From positions 64,001-128,000 of IMG/VR virus record IMGVR_UViG_3300033146_003848: a stretch of 64,000 nucleotides of DNA; one strand, given 5' to 3'. Below the pieces are notes generated by a model. That model saw only the letters and a list, made by a program, of their open reading frames with translations. It searched no databases and was not told the origin of the DNA. Every line of letters starts with the position of its first letter. Positions within the stretch are counted from its first letter, which is position 1. The DNA comes from a virus. Below are positions 1-64,000 of this stretch, in pieces. The position numbers were made by a program, and so were the translations under genes.

Positions 1-876
1 AAAGGATATGAAGAGGTTTCTGTTGCAGGTAGTTTAATTGATGATTTATTCATAAATAAATCATTACCTAAAGATGCATTATTGAACGTTGAAATATTCC
101 CAAATGCATATTATCATTTAAAAAATGAAGATGGTGGAAATCAACAAGCGATTGTTAGATATGATCCGTTTCTTGAAAAGTTTACTCCATTGAAGACGAA
201 TAAAAATATTTCTAGTATAAGTCCTAGGAATGCGGCTCAAAAGATTGCATTGGAGTTAATATTAGATGATAGAGTTAAGTTGGTGAGTTTACTAGGAAAG
301 GCAGGAACGGGAAAGACTCTATTAGCCATTGCCGCAGGACTTCAGATGGTCGCAGAAGATGGTAAATATTCTAAAATGTCTGTTTCTAAACCCGTTATTC
401 CTATGGGAAAAGATATTGGATATCTTCCCGGTAGTATGGAAGAGAAAATGCGACCTTGGATACAACCTATTATGGATAATTTAGAGGTAGTTCTATATGG
501 TCATGGATTCAATTATACTCATTCTAAACTGGGAAAAATGAATAGTGTGGAAGATTTCGTTGAAAGTGGTCTTATAGAAGTTGAAGCCTTAACTTATATT
601 AGAGGTAGAAGTATTCCTAATCAATTTATTATAGTCGATGAAGTTCAAAATCTTAGTTCTGCTGAAATTAAAACTATTCTAACTAGAGTTGGAGAGGGAA
701 CAAAGATTATTCTAACTGGAGATCCATATCAAGTAGATAATGTTTATCTCGATGAGAATTCAAATGCTCTAGTATATATCATGGAAAAATTTAAAGATCA
801 GCCAATAGCCGGACATATCATTCTCGAGAAAGGTGAGAGAAGTGAACTCGCCGAAATAGCCTCTAATATCCTATAA
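1..876 (+). CDS. phoH: PhoH-family ATPase, 5' part outside the window (probably PIN-PhoH type)
   Basis: Frame is open from base 1. Walker A GKAGTGKT, GYLPG, and RGRSIPNQFIIVDEVQNL are typical PhoH motifs. Confidence 0.9.
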   Translation, partial: KGYEEVSVAGSLIDDLFINKSLPKDALLNVEIFPNAYYHLKNEDGGNQQAIVRYDPFLEKFTPLKTNKNISSISPRNAAQKIALELILDDRVKLVSLLGKAGTGKTLLAIAAGLQMVAEDGKYSKMSVSKPVIPMGKDIGYLPGSMEEKMRPWIQPIMDNLEVVLYGHGFNYTHSKLGKMNSVEDFVESGLIEVEALTYIRGRSIPNQFIIVDEVQNLSSAEIKTILTRVGEGTKIILTGDPYQVDNVYLDENSNALVYIMEKFKDQPIAGHIILEKGERSELAEIASNIL

Positions 877-958
877 TTCCACAATAAATTATATTTGACA
901 TTTTTCTTTTTTTATGATATATTAATATGTACTTGATGAACTTTATGTTGAGGGAATT

Positions 959-1330
959 ATGATTATTCTTGGGATTATTTTTTTAGTAGTATCATTCTTA
1001 ATATTGTTTATTGCGATAGCCACTGATGATATTGATGAGTTATGGAAAATGATTTTACTTTTTTTCATACTTGGAGTTTTAATAACAACTTATGATTTAT
1101 CAAGTTCGACTACTGCTGAATCCAATTTAACATATGAATTAAATCTAACCGATGATATGAATTCGTCATGTGGACTTTGGATCGTCAATCGAATCGAATT
1201 TTCACCTACATTTTTGGGCACATTGAGTCAATATTCAACTAAAATTGAAAAGATTCGTCGAGTTATGACTTGTTCGGAGTTACAGAATAATATTATGAGT
1301 GTGAGTATGAAAAATGGAGATAAAAAATGA
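959..1330 (+). CDS. Membrane protein, paralog 1 of a tandem trio
   Basis: Two N-terminal hydrophobic segments; YD, CGLW and TCSELQ motifs shared with the next two ORFs. Confidence 0.7.
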   Translation: MIILGIIFLVVSFLILFIAIATDDIDELWKMILLFFILGVLITTYDLSSSTTAESNLTYELNLTDDMNSSCGLWIVNRIEFSPTFLGTLSQYSTKIEKIRRVMTCSELQNNIMSVSMKNGDKK

Positions 1331-1692
1331 TCATGTTGGGATTTTGTATTATATTTTCTATGATCTCGTTATTATTCCAACAATTCCTAGAGCAAGAGTT
1401 ATTTACTAAAGCATCTAGTATTTTTACTTTAATTTTATTATTAGGAGTATCATGTATCATGTATGACCTGATGAGTCCTGTTACCACAACATCATCAGGT
1501 ACTCCTATATTTACTATTGATGCTGATGCTGATGAGTGTGTTGTTTGGGTTACACGATCCACTATTACTGAATCTACATGGATAGGAGCCATATCTGGCG
1601 ATGAGATCTTGGAAACAAACGTGAAATTACATAGAAGTTGTTCGGAGTTACAGCGATTTTTAAATAAAAAGAATGTGGAGAATATTAAATGA
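1327..1692 (+). CDS. Membrane protein, paralog 2
   Basis: Two hydrophobic segments; YD, CVVW, GAIS, SCSELQ; ATGA overlap with the upstream ORF. Confidence 0.7.
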   Translation: MIMLGFCIIFSMISLLFQQFLEQELFTKASSIFTLILLLGVSCIMYDLMSPVTTTSSGTPIFTIDADADECVVWVTRSTITESTWIGAISGDEILETNVKLHRSCSELQRFLNKKNVENIK

Positions 1693-2063
1693 TAGTTGTA
1701 GGGGTGTTGATTTTTGTAATTACGTTAATTATAGCGATGGAGAGAATGAGATTCGGGATCACACTCATAGTCTCTCTTCTGTTGAGTATTTTGATTGGAG
1801 CATATGATATTTTTAGTCCTACTATAGAGAAGATTTCATATTCAATTCGCGTTATTGATAGTGAAGTTGAAGGTGTTGATGACTATGATTGTGGTATTTG
1901 GAAATATAAGATTTATAATTATCCTCCGATTTTCCCAGGAGCAGTTATAAGTTCTCCAACAAAGGTAGTGAAAATAAAGAAACTTATGAGTTGTGTTGAT
2001 TTAAAACTTGAGTTGAATCCAATTCAAGTATCAGATGAAAATGAGGATATTCATATGAAATAA
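1689..2063 (+). CDS. Membrane protein, paralog 3
   Basis: Two hydrophobic segments; YD, CGIW, GAVIS, SCVDLK; ATGA overlap. Confidence 0.7.
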   Translation: MIVVGVLIFVITLIIAMERMRFGITLIVSLLLSILIGAYDIFSPTIEKISYSIRVIDSEVEGVDDYDCGIWKYKIYNYPPIFPGAVISSPTKVVKIKKLMSCVDLKLELNPIQVSDENEDIHMK

Positions 2064-2137
2064 TAATTGACAATGTATCAATTATATGTTATATTATATA
2101 TGTAATTTGATGACTGAAGTTTAGTGAGGAAAATAAA

Positions 2138-3241
2138 ATGGCAGAAATTGTAGTAGAAAAAGATTTAGATACTAATCGGAAAATTGATGATATGATTCAA
2201 TCGTTAGTCACTCAAAAGAAGTATGGAGATGCTTTTACTAAACTTGAGGAATTGGGACGAGAAGAATTGAAAGATAATCAACGTAAGATTGAGTTGTTGG
2301 GAGTAAGAGTTTCCAATGTTATGAATAGGTATAAGTCAAAAGGAGTTCAGAATCAAACTGATGCTTTAGTGGAACTAAAGAATGTTATGGAATCGGTTAA
2401 TCCTCATTCGATAGAACAGGGAGGATTTTTAGCGAAACTTCCAATTTTAGGACCCATATTTAAGCCAGCATTGAAGAAAGTTATAAGTACTATCTCTGAA
2501 AATTATGGGACAGTTCAAGATCAAATATCAGACATTCGAAATAGTATTCAAATAACTATGGATGAAATATTGAAAGATTCAAATGAATTGAAGCAGTTCC
2601 ATGCTCAAATTGAAGAAAGTGTTGATAATTTAGAAGAGGTTCAAAACTTTGCTACAATGTTGATTGATAAATTGGAAGTTTTAAAAGATGAAAAGATCGC
2701 TGAAAATGCTCCTCAGAATGAGATTGATCATATCGATAGTGCTATCATGCAAGCAAGTAGGAAAGCCAGAACAGTTGCTGAAAAATTAGTTGTTAATTCA
2801 CAATCACTATTGACTATAGATACTATCATTAAAGATAATGTATTAGTTCATGCTGAAATGGAAAGTACTTCGGATATCACCCAAACAGTTATGATGGTAG
2901 GAATTACTCAATCTATGGCATTAGAGAGACAAAGTAATAATATCAATGGTATCAAAAAGATGCGAGATTTTAACAATATTACGCTAAAACAAAACGCAGA
3001 AAACTTAGCCACTAATACTGAAAATATAGTGAGACTTTATAATAGTTCAGTTATAGATTTACCTGAATTTAAGAATAACTATGATAAGATTATGAAATCG
3101 ATATCAAAAATTAAAAATGTTCAATCCGAAGGTTATGAGCAAATGAAAAATGATATTAATCAAATGAAATTTATGAATGAACAGATGAAACGTGAAACAG
3201 CATTATTAGACTCCAACTCAACGATACAAATTGAGAGATAA
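2138..3241 (+). CDS. TelA/KlaB-like toxic anion resistance family protein
   Basis: 367 aa helical/coiled-coil protein with the GGFLAKL...Y.TVQDQI.DI...L.KD...L pattern of TelA; own promoter at 2067 and GAGG RBS. Confidence 0.7.
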   Translation: MAEIVVEKDLDTNRKIDDMIQSLVTQKKYGDAFTKLEELGREELKDNQRKIELLGVRVSNVMNRYKSKGVQNQTDALVELKNVMESVNPHSIEQGGFLAKLPILGPIFKPALKKVISTISENYGTVQDQISDIRNSIQITMDEILKDSNELKQFHAQIEESVDNLEEVQNFATMLIDKLEVLKDEKIAENAPQNEIDHIDSAIMQASRKARTVAEKLVVNSQSLLTIDTIIKDNVLVHAEMESTSDITQTVMMVGITQSMALERQSNNINGIKKMRDFNNITLKQNAENLATNTENIVRLYNSSVIDLPEFKNNYDKIMKSISKIKNVQSEGYEQMKNDINQMKFMNEQMKRETALLDSNSTIQIER

Positions 3242-3243
3242 CT

Positions 3244-3684
3244 ATGATAATTTCAAGTTTTGATAAAATAGTATTTAATGACGTGAGTGAACGCGATGTT
3301 GAAGATATTCAACTTTTCTTGGAGCATAAGAGACAGGAAAGTTCTTCTGAATTATTTGAGTCGGTTGAGTTCAGTCTGGAATCTCAGTTTGATTGGTTAA
3401 ATAGTAAGCAACAATTAACTGTAAAGTTTAGTTCTTCGCTCCCTGTGAAGTTTTATCGAGAGTTGATTAATAGAGGACACAATAAGTTTTGGGAATTATC
3501 ATATGAATCAAAATCGTGGATGCAGTTGTATGAAAATGATATTGCTGAATTATTCCATAGAATAGTTCATGTTGACGAAATGGATGGAAATTTAGTTTTC
3601 ATTGTCAATAATGATACTGATATAAATTTTAAAAAGGTCATTTATGATATTAAAAATAATTATTTTAAAGAGAGTAGCAAATGA
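3244..3684 (+). CDS. Hypothetical protein
   Basis: 146 aa ORF tightly packed in the operon. Confidence 0.6.
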   Translation: MIISSFDKIVFNDVSERDVEDIQLFLEHKRQESSSELFESVEFSLESQFDWLNSKQQLTVKFSSSLPVKFYRELINRGHNKFWELSYESKSWMQLYENDIAELFHRIVHVDEMDGNLVFIVNNDTDINFKKVIYDIKNNYFKESSK

Positions 3685-4835
3685 TACCTAGTAGCAATCA
3701 ACATATTATAACATCCTTGCGTGATAGACTATTGCAGAAACAGAGAGAAGATTTAACATCCAACTCTCAAATGGAACCAATTAGTCAAACTATTTATAAT
3801 TCAGTGGGTTTCCAAAATGTTATTGAATCTGATGATTTTAGAGATGATATACGTAGAGTTCAAGATATTATGAAAACGTTTAATACAGATAAAGGACGAA
3901 AAGGATTTGAGTTAGGAGATAAAGTGATAATTAATCCTGAAACTTATCTTGCAACAATATCTTCAGTTATTTCAGAATCAAGTGGTCAAAAGTATGGTTT
4001 AACTTTGGCTGATGGGTCAAAACTCAAGTGTCTTTATCCTGAAAATGAATTGATTGCTCGAAGATATGATGAAAGTCGAGTTGATGAAATAATTAAAGTG
4101 TTGGTTGAGGTTCAAGAATTGAATTTGAAATTGGCATCTAGACATGCTTCAGATCAAAAGAATATTGAAGATCTCGTTAGTGTTTATGATGTTTTAGAGA
4201 TCTCTAGGGATAAATTGAAAGAATCTCTCCAAAAGATAGAACTTGAATTCAAAGAATTTCAAGATAATCAAGACGAGAAACTGGAAGATTTATCGTTAAG
4301 GCTAACTAAACAACTGTATGATGAAAAAAAAGAAGAAATTCGTCAATTGAATGCTAAGGTTAAATATGCTGAAAAGACTGTTCGAGAATATAAGAAAAAT
4401 GATAGTGAAAATACTAAAAGTCGTTCAGTTTTAAATGATAGAGTTAGTATTTTGGAGCGACAATTGTCAAGCCAACTTGAACGTGAACGAGTAGCAATTG
4501 CAGAAAAGCATACTATTTTGGAAGATGTTGAGCGACGAGAAAAGTCTAGTATTGCAGAGAGAATGGAATTATTAGATTTTTTTAATGAGCAGTTATCTTT
4601 TATTCAAAATGCTGAGTCTGAGAATGAGTTTTCTATAGATCAATTATTTACTAGATTGATTAAAATGATGAGACGAACTAAATGGTCAGATAATTCTCAT
4701 GAAATTATTTGGAGAATACCAAAGTATCAGAATCTGTTACGATATCTTTGTGAATCTTGTGATAGAACCTCACATAATACGATATTAATGCTTCATGATG
4801 GCGGTAAGATTGATTTGATTGATTTTTTAAATTAG
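3681..4835 (+). CDS. Coiled-coil hypothetical protein
   Basis: 384 aa with an E/K/L/R-rich heptad centre. Confidence 0.65.
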   Translation: MIPSSNQHIITSLRDRLLQKQREDLTSNSQMEPISQTIYNSVGFQNVIESDDFRDDIRRVQDIMKTFNTDKGRKGFELGDKVIINPETYLATISSVISESSGQKYGLTLADGSKLKCLYPENELIARRYDESRVDEIIKVLVEVQELNLKLASRHASDQKNIEDLVSVYDVLEISRDKLKESLQKIELEFKEFQDNQDEKLEDLSLRLTKQLYDEKKEEIRQLNAKVKYAEKTVREYKKNDSENTKSRSVLNDRVSILERQLSSQLERERVAIAEKHTILEDVERREKSSIAERMELLDFFNEQLSFIQNAESENEFSIDQLFTRLIKMMRRTKWSDNSHEIIWRIPKYQNLLRYLCESCDRTSHNTILMLHDGGKIDLIDFLN

Positions 4836-5597
4836 GAGATATAATGCAAAGTTATTTAGAAATGGTTACTGAATCATTATTGGAGAATAAATCCAACTAT
4901 TGTACTCGTGAAGTTCATGGAACTTGTTGTAATGTTGAAGTGGATGTGGAATTTTAATCCTCATTCTTTAGAGAGTTTTTGAGTGATTGATGCTAGGAAT
5001 AAATGAATTATCAACCAAAATAATAATTGAGTCAAGGGAGAATTTTCAATGAAAGAAACAAAAACTAGACGATGGTTAGTCCGAGGGATATTTGTAACAT
5101 TTGTCGTTGGTATCTCTTCGTTTATTGTTCATGAAAAAAGAGAAAGTGTATCTATCACTACTAATATTGGCAAACATATATTGGAGAATAAGCCATTGAA
5201 TGGGTTTAAACTCTCATCGTTGCGACCTGGTGAATGTTATCCTCAGACTGACATTAAAAAATCTTTTGATGATGGCTATTATATGATATTGAAAGATGGA
5301 ATATGTAGAGATTTGAATAATGATATATATCATATTAGGTTGAGCGGATGTAATAGAGAGATATGTTTAATTAATGCTAAATTAGATGCGGGAGTACATA
5401 TACGATGACATCTACAACAAGACATTGTGTGATTATAGGAAAAAACAGCACGAGTGAACATTCATTCACTATAGTATTAGGAGACAACTTAATCACAACA
5501 GATCAATTTCAATTAGTATTTGGTACCGCTGAGTCTCCAAAATATATTAAATTAAATGCTAATGACTATTTTAATATGAGAGATATTTTAGTGAGGT

Positions 5598-6167
5598 ATG
5601 ATGACTAAATTGAATTTTAATTATGATGAAGCATTGCGATATAGTAAATATTTTGCAAAGAAGTTTTTTCATAATACAATATATTATGATGATGCTGTAT
5701 CTCATGGACTTTTGGAAACTGCTAGAGCGTGGGAAAAATTTGATCCATCTCGAGATATTAAATTTAAAACGTTTTTGGGTAAGCATTTAACTCTTTCTAT
5801 GCAGAATTATTGGAGATCAATGAATCGGAATCTAGAACGGAATATTGGAGTAACTTCAATTGATGATGTTATTGAATCTCATTTGCCTAGTGAAAATGAT
5901 CAAATAAATTTAGATCTTCAACGTTGTTCGCGACTAGTTAATCAGGCTCTTATTGAATTTAAAATGGGGGAAAACCATAAAATGCGACTTGATATAATTA
6001 AGGTGTTATATGAAAAGTTTTATTTAGAGCGAGAGCAAACTGAAACAGCAAAGGATATGAATCTTAGTCGTCAGAGAATTAAACAACTGGAACTACAGGG
6101 ACTAACATACATTAAGAATCATTTAAATAGAGTTCTAGGAAAACGTCATGCTAATCCATTTAAATAG
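5598..6167 (+). CDS. Phage-encoded sigma70-family RNA polymerase sigma factor
   Basis: Region-2-like GLLETARAWEKFDPSRDIKFKTF and region-4 HTH QTETAKDMNLSRQRIKQLE. Confidence 0.75.
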   Translation: MMTKLNFNYDEALRYSKYFAKKFFHNTIYYDDAVSHGLLETARAWEKFDPSRDIKFKTFLGKHLTLSMQNYWRSMNRNLERNIGVTSIDDVIESHLPSENDQINLDLQRCSRLVNQALIEFKMGENHKMRLDIIKVLYEKFYLEREQTETAKDMNLSRQRIKQLELQGLTYIKNHLNRVLGKRHANPFK

Positions 6168-6266
6168 CAGGATTACATAGATACAATTTTAAGTTATATA
6201 AAAATTGACTTTTTCAAATAAAAACGCTATACTAAATATAGAAAATTGAGAATAAAGAGGAAAATA

Positions 6267-7919
6267 ATGCTACAGTATCGAGAATTAATTCAAAAGTATT
6301 TTATGAAATCGAAATTTAAACCTCGTAAAGGTCAAATTGAAATCATTAATGATATTCTAACTAAGTATGTTGATGAGCAAAAACGATATGTGATTTTAGC
6401 CGGAAGTACAGGTATAGGAAAGTCGTTGATTGCGTTGATAGTTTCTGAATGTTTAAATGAATTGAAAGGACATAAAGATGTAAATCAATCATATATCGTG
6501 GCTCATACTAATGCATTATTGAAACAATATTATGATTCATATGAGGATGGATTTGATATTCTCAAGGTAATGGGTCGAAGTAATTATAAATGTTCGGTTA
6601 TGATGGGAACAGCAGAGCATTGCATTCGCTCACCTAAAAATTCTAGTGGAATTGATAATTGGTGTCGCACTTGTGAATATTTGAGAATTAAGCGAGAAGT
6701 GCATAAAGTGGATCATTTTTGCACAAATTACTCATATCTATTTACTGCTATGGGTTCTATGAAAAAGAGGATGATTACTATATTTGATGAGACACATTTG
6801 TTGAATGAGCAATATGTTAATCATGCTAAGATTGAATTGACTCCAATCATTTTGACAAAAATGATTGGAGATATGAAGAAACTTGGATATACTCAACAAG
6901 AAGATGTATTGAAGCAAACTCAAAGATTCTTAACTGCAAATAAGGTTCATGATAATAATTATATTGCATTTTTAGAAAAAATGCGAGATGTGTTTGAAAA
7001 GGTAGTGAGTCTAATTTCCGTTGAAATGGTGTCAGCATTGACTAATGATAATAAGAAAGAGTATGTGATGTTAAATAGCATAAATGCGAAATATGATATT
7101 ATGCTCGATAGAATTAATAAATTTTTAGATGAAAACTATGAGCATGTTGTTGATATTAAAGAAGGGTCATTCATTCTCTCTGCTATATTTATGAGAGATA
7201 TGTTCCAAACTATTGATACATCTAAGTATTATTTATTCATGAGTGCTACTATAGATAAGGAATATTTAATAACAACTCTATCGTTAGATTCGGATGATGT
7301 TGCATTTGTACAACCAGAACCAGTATTTAATCCTGAACACAAGAATGTTATTCTTTGTGATTTTGCATCTTTAAATTATAGGAACATGAGTGATGATAAA
7401 TTTATGACCTCATTATCTGATCAGATCCATACTATAATAAAAAATCATCCAGATGAAAAGGGAGTTATTCAAGTCACAAGTTTCAAAACAGGAAACTTTA
7501 TAGCCAAACGATTAAAAAATTATATTTTTGATAATCGATTGAATTTGAAAGTAGTACTACAATCATCTAAGAAGCCTTTGAAAGTGTTATTGGAAGAACA
7601 TAAAGATAGTGAGAAGCCAACTATATTAATAAGTCCTAGTTTATTTGAAGGAATTGATTTGCCAGATGACGATTGTAGATTTCAAATCTTAGTTAAGGCT
7701 CCGTATTACTCTTTAGGAGATAAACGAATAAAATATATACTAGATCGATTCCCAAAGATTTATACTAAGTTAGCGACGTTTAGAATGGTTCAAGCGATAG
7801 GTAGAGGAGTTCGTTCGGAAGAGGACTTTTGTGATAATTATTTTATAGATTCTAATTTGAATAGGTTATTCTTTAGTGAACATAATCTATGGCAAAATGA
7901 ATGTACAATCATTAAGTAG
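6267..7919 (+). CDS. DinG/XPD-like SF2 helicase
   Basis: Q motif PRKGQ, Walker A GSTGIGKS, DETH, SAT, EGIDLPDD, QAIGRGVRSEED; Cys cluster compatible with Fe-S. ATG at 6267 follows a GAGG RBS. Confidence 0.88.
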   Translation: MLQYRELIQKYFMKSKFKPRKGQIEIINDILTKYVDEQKRYVILAGSTGIGKSLIALIVSECLNELKGHKDVNQSYIVAHTNALLKQYYDSYEDGFDILKVMGRSNYKCSVMMGTAEHCIRSPKNSSGIDNWCRTCEYLRIKREVHKVDHFCTNYSYLFTAMGSMKKRMITIFDETHLLNEQYVNHAKIELTPIILTKMIGDMKKLGYTQQEDVLKQTQRFLTANKVHDNNYIAFLEKMRDVFEKVVSLISVEMVSALTNDNKKEYVMLNSINAKYDIMLDRINKFLDENYEHVVDIKEGSFILSAIFMRDMFQTIDTSKYYLFMSATIDKEYLITTLSLDSDDVAFVQPEPVFNPEHKNVILCDFASLNYRNMSDDKFMTSLSDQIHTIIKNHPDEKGVIQVTSFKTGNFIAKRLKNYIFDNRLNLKVVLQSSKKPLKVLLEEHKDSEKPTILISPSLFEGIDLPDDDCRFQILVKAPYYSLGDKRIKYILDRFPKIYTKLATFRMVQAIGRGVRSEEDFCDNYFIDSNLNRLFFSEHNLWQNECTIIK

Positions 7920-8112
7920 TGAAGAAAAGAATAATGATTTAACTCTCAATGCACTTATCGATATGTATCAGCGAGAAATTAACGAATCTCATGCTGTCAA
8001 TGATCATATATTTTGAATAGAGTTATTTTAGATTTAGAAATTGATTTAGGACATTAAATGTGTCGATTTTAATTGAATATTGATATATTATACTAATTAA
8101 TATGAGGAAATA

Positions 8113-9138
8113 ATGAAGTTAGAAAGAATAAAAATAGTTGAAACTGAATATGGAAAGACCGGTAGATCTAAGAATTATAATTTCAACTTTAATAAAATCG
8201 ATGGATCATTTATGCGTTGGGGTCAAACTAAAGATGATGATCCTGAGTTTGGATATCCTGAGATTTTAGATTTAGAAATATCTGAGATTTGTAATATGGG
8301 ATGTAAGTTTTGCTACAAATCAAATGTTGAATATTCTGGTAGGAATATGACTTTGGACACATTTAAAATCATTGTTTCTAAGATGCCCAAGACAATTACT
8401 CAAATTGCATTCGGAATTGGAGATATAGATACAAATCCAGATTTAGCAGACATCATTAGATATAGTAGAAATCACGGTATAATTCCAAATTTAACGATTA
8501 ATGGAAGTGGATTGACTGATTGGTGGGCAGACTTTTTCTCAGAATGGTTAGGAGCAATAGCCGTTAGTATTTACGATAAGAATTTATCATTTAATGCTAT
8601 TGAAAAATTAACGTCTAGAGGGATGAAGCAGGTAAATGTTCATTTTATGATATCAAAAGAAACAAAGAGTCAAGCGATTGCAATGATTGATCATATTAAA
8701 AGTGATCCTCGTTTGAAGAAAATGAATGCTTTAGTGTTTTTATCATTAAAGCCTAAAGGTAGAGGAGAAACGTTCCATGCTCTTTCTCAAGATGAATTTA
8801 ATGAAATAGTAAACTATGCTATTCGTCAGGAAATATCAATGGGATTTGATTCATGTAGTGCTCCGAAATATTTAGAATGTATTAAGAATGATTTGGATTT
8901 TAAAGAAAAGGAACAATTAGTGGAGCCTTGTGAGAGTGGACTATTCTCTTCATATATCAATGTTGCTGGGGAATTTTTCCCTTGTAGTTTCGCAGAGAAT
9001 CATTCGTCATGGACTACAGGAATTGATGTGATTCATTGTGATACTTTTTTGCAAGATGTTTGGTCGCATCCTAGAGTTATAGAATGGAAAAAGAATTTAC
9101 TTAAAAACTGTAGAAATTGTCCGATTTATAATGTTTGA
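8113..9138 (+). CDS. Radical SAM enzyme with C-terminal SPASM/twitch-like Cys motifs
   Basis: CNMGCKFC (CxxxCxxC); C-terminal CESG..YINVAGEFFPCSF...CRNCP. Confidence 0.88.
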   Translation: MKLERIKIVETEYGKTGRSKNYNFNFNKIDGSFMRWGQTKDDDPEFGYPEILDLEISEICNMGCKFCYKSNVEYSGRNMTLDTFKIIVSKMPKTITQIAFGIGDIDTNPDLADIIRYSRNHGIIPNLTINGSGLTDWWADFFSEWLGAIAVSIYDKNLSFNAIEKLTSRGMKQVNVHFMISKETKSQAIAMIDHIKSDPRLKKMNALVFLSLKPKGRGETFHALSQDEFNEIVNYAIRQEISMGFDSCSAPKYLECIKNDLDFKEKEQLVEPCESGLFSSYINVAGEFFPCSFAENHSSWTTGIDVIHCDTFLQDVWSHPRVIEWKKNLLKNCRNCPIYNV

Positions 9139-9146
9139 GGTATATA

Positions 9147-9821
9147 ATGAAAATTAGACATGGATTCGTAAGTAATAGTAGCAGTTCAAGTTTTATTGTT
9201 GCTATGAACGCTGATATTAATGATGATGTTGACCGTATGATGAGTCAATTAGGGGATGTTAGTGGTAAATATTCAAGTGCGTATTTTGATAATGAACAGA
9301 TAGCATCTCGAATTTGTTTAGATAAAGGTCAAATAGTTAGTCGAAAAATGTTTGTTCAATTATTGAAGAATAGTTATTATAATTTAATTGATGAATTCGA
9401 ATTAGAACGCACATTATCTGATGTATTTTTGGAGTATTTTCTTTATGATGATGAGGAGGAGGATGAAATTATTATTGAAGATTTGAGCGATAGAGAAGTT
9501 GCGTATTATTGGAGTCGAATATTACATAAGTATGATTTATATGTAGAGTGGGTTGAGGAGATGCGAGTGAATCGTAGACCTGATTTTTCAGAAATCAAAA
9601 AACAAATGAGCCCAAAGGCTACACTTGAAGAACTATCTCAAGAGTATGATTATCAAACTGAAGCGTGGGCAAATCGAGAATATGATTTATTATTATCAAA
9701 AATGAAGAATTATCAGCGATTGTATTTATTTGAATATGATGATTATTCTGAGTTTGAGGAGTATTTACAATATGGTAATATTTTTAGGAATTTACCGCAT
9801 ATAGTGTTGGGGAATCATTAA
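9147..9821 (+). CDS. Acidic protein with N-terminal GFVSNSSSSSF motif
   Basis: MKIRHGFVSNSSSSSFIV; ATG 9147 follows GAGG; directly downstream of the radical SAM gene. Confidence 0.75.
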   Translation: MKIRHGFVSNSSSSSFIVAMNADINDDVDRMMSQLGDVSGKYSSAYFDNEQIASRICLDKGQIVSRKMFVQLLKNSYYNLIDEFELERTLSDVFLEYFLYDDEEEDEIIIEDLSDREVAYYWSRILHKYDLYVEWVEEMRVNRRPDFSEIKKQMSPKATLEELSQEYDYQTEAWANREYDLLLSKMKNYQRLYLFEYDDYSEFEEYLQYGNIFRNLPHIVLGNH

Positions 9822-10133
9822 TGAGTTTACGAAAGATTTTGAGTAGATGGTTTAAAAAAGACTTCATTAGTCTAAAATGGGCATTTATTGACTTTAGATT
9901 GTGGGTTTTTGAATTGGAAGATAACAGTTCTGATCCTATTTGGATCGAAGAGTGCGATGTGGATATTAGATTTAAAAGTCATTATAAGGCTGTACCTTGG
10001 TATAAATGTATGTTTACATTTCGAATTCCATCACGAATTAGAAGTTATATATCTCATATAATATCGATTTTAGTGGGATTAATAGTGGGAATTGTTATAT
10101 CTGAAAATTATGAATTTTTAATGGAGGTATTTA

Positions 10134-10778
10134 ATGTTAGTTGATACTATTTTGAATCGTGTTAGTGTAGTTGAGGTGTTGGATTTAATTGGAGAGTATT
10201 ATTATGATGGTGACTATGAGTACTCGAATCGACAAGGATTCTTGAAAACAATTCAAGAATTATGTCAAACAACATATTTGAAATCGAACGATGGGTTGAT
10301 ATTAACTATCAATCATTATGTGGATGAATATGATGGTGATGAATTCGAACAAGTGTCAGCAATAAAGAAAGATGAATCATTCTCATGGTCATTATCTTTA
10401 ACACCGTGGGCAGAATGGTTGGGATTAGAAGTGTCTAAGGAGACATTGAATAAATACACTGAAGGTGAAATTATGGCTCACATTCTTTGGGAAATGACAT
10501 TTTATGGATTTGATAGTAAGTCCGTTGAATCTCAAAGAGCAGAAATTTTTCAATTAAGTGAGGATGCGAAGAATGATCCGTCTAGTTACGTTTCAATGGA
10601 TGAATTATTTGCTGATTATGATATTGATTCGAATTTAACTTTGTCTGAATCGTTCGCAAAAGAGAGTGCTGACATCCTCGATGATAAAGATCGAACTATT
10701 GCTTTTTTCCAAAAAGCGGGGACACATAACAATGATGGAACATTAACTGAAAGAAATTCGTCAGGAGAAACCGAATGA
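10134..10778 (+). CDS. Conserved hypothetical protein (DUF6557-like)
   Basis: LTPWAEWLG...AHILWEMTFYGF recalled from that family; not verified. Confidence 0.45.
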   Translation: MLVDTILNRVSVVEVLDLIGEYYYDGDYEYSNRQGFLKTIQELCQTTYLKSNDGLILTINHYVDEYDGDEFEQVSAIKKDESFSWSLSLTPWAEWLGLEVSKETLNKYTEGEIMAHILWEMTFYGFDSKSVESQRAEIFQLSEDAKNDPSSYVSMDELFADYDIDSNLTLSESFAKESADILDDKDRTIAFFQKAGTHNNDGTLTERNSSGETE

Positions 10779-10985
10779 ATTGGAAGTATAGTCATATAAC
10801 TCCATCTGGAGGGCATTTATATGAGCATATTAAAGAAGATCGAATAGTTGTGATTTATTCAAATCATTGTATATTTTATATGAATAGACATTTGAATATT
10901 CCATCAGCAACTGAGTTGTATTCTAGAATGCTACCGTTTATGTATAGTAAAAGTATTCGACGAAATGTCACGTTACGGAGATAAT

Positions 10986-11405
10986 ATGAAGTTTAGATGT
11001 GGATTTGTAAGTAATAGTAGTAGTTCAAGTTTCATTGCGGTTTACGCCAAAGTGGAATTCAAGAAAGCAGAAGATGTTTTGAAAAAATTAAATCTAGAAT
11101 CGATGACGAAAGATGAATTCATTGCTAAGTGGAAATATGAATTTGATGATGGGTTTGAAAATGATTGGGCAGGAGTTCAGTTAGATGTCCCATCAATTGA
11201 TGAATTGAATGATAAATCTAGATATGTGTATTTTGAATCATGCGACGAACACAATGACTCTGATTTTTGGGATGGAGGTGAGTATGATTATGACATTGGA
11301 CTGGACGATTTCAGCAGTCGAACTAAACAAATATTCAAACAGGTTAGCAACGAAAATGGGTTTACTGATATTAGTAAGGGCTTTGGAGCAGGACGAAATG
11401 GATAA
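10986..11405 (+). CDS. Second acidic GFVSNSSSSSF-motif protein
   Basis: MKFRCGFVSNSSSSSFIA; ATG 10986 follows GGAG. Confidence 0.75.
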   Translation: MKFRCGFVSNSSSSSFIAVYAKVEFKKAEDVLKKLNLESMTKDEFIAKWKYEFDDGFENDWAGVQLDVPSIDELNDKSRYVYFESCDEHNDSDFWDGGEYDYDIGLDDFSSRTKQIFKQVSNENGFTDISKGFGAGRNG

Positions 11406-11951
11406 TTTTATTTGGAGTTAACTCGTTTCATTATTTTTGACTTAATTGTTATTATATGTTATATTATATATGTGAGTAGATGATAATAATTTCGGAGAAG
11501 ATTATGTTAAGTGTGTATGATTGGGCATTAATGATAAATCAAAATTGTCAAACTCGTCAAGGTAAGATAGTGAAATTGATAGGAATTAAGATTGAAGGAG
11601 TAAATTTATCATTGTTCACAAGTAATGGGACATATAAATCATTGGAATTGACTCCTATTCTGAAATCATTCGATCAAATGAGCGAAGACGTTCGAAATGA
11701 ATTTGAGACCTTCATGATTGAAAGTAATATTGACTTTGGCTTTGAAAATCCTGAGTCATTTGATTATGATGAGTTTGGAATATCTTTTCATGAGGTATGT
11801 GAGAGCATTTGCTCTGAGAATCCTTGTTATAATTGTTATCAGCAATTACAGTTAGACTCAATGTTATCTGACTGGCTAACAAGACGAGGAGTCGATTGTA
11901 GAGAGTGGATTCCACAGAAATTAGCAATTAAATATTCAAAGGAGACATGAA

Positions 11952-13379
11952 ATGATTCAAGTGAAAGGTAAACATACGAACGCTACAATATTCACTGATG
12001 ATGTGGAGAAAAGTTGTTTGTTGCAAATCCAAACATTCTGTAATCATCCAGTGTTTGATAAATTAAACATAGCAATGATGCCCGATACTCATGCAGGAAA
12101 AGGAGTTCCAATTGGAACTGTGGTAGCATTATCAGATAAGATAATTCCATCAGTAATTGGAGTTGATATTGCATGTGGAATGTTGAGTTTTTGTTTGGAA
12201 GTTGGAGATGAAAAATTTAAAGACTTTGATTGGATTAAATTTGATAAATTACTGAGAAGAAAATTGCCAACAGGAATGCATATTCATTCTCAAGGTATCA
12301 ATTTCAAACAGGAATTCCCGTGGTATGAAGCACAAAAACAATTTGATGCATTTAGAGATGAGTATATAAAACGATATGATAAAGAAATGCCGTATGTGGA
12401 ATATAATTACGAATGGTTCTTGAATCTTTGCACTAAAATTGGAAGTAATTCTCAAAATGTTACTCGTTCAATTGGAACTTTAGGTGGAGGAAATCACTTC
12501 TTAGAGATAGGAAGAAGTAAGGAAACTGGGAAATATTGGCTTACAATTCATTCGGGAAGTAGGAACTTTGGATTGAAAGTTGCAACATATCATCAAAAAA
12601 AGGCAGAAGATGTCTTGAAAGAAAAGAGAGTTCAATTGGAGAAAAATATTAAAGAAACAATATTGAATGACTCCACGAATTTACATAAGCGAAAAGAGTT
12701 ATTGCATGATGTAAAAGTGAATGCTAATTTAGATTTTGACTTAAATATTAAAGGACTTGAATGGCTTGAAGATGAAGATGCTGTTGAATATATGACAGAT
12801 ATGATTTTCACTCAAATGTATGCGGGATTCAATAGACAAACTATAGAGTATATTGCATTAGATTGTCTTCAAGAAAGTTTAGACATTCAATTTATTTATA
12901 ATGAGAGTATTGAGTGTATTCATAACTATATTGATCCTCATGATTGGTTCATTAGAAAAGGAGCCATACGAGCATATCAAGGAGAGAAAAGTGTTATTCC
13001 GTTTAATATGAGAGATGGACTTTTAATCTGCACTGGTAAAAACAATAGTGATTGGAACTATTCTGCTCCGCATGGTGCAGGACGAGTGTTGAGTCGTAGT
13101 GTGGCAAAACAAACAATTAAATTGGAAGATTTTCAAGAGACAATGGAAGGCATTCATACTACATCCGTCACAGCATCAACATTAGATGAAAGTCCATTTG
13201 TATATAAAGATTCGGAATTGATTGAAATATTAATTGAAGATACGTGTAATGTTTTAGAGCATGTTATACCAATATATAATATGAAAAATGCTTCTGAAAT
13301 ATATATGAAACAAAAAAAAGAGCGAGATGATGAGGAGAAGAAGAATTATTCTAATACAATGGGCTGGGAAATTAAATGA
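11952..13379 (+). CDS. rtcB: RtcB-family RNA ligase
   Basis: MPDTHAG, GVDIACGM, GTLGGGNHFLE, HSGSR, HNY, SAPHGAGR, DESP. Confidence 0.95.
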   Translation: MIQVKGKHTNATIFTDDVEKSCLLQIQTFCNHPVFDKLNIAMMPDTHAGKGVPIGTVVALSDKIIPSVIGVDIACGMLSFCLEVGDEKFKDFDWIKFDKLLRRKLPTGMHIHSQGINFKQEFPWYEAQKQFDAFRDEYIKRYDKEMPYVEYNYEWFLNLCTKIGSNSQNVTRSIGTLGGGNHFLEIGRSKETGKYWLTIHSGSRNFGLKVATYHQKKAEDVLKEKRVQLEKNIKETILNDSTNLHKRKELLHDVKVNANLDFDLNIKGLEWLEDEDAVEYMTDMIFTQMYAGFNRQTIEYIALDCLQESLDIQFIYNESIECIHNYIDPHDWFIRKGAIRAYQGEKSVIPFNMRDGLLICTGKNNSDWNYSAPHGAGRVLSRSVAKQTIKLEDFQETMEGIHTTSVTASTLDESPFVYKDSELIEILIEDTCNVLEHVIPIYNMKNASEIYMKQKKERDDEEKKNYSNTMGWEIK

Positions 13380-13474
13380 AAATGATTCGTTAGGTGTTCG
13401 AGAGATATATGCTGAAACGTTTGGAGAAGGGATTCGTTGGAAGAAAGATGAGCGAGAATCAATTATGAAATATA

Positions 13475-13855
13475 TTGGAGAAAAGTATGAAATATCTTGA
13501 TCATATAATTTCACATAGAAAGTGTATTATTGCATTAGAGAAGCATTTGACAGGGAAAAATACTTGGGCAATTAAGTTGCATGATTTAGATAAAGTGATA
13601 TTAACTAGATTGGGAGTTTCAAAGAATCGAACTCATAAAATTCATAGATTTTTCTCTAGGCATCATGCGGAATCATTTTGGATTAAAAAGAATGTGTTTG
13701 AGATGTTTTTGGATTGGGAGTGTGCTAGATATACTAAACCGGATAAACCATTAACTGCGATTGAAACTGCTCAGAAATATTATCCACAACATCTATCTCA
13801 GATATTAGATTTTCAAGATAAGTATGCTGTGAAATTAGTTGATTTTAAATTTTAA
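13475..13855 (+). CDS. HD-like metal-dependent protein (true start probably the internal MKYLDH)
   Basis: H...HDLDK...HR..SRHH.E...EM..DW pattern. Confidence 0.5.
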   Translation: MEKSMKYLDHIISHRKCIIALEKHLTGKNTWAIKLHDLDKVILTRLGVSKNRTHKIHRFFSRHHAESFWIKKNVFEMFLDWECARYTKPDKPLTAIETAQKYYPQHLSQILDFQDKYAVKLVDFKF

Positions 13856-14220
13856 TGATGATATGAATAGAATGAAGAATAAAATGACATTTATTAAACG
13901 AATGATATATCAAGAGAAAGATGATATATTAAAAGTCATCGATGGTCAGTAATAGAGAAATTGAAGTTCTATTTTGGAGACAAAATCGAAGTGTGACTCA
14001 CTTATTCAAAACAGGATATAAATTTTACTTTACTGGACGAGATGAAGATAGAGAATATATGGAAACGATTCTTATTGCCTATATCAAAATTTAAAGCAAT
14101 GCTTTCAACTAAGTAGTCCACAAAACATTCGAATATCATCATCTTGAATATTAATTGACAAAAACAAAAAAATATGATATATTATATTTGTAGTTTAATA
14201 ATAATCAATGTGAGAAAATT

Positions 14221-15276
14221 ATGATACCAAGTGAAATTTACAACAAATTAAATGAACATGTTATTGGTCAAGAACATGCTAAGAAAGTTTTATCGGTAGC
14301 AGTATATAATCACTATAAGAGAATTGACACAGAAGGACTCCAAGTTGATATTCAAAAGAGTAATGTGATGTTATTGGGTCCTACAGGAAGTGGGAAGACA
14401 TATTTGATTCAGACTCTTGCTAAAATGTTGGATGTACCATTAGCAATAGCCGATGCATCTTCATTAACACAAGCAGGATATGTTGGAGCAGATACTGAAA
14501 CTATTCTTAGAACGTTGGTAATCAATGCTGATGGAGATATAGTGAAAGCCCAACGAGGAATTATTTATATTGATGAGATTGATAAATTAGCCAAACGAGA
14601 TTTAGGGACCAGTTTGACTGCAAATCCATCATCAGAAGGAGTTCAACAAGCACTGTTGAAAATAGTTGAGGGAACCATTTGTGAAGTCCCAACTACAGGA
14701 CAACGGAAGAATCCTCACGGACAAACATTCCCAATTGACACAACTAATATTCTATTCATTGTTGGTGGAGCATTCATTGGAATGGAAGAGATGATTTCTG
14801 AAAATGGAAGTACATCTACAGTAGGATTCGGAGAGAATGTTGTGAAGATGAAAAGTGAAGATGTGAAAATATCAAAAACGTTAACTAGTCAAGATATCAT
14901 TCATTATGGTATGATACCTGAATTCGTTGGACGATTCCCAATTCACGCTGTTTTAAATGAATTGAGTGATGATGACATGAGAAGAATATTAGTTGAACCT
15001 AAGAATTCCATCATCAAACAATATCAAGAATTATTTAGAATTGATGGTGTCACTTTAACCTTCGATGATGAAAGTTTAGATAGTATAATTCAAAAAACAA
15101 AAGATGAAAAATTAGGAGCAAGAGGTCTTCGACGAACATTGGAGAGTGTAATGTTAGATATAATGTTTAATGCTCCGACTATGGAAAATTTAGATGGAAT
15201 TATTATTAATAAGAATGTTATCGAAAACGTAGAAGATCCTATTTATAAGTTTGTTGATGTTCAATGTGCATCTTAA
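14221..15276 (+). CDS. clpX: ClpX AAA+ unfoldase lacking the N-terminal zinc-binding domain
   Basis: VIGQEHAKKVLSVAVYNHYKR, GPTGSGKT, AGYVG pore loop, IYIDEIDK, GVQQALLK, PEFVGR, LGARGLR. Confidence 0.93.
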   Translation: MIPSEIYNKLNEHVIGQEHAKKVLSVAVYNHYKRIDTEGLQVDIQKSNVMLLGPTGSGKTYLIQTLAKMLDVPLAIADASSLTQAGYVGADTETILRTLVINADGDIVKAQRGIIYIDEIDKLAKRDLGTSLTANPSSEGVQQALLKIVEGTICEVPTTGQRKNPHGQTFPIDTTNILFIVGGAFIGMEEMISENGSTSTVGFGENVVKMKSEDVKISKTLTSQDIIHYGMIPEFVGRFPIHAVLNELSDDDMRRILVEPKNSIIKQYQELFRIDGVTLTFDDESLDSIIQKTKDEKLGARGLRRTLESVMLDIMFNAPTMENLDGIIINKNVIENVEDPIYKFVDVQCAS

Positions 15277-15353
15277 TGAGTTGTATTTTAATCGGATGTA
15301 ATGATATAGTGATTTTTAGTGAGAATTGATAGTGTCACATAGGAGAAACAAAA

Positions 15354-16169
15354 ATGGAAGTTATAAATGTAAGTTTACGAATGAGTAATGATACGCAGTT
15401 GGTTAAAATATATGAATGTGATCGACACCGAAATTGTTCATATTTTAAGAATGATACCTGTTGCAATATGAATCAAATGTCAAAATGTGAGTTTGGACAA
15501 GCAACTGTTGAATGGGGATTTAAAGAAGGGACTCCTGAATTTGAAGAATTTCGAGAAAAGTGGGAATATCATGCTGAATTTAATAAGTTAAATCCTGCTA
15601 ATGCTGTATTAGGATTAATAAATGATGATGTAATATTCCCATATCCATATGTAGTAATAAAAGACGATTATTCTATTGCGGGACCATCATTAGCATCTGA
15701 CTTAGTAGGAGTTATTCCGAAAAAAGTGTTTACTGTGGAGTATATTCGCACTCTTTGTGAATTTGTTCCTGAAAGCATATTAGGAGGAGCAATTATTAAA
15801 TATCAAAAAGACATTGTTCCACTTTTCCTTTTGAACTTGAGAACGTTGTTCCCAGACTTGTATGCACAATTTATCGATAAATATCCAACATATGCGATTC
15901 CAAATCAATTAATCGGGAGATTTGTATTGTTACACACATTATCTCCGTCAATTCTCGAATATCATTCTCCACAATTCCCATCATTAGATTCTTCATGGTA
16001 TTGGGACGGAACATGTTTGAAATATATGAGTGGTCATTTTGATAATCCTCTGATTGCAAAATCGAAAACTATTTTGGAGTTTAAATATATTCCATTTAAA
16101 TACGCAACAGTAGAAATTACAAATTTAAATGTGAATCAAATAGTTGAAACCACAGAGTTTGTGAAGTAA
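15354..16169 (+). CDS. Hypothetical protein with N-terminal Cys cluster
   Basis: 271 aa, AGGAG RBS. Confidence 0.6.
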   Translation: MEVINVSLRMSNDTQLVKIYECDRHRNCSYFKNDTCCNMNQMSKCEFGQATVEWGFKEGTPEFEEFREKWEYHAEFNKLNPANAVLGLINDDVIFPYPYVVIKDDYSIAGPSLASDLVGVIPKKVFTVEYIRTLCEFVPESILGGAIIKYQKDIVPLFLLNLRTLFPDLYAQFIDKYPTYAIPNQLIGRFVLLHTLSPSILEYHSPQFPSLDSSWYWDGTCLKYMSGHFDNPLIAKSKTILEFKYIPFKYATVEITNLNVNQIVETTEFVK

Positions 16170-16265
16170 ATTATATGTATATTGAAGAGTCAATTAATAC
16201 GAGATGTTAACTTTATATAACACTAAACTAGAATATGAAATGATACAATTGGAGGAGAATAAGAA

Positions 16266-16919
16266 ATGAGATATTTATTGGACGATGATGATTTTGATAT
16301 CAATACTTGGTTACAACAAGTTGTAGTGAGAGATTTTGGAATTTTTGCGGGAACTAGAGAATTATATGAGATGACTCATGATGAGTTACTATCGTATCTT
16401 CAAGGGGAGAGGACAAAAGATATTGAACGTAGACAAACTAAATTGAAACTGGTTAAAGATGAAGTTGATCGAATCAATATCAAGTCTAATGAGGATTGGG
16501 AAAAAGAATACAATGAAGAATTGACTGAGGATGAAACTCGTCGAGACGATCAAGTGAAGCGAAATACCATGTTAAAGGAAAGATATCATGAGAATATTCA
16601 AAAAATCACGACTGCAATTGAAACCGCTACTGATGATATGTCTTTAAAGATGCTATCGTCAGCAAAAGAACAACTTGAGGATGATGTATTGGCGATAAAG
16701 AGAGGTGAAGAGGGTCTTGAAGCACATAGGTTTAAAAATGTATTCCCTAATTGGGAGTATTACAAACAAAGTAATATTGATATTGCTAAGAATAACTTAG
16801 TGCGAGAAATTACCGAATCAACAAAACGATCTAATCAAAACGAATTAGATCAACATATCGAGTGGTATAAAAGATTCGTGAGGGATATGAATTCAACATT
16901 TGGTCAAAAAAATGATTGA
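16266..16919 (+). CDS. Hypothetical coiled-coil protein
   Basis: 217 aa, GGAGG RBS. Confidence 0.6.
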   Translation: MRYLLDDDDFDINTWLQQVVVRDFGIFAGTRELYEMTHDELLSYLQGERTKDIERRQTKLKLVKDEVDRINIKSNEDWEKEYNEELTEDETRRDDQVKRNTMLKERYHENIQKITTAIETATDDMSLKMLSSAKEQLEDDVLAIKRGEEGLEAHRFKNVFPNWEYYKQSNIDIAKNNLVREITESTKRSNQNELDQHIEWYKRFVRDMNSTFGQKND

Positions 16920-17730
16920 GGTTCTAAATTATCTGATATATTATATTGTTATTAATTAATATTGGAGAGAGTTGTGGCTTTAAAAGTTATTGAGTGGTGT
17001 TATTCTACATTAAAGCGAAATTGGTTTATCGAAAAGTATTTGTTGAAAACTGAGTTTTCAAAGGCAATTACCATGAGTAAATATATTGAACAGATCGTTA
17101 TTCCTCGTATATTGACGGATTTTAAATTTAATGAACGACAATATGTTCGCAAAATGGATTTATTATTTCTTTCATTAAAACAATCGGCATTGAGAAGAGA
17201 AATTGAGAGTTCACTTCAGACCAATACAGATGTTATTTGTACAATTCAAGGGACTTGGATGAATCATTTTACTGAGAGGACCGATTGGAATTTAATCCCA
17301 ATGTTAGAGAAACTTTCAACGGCAATTCAAACATATGCACAAAACCTCACTCAGAATAATCTTATTGAGATTCAAGTGCTATGGTGGCTTACTCGAAGTC
17401 AATTGTTATATTCTAAAGAAGATATGGGTTGGATAGAGAATGTGATAATTCCATACTCAGCAAAATGGAGAAGTAAATGAAACAGAATGATGTGTTGTTT
17501 TCCAAGCGATTTAAAGGTGAAACTGAAATTATAGCATATTATCTAGTGGAAAATGTTATTGATGATTTTCGAGTAGAATGCTTTAGAATTAACTATGATA
17601 ATGGTGAATATGAAGTGAATCCTATTTTGTTTGAAAAACAAACTAAAAAGGTATTAATTTTAAATGAAGATATCATTGATAATTTACCGAAATTAAAAAA
17701 GGCGATTGATATATTTAACCGGAGAAGAAA

Positions 17731-18831
17731 ATGAAAAGGTTTATTAGGTTTGGAAAAATAGGACAATTAAGAGATGTTATTAGAAATTTTTCTAGTCACG
17801 TTCAGTATGTCGGAATAGAAAACGGTGAAGCGAAATATGATTCATCAATTAAATTGCCGACAGTGAAAATTATAGCATCTGAGAAGATTCATGGAACCAA
17901 TGCGGGAGTTTGCTTTAGTGCTCCGGATGGGTTTTGGATACAAAGTAGGAGGAATATTATAACTCCAGAGAAAGATAATCATTCTTGTGCATTGAATGCT
18001 ACACATAATCAAGAGACTTGGATGAATATCATTCAACATCAAGCCAAAGTGTATGATATTGATTTGAATGAGAATATCATATCTATATTTTTTGAGTGGT
18101 CAGGACAAGGAATACAAAAGAATTCAGCGTTAACTGGATTATCGAAACGCTCTATGATATTCCAACATTTCAAGGTCAGTCCTATTTTGGAGCAATCAAC
18201 TGAGGATGGAAATGATGAGAATTCAAGTTCATCATATTGGCTAGAAATAAAAGATTTCGATTCTAGTGCGAATGAAGTTGGTATTTATTCTATCATGGAT
18301 TTCCCAACATATTCTTTTGATATTGATTTTAGTAATCCAAAACTTAGTGTGAATTCAATGATTCAATTAGTTGAAGAAATTATTGAGCCTAATTCACCAG
18401 TCGGGAAACAATTTGATATTGAGAATAATGTAGGTGAAGGGATTGTTTGCACTTTTATGTGGGAAAACATTCTATATCGATTTAAAGTGAAAGGTGAAAA
18501 GCATTCTGCAACAAAAGTGAAGACTCTGACTCCTGTTGATGAAGAAAAGGAGCGAGTTAAAATCGAGTTTGCAAATCTAGTATGTAGTGCTTCACGATTA
18601 GAACAAGCCTGGGACGAATGTTTTCATGTGGGCCAAAGTGAAGAAATAGAGAATAAGAATAGAAAACATACTGGTTCATTTATTCGTCTAGTTATGAATG
18701 ATATTCTTGCTGAAGAAGTTGATATAATGATGGAGCGAAAACTTGAAGTGTCAGATATTAAAGAAAGTGTTGGAAACATTTCAAGGAAATGGTTTTTTGA
18801 ACAAATCGATGCTAATGTTGGACTAATATAA
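17731..18831 (+). CDS. ATP-dependent RNA ligase, Rnl2-like
   Basis: Motif I EKIHGTN, FFEW, motif IV GEGIV, motif V FKVKGEK. Confidence 0.8.
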   Translation: MKRFIRFGKIGQLRDVIRNFSSHVQYVGIENGEAKYDSSIKLPTVKIIASEKIHGTNAGVCFSAPDGFWIQSRRNIITPEKDNHSCALNATHNQETWMNIIQHQAKVYDIDLNENIISIFFEWSGQGIQKNSALTGLSKRSMIFQHFKVSPILEQSTEDGNDENSSSSYWLEIKDFDSSANEVGIYSIMDFPTYSFDIDFSNPKLSVNSMIQLVEEIIEPNSPVGKQFDIENNVGEGIVCTFMWENILYRFKVKGEKHSATKVKTLTPVDEEKERVKIEFANLVCSASRLEQAWDECFHVGQSEEIENKNRKHTGSFIRLVMNDILAEEVDIMMERKLEVSDIKESVGNISRKWFFEQIDANVGLI

Positions 18832-18900
18832 TTTGACTTAGAGTGATATTTATGTTATATTATTATTGTGAAAACAATAACTTTTATAGAGGAAATCAAA

Positions 18901-20049
18901 ATGGCAAGAATTGAATTAACATTGTCCCCAGATTACGTTAGTACGTGGGGAATTTCGGAAGCGTTGAGAGAATTGGAACAGAACATTATCGATAGAGCAA
19001 ATGAGGATTATTACGCCAAAAAGATACATATATTTGAGCCTGAAAATGAGAGACTGATTGTTGGTAATCAAAACACAACGATTCCAAAAAAGACATTGCT
19101 ACTGGGACAAACAACAAAACGAAATGATAGCAATAGTATTGGTACTTTCGGTGAAGGATATAAATTAGCGTTGTTGATTTTAAATAGATTGGGATTAAAA
19201 ACTAAGATATATAATGGTTCTGAATTGTGGGAGCCAAAAATTATCGAATCGAGGAAATTTGGTGGTAAATTATTAGTGATCGACACTTCTTTGCCAAATT
19301 ATGTGGATACTCCAAAAGACCTAATTTTTTACATTGAAGGTGTTACCAAAGAAATGTACGCGGACTTTAAAAATAAATGTCTATTTCATCAAGAGGTTGG
19401 ATCAGTTATTGATGTTGCAGGAACAGGACAAATACTTCTAAATCCTAAATTTGGTGGTAAATTGTTCGTTGAAGGCTTATTCATTTGTGATTCTAAAACA
19501 AAGTATGGATATAATTTCAAGTCTCATAAAATTCAATTGAATAGAGATAGAAGTCAAGTGGGAGATTTTGATCTTTCATATGAATCCTCTAGATTGTGGA
19601 TGCATCATAACGTAACTGCTGAAGATGAACTTAATAAAATTGATACTTTAGTTGTAGATATGATGAAGAGTGATAGTTTAGACATTCGATTTATTTCTTC
19701 ATTTGGAGGTTCTAATTTTAGACGAGTCTGTGAGTTAAAAATGAAAAAATTCAATGCCGATTTTAATCCAAATAGTGTTCCTGTGAAGACATCAGAAGAG
19801 GCCAAACATTTAAGAGAAATTTATGATAATGTTGATCCAATAATCGTTACTAGTAGCGATTATGAATACTATTCTTGTACTCCAACATATAAAGAGAGAT
19901 TGAAATCTTTGGGAGCCGATAATATGAAATTGGATAGTCCTCAATCGATATTAAAGACATTTAAATATAAATATCAAAATAATTTAGGATATAATGAACT
20001 TCAAGCATTAGATGAAATTATTGGTCAAGCATATTATTGGTCAAATTAA
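18901..20049 (+). CDS. GHKL-type ATPase
   Basis: ALRELEQNIID (N box) and IGTFGEGYK (G box); ATG 18901 follows GAGG. Confidence 0.75.
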   Translation: MARIELTLSPDYVSTWGISEALRELEQNIIDRANEDYYAKKIHIFEPENERLIVGNQNTTIPKKTLLLGQTTKRNDSNSIGTFGEGYKLALLILNRLGLKTKIYNGSELWEPKIIESRKFGGKLLVIDTSLPNYVDTPKDLIFYIEGVTKEMYADFKNKCLFHQEVGSVIDVAGTGQILLNPKFGGKLFVEGLFICDSKTKYGYNFKSHKIQLNRDRSQVGDFDLSYESSRLWMHHNVTAEDELNKIDTLVVDMMKSDSLDIRFISSFGGSNFRRVCELKMKKFNADFNPNSVPVKTSEEAKHLREIYDNVDPIIVTSSDYEYYSCTPTYKERLKSLGADNMKLDSPQSILKTFKYKYQNNLGYNELQALDEIIGQAYYWSN

Positions 20050-20207
20050 ATATTTTAAAATGTCGATTGCATGCTCAAGTGAGCCTAGATTATCTCGAAC
20101 GTTTGATGTGAGATTGAAAGAAAATTCGATTCCCGTCAAAACAATGAAGCAAATAAACGAGTTCTGTCCGTTTTTAGGACAGAACGCAAACAAATAGAGG
20201 AGACAAA

Positions 20208-20681
20208 ATGGAGATAAAAGTTTTAAGAGTCAATGATAATAGTGACTCAACTATCGGTCTATTTTATATAGATGATGTATTTCAATGTTTTACTATTGAA
20301 GATGAGGGTAGAACTGAGAAAGTGAGCGGTCAGACTAGAATCTGGTCAGGTACATATGAAATAGGACTTCGAAGAGTTGGTGGGTTTCATGAGCGATACT
20401 TGAAAAAATTCCCTGATATGCACGAGGGAATGTTGGAAGTTTTAGATGTTGAGGGCTTTGAATATATTTTGATACATATAGGCAACGAAGAAGATGATAC
20501 AGATGGTTGTTTATTAGTAGGAACAAGTTGCACGTCTAATTTAGATAATAGAGGATTTATAGGTCATTCAACTAATGCATATAAACAGATTTATCCTCAA
20601 ATACTTCAAGCATTAAAGAATGATGAAGAGGTAACAATCACATATATTAATCCCAATTTCATAGAGAATATCAATGAGTGA
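20208..20681 (+). CDS. DUF5675-family protein (L,D-transpeptidase-like His/Cys motif)
   Basis: STIG...CFTIED, I.SGTY, ILIHIGN...DTDGCLLVG. Confidence 0.75.
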   Translation: MEIKVLRVNDNSDSTIGLFYIDDVFQCFTIEDEGRTEKVSGQTRIWSGTYEIGLRRVGGFHERYLKKFPDMHEGMLEVLDVEGFEYILIHIGNEEDDTDGCLLVGTSCTSNLDNRGFIGHSTNAYKQIYPQILQALKNDEEVTITYINPNFIENINE

Positions 20682-21241
20682 TATATCAAAAGACATATCA
20701 TTTCAAGGGAGATTCACTTTTGAATATGGTCTTATAGAAGTTAAAGATAATCGAACGTTATTACTGGTGTCTAATAATATTGAACCCTTCAAATATTTAT
20801 TTTCGAGAAAGGAGTTGGCAGGTAAATTATATCAAAATGTTGGATTTATTCCAGGATCAACATTACATTTTGATGCAGATAAAATCATTTGGATGTTGTT
20901 ATCGAAAGACGATAATATTGAGTTCAATATTAACGATAAAGATACCTTTAATTCGTTACATGCAATAGAGAAGCAATTGATACAATCAGGAGACACTGAT
21001 GAGTTTCAACTGCGAACGTTTGTTCCACAAGTCAAGGGAATATTTTCATCTAAAGACAAGAATGAGCCTGAGAAGAGTTTATTGGAACCTACTAAAAAGG
21101 AAGTGTTTCTGATGAGTAGTTTGTCCGTAAGAAGTGAAAAGTATATTACTGGTTCACATATGATAGAAATATTGGATGATGAATTTATGACAACATATTC
21201 ATCATTTCCAAAGGAAATGATTTTAATTTAAGGAGGAAGAT

Positions 21242-21661
21242 ATGAAATGTAAAGTTTGCGGTATTGAAAATGGAACTAGAAGTGTTTGTGAGAGTTGTGG
21301 AGCCAAATTGGAAGAGTTTGTGCTTGAGGATGGAATTCGAAAGAATCATCTTCGTAAATTGGTTAGAGATAAGATGCCATTGGTATATAAACATCAGTTG
21401 AAGAAGTTTGATGGACATAAAGTTGAAGATCCTAAACAATTGCGAATGTTAATAATGGAGAACATTCAAGAAGAGATAGATAAACTCAAAAAGGGAGAAT
21501 CTGAAGTATTTGCTATGGTAGAGATTATTGACTTAGTGTTAGCGTTAGGAGGAACTTCTAAGTTAGCCTTTGAGGATATTTTCCAAAAGAGGAAGGAGAC
21601 AATCGACAAGTATGGTTCGTTTGCTAATTCTTGTTATATTAAGTGGGTAGAAGAAAAGTAA
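21242..21661 (+). CDS. Zinc ribbon plus MazG/PRA-PH-like nucleotide pyrophosphohydrolase fold, possibly degenerate
   Basis: CKVC...CESC, then KLVRDKMP...QEE...KR....GSF. Confidence 0.55.
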   Translation: MKCKVCGIENGTRSVCESCGAKLEEFVLEDGIRKNHLRKLVRDKMPLVYKHQLKKFDGHKVEDPKQLRMLIMENIQEEIDKLKKGESEVFAMVEIIDLVLALGGTSKLAFEDIFQKRKETIDKYGSFANSCYIKWVEEK

Positions 21662-21729
21662 TTTAAGTTGACTTGGTTGATAAATTATGATATAGTGTAT
21701 TGAAAGTTATTAATTATTTGAGAGATATT

Positions 21730-22260
21730 ATGAATATTCAAGTTTGGTCGAGAGCAAAAATGAATTTCTTGATTGATAGGAAAATTGCATTGCCATTTCA
21801 TAAGAATGAACCATATGTGATTGTTTCAATATGTGGAGTTTATGATGCAGTATATGGATTAGATTCGTTGTCTGCAACAGGGATTCTAGAATTAAAATTT
21901 GCCGATATGACTCGTGAGTATTGGGAAAAACATCAATCAACATTACATCCAGATAGCATGTTTAATGAAACTCATGCTATTAAATTGTTAGACTTTATTT
22001 ATAAAAATAAAGATGTGGAAAATTGGATAATACATTGTGATGCTGGACTTAGTCGTTCGGGAGCAGTTGCTAGTTGGATAGCCAATCATTTTGGAATATC
22101 ATTCCAAGAGTTGCAAGATCAACAGGATCATAAAATTTATCCGAATTCGATCGTCTTAGATGTTATGAATGAAGTTTCAGGTAAAACTAAAGATGCTCAA
22201 AAATTATATGATGATTTATTTAATAATTCCCAGAGCAGAAGAGGTATAAAATATGACTAA
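21730..22260 (+). CDS. Cys-dependent (dual-specificity/tyrosine) phosphatase
   Basis: HCDAGLSRS (CX5R). Confidence 0.85.
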   Translation: MNIQVWSRAKMNFLIDRKIALPFHKNEPYVIVSICGVYDAVYGLDSLSATGILELKFADMTREYWEKHQSTLHPDSMFNETHAIKLLDFIYKNKDVENWIIHCDAGLSRSGAVASWIANHFGISFQELQDQQDHKIYPNSIVLDVMNEVSGKTKDAQKLYDDLFNNSQSRRGIKYD

Positions 22261-22833
22261 TATTAATAATTTAATTGAACAACAACGACACCAAGAATTA
22301 GAAAAATTTGAGGAAGAATATGTGTGGTTAAAGGAGGAATATAGTAGAGTTAGGGCTACTATGAATAATATGATAACTATTTCGATGAACAATTTAATTA
22401 ATTCTACTATCCCATTTATTTTAGTGGGAGTATTATTAATTGTTGCCATTTTTGCGATAGATTTTTCAAGCATAGTGTCTCATTCAAATCAAATCATTAA
22501 ATGGAGTATGATTGGGGGATTAGGAGCCTTCATTATAGTATTCTTAACTTCGGCTCACATTATTTATTTGAAATGGTCACTTATAGAAAAGACACTTGAG
22601 AGTATGTATTTATTAGATAATATATCTCTTCAAGAGGTTATAGATAAAACTGAATTGTCAATTATAGAATCCCGAGGAGTTCTGTTAGAAACTTACAGGA
22701 ATTGGCTTCAACATTGGGAACAAATTGGGAAGATTATCATTATGACTCCAGTTTCAGATTCAGTTTTTGAACTTACATTTAAATTTGGATGGGTTAAAAT
22801 ATTATTATTAATGATTCAGCGAGAAAAAGTCAA

Positions 22834-23352
22834 ATGAAAGTAATTAGTCAAGAAACTTCATATGTGTGTCCGGTATTTTTGGTAGAACAACTCAAATATG
22901 ATACTGGGCAAACAATGATGGTTCAAAAATGTCCATCTGTTGTACATATTGCTCCATATATTAAAGATAGTGACCGATATATATTAATCGAGGAATTTCG
23001 AGCAGGAGCAGAAGAGGTGTTATTAACATTTCCTGCCGGAAAAATAGATGCTGGAGAATCATCTTTAATTGCCGCATATCGAGAATGCATTGAGGAAACA
23101 GGATATGTCCCACTTGCATTAGAGTTAATACATGAGGGATATACTAATCCTGGAATTAGTGATGAGTACGCATTTTTCTATAAAGCCTCAGTTCGACCTG
23201 CTACAAACGCTGAGATGGAAACTCATTCGGCAGATGAGCATGAGAATATTCAAATTCGCACCATGACAACAGTTGAATTGAGGAAAAAATTAGGAGATAT
23301 CAAATCAATAAAAAGTTTCTTGCTTGCGAATTTGGTTTTGCAAAATAATTAA
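22834..23352 (+). CDS. Nudix hydrolase (ADP-ribose pyrophosphatase-like)
   Basis: Nudix box GKIDAGESSLIAAYRECIEETGY; NPG..DE. Confidence 0.88.
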   Translation: MKVISQETSYVCPVFLVEQLKYDTGQTMMVQKCPSVVHIAPYIKDSDRYILIEEFRAGAEEVLLTFPAGKIDAGESSLIAAYRECIEETGYVPLALELIHEGYTNPGISDEYAFFYKASVRPATNAEMETHSADEHENIQIRTMTTVELRKKLGDIKSIKSFLLANLVLQNN

Positions 23353-23707
23353 TTATATGCTATACTATTAATAGAGAGTGTGAGAAAACAATTTATTAAT
23401 TTTTTTAGGGAGACTAAATATGAGTGATTTTTTATTATCATTTTGGTCAGAAAAAGACTACACATTAGAGCAGGAGTTAAGAATTTTACAGAAAGTGATT
23501 GAATTTTATTTAGGTCAATTGCCAAACATGACAATTGAATTTTTGAAAAAAAGAAGAACTAGAGAAGTGATAAAAGTTTTTCAAGTGAGATATAATCATT
23601 TGGGATTAGGAGCAGAGAATTTTGCTATATTGCAGGATATATATAAACTGGAGAAATTAAGAACGAGGTCGTTTAATATTAATTTATTTGTTGAATAGGA
23701 GAAAGTT

Positions 23708-23860
23708 ATGCCAATGTATGATTATGTTTGTAAGAATTGTAAAGAGAAGTTTTCAAAGAATGTGCCAATGAAAGATTATAAAAAGCCACAGAAGTGTCCG
23801 AGTTGTAAATCGTTATGCGAAAAAAAGGTTTCCTGTGCGGCATTAAAGGATGTGCATTAG
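23708..23860 (+). CDS. FmdB-like zinc-ribbon protein (50 aa; not in the ORF track)
   Basis: Manual translation MPMYDYVCKNCKEKF...KCPSCKS; AGGAG RBS. Confidence 0.8.
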   Translation: MPMYDYVCKNCKEKFSKNVPMKDYKKPQKCPSCKSLCEKKVSCAALKDVH

Positions 23861-24632
23861 GAGTGAAACATGAAATATGAAGTTTTAATAAGTAAGCCTA
23901 AAGATTTAATAACCACTGGACTTCTATTAGATTTAGACAAATCTTTGGTTTTAGTTTTGAATGATAACAATGTGACAATACTCCATTCAGACATAAGTCA
24001 TAAAGAGTCAATGATAGTATGGAATTTCACACCTGAAGTCAATGATATAGATGATAAAAAAATCACGAATGCGATTAAAGAGTATATGGATTCTGTATAT
24101 CATTGTTCATTTGATGTGAAATTGTTTGAAATAATAAAGCCGACATTTATTTCAATATCTCAATCGTCATTTGAGCAAGAATGTAAAGCCGAGGCTCAAC
24201 GATTTTTTAAAAGTCTTAGAGAGAATACCTCTAAAGAGAGTATAAAAAGTTTTTGTAGAAAGGCTAAGTTTATTGATTCTATTCAAGAACAAATGGATCC
24301 CAAACAAAAGATTATCTTAGAGATAGTGGATGGAGAAATCATTTGGAATTTTAGAGATTTTACCAAGAATTTCATGAATAGAGTGTATATTATTGTGAAA
24401 AATATTGCCACAGAAACTTTCATTTCTGTACCACAATATGCAAAATTTTTAGATGCTCTGTATTTCTTAAAATCATCTGAAGAACATTATGACCTTGCCA
24501 TGTTAGATAAATACTCTCAGAATTCAGAAGGGGAGCGAGATTCCATTAAGTCAGGTGATATATGTTTCGCTGAAGGATGGAATCTGTTGAGAGAGTCTGA
24601 TGATATATCCATCACATGACTAGGAGAATTAA

Positions 24633-25250
24633 ATGTCAACTGTAATAGAACTAGAGCGAAAATATCTTATGAGTGAAATTCCTATGGGAATAGTGAATTT
24701 TGGAATTCAACCTCCAAAAATCATTGAACAATTTTATGTGAAAAATGAGCAAGAAAGGTATAGACATGTTGAGTTTCAAGGGGAACATACTTTTTTTAAG
24801 CAATCAAAACGTTCATTGCCGATTGGATGTATTGAGAACTCCAATGTAATCAGCAAAGTTCGATATTGGTACAATAGAGTTTTTCACAAACAAGGGAATT
24901 TAATCCGAAAAGTTCGATATGAATTGCCAAGTGATATGTATGATGAGATAATAATTGATTCCCAGTTTGTGAATAATATCATTATAGATAAATTTAAATT
25001 GACTGAAAATCGAAAGTTTTTTGTTATGGAAATAGAATTTGCTAATACTGAGGGATATCTAAATGGACAACATTTAACCGCAGAATTTGATGATTTAATG
25101 ATTGATGTTACTGGCGATACACGGTTTTATAATCGAAGTATATCTAAACCGAATAGTTTTATTGAATTATATCCTCTTCTAGATTCTCTTTATCGAAAAA
25201 TTGACGTTAAAAGGATAACTCATATGAAGGAGAAAAAACGTGAAAAATAA
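24633..25250 (+). CDS. CYTH-domain protein
   Basis: ELERKYL (ExExK), KVRY, MEIEF, DVTGDTRFYN. Confidence 0.75.
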   Translation: MSTVIELERKYLMSEIPMGIVNFGIQPPKIIEQFYVKNEQERYRHVEFQGEHTFFKQSKRSLPIGCIENSNVISKVRYWYNRVFHKQGNLIRKVRYELPSDMYDEIIIDSQFVNNIIIDKFKLTENRKFFVMEIEFANTEGYLNGQHLTAEFDDLMIDVTGDTRFYNRSISKPNSFIELYPLLDSLYRKIDVKRITHMKEKKREK

Positions 25251-25587
25251 AATATTATTATTATTCATAGGTCTGTTGTTCATATCATGTGCTCATGTTC
25301 CGATAGAGATTAATATCCCTGACTGTTCCCGAATCATAAAATTTCAACGGAATATTCAAGAACGAGATATTTTAATAATCATGAATATACATAAGGAAAT
25401 CATAGACTTACAATTAAATATTTTCGATAATGACATTTTGGTGTGTAATGAATTTAAATTAGAAGTGTCAAAGATAAAAGAATATTTACCATCATCAGAG
25501 AGTATTGTTAAGTTGGGTGTTGAGAATTGTAATCGGATAAACTTGGATTCAAAAGAACCTTCAAAATGATAAGAGTAATATAATCAA

Positions 25588-26337
25588 ATGAATTTTTTAA
25601 ATGAAACACGACGGTATTTAATATATGCGTTTATGGATCCCAAAGATCGTCCATATTACATTTACTATAGTGACTTGTCTTATGGTGAGATATGTCGAAA
25701 AGAAGGGCATAAATTGACTGTTACTGGATATTTTGATCCTGAATATATCAAGGCTAAGGAATTTCAAAATCAAGGGTTTCCATTCGTGATTAGTGTCCTT
25801 GAGGATGGAATAGTTGAAGAAAATGATGCTATCAAAAAAGTATTTTCTTGGATAAAACATTATCAGCGAAAGAATTTAATGTTAATGAATCGGTTTTATG
25901 ATGCAGAAGGCAATGAAAGAGATGATTCTCCACATAAAATATATTTAGCATACGAAAAACATAAGAAGAAACTAAAAGATGATGCATTTAGTTGGCAACA
26001 ATATTATGAAGATATCGAGAGATATTATTCACCTAAAGATAAAAGTAAATTTAAAGGAGCAAAGAGTTATAGAGCAAAGATTTGGACATTTATAAGTCCA
26101 AGCGGAAAAAAATATGAGATATTTGGAGAGTTAAAGGAGTTTTGTAAGAAGCGAGGATTAAGATATAATTCAGTAAAGAATTATGTTCAAGGTAAATGGA
26201 AACATCCCACATATAAAGGATGGATCATTACTAAAAGAGATCCTACAGATGAAGAAAGAAAAAAGTTGAAAATCATTGACACGGCTGATGTAATAGAGTA
26301 TACTATAAGAGTAAAGACTTTAAATAATGAAGATTAA
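25588..26337 (+). CDS. Degenerate GIY-YIG/homing-endonuclease-related DNA-binding protein
   Basis: N-terminal YLIYAFMDP..RPYYI lacks the YIG glycine; C-terminal ISPSGK...LKEFCKKRGL...KGW resembles homing-endonuclease DNA-binding tails. Confidence 0.45.
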   Translation: MNFLNETRRYLIYAFMDPKDRPYYIYYSDLSYGEICRKEGHKLTVTGYFDPEYIKAKEFQNQGFPFVISVLEDGIVEENDAIKKVFSWIKHYQRKNLMLMNRFYDAEGNERDDSPHKIYLAYEKHKKKLKDDAFSWQQYYEDIERYYSPKDKSKFKGAKSYRAKIWTFISPSGKKYEIFGELKEFCKKRGLRYNSVKNYVQGKWKHPTYKGWIITKRDPTDEERKKLKIIDTADVIEYTIRVKTLNNED

Positions 26338-28773
26338 TAATTTTAGGAGATTTAGTATGAGTAAATCAAAACAAAAAACATTAATGAAGTTAGAACAAAA
26401 ATATTCTAATCTCAAGCACCAACGAGAAAAGGTTATTATGAAACTACAAAGCATTAATGAGCAGTTAAAAAAAAGTCGCGGTGAAGTAAGAGCATTTAAA
26501 GCAAAATGGTACAAAAGTAATGAGAGGAGTAATATTAATATTACTGTTCATGCGGTGTTAAGATATGTGGAGAGAGTGTTGAATATTAATGTTGACCAAT
26601 ATCGCAATCAAGAGCCAAATGATAATAAATTGTTGCCATTATTACTGCAACAAGAGAGTTTGGTTTTAACTGAATTATATGATGAGATGCTTCCCGAAGC
26701 ATTAGCAAAAGCAATTCCACTTTGTGGAGATAATAGATACAAAGTGAAGACTGAACGAGGAGAATTTGATTTAAAAGTAGCCAACGATACAATAATAACA
26801 GTACTAACGTAAGGAGTAAAAAATGAAAAATTTCATAAAATTAAAAACTATTCGAGAGGATATGAATAAAAAATATTCATCTCAATCAGCATGGTTAGAT
26901 GCTGATGTTTTAGATTTAGGGCGAATGATACGAGGAGTGTCCAAAGAAGATGATGATATTATCGTTGCAAATGTGATTCGTTGGGTTTATAAATGGGAAA
27001 TAATATCTAAACGATATTTAGATTTAAGAAGAGGTTAAAATATGGAAATTGTTAAATATGAGAAATTAATAGATGTATTAATGGTTAATGAAGCATTGGT
27101 TTTTTTAAATGTGGATGAACCAGCAGAATGGGAAACAGCGATAGTAAGTCACATGATAGAATATGATATTGTGCCGGTAGATTTTCAATTTCAAAATGCG
27201 TTTATTACAAAGAGAGATGCTGATCATTGGGATTTAGTCTTCATGTTGCCTGAAAATAAGGATAATTTAGATTTATTGAAACTCAAGAAGTGGAAAGATT
27301 TAGTTAGTCCCGAAAATGAATTATCCGATGAGTATGTTGATGCTATAATGTCAGGTGATGATGATTATCATGTGGAGAGTAATGATTTAAATCGTATCGA
27401 ATGGCTTTCAGATTACGTTGAAAAATATGCTCAGGATCATAATCAATTAATAATGTCTAGTGAGGCATAAATTAATTTAAAGTTTTTGTTTCTTTTGATA
27501 TATTATATTGTATTTATAACCAATATTAGGAGAAATTAAATGAACGCTTTTGATGTATTAGATGGTAAAGAAGAATTTATCATGATTGATGAGAAAGCCT
27601 TGACGAAAACGAAATGTGTTTTCATAGAATGGTCACATAATAATAAACGAGCAATTGTGAAAAACTTGGACTTAAATAAAAATATGTCCATTGATGGTGA
27701 AGAATTTTTAGAGTTTATTGGTTGGCAGCAATAAATTTTAGATTATTATTGACAGGGCTCAAAATTAATGATATAATATGATTATAAACAATTGAAAATG
27801 TCAATTGTAGTTTTTATTATTCATTGATGGAGAGACTTATGAAATTTGTACTAATTCAAAACACAAACAACGAATTGTATTGCATCGAATCGGACAAACT
27901 CAATGACGTTGAATATCCATTCAACGTCATTGTTCCTGAGTTTGAGGGCGAACTCAGTACTAGAACCACATCACATGCGGCAGAAGACTTCAGTGTAAAT
28001 GTAAATGATACTATTTATTGCGATTCATTAGGTAAACACATTCAAGTTACCAAAATAGATTCCACCAAAGTAAATTTTGATAATATGTATCAAAATTATT
28101 TTTTAATTGAAGAAAATGAAAAAATTGATGAGGATGAAAAATCAGAAGCGGATCAAATGATAGTTCCTAGTTCATATATGATAGCGACATATCAGACAGT
28201 TAAGGATGTGTTCGTGGGAGTTCGTATTCCAACCTCAGAATATAAATGCATTAAAGAAACTAGGGTTTCGGTGAACGATATTGTTTATTGTGGAGCCAAT
28301 AGAAGTTGGATCAAAGTAATAGCAGTGTATTCTATAGGAGAGTAATGTGAAATATACAGACGAACAAATAATTTTATTGGCGATTTCTCAAAAGAAATAT
28401 CCTGAAATTTCAAGTTCCAATGCCATTCAATCTACTATATCAGGGCTTTCTCGAATATATATTTACCAAGATGACATTCAAATGCTTACTTTGGCTTGCG
28501 ATATAGGTATAGAAATTATAATTCGAGAATACTCTAATCGTCCTGATATATTAGTTAGTAAAATGAAGGATATCATGAGACAAAAGTTATCGTTAATGCC
28601 CGATGCTCATAGTTTTATATCGAAGAAGTTTAAAAGGACGCATCATGTGAAGATATTGGATGTTATATATAAACATTTATCCGATATTCCGTTTTCTGTT
28701 GGAGAAAGTAATATTTTATCGATCATTAAACAAGAGGCTGATGATACTTTAAAAAATCAGATAATTAATGTTT

Positions 28774-28872
28774 TTAATTGACACGGATAAAAAATAATGC
28801 TATAATATTTATATGAAACAATCGTTTTTGTTTCATGAGTTTTAAAAATTTAAATGATGGAGATTCATTATG
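28774..28872 (+). repeat. 99 bp promoter-leader-RBS module, copy 1
   Basis: Matches 30792-30890 with two mismatches; TTGACA-17-TATAAT, hairpin, GGAG, ATG. Confidence 0.95.
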
Positions 28873-29706
28873 ACATTTGGTAATGCAGAACTTAAAGACA
28901 TTTTATTTGATGTGAAAGAGATGCCAGTACTTTATCCAAACCCTGAAGAGTATGATAGTGCAAGTGGAGAATTCGAAAGTATTTCTCAATTTTCTCATAG
29001 GAAAGTCCTTTTGAGAGCCGACAATAATCGAGAATTAGGTATTGTTGGGAGTGACTGGCAACCCATTCTCAATCAAACTGCTTTGGACAGATTTGATGAA
29101 ATTTGTAAAGAAAGTAAAATCAAGTATGAACTCGGAGAAGTTCTTATGAAAGATGGAGGAGCAAAAACTTCTGTGGAAATTAAATTCCCAGAGAAAACTA
29201 TTCAAACTGGAAAAGGTGATGTCATAGAACTAAGAGGATATCTTCATAATGGATTTAATGGAAGTACATCAGTAGGCTTAGAATTAGGGTTCTTCAGATA
29301 CTGGTGTTCCAATGGAGCAATAATTGGAAGCAAAGAGCACCAATTAAAATTTAAACATACATTAAGTGCTGAAGATAAAATGGCGAATGCATTTAAAATG
29401 TATATCGAAACACGATTTAATGAGACGGAGCAATTTATTCAGAAATTGACAGCCACAAATATAACTGATGCACAAATCAAAACCGAATTCGAGGAGCAAG
29501 AAATTATTGCTAAAAAATACGAAAGTAATTATTTTGAATCATTGAATAAAGAGAGTGCTGATATGAACGGAGCACAAACACTTTGGTTAATGTATAATAT
29601 TTATACTAGAGTGATAACTCATGGACTTGAAGTGAATAACTATCGAAAACTTCAATTGTTGGCTCAAGTATCGAATAGAGCAAAGAATGTGTGGTTAGCA
29701 AAGTAA
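28870..29706 (+). CDS. DUF932/DUF945-family protein
   Basis: LGIVGSDWQPILN; LHNGFNGS...FRYWCSNG. Confidence 0.75.
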   Translation: MTFGNAELKDILFDVKEMPVLYPNPEEYDSASGEFESISQFSHRKVLLRADNNRELGIVGSDWQPILNQTALDRFDEICKESKIKYELGEVLMKDGGAKTSVEIKFPEKTIQTGKGDVIELRGYLHNGFNGSTSVGLELGFFRYWCSNGAIIGSKEHQLKFKHTLSAEDKMANAFKMYIETRFNETEQFIQKLTATNITDAQIKTEFEEQEIIAKKYESNYFESLNKESADMNGAQTLWLMYNIYTRVITHGLEVNNYRKLQLLAQVSNRAKNVWLAK

Positions 29707-29718
29707 ATATTATATCAA

Positions 29719-29743
29719 GAGGAGATAGTCGAACTATCTCCTC
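29719..29743 (+). terminator. Intergenic hairpin (terminator or processing site)
   Basis: gaggagatagt-cga-actatctcctc; weak U tract. Confidence 0.55.
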
Positions 29744-30421
29744 ATTATTATAGGAGAATAAAATGAAAATTGATTTTAATTTTGAACGAGTTGATATATA
29801 TAAGACGGCAGAAATTGATATGCGACCAATATATTCGATGAGAGTTGGAGATTATATGTTCATCCTCGTTAATAAATATTACTATTGGAAAAAGGTCGAG
29901 AAACGAGTTTCTCATGAAAGATCCGCAACAATTTATGTTATAGATAATAATAATCGAGGACTTTATGTGACTGGAACTCATGATTCGGGGATGAATGCAT
30001 TCATTGATTTGATTGAACGTTATCCTAAAAAACATTTCCCAAAGAAGTTCGATGAAGCATTTAATGAGGAGGCACAACTCTCTAAAATTAAGGCGAGAGA
30101 TAATGAAATAAAATGAGTATTCTAGGTAGATTAGTGAGACGAGCCATTTATGATGAGTTAGATAATAACCAGATTCGGAATTATAAAATAACCTCTCAAC
30201 ATGGAAAAAGTTTTGTTTATCATATTTATAATGTCCACGATCACGATAGTCATATATGTACCATTACAATTAATGACTCATTAGATGTTATAGTCAAGGA
30301 TACTATTAGTTGTAAAGATATTGAAAGACTACAGATTTTTAACACGTTGGATAAGATGTATGATAATACCATATACAAAGTTAAATATCATCCTCGAAAT
30401 TTTTGGAGATAGGAGAAAAAA

Positions 30422-30649
30422 ATGAAAAAAATAAAGATTTATGATGTAGAATATTGGGAAGATGATAATTATAATAGATGGTCTAATTGCACTAAACAAC
30501 AGGCTCAAGATATGTCCGACTCTTTATTGAATTGTTATAATTGCGAAAATTGTCAAATATGTACCAATTGTTCTTCTTGTGTATTTTGTTATAATTGTTT
30601 AAACTGCAATAACGCAATAAATGAAGTGAATGGCAGAGATATTGGATAA
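30422..30649 (+). CDS. Cys-rich (Cxx)n repeat protein, paralog 1
   Basis: YWEDDNYNRWSNCT...A...SL.NC followed by CxxC repeats. Confidence 0.75.
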   Translation: MKKIKIYDVEYWEDDNYNRWSNCTKQQAQDMSDSLLNCYNCENCQICTNCSSCVFCYNCLNCNNAINEVNGRDIG

Positions 30650-30791
30650 CACACTAAATAAAATAAAAAAACTTGCAGATTTAATATCCAAGAATAAGTT
30701 TCAATCATTCAAATCATATAGGTTGCCATTTATCAAAACACCTAATAGTTCATGTGTGATTTATAACATGAAAGAATATAAACAATTGATA

Positions 30792-30890
30792 TTAATTGAC
30801 ACGGATAAAAAATAATGCTATAATACTTATATGAAACAATCGTTTTTGTTTCATGAGTTTTAAAAATTTAAATGATGGAGATTTATTATG
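30792..30890 (+). repeat. 99 bp promoter-leader-RBS module, copy 2
   Basis: Near-identical to 28774-28872 but drives an unrelated gene. Confidence 0.95.
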
Positions 30891-31511
30891 AAGAAATTCA
30901 CACAAAAATTACTAGATAATTTTGATAGTTCAAAGGAGAACTATCACCAACAAATTTTAGATGTTGCATATGATGCTTGGACAACAGATATGGAGTGGAC
31001 ATATGCCGACATGATAGATAATACTATTGAGCAATTTGGTCAACTTACTGCTCTATTAGTGTTAGTTGGCAAATTTAATCAACAAGTTACAAATGGGGGT
31101 CATATTCAATATATAATGAATGATTTTGCATCAAGAGGATCTAAGTATGATTTAGATATTCATAATAAAATGATATCATTGATGAGTAGCACTTATTTGA
31201 AGCCTTGTGACAACTATGATATGATATTAAAAATTATGCGGTCATTAGATGTGGTTTATTATCCATCTGAGTATGAAACTGAAACTTGTTCTTCGTGTGG
31301 TGGAAGTGGAATGAGTGATTATGGAGAAGAGGATGAGGAGTGCGATGATTGTTGTGGGACAGGAGAAATAGAATTTCTTAATGATGAGGAGTTCGTACAT
31401 AACGGAGAACATTTAGATGAACAATATTATGAGGTGTATGAAGATTGGCTTCAATCAATCGAAAAGTTATTGCATCATATGCCTGAATTAAATGGAGAGA
31501 ATCATGAGTGA
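30888..31511 (+). CDS. Acidic DMP19/DUF4375-like protein with inserted CxxCxGxG zinc finger
   Basis: QQVTNGGHIQY..N; CSSCGGSG and CDDCCGTG; LDEQYY. Confidence 0.5.
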   Translation: MKKFTQKLLDNFDSSKENYHQQILDVAYDAWTTDMEWTYADMIDNTIEQFGQLTALLVLVGKFNQQVTNGGHIQYIMNDFASRGSKYDLDIHNKMISLMSSTYLKPCDNYDMILKIMRSLDVVYYPSEYETETCSSCGGSGMSDYGEEDEECDDCCGTGEIEFLNDEEFVHNGEHLDEQYYEVYEDWLQSIEKLLHHMPELNGENHE

Positions 31512-31941
31512 TATATCCGTGTATCAAATGGCAATTAATAATGCCTCAAATTATATCGTAGCCTTAAATAACCGAATGAGTGCTGATGATCCAAGACGAG
31601 ATGCTGAAATTGGAATTTTTGATATTACATCGGTTTTAGAAATCATCTTTTGTAAGGCAAAAGAAGAGATTGCATCCGATATTATTAAAACTGTGAATGA
31701 TATTAGTCCTCAATCGACAATAGAAACTAGAAGTCCTAAGCAAGAGGTACGAATATTATTCCATAACATTGAGATTGATTGGGAAAAAGGGAATTATGAG
31801 GTGTATGATATTGGAGAAGATGATAAAAAACAAATAATAGATAAAATGATTGATGGTGAGTGTGCGGGAATCATACGAATTGCCGAAAATGATTCCAGTG
31901 AAGTTTTAATTGGACATTGGACTATTAAAGGAGATAAATGA
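31504..31941 (+). CDS. Hypothetical protein, paralog of 32104-32559
   Basis: Shared T.VL.II..K.K..I..DI.K and LFH.IEI.WE motifs. Confidence 0.65.
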   Translation: MSDISVYQMAINNASNYIVALNNRMSADDPRRDAEIGIFDITSVLEIIFCKAKEEIASDIIKTVNDISPQSTIETRSPKQEVRILFHNIEIDWEKGNYEVYDIGEDDKKQIIDKMIDGECAGIIRIAENDSSEVLIGHWTIKGDK

Positions 31942-32103
31942 TGAATCAAATTGATAGAGACCTTCATATGAAAGTATACCGTTTAATTGAGAAAAATTAT
32001 ACTCCTCTAGATACTGCTCATATGGTTTGGGAAAAAATAAAGAGTCACTTCACTGAGGATAGAGAGACTCGAATTATAATGACTAGTCGGATCGGAAGAT
32101 GGA

Positions 32104-32559
32104 TTGAATGGGAGGAATGTAATTATGATGAATGAAATTTCAACAAAGGATTATATTAATGCGATTACAGCCATAGCGAATCACATTATGAGTCCTGAGT
32201 TTGTACATGAAAATAAAGAGAATCGACTTGATGTGGAGAATGTTACCGAAGTATTGTCAATTATATATCATAAATCGAAAATGCATATATCCAATGATAT
32301 TGTAAAAAAGATATCAGAATTTTGTTTATTGGACAAGGAATCAAGTGAATTTACTCAGGTCATTGAAGTATTATTTCATGATATTGAGATCTGTTGGGAA
32401 GGTCATGTGACTTCAGTAGACCTTCATCCGTTAGATTATAAACTTATTGAAACTCTCATTATAAAGGCTTCTAATAAAGGACCCATCACAGTTCCTTATA
32501 TTGATATTCAGGGCGAACAACGCTATTATGTTGGAGAATGGAGAATCAGAAAATGTTAA
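32104..32559 (+). CDS. Hypothetical protein, paralog of 31504-31941
   Basis: Same motifs; true start probably at MMNEIS. Confidence 0.65.
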   Translation: MNGRNVIMMNEISTKDYINAITAIANHIMSPEFVHENKENRLDVENVTEVLSIIYHKSKMHISNDIVKKISEFCLLDKESSEFTQVIEVLFHDIEICWEGHVTSVDLHPLDYKLIETLIIKASNKGPITVPYIDIQGEQRYYVGEWRIRKC

Positions 32560-33313
32560 TTTGTCCTATATGTAAATCTAGTGTTGAAATGAAACGATCC
32601 GATGAAAATGATTTTTTATTTACTTGTACCAATCAATGCTTTAAAAATATTTCTATTTTCGCACATTCGGATTTAGAAGCAAAAGGCTTTTGGTTAGGGA
32701 GAAGTGCTGAAATAGTTTCTAGTGAGTTGAGAAACAATCAATAGTAACATATCACTTTTGTTGTTTTTGTTGTTATACGAGTAACCTAGAGTATGAGAAT
32801 TGAGCCTAATTAATCAATAAAATATATTATATTCATTATTTCAATATTATTTGATTTGAGTGATTATTTATGTTATAATTAATGAATGAAAAAGTTTTTC
32901 ATTATTATTAATTTATTTGAGGGAAAAATGAATATAAAATCTATTATTCAATCGGGAAAAATTATTCGAACAAATGAAGGATTGTATACAACTGATGAGG
33001 AGTTATGGTTAGAATGTGAAATAGAAATTTTAATAGAGACTCCAATTCAAGAGACAGACTTGGAGTCTATATTTGATACCTCTCCTGAAATATTTTATAA
33101 ATTCATAGAGTTTGATGTTTATGATAAGGTTCAAGTCGAATTGCATTCTAATCATATAGAAATTCTTATTATTTTTGAAGCATATGAACCTTTTCAAACT
33201 GATCCTGAATATGATTCGTTAGAATTGGATTATTGGAAACATTAAATTTGACTTGGTGTTAAAATTGTGATATACTATATATGTAATTATGATTAATTAT
33301 TATTATGGAGTAA

Positions 33314-33751
33314 ATGATGAAAAAAGAAGACATTGTTATTGATTTAGAATCCTCAAGAACATTTAAAGTGGAATGTATTTGGGAAGAAAATGAATTCGTT
33401 TGTGTGGTCGGATACGAAGACCGAGAAAACTTTTGGCGAGTAGGATATATATTGTTGCCTTCGAGTAACACTTTCTATGAGAGAGATTATGATGACGACC
33501 GAGTTAAAAATTTGGAAGTGTATGGAGGAATAACATATGCGAATCATTTAAGTAAATCTATATTTAAAGACCTCATATCAGTCAAAGATGATCTTTGGCT
33601 ACTAGGGTTTGATGCAGGACACGGAGAAGATGGGTTATCCTTAGAGTTCATGAAAGATGAAATGAAATCTTTAGCGAGTCAAATATTTACCAAAGAATCT
33701 GAACACGCCTTCGATGTGTTAAATGACATAATATTTTCAAAAAAGAATTGA
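33314..33751 (+). CDS. Conserved phage hypothetical protein
   Basis: GYI.LP...EVYGGITY...WLLGFDAGH pattern, common in phages. Confidence 0.6.
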   Translation: MMKKEDIVIDLESSRTFKVECIWEENEFVCVVGYEDRENFWRVGYILLPSSNTFYERDYDDDRVKNLEVYGGITYANHLSKSIFKDLISVKDDLWLLGFDAGHGEDGLSLEFMKDEMKSLASQIFTKESEHAFDVLNDIIFSKKN

Positions 33752-34672
33752 CTCGGTTGACTTTATATGTTATACTATTAATATAAACACTTGATAAAGT
33801 ATTGAGTGTAACTTAATGGAGAATATCATGATTTTAAGTACCGAAATGCAAGATACTATCGAAGAGTTAACTGGAGTTTCTGTGCAAGCCTTACATTATA
33901 ATGATGAGGAGATTTCGTTTAAACAAAATGGAATCTGGCGAGACATGGAAATGAAAACCTTTTCTGACATCAATCGTCGGTTTAAAATATCAAAACAACC
34001 TGACAAAAAACAGAACTTTTATTATATAAGTCGGGGATCTGAAGCGTTTGACCTGATGATTTTGATTAATGATTTTAGCAATGCGATAATTGAGATTTAA
34101 CATGGTGAGTTCATGTAATATGTTTAAGTTCTCAACAGTCCATCAACAACATAACACTTCGGGCTGTGAGTATTCTATCACTGAAAATCATGTGACACCA
34201 TCTATAGAATGGGCAAAATATAACGATTATAAAAAATTTAAAAAAAGTGAATTAAAGTTTGACACGGATTAAATAATATGTTATACTATTATTATAAACA
34301 ATTGATTTTGTTTGTATGTTTATTAATTTTTTGAGTCAGACAAGACGTTAAAATCGGAGAGTATTATGGGATTTATAGTTAAACTTATCGATAAAGACAA
34401 TTCGATTCGAGAGGATGAATTTGCGACTGCGATTAAAGAACTGAAGCCTGAATTTAATAGTGATATTAAAGAAAAATCAGGAGTGTTCATTCATTTGGAC
34501 TCAAATGAAATTGAACTCAAGAATGGAGTAGTTAAAATATTTGGGTCATTTACTACTATGGGAGATGAGATTGAAGGACTAATTTTAAATTTACTTTTAA
34601 ATTTACAAAAGTTCGGATATAAAATAGAAGTTATTTGCCCAGAATTAGGGTATGAGAGTTAGATTATTAAAC

Positions 34673-34698
34673 TGAGGACTTCAATAATGAAGTCCTCA
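34673..34698 (+). terminator. Intergenic 11 bp hairpin
   Basis: tgaggacttca-ataa-tgaagtcctca; no U tract. Confidence 0.5.
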
Positions 34699-36807
34699 AC
34701 AACGTAAGGAGATTATTATGAGTATGAGTGACACAAAACAAAAATTAAATTTTTTATTAGACAATTTAGAGTTGGCAGATTATTTTGGTTCAAGAGATGT
34801 GGATAGAGTGTATGGTGCGGTATATAAAAAACTAATTCAAAATGGAGTATTAGTTAATAATTTAAGATTTACTCAAGGGAAAAATGTTTTACCTTTTGAA
34901 ATTGATAAAACTGAAAGTATAAAGGACAATATTACTAGAATTAAAACATATCTTCTTAGTAAGGTTGATAATTCAGAAAGGAGACTACGAGAGTGGACAG
35001 CATTCCATACAATCTATAGTTGGAGATACATTAAAGTGTCCAATCTTTCTCGTCTCAAAAATGGAAAAGTGAAAATCAAAGGTAACTTTGATGCGGCAAA
35101 TGATTTAATTGAGATTTTAGGCTATATCCAAAGTGATGAGATACCAAAAGACTTAGGGTTTTCATATGGTGTATTAGACTATGCTAGAAAGCAAAATGTC
35201 CCTTTAGATACTCATGCGGTAGATGTTATTCATTTTACAGTATCATATAAAAGAGGCTCATTTGAAATAACAGGAATGGATGATGCTCAAGTTCAACAAT
35301 TAAAGGATATTCTTTCTAATAATGAGATACAAATGATGAGGTAATTATCATGAAAGAGTATTATGAATTGGTTGACAATCAAACTATTTCTTCGAATAAG
35401 AGGTTTATTAAATGTATTTGTTCTGAATGGCATCCAATCGTTCGGAATAATATGAGACGACTTACAGTCACTTGCCCGTTCTTTGGAATAATTGGAACGG
35501 GCAAAACAAATGGAGATTTAAAACGATCTTGGAGAAAAAATAGTGAGTTGTGGATAAAAAATGAACTTTTAGTTGAGGAGGGATTGTGATTATGAAAAAA
35601 CAATGTTTAATGAATAAAGAAGAGGTTGTTCATTTTGAAAGTGAAGGACGAGATCATATTTATTTCAATTTGGAATCTTGGGAAGTTTTAAGTCAATTGA
35701 CAAAGTATCATTGGCAACATAAGATGTTAGAAGAACCATTAAGAGAATTTTGTAAACAATTGTTCCCACATTTGGAAATATTTCAAGTAAAGGTTCAAGA
35801 AACATATTTTGTTAAAATGAATCAATTAGGGCGAGGTACATTATTTATAACAATAAATCCACAAGATGAGGATTAATACATTGAGATATACAACAAATGA
35901 AATTATTGGTAATTGTAGAATTTTAATACCTAATAAAATTAATAGTCCTTGTACGTTGCAATTTATTTTAAATTGGATCGGAAAGACTGCCTGTTCAGAA
36001 GATGTATCTTTGATTAATTTGAATCAACAATCTAATGGTTATCAAATTGAGGTTTTAAATAGAAATACAAGTGAAATAACTATTTTAGGTCAAATTATAA
36101 CAAAAACTCAAATTTCTGAAAATGATTTTATTTCAGAAATAGGATGTAAAATATCAATTAACAAATGCGGAGAATAATATGAAAAGTTTAAAGAGTCTGG
36201 AAAAATGCAAACCTTATACTAGAAATAGACCACTAAAAGATATAGGAATGAAAGTTAATGTGAAAGGACAAATTGTTCAGTTCTTACAAGAAGATGATGG
36301 ACTCGATTTAAGTCCCATTCTCGCCAAATATAACGATTGTATTGTATATAGTGGTCGTAATGAAATCGAGGATCTATTGAATATGGAAGATTATGTGCCT
36401 GTGTTTTTTGAAACTGAGGCGTATAGTTCATTCAACTTCATGAATTAGGAGAAGATTATGAAAAATTTAGAGCAAGAGTACTATCTAACTTTTGAGGACA
36501 CGATTAGAGAACGAGTTGTTATTCTGGTTGTAGATAAAAATTCATTAAGCGGGAGTTATATGTTTGCCTTTAGTGAGAATGCTAATTCGAATAGTGATTT
36601 ATGGAGACATTGTAATTATGCCACGAAAAGTGCAATAAAACAAAAAATTAAGAATATTAAAAATGATAAGTCCTTAATTATCATTTCTGAAGAATTCCCC
36701 ACAAACAATAAAGTTATGGAAATACTTGACGTGGTATCATAAATGTATTATACTATATAAGACATTGAAAAAAATATCATTGATTAATTATAAAAAAGGA
36801 GAATACT

Positions 36808-37227
36808 ATGGGCTACACACATTATTGGGAACTAAAGCGTAAGTTGTCGGATGAAAAATGGAATGAAATTGTATCGGATTGTAAGACATTATCTGAATTA
36901 TTACCTAAACATTCAACATCTAGTGGTGGATTGTTTAAAGATGAGCCGTTGCAATTAGATGATAATTCATATTTTGGTAAATTTATTCAATTCAATGGGA
37001 TTGAAAACTTAGGACATGAAGATTTCTTTTTTACTAATACTCCAACTGCTGGGTTTTGTAAGACTAATCGAAAACCATATGATTTAATGGTTCAAATTTG
37101 CATTTTAACTTTTGTTCATCATTTAGGTGATGATTTGATAAAAACATCTAGTGATGGAGAAAGCGATGATTGGGAAGAATCTCGTAAAATAGTAACGAAT
37201 TATTTTAAGAAAAAGGAGAGTCAGTAA
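36808..37227 (+). CDS. Conserved phage hypothetical protein
   Basis: MGYTHYW...FNG...HE.F...FCKT.RKPYD...SSDG. Confidence 0.65.
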   Translation: MGYTHYWELKRKLSDEKWNEIVSDCKTLSELLPKHSTSSGGLFKDEPLQLDDNSYFGKFIQFNGIENLGHEDFFFTNTPTAGFCKTNRKPYDLMVQICILTFVHHLGDDLIKTSSDGESDDWEESRKIVTNYFKKKESQ

Positions 37228-37921
37228 AATGAAAGTAACTCGAACCAACGATTTATGGATATATATGAACGATGAGGATCAAGAGGTCGCAACAGTAAGT
37301 TTACATGAAGGTGATCAAAATGATGTGCAATATCTGCATCCATGCACTGAAAGGATTATTGATTTTTTATCAGAGAATCCTCCACCATGTTCTGCGGGGT
37401 CACAAGCAATTGTGAGCAGAGAAATAGTAGCAACTCACCATCATCACTTGACTCCAAAGTATCACGCTAAGTCAGGTCACATCACGCAAGTTAAAATGGA
37501 GACAAAGGTTGCCATTAAAAATCGGAATCGTGATAGATATGTTCCCTATTTTTATCCTATTTTTCTTTGTGAATTTGACGATTCTAATTTAGATGCACTT
37601 TGGTTACCCTTAGAAATGATTGCATTATTAGATTAAAAAATATTTGACGTGGTGTCATAAATGTGTTATACTATACTTATGAAACATGAAAAATGTTATT
37701 ATTAATTAATTGACTTTAGGAGGTCATTATGTTAAAATTTATCAAAAAAATATTATCTGAGGGTTCAGATGATGAGAAGCAAGTGGTTCTTTTTCTATTA
37801 AGTAAAATGGAGTATACATCAAAGGTTAAATTCCATGCGAAAAAATACATGACGATAATGAACGAAGCGGGAATTACGATTCCACGAGGGTTTAATCCAA
37901 CTTTAGATGATGAGGATAATA

Positions 37922-38428
37922 ATGAAAAATAGATATCAAGTGGAGATTATAGAAACCTTGGGACGAATTCTGTATGTGAATGCTTTAGATGAGGAGACAG
38001 CATATCAAGAAGTATTTCGGCAGCATAAAGATGGAGAGATAGTATTAGATTCAAATGACTACCGAGATGTTTACATTGAGGTTGTGGAAATTGATAGTGC
38101 AACCTGTATTTTATGTAAATTTTCTGCGGACTGTGATGATGAGTTTGATATAACAGGGCAAAAAATATTCTCGCAATCAGAATGGTTGGAATTTCAACGT
38201 CAAAGTAAGGTGTACTTTGAAAAATATGGTAATTTAGAGATACACTTTGGTTCAAATCAAAGTTTATACTTTAAAAATATAAGCGAGTTGTTCGAGTGTT
38301 TTTTCACCATGCAAATATCTGAAGATGCATATAACGAACTCTCCAAAGTATATCACAAAAATAAATTTGGCTTGTTTATCGATTGGGATGATATTTTTCA
38401 ACGAAAGAGTGAAGAAGAGGAGATATAA
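37922..38428 (+). CDS. Protein with N-terminal DpnD/PcfM-like domain
   Basis: YQVEIIETLGR...V.A..EE.A...V......EIVLDSNDY. Confidence 0.6.
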   Translation: MKNRYQVEIIETLGRILYVNALDEETAYQEVFRQHKDGEIVLDSNDYRDVYIEVVEIDSATCILCKFSADCDDEFDITGQKIFSQSEWLEFQRQSKVYFEKYGNLEIHFGSNQSLYFKNISELFECFFTMQISEDAYNELSKVYHKNKFGLFIDWDDIFQRKSEEEEI

Positions 38429-40961
38429 ATTATGACTATTGATTATTGGCAAAAAAATAAAGATGTGAAATTTATTGAAAGTGAGTCTGGAGACATTGAA
38501 ACCATTAATCTTCTATATAATTATAGAGGAGTTAATATCACGGAAGTTGTAATTTCTCCACGTCATTGGGGAAAACAGACTTGGTCTTATGCAGTTGTTG
38601 CCTTAGATTTAGAAAAAACGAAATCTAAGGCATTATGTGAAAAATATCCAATGAGATTGGAAACCTATTATTCCGAAAAAACTCATGGATATCCAACGTT
38701 TCGCCAATACGATGATGAGGAGTATTGTTATGAAGAGGATGTTATAAAATTAATAGATGAATGTTTAGCCAACAATTTAAACTAATATTTCAGTGAGCCT
38801 TTTGCTCGTCACTCAACGAAAATAAAAAATTAATACTTTACTATTTAGAAGTAAAAAAACTATTTAAAATTAATTAAAATTATCATTGACTTGGTTAAAA
38901 TTATATGTTATACTTATATTATAAATGATTGAAAACTTTTCAATTATAATTGATGGAGATAATCATGTTTGATGATATTGCGATATTTATACCATACAAC
39001 GATGAAGTTAAAATATCAGAAGGATATTATTCATTGCGAGAGTATAAGAATTCACCTGAAGCAATTCAATATATTGCAGATATGTTAGAATAAATGTTGA
39101 CTTGGTTAAAATTAAATGTTATACTATTATTATAAAACACTTAGATGTTAAGTGTTACAAACAATTTATGGAGAGTTATTATGTGGGTAAACAGAAAAGA
39201 TTGTAGAAAAGAAGGACTTAAACAACGATTTGAAGCGTATGATTTATTAGATGGTGTAAGATATCTTAAGCCCGATTCAGATAAAGACTTCTTGGGATCA
39301 GTAAGTGCAATAGACACAACTAGAGGTCTTATTGAATTAACATCAGTGGAGAATAATGAGAAACTCAATGTCCCTGCTGAATTGTGTAGAATTTTATTAA
39401 TAAGAGGAGAGATTCCTGTTTAAATGAAAGTGTAAATTTGACACGGCTCAATTTATATGTTATAATATACTTATAAACAATGTTAATAGTAACATTGTAG
39501 AATGAATATTAATTTAATTGCGGAGATTATGATGGAAATAAAAACACACTTTAGCCCTCAAGAAGTATTGAATAACCCAGAACTTACTCAAGATGCAATG
39601 AATCATTGTGGAGAATTGACTTATGAGATGACAGACGGAGAAATTGATTGGGTCAATTTCATTAAAGGTAAATATAGCATTGCTGATTATATTTTAAAGA
39701 GAATGGTAGATAATGTTGTTACAATTGACATGGACTTCTCTAAGAGTCTTGATGATGATTGTGAAGGAGCAGGAAAGGCAGTTATGCTAAGTGATGATAG
39801 TGCCCTTCAATCGATTTTCTTTTATAATTATATGGAGAGTTAAATGAGTAGCATTAAAATAAAAGATTTGGTCATCTCTCAAGAAGGTCAAGAAAAAATA
39901 CTTCGTCGTCATTATGAAAAGATGACCAAATCGCAAGTTATAGATGCTCTTATTATGGAGTTATTTGTAAATAATAAAGATAGTGTTCCCAGACGAATTG
40001 AAAATATTAGTTATGGAGAAAATTAATGATGAATAGGTTTGATTTTGGTATGACTGGAATTATTAAAAAATTTATTGAAGGATTAAAAATTGAATTTGAT
40101 GAAAAAGGACAATATTGGCTTGTTGACTGTTGGGATAATTGTCAGTATATTGCCAAATATAATAAACAGAGCAAGGTTTTTGCCATGTATGATGAATTAG
40201 AATGGTGTAAAACTCTAACAGAAGGTCAAAAGATAGTGAAAAACCATTTCCCTCACTTGAAAATTAAGGTTTGATATAAATTTTTAGATGGAGAAAATTA
40301 TGAGTGATGTAGCAAAAATAAGAGCGGATATTAATAAGAGAGGACTCAAGACAGTCATGAAAGAACACTTGAATATTCCCGATGAAGACTTTGATTCCCA
40401 TTGTTCGGATTTATATGTTATTTGTACTTCGGAGCGACAAGAGTGGCTAAAGAAGAATTATGAATTTTATACTAATATTGTCCTCTCATATTCAAATGTT
40501 GATGGTCAATCTTGGTTGGGAAAATCATTCTTCGATATCCCATTTGCACACATTGAATATTATTAAAAGAGAGGTATAATTATGAGTAGTGTTAACCACT
40601 ATGAAGTTGATACTGAATATACATAAAACATTAAAAAAAGTGTAATTAATAGTATAATGATTTGACACGGTCAATATTATATGTTAGAATATACTTATGA
40701 AACAATTTAAAAAAGTTAGTTTCTAAGTGTTATTAATGAATTTTGAGGAGAGTAAAATGAAAAAAACAGAAGCGACTGCGAGATTCGGCAAGAAAATTGT
40801 CGAACGAGTGAAGTATCGTAAATATGGCGGAGACGATTGTTATTCTTGGGCAATCTTCATCGATAGACGATTGTACAAAGGAGGTTACTCCAGATCAGAA
40901 GTTATGTATGAAGTAGGGTTAATTTATAAACATTTATCTGATGAAAGTAGAGGAGAGTAAA

Positions 40962-41582
40962 ATGGAAACTATACAAAAAATAAATTATAAGGATCATACG
41001 ATTGAAATTTCATATGATGATTATTTTGAAAGTCCAAGATGTTGGGATCAAAACTCAACAATGTTAATATTTCATCGAGAATATGATTTTGGTGATAAAA
41101 ATGAATTGGGTATTGATAAAAATGATTTTAATGATTGGGATGAAATGGAAGAATTCCTACAAAAGGAGATGAATATAGTAGTAATTTTACCAATTTACAT
41201 GATGGAACATAGTGGGATAAGTATTCAAACAACTCCATTTAGTTGCTCATGGGATTCAGGAAGAGTGGGATTTATATATATTACTCGGGATCAGATGAAG
41301 GATGCATATGGGTATAAACTATTAAATGCCAGACGAGAAAAAGAAATCATAAGATACTTAACCAACGAAGTCAAATTAATGAATAACTATGTCACAGGAG
41401 ATGTTTATGCATATTGTATTCGCAATGAGGACGACGAAGTACTCGATTCATGTTCAGGGTTTTATGGTGATGATTGTATTCCCGAAATAATAGATGAATG
41501 TAAACGAATCATTGATACTTATCCTTCTTCTCAACAAATGACTATTGCTGATTTTATACAGGAGAAAAAAGATGACCAATAA
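40962..41582 (+). CDS. Acidic conserved phage protein
   Basis: SPR.WD...LPIY..EHSGI.I...WDSG.VGFIY...DSCSGFYG. Confidence 0.6.
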   Translation: METIQKINYKDHTIEISYDDYFESPRCWDQNSTMLIFHREYDFGDKNELGIDKNDFNDWDEMEEFLQKEMNIVVILPIYMMEHSGISIQTTPFSCSWDSGRVGFIYITRDQMKDAYGYKLLNARREKEIIRYLTNEVKLMNNYVTGDVYAYCIRNEDDEVLDSCSGFYGDDCIPEIIDECKRIIDTYPSSQQMTIADFIQEKKDDQ

Positions 41583-42234
41583 AGAACTGATGGAACTGAT
41601 GGGAGTCTCAAGAGAGACCGTTAGATTCTGGATCACAAAGGGAATTCCACATGTGGGAGAAACTCCCACAACAATGACTTTCCCCGAAAAAGAATGTCAA
41701 CAATGGTTTATTGACAATAAAATAATAGGATACTTAAATGTGAAGGAGATAAAAGAAAAATATAACCTCTCACAAAAACAATTAACAGTTTGGCGAAATA
41801 ATGGATTGCCCGAAGAGTGGAGTCCAATTCGTAAAAAGAAGGCAATATATAACATTGTAAAATTAGAAACTTGGGTTGAAGAAACAAATGCCCTTTCTAT
41901 GTTTGATGAAGATCCTCGAATGAGCACTGCGGATATTTGTGAAATGTATAATGTAACTAGAGCGACAGTTTCTCTTTGGGTAAAAAATGGACTTCGAGGA
42001 GAAGATACTATTCATGGGTTTAGATTTGAACATAGTGAGGTTAGACGTTGGATAGAAAGTCACAAAAAATCCCAGAATAAATTAATTCTCATACAAGGTC
42101 AAGTATTCATTAGTAAACATAAAGATGTCGACCTTGTTGAACGATATTACTCCATAAGTGAATTGGGAAAAATACTATCTGAAAATAAAAATGATCCTAA
42201 AACCATTCAACATATTTCTAATATGTTAATTTGA
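41572..42234 (+). CDS. Triple winged-HTH (MerR/Nu1/Xis-like) DNA-binding protein, paralog 1
   Basis: Three repeats like KELMELMGVSRETVRFWITKGIP; AGGAG RBS. Confidence 0.75.
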   Translation: MTNKELMELMGVSRETVRFWITKGIPHVGETPTTMTFPEKECQQWFIDNKIIGYLNVKEIKEKYNLSQKQLTVWRNNGLPEEWSPIRKKKAIYNIVKLETWVEETNALSMFDEDPRMSTADICEMYNVTRATVSLWVKNGLRGEDTIHGFRFEHSEVRRWIESHKKSQNKLILIQGQVFISKHKDVDLVERYYSISELGKILSENKNDPKTIQHISNMLI

Positions 42235-43235
42235 CTTGGTCATTTTTATGTGTTATACTATATATATAAACAATTAATTTTGATTGTTTGTTTTTAATAA
42301 TTTTTTGAGTCAGAAAAGACTATAACATCGGAGACTATTATGAATTTACAAGTGAATGGTGAATTACATTTGAGAATTTCCAACATGGAAGGTGTAGAAA
42401 TTCAAAAAGATGAAGAAAAAATGGTTAGGTCGAAATTAAAGAGTGGAGATTATTTACTTAGCCTCAATAATAAATTTATTGTTGAATTAAAGAATTTTCA
42501 AACTCCAATATATACTTTTGATTTCGATGTCGATTCAATTACCGAATATGATTTCATTGAAGATGCGGAGGAAAATGATGAGTGATAAAAATACAAAAAA
42601 AGCCCTGTTGAAAGAACAATTGGACAAATTAATGAGCCAATTCTCAGATACAATTGATGAGAAGGTCAATCATGTGTTCGCATCGGGAACACTAGACGTG
42701 GACAATTTAGATGTCAGTGATGATAATTATACATTGGCTAAATTCTTCATGTGTGCATTAGGGAAAGAAATGTCGCACCAATATAAACATCCCAATTCTT
42801 CACGAAAACAAACCAAAACAATTGAGAGTATATATGGAGCAATGTGATGAAATATTTTGTAGCAATGTATTATGGCGAACGATATTTGACCACCATTAAG
42901 ACTATTAATGAGGAGAATTAAAATGAATATATTGCCAAAAACAATGTCGAGTAGTAACGAAGCCACAATGAGAATTAAAAAATTCCATCATCCCTTTATT
43001 CACGTCCAATTACATGAGGTAAAGGATAACAAAACAAATAAAAAGTATTCAATATTACAGTGGCAATATTGGACACATGGTGATAATATTAATGTGACTA
43101 GAGTCGCAATTAAGGATATCACTAGTGACGAGGCCATTTTACTTTGCGATGAATTGCCTGTTTTGACCGAGACCCTTCATGATGAAATTGCGGAGAAATT
43201 TACAATATTAAGTGTTCAATCATAGGAGAATTAAA

Positions 43236-43562
43236 ATGAGAAAAATAGTAACATGGGTTGACGATAATGGAAATTCTTGGTCAGACTGTACTGAGAGAGA
43301 GGCAATCAAGAAGTCTAAGACCCTTAGAAATTGCACTAATTGCAAAGATTGCACCTATTGTGTGAATTGCACAAATTGCACTAATTGTACTGAATGTGGG
43401 AATTTAGACGGTTGTGAACATTGTCACCAATGTGTGAATTGTAATAATTGTTTTCACTGTGATTATTGCACTGATTGCACCGACTGCAAAAATTGCACTA
43501 AATGTTTAGAGATTCGTGTTTCTAATGGTTCTAATTACGTTAACGTGAAACGAGGAGAATAA
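43236..43562 (+). CDS. Cys-rich (Cxx)n repeat protein, paralog 2
   Basis: WVDDNGNSWSDCTEREAIKKSKTLRNC followed by a long run of Cxx units. Confidence 0.8.
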   Translation: MRKIVTWVDDNGNSWSDCTEREAIKKSKTLRNCTNCKDCTYCVNCTNCTNCTECGNLDGCEHCHQCVNCNNCFHCDYCTDCTDCKNCTKCLEIRVSNGSNYVNVKRGE

Positions 43563-43933
43563 AATGATAGAAAAGAAAATTGCCCAATTTAGAGAAGAAT
43601 TGAAATTCGACACTAAAGGGTTAAAAATGTTTAATGATATCATCGAACACTCAAAGACCGATTCCAAATGTAATGCCTTATTTGAATTATACTTGACTTC
43701 ACCTGTTCATAAGACTTTAACCCTCTTTAAAATCCTCAGACTGACATTTCCAAATGAGGCAAAAGAAGACTCCTTGGAATTTACAAATAAATGGACATCA
43801 ATAGACTCCGCATCAAATGAAATTTCCATCAGAAATAATTGACATGGTCTAAAATAAATGTTATACTAGTATTATGATAGTATCAATAGTGACACTATCA
43901 ATTGATTATTAATTTAACACTATGGAGATCAAG

Positions 43934-44623
43934 ATGAATGGAAAGGAATTAATGCGAGGATATCATTGCACAAAGGCAACAGTCTTGATGTGGGTCTCAC
44001 ACGGTCTTCCACACGAAGGAGAAATATTCTCTAAAATGTCATTCGATGCCAATGAAGTAGAAAAATGGTTAATAGAGAATAAAGTCATGAATCATTGGAC
44101 AACCCAGGAATTAAAACAAAATTATAACCTCAAAAAAAGACAGTACGACGTTTGGAGAAGTCACGGACTCCCTGAACAAAAAAGTCCCCTGTTCCCAAAA
44201 AGTATGAGAGTATATAATATCCTCGAAGTAGAACAATGGGTGTTAGAGAATGATGCCCTAAATTTCCACGAATCAAAGTCGACAACCAACGATATATGTG
44301 CCCGATATAATATCACTAGAGCCGCAGTCTCACTATTCATCAAACAAGGACTCCCAAATGAAAAGACAATATATGGCCTCCGTTACGATATGAATGAAGT
44401 ACACAAATGGATGATTAAGAATAATAAAGTCAACGGGAAAAAGAATCGCAAAAAGAAAAGGCAATCAGAAACAAAAGAAGACCTCATCATCACACTAAAA
44501 GGCCTCAATAAGTGGAAAAGTGATTGGCAAAAAAGAGGTGTTGATGACTCCAATAAAATTCAATCGTTGAATAATTTAATTGAAGGTGTGAAAAAAGACT
44601 TAGAAAAATTCGATAAATGTTGA
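43934..44623 (+). CDS. Triple winged-HTH DNA-binding protein, paralog 2
   Basis: Collinear with 41572-42234 (W..GLP repeats, YNI..E.W, DIC..YN.TRA.VSL). Confidence 0.75.
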   Translation: MNGKELMRGYHCTKATVLMWVSHGLPHEGEIFSKMSFDANEVEKWLIENKVMNHWTTQELKQNYNLKKRQYDVWRSHGLPEQKSPLFPKSMRVYNILEVEQWVLENDALNFHESKSTTNDICARYNITRAAVSLFIKQGLPNEKTIYGLRYDMNEVHKWMIKNNKVNGKKNRKKKRQSETKEDLIITLKGLNKWKSDWQKRGVDDSNKIQSLNNLIEGVKKDLEKFDKC

Positions 44624-44715
44624 CTCGGTTGATATTATATGTTATAGTACTATTATAAAGTAAAAGTCAATAGTGACTTGTTAGAGTGATTAATTCATAC
44701 AAAGGAGAGACAACA

Positions 44716-45069
44716 ATGCAAAAAATTGTAACACAAAAAATGATATACTGGCAAGACGACAACGACAACAAGTGGTCAGACTGCACTGAAGAAGAAGCCA
44801 TTGAGAAGTCTAAGACCCTCAAAAATTGTACTAATTGTACCGACTGCGAACGATGTGAAGACTGCCATGATTGTGAGAATTGCACAGACTGCAGATGGTG
44901 TGTAGATAGTGCCAATGCGTCCTTTTGCGAAGACTGCACCGATTGCAACCATTGTTCAGGATGCGAATCTTGTATAAAGTGTAACAATTGCGAAGACTGC
45001 ATTGGTTGCGATGAATGTGAACAAAGTGAAGGTCTTGCGAATGAATATCAAAGTGTCGGAAAAGAATAA
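44716..45069 (+). CDS. Cys-rich (Cxx)n repeat protein, paralog 3
   Basis: YWQDDNDNKWSDCTEEEAIEKSKTLKNC followed by Cxx repeats. Confidence 0.8.
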   Translation: MQKIVTQKMIYWQDDNDNKWSDCTEEEAIEKSKTLKNCTNCTDCERCEDCHDCENCTDCRWCVDSANASFCEDCTDCNHCSGCESCIKCNNCEDCIGCDECEQSEGLANEYQSVGKE

Positions 45070-45256
45070 TGAAGAAACCAAAACAACGATGTCGAATGTT
45101 GAGTAGACAAAACCAAATAAATCCATATGCAACCCTTCAACGAAATGAAAGTGTGAGTAGTAAGTCACTCCCCCTCTATTATATCGTCAGCCCTCAAATG
45201 AAACCAATTAGTCGACGAAAACCCAACACCCCCGGTGTTAAACAAAGGAGAATATT

Positions 45257-45679
45257 ATGAACGCCCAAATAACCAATATAAAATTCTTCATACAAGGGAA
45301 TGCAATATTTACAGTATCAAACCCACAAAATGAACACTACACCTTTAAAGTGTCAAAAAAACCCAATGATGAAGACTCCCCACTATTCGTAGGATTATTA
45401 ACAGGACCCAATAATGAATATAATTACCAGTATATAGGAATACTAGACAAGTACCAATTAAAATTAACAAAAAAGTCCAATATAACACCATCATCAAAAG
45501 TCCTTAAAGTGTTCAATTGGACTTTAAAACAAGTGTACTTCAATAAAAGGCCTCCAAAAGGATACTCAATACAACATGTAGGTAAGTGTTGTAAGTGTGG
45601 AAGAACCCTAACAACACCAGAATCAATCGCCCTAGGAATAGGCCCTTCATGTAGAAAACAATCAAAGTCCTGGTCATAA
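45257..45679 (+). CDS. Protein with C-terminal DUF6011-like zinc finger
   Basis: CCKCGRTLTTPESIALGIGPSC. Confidence 0.7.
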   Translation: MNAQITNIKFFIQGNAIFTVSNPQNEHYTFKVSKKPNDEDSPLFVGLLTGPNNEYNYQYIGILDKYQLKLTKKSNITPSSKVLKVFNWTLKQVYFNKRPPKGYSIQHVGKCCKCGRTLTTPESIALGIGPSCRKQSKSWS

Positions 45680-45817
45680 AATTTACTGCATCCTATTCCC
45701 TCTTCATATTAGTCCATCCAAATAACCGCAACCCATCCAATGAAAATCACCATTTTTTGTCCGTCCAATGTCGAACCAATACGTGTGTTGTTGCGTGTAG
45801 ACAAATTAAACCGTCCG

Positions 45818-45876
45818 ACCATTACCAACCAATACCAACCAACCAATACCAACCAACCAATACCAACCAATACCAA
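45818..45876. repeat. ACCA/ATACCA short tandem repeat
   Basis: accattaccaaccaataccaaccaaccaataccaaccaaccaataccaaccaataccaa in non-coding DNA. Confidence 0.9.
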
Positions 45877-46406
45877 ATTATCCATTGTCGACTTATAAAA
45901 TATAGGGATCCTCAATTAATCATTTTCAATACTATTAATTGGTCCTCATTTTTTACCATAAGGACCTCCAATTTCTTATAATTTATAGGCGACTTTTGTT
46001 TGTTTTTTTGGTCTTCATCCTTTTTCCTTATATAAGGCGAATTACTTATATGGAATATTTGACAGGGTCATTTAATTATGATATACTATTAAAGTGAGTG
46101 AGACTTTTTGTTTTTTCAACACTCACCCTGGTTTCCCTTAACCGATAAAATTAAGGGACCCTGCGTACTTGTGATGATGGATCCTATTAGTGATTGCCTT
46201 GGGCGTGACGCGTTGAAGGTGACTTCGACTTTTAGGATCCTCACTTTAATGACAATTGTAAGGGCCAGTGCGAATAAAAATAAAAGTCATTTTATTTGAC
46301 TTGGTTGTTTTATTGTGTTATAATATGTATATAAACAATTGAAATTGATTGTTTGTGTTTTTAATACTTTTTTGAGTCAGAAAAGACTATAACATCGGAG
46401 ACTATT

Positions 46407-47057
46407 ATGAGTGAAGTAAAAAAAGAAATCGTTAATGGCAATGAGGCTCCAATTGTACACGGCATTGATTCATTAGAGGCTGAAATGAATGCGATGAACG
46501 GTATTCCTGTTGAGGTGTCTAAGAAGTCTATCAAATTAAAAGGGACTGCAAGGGTCGAGAGGCCTGTTCCTAGAGAGCCGAAGAAGAAATTGAAGATGGC
46601 TGCACATGCAAAATTTTTTAAGGCGAATGGTGGAAAGAAGAATGCGGATCAATTGAAAGTGAATTACAAAATGGTTGCAGAGTGGGTTCGTAGTATCATT
46701 GAAATTTACAACGTGAAGGATCACTTTGAAGTACATTGTAAGAGGAGTAAAAAGGACGTAAAGAACGTGGACTTCAATAAGGACGTTGCAGTGAGTAAAG
46801 AGAACCCTCGTACAGTGAAGAAAGAAGTGTATGCGGTTGTTTTTAATCGTAAAGAGGGTGATGAAGTGATTGAAGTACGCAAGGATCAATACAAGTCAGA
46901 AGAAATGTTGGTTAGGTCTCTCGCAAATATGGTGTACTTTGCGACTGCGAAAGTAAAAGAGTACGCGGCTGACCATAAAATTGAGCCACAATACGAGAAA
47001 AAAGTGGCTACTGAGGCTAAAACAGTGAAAGAGACTGTGTCCAACGAAAAGAAGTAA
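46407..47057 (+). CDS. Lys/Val/Glu-rich protein in a stand-alone transcription unit
   Basis: Promoter at 46296, conserved leader, GGAG RBS, terminator at 47075. Confidence 0.8.
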   Translation: MSEVKKEIVNGNEAPIVHGIDSLEAEMNAMNGIPVEVSKKSIKLKGTARVERPVPREPKKKLKMAAHAKFFKANGGKKNADQLKVNYKMVAEWVRSIIEIYNVKDHFEVHCKRSKKDVKNVDFNKDVAVSKENPRTVKKEVYAVVFNRKEGDEVIEVRKDQYKSEEMLVRSLANMVYFATAKVKEYAADHKIEPQYEKKVATEAKTVKETVSNEKK

Positions 47058-47074
47058 TCATTAGGACTATTATG

Positions 47075-47111
47075 AAGTGAGGACTTATTCAGTCCTCACT
47101 TTGGCTTTTTT
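47075..47111 (+). terminator. Rho-independent terminator
   Basis: aagtgaggact-tattc-agtcctcactt followed by T-rich sequence. Confidence 0.75.
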
Positions 47112-49482
47112 CGTATTGATTCCCTATTAGGACGGACTCCACTTAGGGAGGTAGGGTGTGGGACGAAGGCTCTCAATTAATATAGTGGAAATAGTGTATG
47201 CCCTTTTCATTAATGGGTATTAGTGGTTGACTTGTATGCAACGATAAAAAATTCTTAATAGTAAAGTGCAAGTGAAGTAATTTTTGTTCTTAAAGTCACA
47301 CTATCATATATTGTTGGTCATTATATTGATTCGCCGGTTCGTCTGTGTCGCGAAAGGGCACGTACTTAGTAGTATAGTATTGATGAATCCTGTGTTTTTA
47401 TGGGAACGAGTGCCGGTTTCCCTTAACCATCGAGGATCCTGGACTTATGGTCAATGGATATGCGTGTTTGCGAGGATTGGATCCATTTAGGACGGACTCC
47501 ACTTAGGACGGTCGAATTCGGGATAAAATTGGAAACCGGCACGGTTGAAATCATTAGAGAAAATCGTCACTAGGACTTGTTTATATTGGACTGATAGGAT
47601 TTGAGTGGACTTTTTCGTTTTCGCCTCGAGGTGATCCTATTTCTTGGGTTGGATGGTTGAATGGTTATGAGTACTTAGTGGTAACCGACTTTTTATTGAT
47701 TTGAGTCGGATTTGTATGGTGTTGCCGGTTGAAATCATTGACGGATTTCGTCACTACACAATTGGTTGGAATTTTCACTTTATTTGATGATTCCCATTCG
47801 TTCGAATTCGAAGTCTACGGCTTCGTTGAAGGATGACTTGTACAATTCATCAATTTGTTCTTGTAATATTGTCATTCTCAAGTGGGACCTTCCGATATCA
47901 CGGAGTTGCATGGTTCGTTCTTCATAGAACAATTCTTTTGTTTCGAAGTCTTCGGGTTGCATAATCCTTACTACTTCTGTGAGTACTTTTGCGGCCCTTT
48001 GGTTTCCGAAGTACTCTCTTTGGAGGTCTTCCATTTTTGTTTTGTCGTGGTGATTCATCATTTTACTTCCCTCATCATACTAAATTAATAATCAATTGAA
48101 AGTAACACTATTGATACTTTCATAATAATAGTATAACATATAATATCAACCGAGTCAACGTTATAATGAATTATTTTAAATTATTATTTTATTGACACGG
48201 TTGATATTATATGTTATTATTGACTCGTATTATTAATATTGATATTACAAACGATAACAACAAAAAGGAGACTTATTATGACTAATGCAGAAATTAAACA
48301 AGTACTTAATGAAAAAATGGAATTGATGGAACGCCACTACAAGAACAGACTTATTACCGAGGAAGTGTGGAAAGAAGTACTAATCATGGACAATTACTAT
48401 AAGAAAATTGTAAAGAATTACGCCTTCGCACTTCGTCAACGCCAAAAACAAATTGAAGAAACGTATGATCCTAGAAGTCGTAAGAAAAGTAATGAAATAT
48501 AGTAAATTATATAACGATTAATTCTAAAAGTCCACACTTAATTATCCCAGAAGTCAACGTCATATTTGGTATATTCATTTGACTATTAATTGTTTGATCG
48601 ATGGCTTCACTTAAGTCCTTTGTGTTTATGTTAATTGTTTTGTTTGATACCATCACTTTATCATTGACTTGGAAAGTCCTTTTGACTAATAGGCTAAATT
48701 GCATCCTTGATTCTCCCTGTTTCCTTGAATTGTAAGTACTTTTTAATATCATTGATGGTGATATGGTCAAGTATACCATAGGCATTCTTTGTATTCATTG
48801 TTCCGGACCCTTCAATTAACGTTGTTGTTGCCAACATTATTTGATTTAATTGGGTATCATTCATTTTATTTTGTTGCATAATTTCCTCCTTTTTAATATA
48901 TTAAGTGACCATTTTTAAGGCGATGAATAAATTCTTTCATTGCATTAGTGATGGTTTTTACTTCAATTTTTTCTGTCTCAGTCCATTCATCAGTAATATC
49001 CTTGATTAACAAGTCTACGTTTCCCTCTTCATCACTCAATTGGTGATAATATGCAAACAAGAATGACTTGGCATCATATGAGAATTTTGTGTCCCTTAAT
49101 TTCTTCAAGAAAGTCCTTTTAGTCGTTGTTGTTTTAAATAACATAATGACCTCCATTTTAAATTGTTCCCTTCACGTACTCAGTGAAGGAGAATGCAAAT
49201 ATTTCTGATTCATTGGCATCATCCAATGAATATACTTCTAGGCTTTCCAAGAAGTCAATCACTTCTTCTTCCCCATACTTTTCACCATACACTTCACAAA
49301 TGGAATCGGCAATACTTTCCAATTCATAAACCTCATTGACTTCCACACAGTGACAGTAATGTCCATTCCTTTCCTCAAGTACTTCTTCGAAAATCATATT
49401 CATTTTATTCTCCTTCAAATTGTTATTCTCATCATAATGCAAGGATCATTCCACTATTGAAATGACCCTTCGTTGTTGTACC

Positions 49483-49641
49483 CTAATTATACTTTCTGAC
49501 CATTTCTTCGATGATCATTTTAATCGTCCTTGTTTCCTCTTCAGACTCCTTTGTCTTGGTGATGATTGCAAAGTGGCTTAATTTATCATACTCGTCTAAT
49601 GAGTATGCGACTTTGTGGTTTTGAATCGTTGTTGTTAACAT
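49483..49641 (-). CDS. Small protein (52 aa; not in the ORF track)
   Basis: MLTTTIQNHKVAYS..., GGAGG RBS, promoter at 49736. Confidence 0.6.
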   Translation of the reverse strand: MLTTTIQNHKVAYSLDEYDKLSHFAIITKTKESEEETRTIKMIIEEMVRKYN

Positions 49642-49966
49642 GATAGCCTCCGTTTTAAGTAATCAATAATCAATTGATAGTAACACTATTGTTACTATCA
49701 TAATACTAGTATAACATATAATATCAACCAAGTCAATTACTTTTGTTGATATACTCTAAAAAATTAATTGACACTTGCCCATATTGAATGTCGCAGACTC
49801 CGTCTCCTATTAACGCCTCTCTGTGATACTTGTCGACTACTTCACCATCATGCCTCACTATTTGGTTAATAAATTCATTTTCTGCGGCATCCCTATCGTG
49901 AAAGTCAAACACGAATTGGTCATTCACTTGATTTTTATACGTTACGGTTACAACAATTACTTTCAT

Positions 49967-50062
49967 CATAAGTCTCCTTTCTTCTAAATTAATAATCAAT
50001 TGAAAGTAACACTATTGATACTTTCATAATACTAGTATAACATATAATATTAGCCAAGTCAA
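49967..50062 (-). repeat. ~95 bp promoter-hairpin-RBS module, identical to 50400-50495
   Basis: TTGACTTGG...TGTTATACT, ATAG-loop hairpin, AGGAG, ATG. Confidence 0.93.
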
Positions 50063-50399
50063 TTAATTTATGTTTGAAGTAAAAAAATTCAAATAAGTGT
50101 TACTTTTCTTTGATTGTTTTTGATTGTCTGGGACTTGATTTTTGAGTAATATTGAAGTACTTTACTTTATGTTATTGATACTTTTCGAAAATAGGAAGTG
50201 AGACTTCATTACCGTGTATTACACTATCATCATAATTCAAGGAGTCCGAATACACTTTGTTATTAATAAGGGCCATTCTTCGTCGTCGGTTCTTTTCCAT
50301 ATTAATGATGAAATTATTTCCCCTCACTTTCCATTCATCATTGGTTAACCTCATTTGATTCACCAATATCATCAAGTCTTTTCTTTTAGGCATTACCAT

Positions 50400-50495
50400 C
50401 ATAAGTCTCCTTTCTTCTAAATTAATAATCAATTGAAAGTAACACTATTGATACTTTCATAATACTAGTATAACATATAATATTAGCCAAGTCAA
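50400..50495 (-). repeat. Second copy of the ~95 bp module
   Basis: Identical by eye; drives an unrelated ORF. Confidence 0.93.
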
Positions 50496-50579
50496 CGTTA
50501 TATGAAAGTATTTTTTGATGATCGGTTAGGTACCTAACCAATGGAGAGGGCCCAAGTAGGACGGTTGAAAGTCACCTCA

Positions 50580-50611
50580 GAAACCGGCACTCTGTGACGA
50601 GTGCCGGTTTC
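50580..50611. other. Perfect 13 bp GC-rich inverted repeat
   Basis: gaaaccggcactc-tgtgac-gagtgccggtttc; the arms recur at 47410 and 47531. Confidence 0.85.
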
Positions 50612-50893
50612 CCTATCCCGTTATATACTCAATTCCATGGCTCTCACAATGACACTTTTGACTAGAGTCGTTCGCCTCATATATGTCATCACCACTCACT
50701 TCTACTGAGTCAGTGGACTTATAATAGTATATGTAATTAGCCTTCATTGTCGCACTCTCCCAATTCCACTTATTAATAATGGTCAGGAAGTCTTCTACTT
50801 TAAAACACCACACTTTTTGTTCTAACCCTCGATTATAGTAAGTGAATTCCCTATAATTACATAAGTACATTGCATCTGCCTTTGATATTAACA

Positions 50894-51286
50894 TTAGTGT
50901 CTCCCATGTCGTCTGTTATCAAGCCTCATTTGTTCCGTTTTTAATATTACTTTATTCATTAACCATACAGGAATTGTTAGTATTCCACCCAATATCACGT
51001 TGAAGGTTGACGTAAACAAAAACAAATTGAACCAAGGAATTTCAAAGAAAGGAGTATGATAGTGTGTTCCAACAATTAAAACGCCAAAGTATGCCGCAGA
51101 AAACGTTCCTGAAATAATATAGGGCAATGGTCCTGCAATAAGTATTATTATCATTGCCCAAAGTCCCATATATATATTCCAATCGTCTAATGGAATACCA
51201 CTAAATGCACCTGTTGATAAGTACACGTATGGTCCCAAAATTATTAATATTGCAATTAGTCGCCATTTGATAAAGTCCCACATCAC
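50894..51286 (-). CDS. Multi-pass membrane protein
   Basis: About four hydrophobic segments. Confidence 0.65.
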   Translation of the reverse strand: MMWDFIKWRLIAILIILGPYVYLSTGAFSGIPLDDWNIYMGLWAMIIILIAGPLPYIISGTFSAAYFGVLIVGTHYHTPFFEIPWFNLFLFTSTFNVILGGILTIPVWLMNKVILKTEQMRLDNRRHGRH

Positions 51287-51887
51287 TTTCTCCGTTTTCT
51301 AATTGGAGGTCGTTTTTTGAATAAGTCTAGTAAAGTCTTTTTGCGTGGCCTATTTCTCATAATATTCTCCTTTTATGTAAGTCGTCCTTATTGAATTTAA
51401 TAATTCTACCTCCGACTTTCTGATGTCGGTAGTGAATTTCTTCATTAAGGAGAACCAAGTCTTCCATAGTGTGATTTTTTGCCTGTAATACTTTTTCGAT
51501 TGCCTCGTGCAAGTCGTCTGTATTGACTTGCACTATTTCACAGGTTTCCAATAAGTCGTATTGTTTTTTAATTTCCAATTCAATCATAATATTCCCATGC
51601 CTTTTAATTCACACTTGATTTTCGCAGGTACTTCAGAGAGTGATACTTTGGTTTCCATCACTTTCCAATAAGTGCAACGACCATACTCATACATTTCTCT
51701 CATAGTCTCGTCTGCCTCTTCTTGATTGTTGTAATAGCCGATTCCAATGATTCCAATTAAGGCGATAAGTAATACTTTCTTCATAATAGTCTCCGATTTT
51801 AAAGTCTTCTCTGACTTAAAAATTAATAAAACAAACAATCAATATCGATTGTTTATATATATAGTATAACATATAAAAGTAGCCAAG

Positions 51888-52241
51888 TCAATTAATTATT
51901 GAGAATTGTGATGATGGTGTCGCATTATCAATACCATTCTCATTCAAACAATTTGAACAATCAGAACACTCTTGGCAATTATCACAATTTAAACACCATT
52001 GACAATACGAAAGGCTCGTGCAATCGGTACAGTCATATGAATATGATACATTTTTACAATTGATGAGCCTTGTCGAGTAATAACAATGGTGACTTCTTGT
52101 GCAGTCAGTGCAATTGGTGCAATCAGTACAATTGTCTAATGAAGAAGACTTCTTAATTGCCTCTTCTTCAGTGCAGTCTGACCATTTGTTGTTGTTCTCG
52201 TCTTGCCAATATTCCACGTGGTTCAATATTACTTTTTTCAT
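51888..52241 (-). CDS. Cys-rich repeat protein, paralog 4
   Basis: YWQDENNNKWSDCTEEEAIKKSSSLDNC; AGGAG RBS before ATG 52241. Confidence 0.8.
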   Translation of the reverse strand: MKKVILNHVEYWQDENNNKWSDCTEEEAIKKSSSLDNCTDCTNCTDCTRSHHCYYSTRLINCKNVSYSYDCTDCTSLSYCQWCLNCDNCQECSDCSNCLNENGIDNATPSSQFSIIN

Positions 52242-53087
52242 TTTATTCTCCTTTTGTTGTTCGTACTTCATACTTCCCATTTGATGAGAAGTGATTGGCA
52301 ATACTTTCCACCACTTCGTCTTCTGTGTTACCAATTGCCCAAGAGTCTAAGTCCTTCACGTATGCCCAATATTCACCGTCTCTAAAAACAGTATCGACAC
52401 TGAATCTTTCAAACACATACTTCGCATTTTTCACAAGGACTTCAAAATTAATTCTCATAATAGTCTCCGATTTTAAAGTCTTTACTGACTTAACAATTAA
52501 TAAAACAAACAATCAATATCGATTGTTTATAATACTACTATAACATTTAAATGAAACCATGTCAAGACTTTTTAATATCATTTTATCATTATTTTACCCT
52601 CATTGAAACCATTGCAATTTCATTTCAAGTCAATATGGAACCTTGTATCAATAAACAAGTGAGGACTTCAGTAATAATGAAATGAATTGAACCGGTGTTG
52701 ATTCTGAGTCAAAATGATATCACTAATACTTTACTATTCAAAAATTGTTTTCGTTGCAAATATCATAAAAGGATCACTTGAAAATGAAATAGGATGAAAT
52801 GAATTGAAAGTGAAACAAAATGAAGTAGGGTTAATTAAAGTGAGACTGAAGTGGAGGGAATTTGTATTTGATACTGATTGACTTCGGTTGGTAATATTTC
52901 AATTGCAACCTCGTTAGGGTTTAACCGTCCCGATTGATATGATACCTCAATATTGAATTTAATTAGGTGGAATCCAAGTATGAACCCTAAATGAGGATGG
53001 TTACCAAAAAGGACGGTACAGTGTAAATTGAAAATAAACCCTTAATTTTTTTAAGTGTCCATCGTTGATATTATTATTACTACTTCC

Positions 53088-53360
53088 TTAAATTGTTTCT
53101 AAGTCAAATTTAAGTGAAGTAGTGTTTTTTATATATTCATAAAATTTATACGACCCTGTTGATAGTAGAGACGATATTAATGATGATGATATTTCAATAT
53201 TACTTGTATCAATTAAAAACATGAATAATTGATACTCTTCTGTCTCGGTCAAATCAGTATCAGACTGAGCCAAAATCATGAGGGTTTGGGTAAGTGTGGA
53301 ATTGATAAAAAGTGATCTGAAGTCTTTTTCTGATACTTTACAATCGTTTATAATAATCAT
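53088..53360 (-). CDS. Cassette gene, paralog of 55184-55585
   Basis: EY.LF..LID and SYKFYEY.K....LKFD..TI shared. Confidence 0.75.
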   Translation of the reverse strand: MIIINDCKVSEKDFRSLFINSTLTQTLMILAQSDTDLTETEEYQLFMFLIDTSNIEISSSLISSLLSTGSYKFYEYIKNTTSLKFDLETI

Positions 53361-53663
53361 TTTCTTTTCCTGTTTTTAAAGTCTCTACTGACTAAAAAAT
53401 TAATAAGAACACAAACAATTAATATCAATTGTTTATAATACTAGTATAACACTTAAATGAGACCTTGTCAATTCCATTTCAAATTAATTTTATAAAAAAA
53501 AAGAAATATACTTACTTCAAATAGTCTCATATTCAATCGAGATCAAACGATATGGAAAAATGAATAGTAAAGTATATACTTGAAATAAAAAATGATTATT
53601 ATCAAAACACAATAGGTCTCAATGTTATTTTATTCAATCAATACCTTCCCTAATTTATATCGT

Positions 53664-53870
53664 CCATTTAGGACGGTTCCCAACCATAATAGGTCGTCAC
53701 TAAAGTAAAATTGAACCTCGATGAGAATTAATGATTCCCAAATAGGACGGTACAGAGACATTGACCTCGATAGGTCGTCACTAAAGTAAAATTGAACCTC
53801 GATGAGAATTAATGATTCCCAAATAGGACGGTACAGAGACGATTCGACCTCGATAGGGAATAGTATTATA
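53664..53870. repeat. Repeat block of the same family (two ~81 bp units)
   Basis: ataggtcgtcactaaagtaaaattgaacctcgatgagaattaatgattcccaaataggacggtacagagac occurs twice. Confidence 0.9.
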
Positions 53871-53875
53871 TAAAA

Positions 53876-53904
53876 AAAAGTAGTTGCTATTCGCAACTAC
53901 TTTT
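53876..53904 (-). terminator. Cassette terminator (potentially bidirectional)
   Basis: aaaagtagttgc-tattc-gcaactactttt; identical at 55137, 56342 and 57433. Confidence 0.88.
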
Positions 53905-53914
53905 TATCAAATAT

Positions 53915-54373
53915 CTAACGCTTCACAAGTTCTGCAATATTTTCTAGTTTTGAAAAATGTGACATCTCATCAAAATGTATATTCAATAGTGAGTTTGTGA
54001 TTAATAAAGCAATCTCTAAAGCATTTTGTTCCAGATCATCAAAATGATTTAGAATAAAATTTAAATCATCAAAACTTTCATATTCCAATGCTAGTTTTAA
54101 TTCTTGAATTCGAAATTTAAAATCTCTTTTTCCCAGTTCCTCTGCTTCGTCGGCAATTCCCGCAACATCAATTATATGAAAAAGAAATATTGCTTTTTCT
54201 TCAATTGAATATTCATGTTTTCTTGAGTCAATAAAAGCAAGCGTAAAATCAAAATCTTTTGTATACTCATCTATAGCATACAGTCTCTCTAATTCAGTAT
54301 CAAATTGTTTTTCAAAAGCAATGTGAAACAATTCATGATCAATTTCTTTTCCGAACACATTAATTTTTTTCAT
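53915..54373 (-). CDS. Acidic cassette gene, paralog of 57483-57953
   Basis: N.F...I...LFH..F...D, LFH..D..GI, LA.EY shared; start set by the conserved leader. Confidence 0.75.
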   Translation of the reverse strand: MKKINVFGKEIDHELFHIAFEKQFDTELERLYAIDEYTKDFDFTLAFIDSRKHEYSIEEKAIFLFHIIDVAGIADEAEELGKRDFKFRIQELKLALEYESFDDLNFILNHFDDLEQNALEIALLITNSLLNIHFDEMSHFSKLENIAELVKR

Positions 54374-54960
54374 GATAATTTTCCTGTTTTTAAAGTCTGT
54401 ACTGACTAAAAAGTTTAAAAACACAAACAAGCAATATCGATTGTTTATAAGTAACTATAACATAAAATAATTCCCGTGTCAATTCTATTTCAAATTATTT
54501 TAAATTAAAATTATTTTAAAGTAAAAATATTTTAAAAATAATAAAATGATATAATAATAAACAAAATAAACTTACTTCAAATAGTTCCATATTCAATCGA
54601 GATCAAACGATATGGAAAAATGAATAGTAAACTATATACTTAAAAAAAATCAATTATCATAACGAAAAAATAAAATAAAATTTGTCAATTTTATTCATTA
54701 AAATTAAAAAAAATAATTATAAATAATTATAAAATCACAATAGGCTTCTATATTATTTTATTAGATCGATACCTTCCCTAAATTTATAATTGAATTAAAA
54801 AAATGATTCATTTTGTTTCAATAATTATTTAAATCAATTCACTAAAGGGAATTTCCATCTTGCATTCGACCGTCCTATTCGGGAATTATATGTTCATATA
54901 GGTTTAAATCCATTTAGGACGGTTCCCAACCACGATAGGTCGTCATTTAAGTAAAATTGA

Positions 54961-55115
54961 ACCTCGATGAGAATTAATGATTCCCAAATAGGACGGTACA
55001 GAGACATTGACCTCGATGAGAAATAATGATTCCCAAATAGGACGGTACAGAGACATTGACCTCGATGAGAAATAATGATTCCCAAATAGGACGGTACAGA
55101 GACATTGACCTCGAT
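54961..55115. repeat. 3 x 49 bp tandem repeat
   Basis: acctcgatgagaa(t/a)taatgattcccaaataggacggtacagagacattg starting at 54961, 55010 and 55059. Confidence 0.95.
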
Positions 55116-55136
55116 AGGGAATAATATTATATAAAA

Positions 55137-55165
55137 AAAAGTAGTTGCTATTCGCAACTACTTTT
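55137..55165 (-). terminator. Cassette terminator copy
   Basis: Identical hairpin downstream of the gene. Confidence 0.88.
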
Positions 55166-55183
55166 ATCAAATATCTTTCAAAT

Positions 55184-55585
55184 TTATGAAAATTGCAAGA
55201 TTTCTTCTTTTGTTAAATCACTATTATTTAACATTTCAACTAAAATATTTTTATTTAATGTTTTTTTATCAAAATGAATTTGAATAGTTTTTTTATCAAA
55301 TTTCAAACAACTAATTTTTTTCATATACTCATAAAATTTATATGAAGTTTGTAGTAAATTCGCTAGAAGTTCCATTGCAATTTTTTTATTTTCAATATCA
55401 ATATTAGTATCATTATTAAGTTCCTCAAACGCTCTTTTATGCATATCAATTAATGATTTAAATAAATCATACTCTTGATCTTCATTTAATCTAGTTTTTG
55501 ATTTTGCTAAAAAAAGTACACTATCACTTAAAGTTGCATCAAAAATTTGTTCAAATTCATACGATGTTAATTTAATTTTTTTCAT
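55184..55585 (-). CDS. Cassette gene, paralog of 53088-53360
   Basis: Starts after the leader caggaaaattatcATG. Confidence 0.75.
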   Translation of the reverse strand: MKKIKLTSYEFEQIFDATLSDSVLFLAKSKTRLNEDQEYDLFKSLIDMHKRAFEELNNDTNIDIENKKIAMELLANLLQTSYKFYEYMKKISCLKFDKKTIQIHFDKKTLNKNILVEMLNNSDLTKEEILQFS

Positions 55586-56140
55586 GATAATTTTCCTGTT
55601 TTTAAAGTCTGTACTGACAAAATTAATAAAAAAACAAACAATCAATATCGATTGTTTATAAGTAACTATAACACATAAATTTTCCCGTGTCAATTCTATT
55701 TTAAATTAATTTAAATTAAAACTATTTTAATTCTATTCTATTATATTATATTATATTCTATTTTAAAACAATTAAAATGGAAATTGTTTTACTTTCATTT
55801 TAATGATACTTCAAATAGTTCCATATTCAATCGAGATCAAACGATATTCAAAAACTAATAGTAAAGGAAAGACTTGAAAAAATCAATTGACATAACGAAA
55901 AAATAAAATAAAATTTGTCAATTTTATTCCTTAAAATTAAAAAAAAATAACTATAAAATAATTTTAAAATCACAATAGGCTTCTATATTATTTTATTAGA
56001 TCGATACCTTCCCTAATTTAAACTCACTTAAAAAATGATTCATCTTGTTTCAATAAGTATCAACATAAATCAGTCGAGGGAATTTCCATCTTGCATTCGA
56101 CCGTCCTATTCGGGAATTATATGTTCATATAGGTTTGACT

Positions 56141-56335
56141 CCATCTAGGACGGCTCCCAACCACGATAGGTCGTCACTAAAGTAAAATCAAACCGTGATG
56201 ATAAATATAATTCCCAAATAGGACGGTTCCCAACCACGATAGGTCGTCACTAAAGTAAAATCAAACCATGATGATAAATATAATTCCCAAATAGGACGGT
56301 ACAGAGACATTGACCTCGATAGGGAATAGTATTAT
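56141..56335. repeat. Repeat block of the same family (two ~73 bp units)
   Basis: taggacgg.tcccaaccacgataggtcgtcactaaagtaaaatcaaacc.tgatgataaatataattcccaaa occurs twice. Confidence 0.9.
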
Positions 56336-56341
56336 ATAAAA

Positions 56342-56370
56342 AAAAGTAGTTGCTATTCGCAACTACTTTT
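56342..56370 (-). terminator. Cassette terminator copy
   Basis: Identical hairpin. Confidence 0.88.
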
Positions 56371-56386
56371 TGTCAAAATCTTGAAA

Positions 56387-56725
56387 TTAAAAATCAAAAT
56401 TCTCTTTGATTATAAGTTTAAATTCGTCAATGTTTCTATCATCATCATATGAAAATTGAAACTTTACTTTTGTAAGATCAAAATCATCATCATTAACTAT
56501 TATTTCATATGATTCTACTTTCAAAGAATCTAAAGTTATCATATGAAAATTTTTGAGACACTGAAAATAAATAAAATTTCTGATAATTTCTGAATTTAGA
56601 TCAATTTCAGAAATTATCATTTCCTCAATATCATTTTTATGATAATCTCTGCAAGCGTTATTTTCTGATAACGCGAATTGGGAAATGAAATTGAAATACA
56701 TTGTAACAGTTGTTGATTTTTTCAT
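56387..56725 (-). CDS. Acidic cassette gene
   Basis: Same leader; MKKSTT start shared with 57953. Confidence 0.7.
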   Translation of the reverse strand: MKKSTTVTMYFNFISQFALSENNACRDYHKNDIEEMIISEIDLNSEIIRNFIYFQCLKNFHMITLDSLKVESYEIIVNDDDFDLTKVKFQFSYDDDRNIDEFKLIIKENFDF

Positions 56726-57432
56726 GATAATTTTCCTGTTTTTAAAGTCTCTACTGACTAAAAAGTTTAAAAAAAACAAACAATCAATATCGATTGTTTA
56801 TAAGTAACTATAACACATAAATTTTCCCGTGTCAATTCTATTTTAAATTAATTTAAATTAAAACTGTTTTAATTCTATTTTATTTTATTCCATTTTAAAA
56901 CAATTAAAATGGAAACTGTTTTACTTTCATTTTAATGATACTTAAATAGTTCCATATTCAATCGAGATCAAACGATATAGAAAAATGAATAGTAAACTAT
57001 ATACTTAAAAAAATCAATTATCATAACAAAAAAATAAAAATAAAATTGTCAATTTTATTTTAATATTTGATATTTAAAATCAAAAAAATCTATTATATAT
57101 ACTATCGGGAATATATATATATTCAAAAAAAAAATCAAAAATTAAGTGAGATAAAATCAAAAAAAATCAAAACAAAAATACTTCTAAGTTTTCAAAAACA
57201 ATGTAGACATATCGGGAATTTCTTTGCGAAATGATACCCGCCCTCATTTCAATTAATGAAAATCAACCCTATCCTATTTCAAAAAAATATGAAACAAAAT
57301 CGGGAAGGTACCTGCCCTATAATATCTAAATACTCCCGAATAGGACGGTACAAAGTGAAAGTGAAAGAGAAAGCCAGATTTTCATTTTGAAGTCAATTCC
57401 GTTGTCAAAAAATTGACACTAGGAATACGATA

Positions 57433-57461
57433 AAAAGTAGTTGCTATTCGCAACTACTTTT
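57433..57461 (-). terminator. Cassette terminator copy
   Basis: Identical hairpin. Confidence 0.88.
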
Positions 57462-57482
57462 TGTCAAAATCTTGGAATTATA

Positions 57483-57953
<471 letters not shown>

Positions 57954-58039
57954 GATAATTTTCCTGTTTTTAAAGTCTATACTGACTATTAGTTTTAAAA
58001 AGAAACTGTTTTAAACTATTTTAAAACAGTTTAAAAAAC

Positions 58040-58069
58040 AACTTGCAAGACTTTGAAGTCTTGCAAGTT
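58040..58069 (-). terminator. Long hairpin after 58080-58799
   Basis: aacttgcaagactt-tg-aagtcttgcaagtt; T-rich downstream on the minus strand. Confidence 0.65.
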
Positions 58070-58079
58070 TCAAGTAATT

Positions 58080-58799
58080 CTATAGTTGCACTATAGAATT
58101 ACTTCGATTAAGCAAGATCATTATGTCGTTTACTCTTGATGTTGCATTTTTTCCTTTTCTTATCTTAGTGTATAAGACATTTTTAAGAGTTCGGAACGCA
58201 AAAGAATTTGCATTATTTTTCTGATTTTTAGCAAAGTTATGAATTATAACAATACTATTTTTCGATAAATTTGCAACTGAAAAAATTCCAGATTCAGAAA
58301 GTGTAAATTTCAGATTCATATTGTTTGTTTTTATAATGTCTTGACTTTCTGCTAAAATTTCACTTTTCATAACTGAAGCAATAAGTATAGTACTTGCATA
58401 AACATAATTTAAGCACTTTTCTTTATAATTCAATAAATTTGCAGTTTTTTCGACTTTAAACTTTTTTCCATTTTGCATCGTGATAACTAATTTTCCAGTG
58501 ATAAAATCTGAATTATTTTTTATATCATGTTTTGTGCAAAATTTTTCCGACATAAAGTACTTTTCAAAATTCTTTACTGCATACAGTGACTTGAAACTTA
58601 AATTTTCTAAAAGTTTATATCGTTTTGTAGAATTCAAATTATCAAAAAATTGAGAAACTTTTTTCTTTTCAAGTTCAACTTCTTTGATTTTTTCGTCATT
58701 TTTTTTTTCAGTTTCTAAATTTGCAAGATAACTTGTTCTTTCTTTATCTGACAAATTAAGATTAAAATTGTTGTTTGATTTTTCTGTTAAATTTTTCAT
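58080..58799 (-). CDS. Basic Lys/Asn-rich protein, first gene of the leftward array
   Basis: 239 aa; promoter at 58936 and a variant leader. Confidence 0.7.
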   Translation of the reverse strand: MKNLTEKSNNNFNLNLSDKERTSYLANLETEKKNDEKIKEVELEKKKVSQFFDNLNSTKRYKLLENLSFKSLYAVKNFEKYFMSEKFCTKHDIKNNSDFITGKLVITMQNGKKFKVEKTANLLNYKEKCLNYVYASTILIASVMKSEILAESQDIIKTNNMNLKFTLSESGIFSVANLSKNSIVIIHNFAKNQKNNANSFAFRTLKNVLYTKIRKGKNATSRVNDIMILLNRSNSIVQL

Positions 58800-59477
58800 A
58801 AAATTTTCCTAATTTTTAAGTCTTATTTTGACTAAAATGTTTAAAAAAAACTGTATAACGATATTGTTATACAGTCAAGTAATTAAAAGAGCGTTGTTTC
58901 TTATAAAATAATAGCATATAATTTCCATTTAGTCAATTATTTTTTGCAATTTTTTTAAACTGTTTTGTAAGTAATTAAAATTACTACAAAATAAAATCAC
59001 TTTTATTTTTAATAAAATCAATTAAAAATAAATAAAAATGTCTTTTTTTAAAAAAAAACTAAATTTTAAATTTTAAAATAGAGAAAAAAATACTCTTTTT
59101 ATTTTTCTCACGACTAGAACTTGCAATATGAAACTATTGCTATTCGCAAGTATTCTGAAAAATTAAAAAATCTATTTCTGAAAAAAATCAATAAATAAAT
59201 TTTTCTGTAAAATTGCAACGCAAGCAAGTCAAATTTTAATTTTCTGAAAAAAGTAATATAAAACTATTAAAAAATGAAAAAGTTTCTTAAAATCAAATTT
59301 TGTTCGTTTTTGGAAAAGACAAAAAAAGACAAAAAAATTCATTTTTTCAAAAATTAAAACATCTTGTTTTTTTTCAAATTTCTTGAATTGTTTCAAAATT
59401 GATACAAAACTGTATTTTTTCGCTTTTTATATATAGACGAACTATTGACTTAATTTTTTTGAACGGTTACCAGGCGA

Positions 59478-59662
59478 CTGATGGATCTCATCCAGGATCC
59501 AGGGAATATTTTGGCTGATGGATCTCATCCAGGATCCAGGGAATATTTTGGCTGATGGATCTCATCCAGGATCCAGGGAATATTTTAACTGATGGATCTC
59601 ATCCAGGATCCAGGGAATATTTTAACTGATGGATCTCATCCAGGATCCAGGGAATATTTTGG
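59478..59662. repeat. 5 x 37 bp tandem repeat
   Basis: ctgatggatctcatccaggatccagggaatatttt(gg/aa) at 59478, 59515, 59552, 59589 and 59626. Confidence 0.97.
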
Positions 59663-59933
59663 CTCAGGATGTCGGAATATTTCGGAGGTGTTCGGAACGT
59701 GATGGAACTTCGTGGATTTTAATGGGAACCTGGGAAATTTTTTTAGGAAGGAGACTTTTTATTGAAATAATAATTGACTTTTGAATAATTAAGTGTTATA
59801 TTGATTTTGTAAGCGAGATAAAAATTAAACGAGAGAAGTGAAATGATGAGATTAAATGAAACTGGAGGAGTTGTATTAGACACGTCTGGCATGAAAATCT
59901 CAATCAGCGAAGATGGTCGAGGATATACTATTA

Positions 59934-60356
59934 ATGCTTGAGTTATTATTATGGAAAAAATTAAAGGACATTGCTTCTGATTTTCTACAAGTTAGGGTGA
60001 AGGTTGGAGAGTTACAACGGAGAATTGAGCAATTGGAGCAGAATATTGAGGTTGAATCATTAGGGTCGGATGTTCAGTTGGACACATCTGGGATGAAAGA
60101 AATTGGAGTTGAGAAGTTTTATGGTTCTTGTTTAAGGATCATAATTGAGAATGGTAAATGTGAGTCTGTGGACTGCAAAGATTGTCCATTTTCTTATAAG
60201 AATTCAGTACTAAATATTGGTTGCTCTGAGAGTAAATTAAGTGGAGTAAGTGATAAAGCAAGTGAGGATGGAGTTTTATTACAGAATGCGAAAAAATTCA
60301 TTATCACATATGATTCTAAGTTTTCTGATCAGAAAGAATTATCATATCGGACTTAG
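59934..60356 (+). CDS. Coiled coil plus one Cys-rich module
   Basis: MLELLLWKKLK; CLRIIIENGKCESVDCKDCPFS. Confidence 0.7.
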   Translation: MLELLLWKKLKDIASDFLQVRVKVGELQRRIEQLEQNIEVESLGSDVQLDTSGMKEIGVEKFYGSCLRIIIENGKCESVDCKDCPFSYKNSVLNIGCSESKLSGVSDKASEDGVLLQNAKKFIITYDSKFSDQKELSYRT

Positions 60357-60514
60357 GAGATTGCAAGATGATTAATTGTGTTAGGTATTCTTTCTCTAGT
60401 ATGAATTCTAAAACTCACACTTCGGGTCTAAAATTTGGGAAGTGGAGGATCAAAGTCACAATCAACTATATTGAATTATGCTAAGAAGTTTAAGGAAAGG
60501 ATGGAGAAATTATC

Positions 60515-61174
60515 ATGATAGAATTATTATTTTTAAGGAAGTTGAAACGGGCTACTTCAGAATTGGCTCAAATGAAACAGAAGGTTCAACAATTGGAGTT
60601 TGAAAAGGAGACATGGGAGAAGAATAAATATTCATCGACGGACATTTCTCATAACTGGAAGGTTGACTTTAATGTGGATTTTTATGAGACATGTGTTATA
60701 TTAATTAACGAGAATGGTATTTGTGTAAAGGCTGATTGTTCAAAGTGTCCATTTTCCAAATCTAATCATAAGAAATATATTTATTGTTATGATGGATTGA
60801 AATGTGATAATGAAGTTGAGGATTGTTCAATTACTATTCAACGGGAGGCTATGAAATATTTAAATCGTCATAGTCAGCAATATCATAAATTGAAAGGTGA
60901 TAGAGAAGTTGATGGGACTCAACCGAATGTTTTTTCCGATATGATTGATACTGAGAAGAAAGAATTTCATGAAACGTGTTTGGAAATTACGAAAAACAAT
61001 GGTCGATGTGATGGTATCAAATGCGATATGTGTCCGTTCTCTAGTGGAAATTCTAAAGTATCTTGTATTTGCGAAGATAGTTCATATAGCAATAATTTTG
61101 AACCAGATGAAGTCGATTTAAAGTTATATCAGTCAGCACACACATTCTTATATTGGAATTGGAGATCAAAATGA
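60515..61174 (+). CDS. Paralog with two Cys-rich modules
   Basis: MIELLFLRKLK; F.ETC.....NG.C....C..CPFS twice. Confidence 0.75.
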   Translation: MIELLFLRKLKRATSELAQMKQKVQQLEFEKETWEKNKYSSTDISHNWKVDFNVDFYETCVILINENGICVKADCSKCPFSKSNHKKYIYCYDGLKCDNEVEDCSITIQREAMKYLNRHSQQYHKLKGDREVDGTQPNVFSDMIDTEKKEFHETCLEITKNNGRCDGIKCDMCPFSSGNSKVSCICEDSSYSNNFEPDEVDLKLYQSAHTFLYWNWRSK

Positions 61175-61256
61175 TAGAATTATTATTATGGAAACATAAT
61201 TGCGAATAACGCCAAATTATTTTTAAAATTAATGAAACAACAAATGGAGAAAAATT

Positions 61257-61682
61257 ATGATTAAAGAATTTATTACATTATGGGACAAAAGGAAGGATGA
61301 GTTGGAACGAGTTTTCCGAGAAACTGACATTAAAGAGTTTTATAATTATGAGGACATAGTTCGAACTATATTTGAGGTTTGCTTTAATGAAGAAGCGATA
61401 GATCAATATATTCATTATGATTGTGAGTTTGAAAGTTTCGATATCACTAAAATGACGAAAATTGATGATGGACATTATCAAGGAACAATTATATTCATTA
61501 TTCCTAGAGATACTTATCAACCAGAAACAAGTGATTATGTTATGACATCAGTTGACTATGGCTCTTGTTCGGCTTGCGACACATTAGAAAGAATATTGCT
61601 TGAAGATTTGGTGGAAGTTCGAGTGAATGATTTGCTAACACTTTCTCTTCATATCGTTCAACGACTTAAATACTTAGATTAG
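61257..61682 (+). CDS. Conserved phage hypothetical protein
   Basis: IDDGHYQG...YGSCSACD. Confidence 0.6.
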   Translation: MIKEFITLWDKRKDELERVFRETDIKEFYNYEDIVRTIFEVCFNEEAIDQYIHYDCEFESFDITKMTKIDDGHYQGTIIFIIPRDTYQPETSDYVMTSVDYGSCSACDTLERILLEDLVEVRVNDLLTLSLHIVQRLKYLD

Positions 61683-62293
61683 AATCGGTAAAGTATGTTT
61701 TAGGGATGATATTTCCCTTTTCATCATAAAATTCTAGATATTTTATATTATATTGTCCTATAAAAGAGTCAATTGATGATCTATAGAATTTTCCTTCATT
61801 TAAAATTATTCGTCTTCCTGCAACAATTACGATACCTAATGATTGAAATTTAATCACTTCACCTAATGCGTTAATATGAACCACATGAATAATTCGATGT
61901 AATTTTATTCCCATCACCACTTCCAATAACTCACTAATATTCTTAGCGAAATCTAACGAATTCCCTTTAAAACCTAAACAAATCATATTTTTTAGGGATG
62001 GAGTCCAATTTGGATAACCCATTTCTTTTTCAAAAATAAATTTATTTTGGATATATTGTCTTAAATTTTCATATAATTTTATTCGACTAAGAATGCCAAA
62101 TTGTAAATGGTATCTTTCTTGTAAATGCTTATGCTTCCAAATATAAAAATTACTTAATGTGTTTCCGACTTTAGAAATGAATGGCAAATAATATCGAATA
62201 TATAATTTAACTGACCACTTTCGAGGTAAAAACATTTTATAAACTCCTAATTAACAGTTAGTCATCAGGAGTTATTTATTGATTTTGAATTGA

Positions 62294-63070
62294 TTATTTG
62301 AGACTAAGTACATTATCAATGATATGACAATTGGAAGTGACATTTTTCTCTGTAAACTCATACAATTGATTAAATTCATAGTTATATGTTGAGAAGGGTT
62401 CTTTAGTAGATAATGCTACTAGAGATTCCACATTACATTTATATATAAAATCTTTCGATAAAACAGTTTTAAATGCCATATTCATGTTAGAATATTCATC
62501 AATGAATATTTTCAATTTCGTTTTTGGATTAATTTGACCACGCAATGATTCGATAGAGGTGAAAAATATCATTTTTCGATTTGGCATATTTGAACGGATA
62601 TGTTTCATTTTTTTTGATAATTGTTTTATATTATATCTACTAGTAAAGTATAATACTGTGATATCATCATTCACATCTTTTCTTGTAACTTCTCTTATTG
62701 CTAATGCGAATTGAATTGTGGATTTACCAAATTGTCTAGGTAAATTTCCTAATTTAATTTTAAAGGTTGATCGAAGGATTTCATTTAAAATACGGGTTTG
62801 ATTGTCATTAAATGAGTTGCATTCTAACACATTAAATGGATATTCACGTAAATTAATTGAAGGTAACGGATGAAGTAGATCATCATAAGTTCTTCCATTT
62901 AAGTTTGGAATATGACAACTCTCATCTATAACTTCATTTAAATATAATTTTTTTGATTGAGACTTAATTTCCTCTTTTAAATTTAAAATCTCTCGGTGTA
63001 ATTCATAATTCTCCTTTCGCAATGATTTATTTTTCATAATTAACGCCAATTCAAACACTTTTTTCTCCAT
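62294..63070 (-). CDS. Terminase-large-subunit-like ATPase domain, stand-alone or degenerate
   Basis: LPRQFGKST (terminase-type Walker A), SLRG, IFIDEY (Walker B); no nuclease domain. Confidence 0.5.
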   Translation of the reverse strand: MEKKVFELALIMKNKSLRKENYELHREILNLKEEIKSQSKKLYLNEVIDESCHIPNLNGRTYDDLLHPLPSINLREYPFNVLECNSFNDNQTRILNEILRSTFKIKLGNLPRQFGKSTIQFALAIREVTRKDVNDDITVLYFTSRYNIKQLSKKMKHIRSNMPNRKMIFFTSIESLRGQINPKTKLKIFIDEYSNMNMAFKTVLSKDFIYKCNVESLVALSTKEPFSTYNYEFNQLYEFTEKNVTSNCHIIDNVLSLK

Positions 63071-63361
63071 TTATATAATTAATTTCGGACTAGTTATTTT
63101 CTTTTCATACTCAATATTTATGAATGATTGAAAACCACATTTTGGACAAATATGAGTAAATGATTCATACTCATATTCACAAATAATGATATTCTTACAA
63201 TTAGGACATCTTGCTAAATTATTATCTTTAAATTCTTCAGTATCATTCTTATTAAAACAGGTTTTACAAATAGTTTCATCATTAAAGTAAGAAATAAATT
63301 TCTCATTACACTCTAAACAATTATTATATTCTATTCGAATTTCCTTTATTACTTTTTTCAT
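63071..63361 (-). CDS. Double zinc-ribbon protein
   Basis: CLEC/CKTC and CPNC/CPKC. Confidence 0.65.
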   Translation of the reverse strand: MKKVIKEIRIEYNNCLECNEKFISYFNDETICKTCFNKNDTEEFKDNNLARCPNCKNIIICEYEYESFTHICPKCGFQSFINIEYEKKITSPKLII

Positions 63362-63518
63362 AAATTTCTCAATAAAACATTATTATTAATATAATTTATC
63401 AAAAATCATTAAATTTAAAATATTTTATTTCTCCATATAATATGCGAAATAAAAAATTAAAAAAATATGAGTTTCTTGATATATTATAATATCTTATTAA
63501 TATATATCGGAGAATATT

Positions 63519-63695
63519 ATGTTTAAATGTCGATTTTGTTCAATAGAATTTGAACGACCTACTTATATGAAATTAAATGAACATGAGACTATTATGGTCT
63601 GTCCATCATGTGAAAGAAGTACTATTTATAAAGTTGAAGAGAATACTAAGAAACTTCAACAAGGTGATTGGAAAATGATTAATGAATCCAAGTAA
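63519..63695 (+). CDS. Small zinc-ribbon protein (58 aa; not in the ORF track)
   Basis: MFKCRFC...VCPSC; GGAG RBS. Confidence 0.65.
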   Translation: MFKCRFCSIEFERPTYMKLNEHETIMVCPSCERSTIYKVEENTKKLQQGDWKMINESK

Positions 63696-64000
63696 TTGTA
63701 TACTTGGATTCAGTAACGTGTGATTTACACAACTATTAGTATTAGGAGAGAATTATGGAAAAAATGTATTCACGAATTAAGTTAATTTTAGAAGAAGATT
63801 TTAAAGAAACTTACGATGCACAAAATGCTAATCTAGAATTTAAACAACCAGATGAAGAGAATGAACAATTAATGATTATAAATTATCATCAATTATCAGT
63901 TTGGCTTTTTTTTAATGAATCTCAGCGAGAATGTAGAATGAAAATTATTTCTAGTATCAATGTATCAGAATCTTTAAATGGGAAGAATAAATTGGAAGAG

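Follow-up and report, generated by a model that had tools for sequence, protein, structure and literature searches.

Selection has cleared 11 kb of an uncultured phage chromosome of nearly all copies of four classes of four-base words—AGCA/TGCT, AGCG/CGCT, AGTT/AACT, and AGAT/ATCT—each a single mismatch away from the palindrome AGCT. The phage, from sediment, is represented by a 146-kb record (IMG/VR IMGVR_UViG_3300033146_003848), a linear metagenome fragment that is 65% complete; the window we analyzed is a 64,000-nucleotide stretch of this record (positions 64,001 to 128,000), and coordinates below refer to the window. The cleared segment, hereafter zone A (Table 1), is continuous with unique DNA at both sides. 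Three studies each yielded a sediment metagenome with short contigs identical to parts of it, so the sequence is not the artifact of one assembly. Public reads on the record, with a depth of 2 to 4 and contigs of 150 to 300 bp, are too thin for locating termini or doubled coverage. The phage is a distant T4-like myovirus with T4-like replication genes.

Table 1. Features of the early region and its surroundings (positions in the window)
Feature	Coordinates	Strand	Description
Graded left margin	41967..42864	none	AGTT/AACT already gone; AGAT and two AGCA still present
Zone A	42865..53881	none	11,017 bp without AGCA/TGCT and AGCG/CGCT; one AGTT/AACT left, at 47904; AGAT/ATCT ~90% cleared
Rightward early genes	42908..47103	+	sigma-70-type promoters at 43839, 44620, 46059, and 46296
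Central noncoding stretch	47104..47779	none	G+C-rich; convergence point of the two gene sets
Leftward small-gene cassettes	47780..53471	-	promoters at 53471, 52565, 51891, 50495, 50062, 49736, and 48158
Cassette scaffold copy within zone A	53400..53662	-	homologous to 54410-54860, 55620-56090, and 56760-57230
Repeat block	53663..53874	none	TAGGACGG and ATAGGTCG motifs; right border
Two-way terminator hairpin	53875..53905	none	AGTT, TGCT, and AACT return; regimes switch here
Zone B	53906..59440	-	early cassettes with normal density of AGCT neighbors
Six tandem 37-bp repeats	59440..59701	none	right end of the early block

Size of the Purge

How complete is the loss of these words? Pooled over the four classes, zone A holds 13 words where the density of the flanks predicts 358. 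Exact counts between 42900 and 53870 confirmed the loss that the original prediction had described from the letters: AGCT, AGCA/TGCT, and AGCG/CGCT are each absent, AGTT/AACT occurs once (at 47904, as predicted), and AGAT/ATCT occurs 12 times, next to 30 AGCC/GGCT and 43 AGGT/ACCT. The depleted words are abundant in the flanks, as had also been claimed, at 5.95, 1.63, 12.6, and 12.3 per kb for AGCA/TGCT, AGCG/CGCT, AGTT/AACT, and AGAT/ATCT, respectively; in the same order, the zero-order expectation from the composition of zone A is 70, 36, 134, and 134. The purge affects both strands and extends, again as claimed, beyond coding sequence: the 3.8 kb of noncoding DNA in zone A contains one word of the four classes.

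Amino-acid and codon composition are excluded as its cause, because the counts fall far below a codon-shuffled null, a check that had been proposed along with the prediction. Synonymous-codon shuffles (n = 500) over the 7.3 kb of coding DNA in zone A gave expectations of 29, 13, 62, and 64 for the four classes in the above order, with minima of 18, 4, 43, and 41 over all shuffles; the numbers seen are 0, 0, 1, and 11. A gap scan of every 2- to 5-mer over the full 146-kb record placed the depleted words of zone A at the top rank (log10 P of -21 to -28), with no other region near. A strain from one metagenome, ~88 to 95% identical, differs by 37 substitutions that yield one new avoided word vs. 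3.9 expected (P = 0.056).

Gene Content and Cassette Structure

Zone A is a block of early genes behind host-type promoters. The rightward set, closed by a terminator at 47073-47103, includes genes for two Cys-rich paralogs with CxxC repeats, a DUF6011 protein, a 216-aa orphan, and a protein in which three HTH motifs occur. The central stretch in which the two sets converge carries two copies (47127-47163 and 47487-47523) of a 37-mer containing TAGGACGG. At least 15 promoters match 10 to 11 of 12 positions of TTGACA-N17-TATAnT, most of them with an extended -10. Each cassette outside zone A ends in a strong terminator; the leftward cassettes within it have none.

The cassettes of zone A have promoters and leaders in common with those outside, as well as a 96%-identical block, and zone A genes have paralogs just outside. 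The -10 boxes read TATACT inside zone A and TATAGT followed by T outside. Among the homologous noncoding scaffolds, words have been lost solely in the copy inside zone A, which has 4 avoided-word columns vs. 26 to 32 in the outside copies. Some 350 four-base sites in 11 kb have been rewritten by selection, -10 boxes and noncoding scaffolds included.

Borders of Zone A

How sharp are the edges of the purge? On the left, where the final AGCA lies at 42861, the change is gradual: AGTT/AACT stop at about 41967 (1 seen vs. 10.9 expected in the left margin, P = 2e-4), and AGAT thins over 42.7 to 45 kb. A rightward early promoter at 42231 falls within this margin. On the right, avoided words are back at 53882-53919, within the terminator hairpin. 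The sharp end originally placed at a terminator near 53880 is thus real as a return of the words, but its position is resolved only to 53660-53881, because the last 220 bp of zone A are a repeat block (96% identical to 54909-55017) that is free of avoided words in every copy, those outside included. The words remaining in zone A are skewed toward its edges (P = 0.016), and its center, 46.6 to 50.9 kb, is word-free except for one AGTT. The abrupt right border, the graded left border, and the edge-skewed survivors fit an exposure that declines with distance or time.

Grading around AGCT

AGCT itself is missing from the whole record (0 vs. ~198). Around it, the losses within zone A are graded: AGCA, AGCG, and AGTT are gone, AGAT is down by ~90%, and AGCC is untouched. 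The claim that AGCC and AGGT both persist needs qualification: it holds for AGCC, but AGGT/ACCT is reduced by ~50% in coding DNA (22 vs. 47 expected). Both of these exempted neighbors contain GG/CC.

Reverse-complement partners are both missing, in genes of either orientation, and the target is therefore double-stranded DNA, not mRNA. Together with the grading around a palindrome, this strand symmetry fits a dimeric AGCT reader of relaxed specificity that acts on double-stranded DNA. A relaxed AGCT reader had already been proposed in the original prediction; the selective, strand-symmetric, AGCT-graded purge agrees with it, but no AGCT-type nuclease or methylase was recognized in zone A or elsewhere on the record, and the search for AGCT-specific restriction-modification or nuclease genes in this 65%-complete genome came back empty.

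Zone B and the Palindrome Exemption

Does the neighboring DNA follow a vocabulary of its own? Zone B spans the adjoining 5.6 kb. Within its gene bodies, GG always occurs as GGAA, and GGT/ACC is found twice vs. 44 expected; with GG so limited, zone B also lacks both AGCT neighbors that zone A retains. ACGT is absent from it (0 vs. 8.6 expected), and GTAC is at expectation, like in zone A. Avoidance of GTAC and GGCC is back beyond the tandem repeats that end the early block.

GTAC, GGCC, CCGG, and CGCG are all at expectation in zone A; they are avoided in the remaining genome and in two relatives. GCGC is absent across the genome, and avoidance of AGCT and GCGC is common to zone A and the rest. 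Because the most exposed DNA should avoid GTAC, GGCC, CCGG, and CGCG most, the exemption of zone A counts against a simple version in which it is exposed to all host enzymes.

Possible Causes of the Purge

What could have acted on this one segment? The explanation we favor, tentatively and at somewhat less than an even chance, is that zone A DNA is exposed, probably as first-entering or terminal DNA, during the activity of a relaxed AGCT-type nuclease. Zone A would be a delimited immediate-early ("host-takeover") block from which selection removes all words that a relaxed dimeric AGCT enzyme still attacks. The cognate AGCT would be lethal everywhere and so absent genome-wide, and near-cognate words would count only in zone A, which would be without protection in the cell during the enzyme's full activity. 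Zone A may be the first DNA to enter or a terminal segment, like the first-step-transfer DNA of T5 or the slowly internalized leading region of T7-like phages; the remaining chromosome would arrive, or gain protection, after the enzyme is switched off or inhibited. A resident restriction enzyme would be the less probable agent, because its cutting of unmethylated near-cognate sites would destroy its own chromosome; more probably, the phage carries or induces the enzyme for shredding host DNA, or infection activates a host nuclease. We infer the nuclease as the agent, its owner, and the time or order of exposure as what defines the zone. Against this exposure reading stand zone B, with equally strong host-type promoters yet a normal density of the words; the T4-like replication genes (T4-type phages use headful packaging and lack fixed ends); and the T5 and SPO1 repeats, in which no comparable purge is seen.

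It is also conceivable, if unlikely, that the whole chromosome is zoned, each zone having its own vocabulary, because successive stretches of the DNA encounter different phage-made relaxed nucleases or marks in the course of a staged takeover, with self-immunity laid down purely in the sequence of each zone. The bulk would be without AGCT and GCGC and would strongly avoid GTAC, GGCC, and CGCG; zone A would be without AGCT, GCGC, and those AGCT neighbors that have no GG/CC; and zone B would be without GG other than before AA. Such zoning, if true, would offer a natural answer to the question raised by T5—how to shred host DNA while sparing the DNA already injected.

Zone A might instead be foreign: 11 kb recombined or chimerically assembled from a related lineage with a word-cleared early region or whole genome, its borders being recombination joints of no physical meaning in this genome. 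Zone A does differ in two independent respects, the missing near-cognate words and the missing avoidance of GTAC/GGCC/CCGG/CGCG, and in G+C content (34 vs. 30%); both borders are intergenic, the right one in repeated cassette DNA prone to crossover or misassembly; and the scaffold copy inside zone A is ~1.7-fold more diverged even at columns without avoided words. However, the background composition appears native-like. With the purged words, GCGC, and GGCC left out, the tetranucleotide correlation of zone A with the rest (r = 0.41, native windows 0.55 to 0.83) falls within the range of native windows that were artificially purged (0.35 to 0.51). The AGCT and GCGC avoidance shared with the remaining genome, the nearby paralogs, the promoters, leaders, and 96%-identical block in common with outside cassettes, and a left border graded by word rather than formed by one joint also speak against a mosaic origin, which would only shift the question to the donor; genome-wide loss of AGTT/AACT is not known. 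Relatives of zone A and donor-like DNA were looked for and none were found. We regard a mosaic origin as improbable.

Any dimeric DNA reader, and not a nuclease alone, could leave a strand-symmetric graded purge. The words may thus be relaxed targets of a phage DNA modifier or DNA-binding protein (a silencer or roadblock), the unmodified or unbound block being open to immediate transcription by host polymerase or escaping a modification-dependent nuclease. The phage has two N6-adenine methyltransferases as candidate modifiers, and the GG/CC in the exempt neighbors and the loss of GG except GGAA from zone B look as if a second mark lay on GG/CC. Yet zone B is as strongly promoted and retains the words, the genome-wide lack of AGCT points to lethality and not regulation, and in the 65% of the genome on record, neither a C5 or AGCT-type methylase nor any hypermodification gene (TGT/DpdA, thymidylate-synthase-like) was found; we consider a modifier or binder quite improbable. 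Site erosion by a nuclease acting from within zone A would dispense with lethal selection: loaded at a site in cis or produced next to the gene that encodes it, it might cut nearby near-cognate sites, and repair from site-free co-infecting genomes would drive biased gene conversion, as with the free-standing homing endonucleases of T4-like phages. The survivors toward the edges and the clean center, the contrast of a fading border with one that halts at the repeat block and hairpin, and the presence of T4-like recombination genes and several HNH endonuclease-like paralogs all suit erosion. The edge skew is weak, however, no nuclease gene was recognized at the center of zone A, homing endonucleases have few sites, and long ones, and we know of no case in which some 350 four-base sites were eroded; erosion seems to us very improbable.

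Under the favored reading of exposed early DNA, an unseen DNA enzyme would have left the graded pattern as its "specificity footprint," with its cognate (AGCT), its tolerated substitutions, and the DNA it encountered predicted from the letters alone. Should this enzyme be a nuclease of the phage itself that shreds host DNA, zone A would embody sequence-encoded self-immunity, a mechanism proposed and never shown for T5. Because zone A is reciprocally exempt from the family-wide palindrome avoidance and zone B follows a complementary rule, word-gap scans may offer a way to map the order of entry, the windows of exposure, and the specificities of enzymes in phages that have not been cultured.

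Comparison with Known Systems

How does zone A compare with known systems? Chlorella viruses carry frequent-cutting, partly degenerate anti-host nucleases (CviJI, which reads RGCY and has a relaxed form, and Nt.CviPII, which reads CCD), and their "all but one base" degeneracy resembles AGCD. The RGCY and RGCN sets, however, include AGCC and GGCC, both retained in zone A, and chlorella viruses protect themselves by methylation, not by regional avoidance. In the avoidance of palindromes across a genome, our phage resembles virulent phages: AGCT and GCGC are absent and GGCC, GTAC, and CGCG are strongly avoided in the bulk and in two relatives. Zone A departs from classical restriction-site avoidance in that its words are nonpalindromic near-cognates confined to 11 kb and in that some of the palindromes avoided across the genome are not avoided in it.

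SPO1 (Okubovirus) offers the same layout: in both phages, 11 to 13 kb of small genes form rightward and leftward sets that converge, in SPO1 within a terminal redundancy of 13.2 kb. Zone A likewise has convergent small early genes, most with their own strong host-type promoter, and the host-takeover module of SPO1 consists of strongly promoted early genes. SPO1 DNA carries hydroxymethyluracil. In contrast to zone A, no 3- to 5-mer is purged in the SPO1 redundancy, and PHROG and Pfam scans named none of the SPO1 host-takeover proteins (gp37-gp60) in zone A.

Regional restriction-site avoidance is known in T5 and in T7-like phages, for few cognate sites only. The original statement that no regional case had been described is thus true for near-cognate families, but cognate-site cases exist in T5 (10.1101/866236) and the Autographiviridae (PMC12455610). 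In the latter, restriction motifs matter in the leading, first-injected region only and are harmless elsewhere (PMC12455610). There, as would hold for zone A, motif position and not copy number decides sensitivity; the difference is one Type I motif with few sites vs. five related four-base words with ~350 sites.

In T5, EcoRI and CRISPR can reach the first-step-transfer DNA alone, which is naturally without EcoRI sites (10.1101/866236; 10.64898/2026.04.02.716235). Davison proposed that the host-degrading function of T5 cuts sites missing from this DNA (10.1101/866236), and how T5 DNA escapes A1 is still an open question (10.64898/2026.04.02.716235). PHROG and Pfam scans of the ten largest zone A proteins named none of the T5 pre-early functions (A1, A2, and Dmp); the record has a single metallophosphatase, distant from zone A and 2.5 kb from an SbcC-like gene. 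The likeness to T5/BF23 (Tequintavirus) is a ~10-kb pre-early block with host-type promoters, closed by a repeat-rich noncoding region; the early block described here has host-type promoters and repeats at 53663-53874 and 59440-59701. In T5, the genes point away from a promoter region at the center, whereas those of zone A converge; a terminal repeat and two-step entry are features of T5 and, for zone A, hypothetical. The T5 repeat is not fully purged of any short word, and its depletion is strongest for AGAG/CTCT (19 vs. 66 expected); the degree of regional site avoidance in zone A is not seen in T5 or SPO1.

Near-Cognate Words Are Purged from One Part of the Early Block

How complete is the loss of near-cognate words, those one mismatch away from the palindrome AGCT, from the early-gene block at 42865-53881 (zone A)? 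The word gap is confirmed and highly significant. Exact counting from the AGCA at 42861, the last on the left, to the AGTT at 53882 returned no AGCT, AGCA/TGCT, or AGCG/CGCT, a sole AGTT at 47904, and 12 AGAT/ATCT, so that the original prediction is borne out nearly word for word, down to its single AGTT/AACT and its "about ten" AGAT/ATCT. With flank densities of 5.95 (AGCA/TGCT), 1.63 (AGCG/CGCT), 12.6 (AGTT/AACT), and 12.3 (AGAT/ATCT) per kb, 358 sites of these four classes would be expected; 13 were found. AGCC/GGCT (n = 30) and AGGT/ACCT (n = 43) were kept. When the largest gaps of all 2- to 5-mers were ranked over the whole 146,140-bp record, the depleted words came out on top (log10 P of -21 to -28), and the same scan revealed no second region of this kind. 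GATC is halved in zone A as well; its overlap with AGAT/ATCT accounts for all of the drop, leaving no separate signal.

Amino-acid or codon composition, a possible cause raised along with the prediction, fails to explain the gap. Two codon-level null models, synonymous-codon shuffling and re-encoding of the proteins with flank codon usage, were applied to the 22 credible genes of zone A; they expect 29-34 AGCA, 12-13 AGCG, 62-87 AGTT, and 64-82 AGAT, far more than the 0, 0, 1, and 11 seen. The non-coding part of zone A (3.8 kb) holds one depleted-class site. Three sediment metagenomes, each from a different study, contain short contigs identical to pieces of zone A; thus, its sequence is not an artifact of one assembly.

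A Probable Relaxed Reader of AGCT

At which level does the avoidance act, and what is being read? The rightward genes (42.9-47.1 kb) and the leftward genes (47.8-53.4 kb) alike lack both words of every complementary pair, which implies that the target is double-stranded DNA and excludes RNA-level causes such as an mRNA-cutting toxin or a RegB-like RNase. The depletion is graded: AGCA and AGCG are absent, AGTT is cleared but for one site, AGAT is roughly 10-fold lower, AGGT/ACCT falls by half in coding DNA (22 vs. 47 expected), and AGCC/GGCT is, if anything, raised (23 vs. 15 expected). The persistence predicted for the last two classes therefore holds for AGCC/GGCT and only in part for AGGT/ACCT. 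The cognate word AGCT is missing from the entire record (0 vs. ~198 expected). Three features together indicate a dimeric AGCT-reading protein of relaxed specificity: the depletion is graded around the palindrome, it is symmetric between strands, and the cognate word is lost throughout the genome. Such a reader behind the purge is well supported, and this part of the earlier interpretation stands. Other specificities were rejected (CviJI-type RGCY or relaxed RGCN, AID-like WRC hotspots, and T4 primase GTT/GCT sites), as each predicts either that kept words (AGCC, GGCC) are lost or that lost words are kept.

The purge is sharply bounded on one side and fades on the other. On the right, every word class is back within 40 bp, inside or just past a hairpin at 53875-53905, in agreement with the sharp end foreseen at a terminator near 53880; the border can be placed only within 53660-53881, because none of the copies of an adjoining 220-bp repeat block contains the words. 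On the left, AGTT/AACT end near 41967 (1 seen vs. 10.9 expected, P = 2e-4), AGCA ends at 42861, and AGAT dwindles over 42.7-45 kb. The 13 surviving words are biased toward the edges of zone A (P = 0.016).

A cassette scaffold (spacer, promoter, and leader) that is repeated inside and outside zone A serves as an internal control: avoided words occupy 4 alignment columns in the inside copy vs. 26-32 in three outside copies. Among the differences, AACT became GACT, ATCT became ATTG, and a TATAGT -10 box with a T after it became TATACT. The inside copy is ~1.7 times more diverged at other columns too and is thus more than a cleaned-up recent duplicate.

Palindromes Avoided by the Rest of the Genome Are Spared in the Early Block

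The words most enriched in zone A relative to the rest are palindromes that the rest avoids: GGCC (11 seen vs. 0.7 expected at rest-of-genome density), GTAC (38 vs. 8), CCGG (9 vs. 2), CGCG (3 vs. 0.8), and ACGT (24 vs. 11). All five lie near compositional expectation in zone A and at 0.14-0.4 of it elsewhere. Over the whole phage, AGCT and GCGC are absent, and GGCC, GTAC, and CGCG reach only 0.14-0.26 of their expected counts. Both relatives likewise avoid AGCT, GCGC, GGCC, GTAC, and CGCG, and their AGTT, AGCA, and AGAT are normal. That the avoidance is common to phages with 55-57% polymerase identity suggests a conserved cause, such as a host clade rich in restriction-modification systems (e.g., Campylobacterota) or enzymes that the phage family itself encodes.

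In zone B, the neighboring leftward early cassettes at 53906-59440 with normal AGCT neighbors, GTAC is also at expectation (12 vs. 11.5), and its avoidance returns past 59.4 kb. Thus, the whole early block at 42.9-59.4 kb stands apart from the bulk, with zone A as its sub-zone. Within zone B gene bodies, GG/CC occurs solely as GGAA/TTCC (e.g., all 21 GG between 57399 and 59312), with GGT/ACC at 2 vs. 44 expected, GGAT at 0 vs. 17, and ACGT at 0 vs. 8.6; AGGT/ACCT, one of the neighbors kept by zone A, is found twice vs. 17 expected. Between the cassettes lie GG-rich repeat blocks with TAGGACGG and ATAGGTCG. Type I-F CRISPR systems use GG/CC as their protospacer-adjacent motif, and one idea is that the zone B rule may be tied to it.

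Gene Content of the Early Block and of the Record

Zone A consists of small genes with many strong sigma-70-type promoters, mostly extended -10, whose rightward and leftward sets converge on a non-coding center at 47.1-47.8 kb. The leftward cassettes run on to 59.4 kb in zone B, where each is ended by an identical terminator that the zone A cassettes lack and that was not found in viral contigs.

Features of the early block and of the record (window coordinates unless marked genome)
Feature	Position	Remarks
Tandem array, 37 bp, 6 repeats	59440-59701	closes the early block; 1 GGATCC in each of the 4 best-conserved copies
Small Cys-rich protein paralogs, n = 4 (phrog_15341)	43212-43562, 44686-45069, 51888-52334, 30446-30622	repeated C-x-x-C triplets
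Paralogs flanking the left border, n = 2	41545-42234, 43922-44623	41% identity
99-nt promoter module, 4 copies	48060-48158, 49638-49736, 49964-50062, 50397-50495	2 copies identical
G+C-rich non-coding stretches	45680-46400, 47104-47779	37-40% G+C; promoter at 46059
ACCAACCAAT tandem repeat	45810-45876	
Family B DNA polymerase reading frame	17502-19460 (genome; L001, another part of the record)	652 aa
Tail sheath with four HNH paralogs	132263-144395 (genome; L005, another part of the record)	sheath of 1,294 aa

In the left-border pair, the member inside zone A contains three helix-turn-helix-like repeats and weakly matches terminase small-subunit HTH domains; both members are candidates for binding the TAGGACGG repeat blocks. 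The array closing the block might be a set of iterons or an injection-stop-like array. Directly downstream of its -10 box, the 99-nt promoter module carries the operator-like palindrome TTGAAAGTAACACTATTGATACTTTCA, and the DNA of the C-x-x-C paralogs has a periodicity of 9 nt. The two G+C-rich stretches, which have the GGTTTCCCTTAACC motif in common, may encode small RNAs; searches of Rfam and for tRNAs gave no match that would account for them. For a central 216-aa orphan, single-sequence AlphaFold gave a pLDDT of 54, with no usable Atlas match and nothing in NCBIfam.

What kind of phage is this? The record is a linear IMG/VR virus contig, ~65% complete, on which no capsid or terminase gene was found. 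Its replication proteins are of T4 type (family B polymerase, topoisomerase II subunits, and an SbcC-like protein), and it also codes for a very long tail sheath and for several HNH endonuclease-like paralogs. Only the last 470 residues of the sheath resemble known sheaths, and the genes after it are four HNH paralogs of the "homing endonuclease-like" kind (~460-540 aa). The polymerase frame is shorter than those of the two relatives (899-912 aa), and the gene may be split or interrupted in this phage. The nearest GenBank phages are Campylobacter phages (sheath identity 33%), and the only relatives found anywhere are the two contigs, 14-19 kb long, that share 55-57% polymerase identity. Zone A had no megablast match among 50,697 phage records, two of its proteins and the DNA polymerase had no close IMG/VR relative, and a 233-aa zone A protein matched only itself among 5.8 billion proteins. 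A 19-mer from the repeat block had just two matches, in unrelated metagenome contigs (48% G+C), which we attribute to chance. The sole sequencing runs found to contain the phage hold it at a depth of 2-4 in tiny contigs, and they yielded no contig bridging a zone A border, no termini, and no coverage step.

Exposure, Import, or Marking

Why would near-cognate sites be purged from one block? A resident host restriction enzyme of relaxed specificity would attack the near-cognate sites left unmethylated in its own host, which makes a nuclease carried by the phage or activated by infection the likelier agent. Such a dimeric, relaxed AGCT-reading nuclease would attack near-cognate sites, and because these matter in one block only, zone A alone would lie exposed while activity peaks. 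A border that is sharp on one side and fading on the other would fit a fixed end combined with time- or distance-dependent exposure. We hold this exposure reading tentatively; that zone A may be first-entering DNA or a terminal repeat, as originally proposed, is plausible. The exemption of GTAC and GGCC in zone A is not foreseen by a plain "first in, most exposed" logic. Several published parallels fit exposure of a single block: the pre-early DNA of T5 is alone in the cell during host DNA destruction, and Davison proposed that the responsible function cuts sites missing from that DNA (10.1101/866236); in Autographiviridae, motifs count only in the leading region (PMC12455610). How T5 DNA escapes A1 is still an open question (10.64898/2026.04.02.716235).

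It is unlikely that zone A came from a related lineage by import or through a chimeric assembly. When its tetranucleotide signature is compared with that of the rest, purged words and two palindromes aside, r is 0.41, lower than for any native 11-kb window (0.55-0.83); artificially purging native windows of the same words lowers them to 0.35-0.51, so the purge alone accounts for the deviation. Zone A genes have paralogs close outside (the left neighbor of the three-HTH protein, 41%, and the Cys-rich member at 30.4 kb), and a 109-nt repeat block recurs across the right border at 96% identity, both apparent signs of native origin. Erosion of sites through local cutting and gene conversion we regard as very improbable. 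It is also rather doubtful that zone A is purged to escape a binder or a mark made by the phage itself; no base-hypermodification genes (TGT/DpdA or thymidylate-synthase-like) were found on the record, and the one QueC match covers just 61 N-terminal residues.

Comparison with Known Phages

T5 and SPO1 served as controls in the same zone-vs.-rest word test. The T5 left terminal repeat (1-10,219 vs. 10220-50000) is 3.5-fold poor in AGAG/CTCT (19 vs. 66) and, relative to the next 40 kb, 2.3-fold poor in GAAC/GTTC (33 vs. 75), which is a Dnd phosphorothioation motif; GAACC/GGTTC occurs there once vs. 18.6 expected. The 13.2-kb terminal redundancy of SPO1, home of its host-takeover module, has the same layout as zone A, with converging small-gene sets, and showed no depletion in this test. 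With a moderate effect in T5 and none in SPO1, the purge of zone A goes far beyond these textbook cases. Some of its features fit no current model, and we regard it as a new, extreme variant of regional site avoidance.

Follow-up and report, generated by a model that had tools for sequence, protein, structure and literature searches.

Position-tied loss of AGCT-neighbor words from coding and non-coding DNA of an early-type gene zone in an uncultured T4-related phage

Results

The stretch of DNA analyzed here (the window, 64,000 nucleotides) corresponds to bases 64,001–128,000 of a linear 146,140 bp IMG/VR virus record, a metagenomic piece that CheckV scored as 65% complete; coordinates below are window positions. 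Between 42.0 and 53.9 kb lies a zone in which four tetranucleotides, AACT/AGTT, AGAT/ATCT, AGCA/TGCT, and AGCG/CGCT (each counted with its reverse complement; the avoided words), are almost missing. The last cassette gene of the zone encodes 90 amino acids (53,088–53,360, minus strand). Next to it, a sigma-70-type promoter (TTGACA-17-TATACT with TG) and a conserved leader occupy 53,361–53,471 on the minus strand and contain no avoided word; the three nearest paralogs of this leader, at 54.4, 55.6, and 56.7 kb, contain one to three. Then follow an AT-rich non-coding scaffold of 189 bp (53,472–53,660), a TAGGACGG tandem-repeat block between scaffold and hairpin (53,660–53,874, plus strand; no avoided word), and the terminator hairpin of the next cassette (53,875–53,905, minus strand), which recurs in identical copies at 55.14, 56.35, and 57.44 kb.

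Within the zone, plus-strand genes at 42.3–47.06 kb and minus-strand genes at 47.78–53.4 kb converge. We counted ∼25 small genes, with open reading frames of 52–233 amino acids that are mostly orphans, and several lie behind consensus sigma-70-type promoters of the TTGAC-N17-TATAAT type, as judged from sequence only. Non-coding DNA is rich in repeats at 45.7–47.8 kb and at 53.4–53.9 kb. In the zone center (45,680–47,779), where the early gene arms converge, two GC-richer non-coding islands flank gene 46,407–47,057, and this center is a candidate special site, such as an origin, an end, or a pac site. The composition of the zone is shifted as well: its GC content is 33%–37%, and C-ending codons are 2- to 3-fold more frequent, also at positions where the choice is not forced by any word.

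The zone proteins include three-fold helix-turn-helix (HTH) proteins, three Cys-rich paralogs, a DUF6011 protein, and many orphans. The Cys-rich paralogs (43,236–43,562, 44,716–45,069, and 51,888–52,280, all in the zone) carry C-x-x-C / NCTxC repeats and belong to PHROG 15341. The paralogous HTH-repeat proteins are encoded at 41,545–42,234, straddling the left edge, and at 43,922–44,623, in the zone; a Pfam match to HTH_17 (excisionase or small-terminase-like) was found in the former only, and the pair could be early DNA-binding regulators. Homologs of the DUF6011 gene (45,257–45,679) and of gene 40,941–41,582, just left of the zone, were found in phiCbK-like Caulobacter phages, where they lie within the annotated terminal repeats, and in several other large phages, at most a few kb from the record ends, which is circumstantial support for an early or terminal module.

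The family-B polymerase of the contig is ∼32% identical to gp43 of T4-type cyanophages, and the replication genes are T4-like; the helicase, RtcB, and RNA ligase also match phage families. The polymerase is split here into open reading frames of 652 and 305 amino acids, and it is unsplit (899–912 amino acids) in its nearest relatives. These relatives are 55%–57% identical and are known from contigs of 14–19 kb that end short of any early region. Nothing closer was found: megablast of 42–58.9 kb returned no nucleotide-level relative among GenBank phages, IMG/VR held no close relative when queried with a protein, a 22-mer repeat, and the polymerase, the protein of gene 46,407–47,057 matched only itself among 5.8 billion proteins, and a flank protein had a best match of at most 47% identity. 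The Protein Atlas gave no usable match for the two largest orphan proteins. On this 65%-complete record we found no terminase, gp23, or gp32; the contig also contained no C5 methylase, no N6/N4 methylase, and no TGT-type base-exchange gene, and no nuclease or known anti-restriction gene was recognized on it, including among the zone and cassette proteins.

Two sediment runs contain small parts of the sequence as short Logan contigs, some of them 100% identical to zone sequence in both of these independent runs, and no RNA run was listed as containing it. Among the short contigs we saw no bridging pieces, termini, or depth steps. One Logan variant piece differs at 16 positions and creates no avoided word, an outcome with P = 0.10 by chance alone; another variant, partly listed, would add one intergenic AACT.

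We scanned the record for improbably long gaps between occurrences of all 2- to 4-mers, without preference for any word, and strong k-mer deserts were confined to one place in the 146 kb. Two AACT/AGTT gaps (5.4 and 6.0 kb), an AGCA/TGCT gap (11.0 kb), and an AGAT/ATCT gap (4.3 kb) all fell within window 42.5–53.9 kb. With expectations for 43.0–53.88 kb taken from the word frequency outside, this interval contained no AGCA/TGCT (68 expected), no AGCG/CGCT (18–36 expected), one AACT/AGTT (142 expected), and 12 AGAT/ATCT (154 expected), and beyond the zone the same words had observed-to-expected ratios of 0.99–1.39. The surviving AGAT/ATCT words concentrate near both flanks (seven in the left, one in the middle, and four in the right part of the zone), and the purge may be strongest around the non-coding islands at 45.7–47.8 kb.

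Genes and non-coding DNA were both cleared over these ∼11–12 kb. The zone non-coding DNA (3,967 bp in 16 segments) held one avoided word, compared with 129 in shuffles or 141 at the outside density. In the 23 zone genes we observed 12 avoided words; recoding the same proteins yielded 203 with outside codon usage and 157 with the zone's own codon usage, so the avoidance is a context-dependent choice at codon junctions rather than a general codon preference. The amino-acid composition of the zone proteins was nearly unchanged. A conserved promoter/leader element that is present 11 times followed the same pattern, with no avoided word in its five zone copies and one to six in each of its six outside copies. 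Both strands were equally cleared, and the two orientations of each word were missing in both gene arms, which indicates a constraint at the level of double-stranded DNA rather than of a transcript. An RNA-level cause, such as sites for an mRNA endonuclease, was rejected on this symmetry and on the clearing of untranscribed DNA. Together, these observations establish selection on short double-stranded DNA words that is tied to position and independent of coding.

The avoided words are related to a palindrome that is missing from the entire record. AGCT was absent from all 146 kb (0 versus 192–353 expected), as was GCGC (0 versus 33–64 expected), on both sides of the zone edges. Each purged word is one base from AGCT: written on one strand, AGAT, AGTT, AGCA, and AGCG correspond to AGHT/ADCT plus AGCD/HGCT and make up four of the six strand-merged one-substitution neighbors of this palindrome. 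A purged site combines a perfect AG half-site with a second one in which A or T, though not C, stands in place of G, or T or C, though not G, in place of A. The other two neighbors, AGCC/GGCT and ACCT/AGGT, occurred at normal density, and neighbors of GCGC were not purged. Among the 120 asymmetric word classes, the four most depleted were all AGCT neighbors, for which a random-draw calculation gave a probability of ∼2e-6. This link suggests a single AGCT-type enzyme whose recognition is relaxed, or a few related enzymes.

We also examined the replication modules of two relatives (55%–57% polymerase identity), in which AGCT was found 3 times versus 28 expected and 0 times versus 10, with the neighbor words at normal density. 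One of these relatives, L009, avoids further palindromes (CTAG, 0 versus 13; ACGT, 0 versus 7; GATC, 9 versus 39), and the other, L010, has 12 GATC versus 45. In the record itself, CGCG, CATG, and GATC were depleted in the zone and in the rest alike. GGCC followed a different course by second-order expectation, being 5-fold under-represented outside the zone (9 versus 46) and present at 11 versus 17 within it. The zone words, asymmetric and locally depleted, do not fit the short palindromes of classical Type II avoidance, which are depleted genome-wide.

The left border of the zone is nested by word. AACT/AGTT is nearly absent from 41,968–53,881 (2 versus ∼148 expected), a span whose left edge lies inside gene 41,545–42,234; AGCA/TGCT/AGCG/CGCT is absent from 42,862–53,884 (0 versus ∼90 expected); and AGAT/ATCT is almost absent from 44,968–53,912 (5 versus ∼117 expected). 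The last AACT/AGTT before the zone lies at 41,967 and the last AGCD at 42,861. In the intervening 41,968–42,861, we counted one AACT/AGTT versus 11.1 (p = 2e-4) and nine AGAT versus 11.8. At 42.9–45.0 kb, AGAT/ATCT was depleted 4-fold (7 versus 28), and from 44,968 onward at least 25-fold. This graded border runs through coding DNA, first within an intact gene, and no repeat is found there.

The right border, by comparison with the left, is a single hard edge common to all words, at the hairpin foot (53,881). Words resume inside the hairpin stem at 53,882, which makes the hairpin the hard right edge, and from this position all word classes are back at full density. The cassette array that begins here (53,880–59,460) follows a rule of its own: outside GGAA/TTCC and the TAGGACGG blocks, GG/CC is scarce, with 0–29 per kb-bin versus 40–65 elsewhere. 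Two adjacent word regimes switch at one hairpin, and paralogous cassette genes obey opposite rules on either side of it. The zone gene 53,088–53,360 contains one avoided word and nine GG/CC, and its paralog 55,184–55,585 (47% amino-acid identity) contains 14 and two; this pair had been named in the initial annotation as lying across the boundary. For the other pair named there, the HTH-repeat genes from 41,572 and 43,934, the word counts across the left border agreed with the claim (15 versus 0), but at 42% amino-acid and 56% nucleotide identity the genes are too diverged for a test at the level of single substitutions.

Two further features lie in or next to the cassette array. Gene 57,483–57,953 (minus strand) starts with ten Thr codons, seen as TGT repeats on the plus strand at 57,905–57,950, and this tract may be prone to slippage. 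Five tandem units of ∼38 nt containing GGATCTCATCCAGGATCC occupy 59,470–59,660, in a 1.1-kb non-coding gap that separates the minus-strand cassette block from the next plus-strand genes; the units are iteron-like and may represent an origin or a packaging site.

The non-coding scaffold within the zone was the basis of the initial annotation, which had aligned it with copies outside and had read the comparison as an internal control. BLAST of 53,472–53,660 against the whole record confirmed homologs only at 54,550–54,663 plus 54,723–54,788, 55,807–55,882 plus 55,949–56,020, and 56,939–57,031 (81%–87% identity), that is, at 54.55–54.79, 55.81–56.02, and 56.94–57.03 kb. The corresponding outside copies span 54,545–54,790 (with AACT twice, AGTT once, and AGAT twice), 55,780–56,020, and 56,925–57,075, the third being homologous in its first part only. 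We then aligned with MAFFT the four whole intergenic frames, that is, the zone frame at 53,361–53,877 and its paralogous frames at 54.4, 55.6, and 56.7 kb, each composed of promoter, leader, scaffold, TAGGACGG repeat block, and terminator hairpin.

All of the word-removing substitutions that had been proposed were present in this alignment. In the zone copy, AACT (54,569) is TACT (53,509), AGTT (54,583) is AGTC (53,523), AACT (54,630) is AAGT (53,570), and AGAT (54,763) is CAAT (53,635); an additional AACT is lost in the −10 region, where GTAACTATAAC is replaced by ACTAGTATAAC. The replacements are heterogeneous (A>T, T>C, C>G, and AG>CA), which argues for selection rather than directed mutation, and the latter was rejected as a cause because replacements of four different kinds leave no mutational signature. 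The scaffold retains one avoided word, the AGAT at 53,540 that had also been noted at the outset. It lies in a 26-nt core (53,528–53,553) that is invariant in all four scaffold copies and carries the only avoided word in the non-coding DNA of the zone; some function of this core probably outweighs the purge there.

The zone copy is not simply more diverged than the others, since the zone, 54-kb, and 55-kb copies are equidistant (84.5%, 83.5%, and 85.3% identity) and have similar numbers of private substitutions (40, 31, and 36, respectively). Three of the four words common to two outside copies are destroyed in the zone copy, with losses assigned by parsimony among four copies related in a star-like manner. 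Private substitutions of the zone copy were enriched in word columns (5 of the 40 in 16 word columns versus 35 in 412 other columns; odds ratio 4.9, one-sided p = 0.011), although loss-only enrichment with other outgroup pairs gave p = 0.07 and 0.27. The outside copies lose one or two of four to five words, which is not significant. When the zone copy's number of substitutions was applied at random to the 54-kb copy, a mean of 11.6 words resulted, compared with the one observed (P ∼5e-5 for loss and no gain combined). This value is low because new words arise by random substitution at the rate at which old ones are lost, and none arose in the zone copy.

With few ancestral words, the scaffold alone is a modest and weak control. 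Moreover, the outside scaffold copies sit in a second constrained zone and are not neutral, because they lie inside the adjacent cassette array with its own scarcity of GG/CC. The outside copies of the TAGGACGG repeat block, too, contain almost no avoided words. The broader proposal, a position-dependent purge of non-coding DNA that is distinct from codon bias, is supported mainly by the zone-wide evidence described above.

The scaffold is not a known RNA, as no tRNA or Rfam family was found in 40–64 kb. Its core region carries a conserved, weak promoter-like site, TGGAAA-16-TATACT, on the plus strand at 53,553–53,580 and at 54,613–54,640. The site faces the TAGGACGG repeats and the bidirectional hairpin, and the repeat block might be transcribed from it as a small RNA.

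The edges also bear on the origin of the zone. A chimeric assembly, in which two phages were joined at the cassette repeats, or motif-directed mutation would make the zone an artefact, which we regard as exceedingly improbable. A right edge at a repeat that occurs four times would suit a chimera, and in the Logan contigs of one sediment run the cassette frames are joined in many alternative ways; however, the left edge is graded and lies inside an intact open reading frame without a repeat, neither AGCT nor GCGC occurs on either side of the supposed joint, the lost words were replaced in four ways, and the identical short contigs come from two independent runs.

A mosaic origin, in which the block arrived by homologous recombination from a related phage and inherited its word-free state, the donor's whole genome or its early region having evolved under different nuclease pressure, is a more substantial alternative that we nevertheless consider unlikely. 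T4-type phages shuffle early cassettes flanked by promoter and stem-loop motifs, and the hard right edge coincides with a repeated hairpin, a natural crossover point. The shift in GC content and C-ending codons covers the same span as the zone, GGCC avoidance is relaxed inside the zone only, and the adjacent cassette array follows a third rule. Set against import are the left edges, which are nested by word, the first one within an intact gene devoid of repeats, as well as the absence of AGCT and GCGC on both sides and the failure to find a donor among GenBank phages, IMG/VR, and 5.8 billion proteins. Paralogs span both borders (on the left, the HTH gene and a 34,366-type leader; on the right, the cassette frame), which indicates that the zone content is native to this genome family. 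We argue that these border-crossing paralogs and the nested edge within a gene favor a positional cause over import. Furthermore, because random change makes ∼0.1 words per substitution, a zone so nearly free of words must either have arisen very recently or continue to be selected in place, and this too speaks against simple inheritance. Purging in situ and import of an orthologous block that was already purged cannot be formally separated.

Discussion

We favor the explanation that the zone reflects selection against cleavage by an AGCT-type nuclease of relaxed specificity, acting on an early segment that would be exposed first, and we rate its chances as about even. The agent would be a nuclease, of host or phage, that cleaves double-stranded DNA, is specific for AGCT, and has relaxed (star-type) recognition, or else a few related enzymes, and the zone words would be near-cognate AGCT variants with a perfect AG half-site and a half-site with one tolerated mismatch. 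Such a nuclease would meet the zone segment while the DNA is still unprotected; the segment would be first-exposed early ("host-takeover") DNA, comparable to the first-step-transfer (FST) DNA of T5 and the leading region of Murciavirus, and the remaining genome would be at risk from canonical AGCT only. We infer both the nuclease as the agent and the first exposure of the segment. Nuclease cleavage fits best because only a hazard that is lethal at one site explains a near-total removal. We count in favor the paralog controls, the identity of the words as AGCT neighbors, the nested left and common right edge, the consensus promoters, and the orphan genes; the avoidance of AGCT in relatives, a contig without methylase or TGT gene, and homologs in terminal repeats or near record ends point the same way.

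Several observations count against this explanation. The polymerase is T4 gp43-like, and a T4-like replication module implies possible headful packaging; in its classical T4-type form, such packaging provides no fixed leading end (PMC12455610). GGCC is avoided outside the zone only, which a model of "the same selection plus more" does not predict. The cassette array next door is full of avoided words even though it also lies behind early promoters. Finally, no nuclease or known anti-restriction gene was identified, and the contig reads through both edges. To our knowledge, no enzyme recognizes an asymmetric 4-bp word of the AACT or AGAT kind, and a relevance of star cleavage in vivo is hypothetical.

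Avoidance of a DNA-binding protein would be another way to remove words from double-stranded DNA. The words would then be core motifs of a host silencer, a nucleoid protein, or a roadblock that shuts down the genes transcribed first, and we judge this very improbable. The depletion is strand-symmetric and limited to a gene block driven by host-type promoters, and silencers with short motif preferences exist, such as Rok with AACTA/TACTA. Yet removal is near-total (1 word left of ∼140 and 0 of ∼90), which suggests lethality at single sites and not cooperative binding; TACT is abundant in the zone, promoters included; the neighboring early cassettes keep the words; and the relation to AGCT, forbidden genome-wide, would be left unexplained.

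The hazard might also come from the phage itself. A sloppy, AGCT-like early phage nuclease could destroy host DNA while only this segment is inside the cell, as A1 does in T5, so that even weak sites would have to be missing from the segment, and only AGCT from the remaining genome. We assign this self-immunity a low probability. AGCT avoidance is common to the relatives (55%–57% polymerase identity) and would be a lineage trait, although a common host clade explains it equally well. The contig has no methylase, and the way in which unmodified T5 DNA evades its own A1 nuclease is openly described as unexplained (bioRxiv 10.64898/2026.04.02.716235). On the other hand, no nuclease was recognized among the zone or cassette proteins, and entry in two steps would be required. 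If the enzyme were the phage's host-DNA shredder, the zone would answer, for this lineage, how first-step DNA of the T5 kind survives its own nuclease.

Returning to an AGCT-type nuclease as the agent, a narrower proposal is that the purged words are the in vivo star-site shell of a single enzyme, for which the canonical site would be lethal anywhere and one-mismatch sites only in the DNA exposed longest. We hold this tentatively, as possible but doubtful. If it is true, the left extents measured from the common edge (11.9 kb for AACT, 11.0 kb for AGCD, and 8.9 kb for AGAT) would rank the off-target preferences of the enzyme and would serve as a ruler of the DNA length exposed before protection.

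Among known systems, the zone looks like an extreme form of a phage trick in which first-exposed DNA is kept free of nuclease sites. Restriction-modification acts as a filter at a sub-genomic scale, and in Murciavirus (Autographiviridae) a Type I motif is avoided in the leading region, motifs being relevant only in the part injected first (PMC12455610). In Murciavirus the motif is a single bipartite Type I motif and the T7-like entry is known from experiments; here the words are 4 bp long, with more than 30 expected sites per kb. Classical Type II palindrome avoidance is seen as well, in that the 146 kb contain neither AGCT nor GCGC and are depleted of GGCC, CGCG, CATG, and GATC. Unlike in such avoidance, the zone words are non-palindromic, affect 8% of the contig, and surround one forbidden palindrome as a one-mismatch shell.

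Surveys that look for avoided restriction sites generally evaluate entire genomes and consider canonical sites, most of them palindromic. Our analysis suggests that they would miss selection limited to a small early segment, and that they would likewise miss one-mismatch neighbors, even where ∼390 expected words are gone from 11 kb at no visible cost in protein sequence. If the nuclease reading is true, off-target cleavage by a restriction-type enzyme would be a real selective force in nature, and word deserts would map first-exposed DNA and enzyme specificity from sequence alone, even in uncultured phages. The principle would then apply even to T4-related phages, for which one does not expect a fixed leading end.

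In the terminal-redundancy host-takeover module of the Bacillus phage SPO1 and in T4-type early cassettes, small orphan early genes are numerous, and every one has its own terminator together with a strong promoter and a strong ribosome-binding site. The zone shares the small orphan early genes, and its repeated cassette frames could support shuffling. We know of no word purge described for the SPO1 module or for T4-type early cassettes.

The closest parallel is the 10.2-kb terminal-repeat FST DNA of T5. Like the zone, it comprises ∼10–12 kb with small genes, strong host-type promoters, and repeat-rich non-coding DNA, and nuclease sites are missing in the segment and present elsewhere; T5 FST lacks EcoRI sites, a documented case of this principle (PMC12455610). 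The zone has two such traits, a depletion of nuclease-type words in a segment with normal density elsewhere and, from its sequence, small genes behind promoters for the host RNA polymerase. It differs from T5 in lacking A1/A2 homologs (no matching PHROG or Pfam family), in the T4 gp43-like polymerase, and in gene arms that converge here and diverge in T5. The confinement of the zone is also far stronger than in T5 FST or the Murciavirus leading region. In T5 FST (1–10,219) we counted no EcoRI site versus three in the next 40 kb, and no tetranucleotide was fully purged: relative to the next 40 kb, the strongest depletions were those of AGAG/CTCT (19 versus 78) and GAACC/GGTTC (1 versus 23), whereas four asymmetric tetranucleotides have been removed almost completely from the zone described here.
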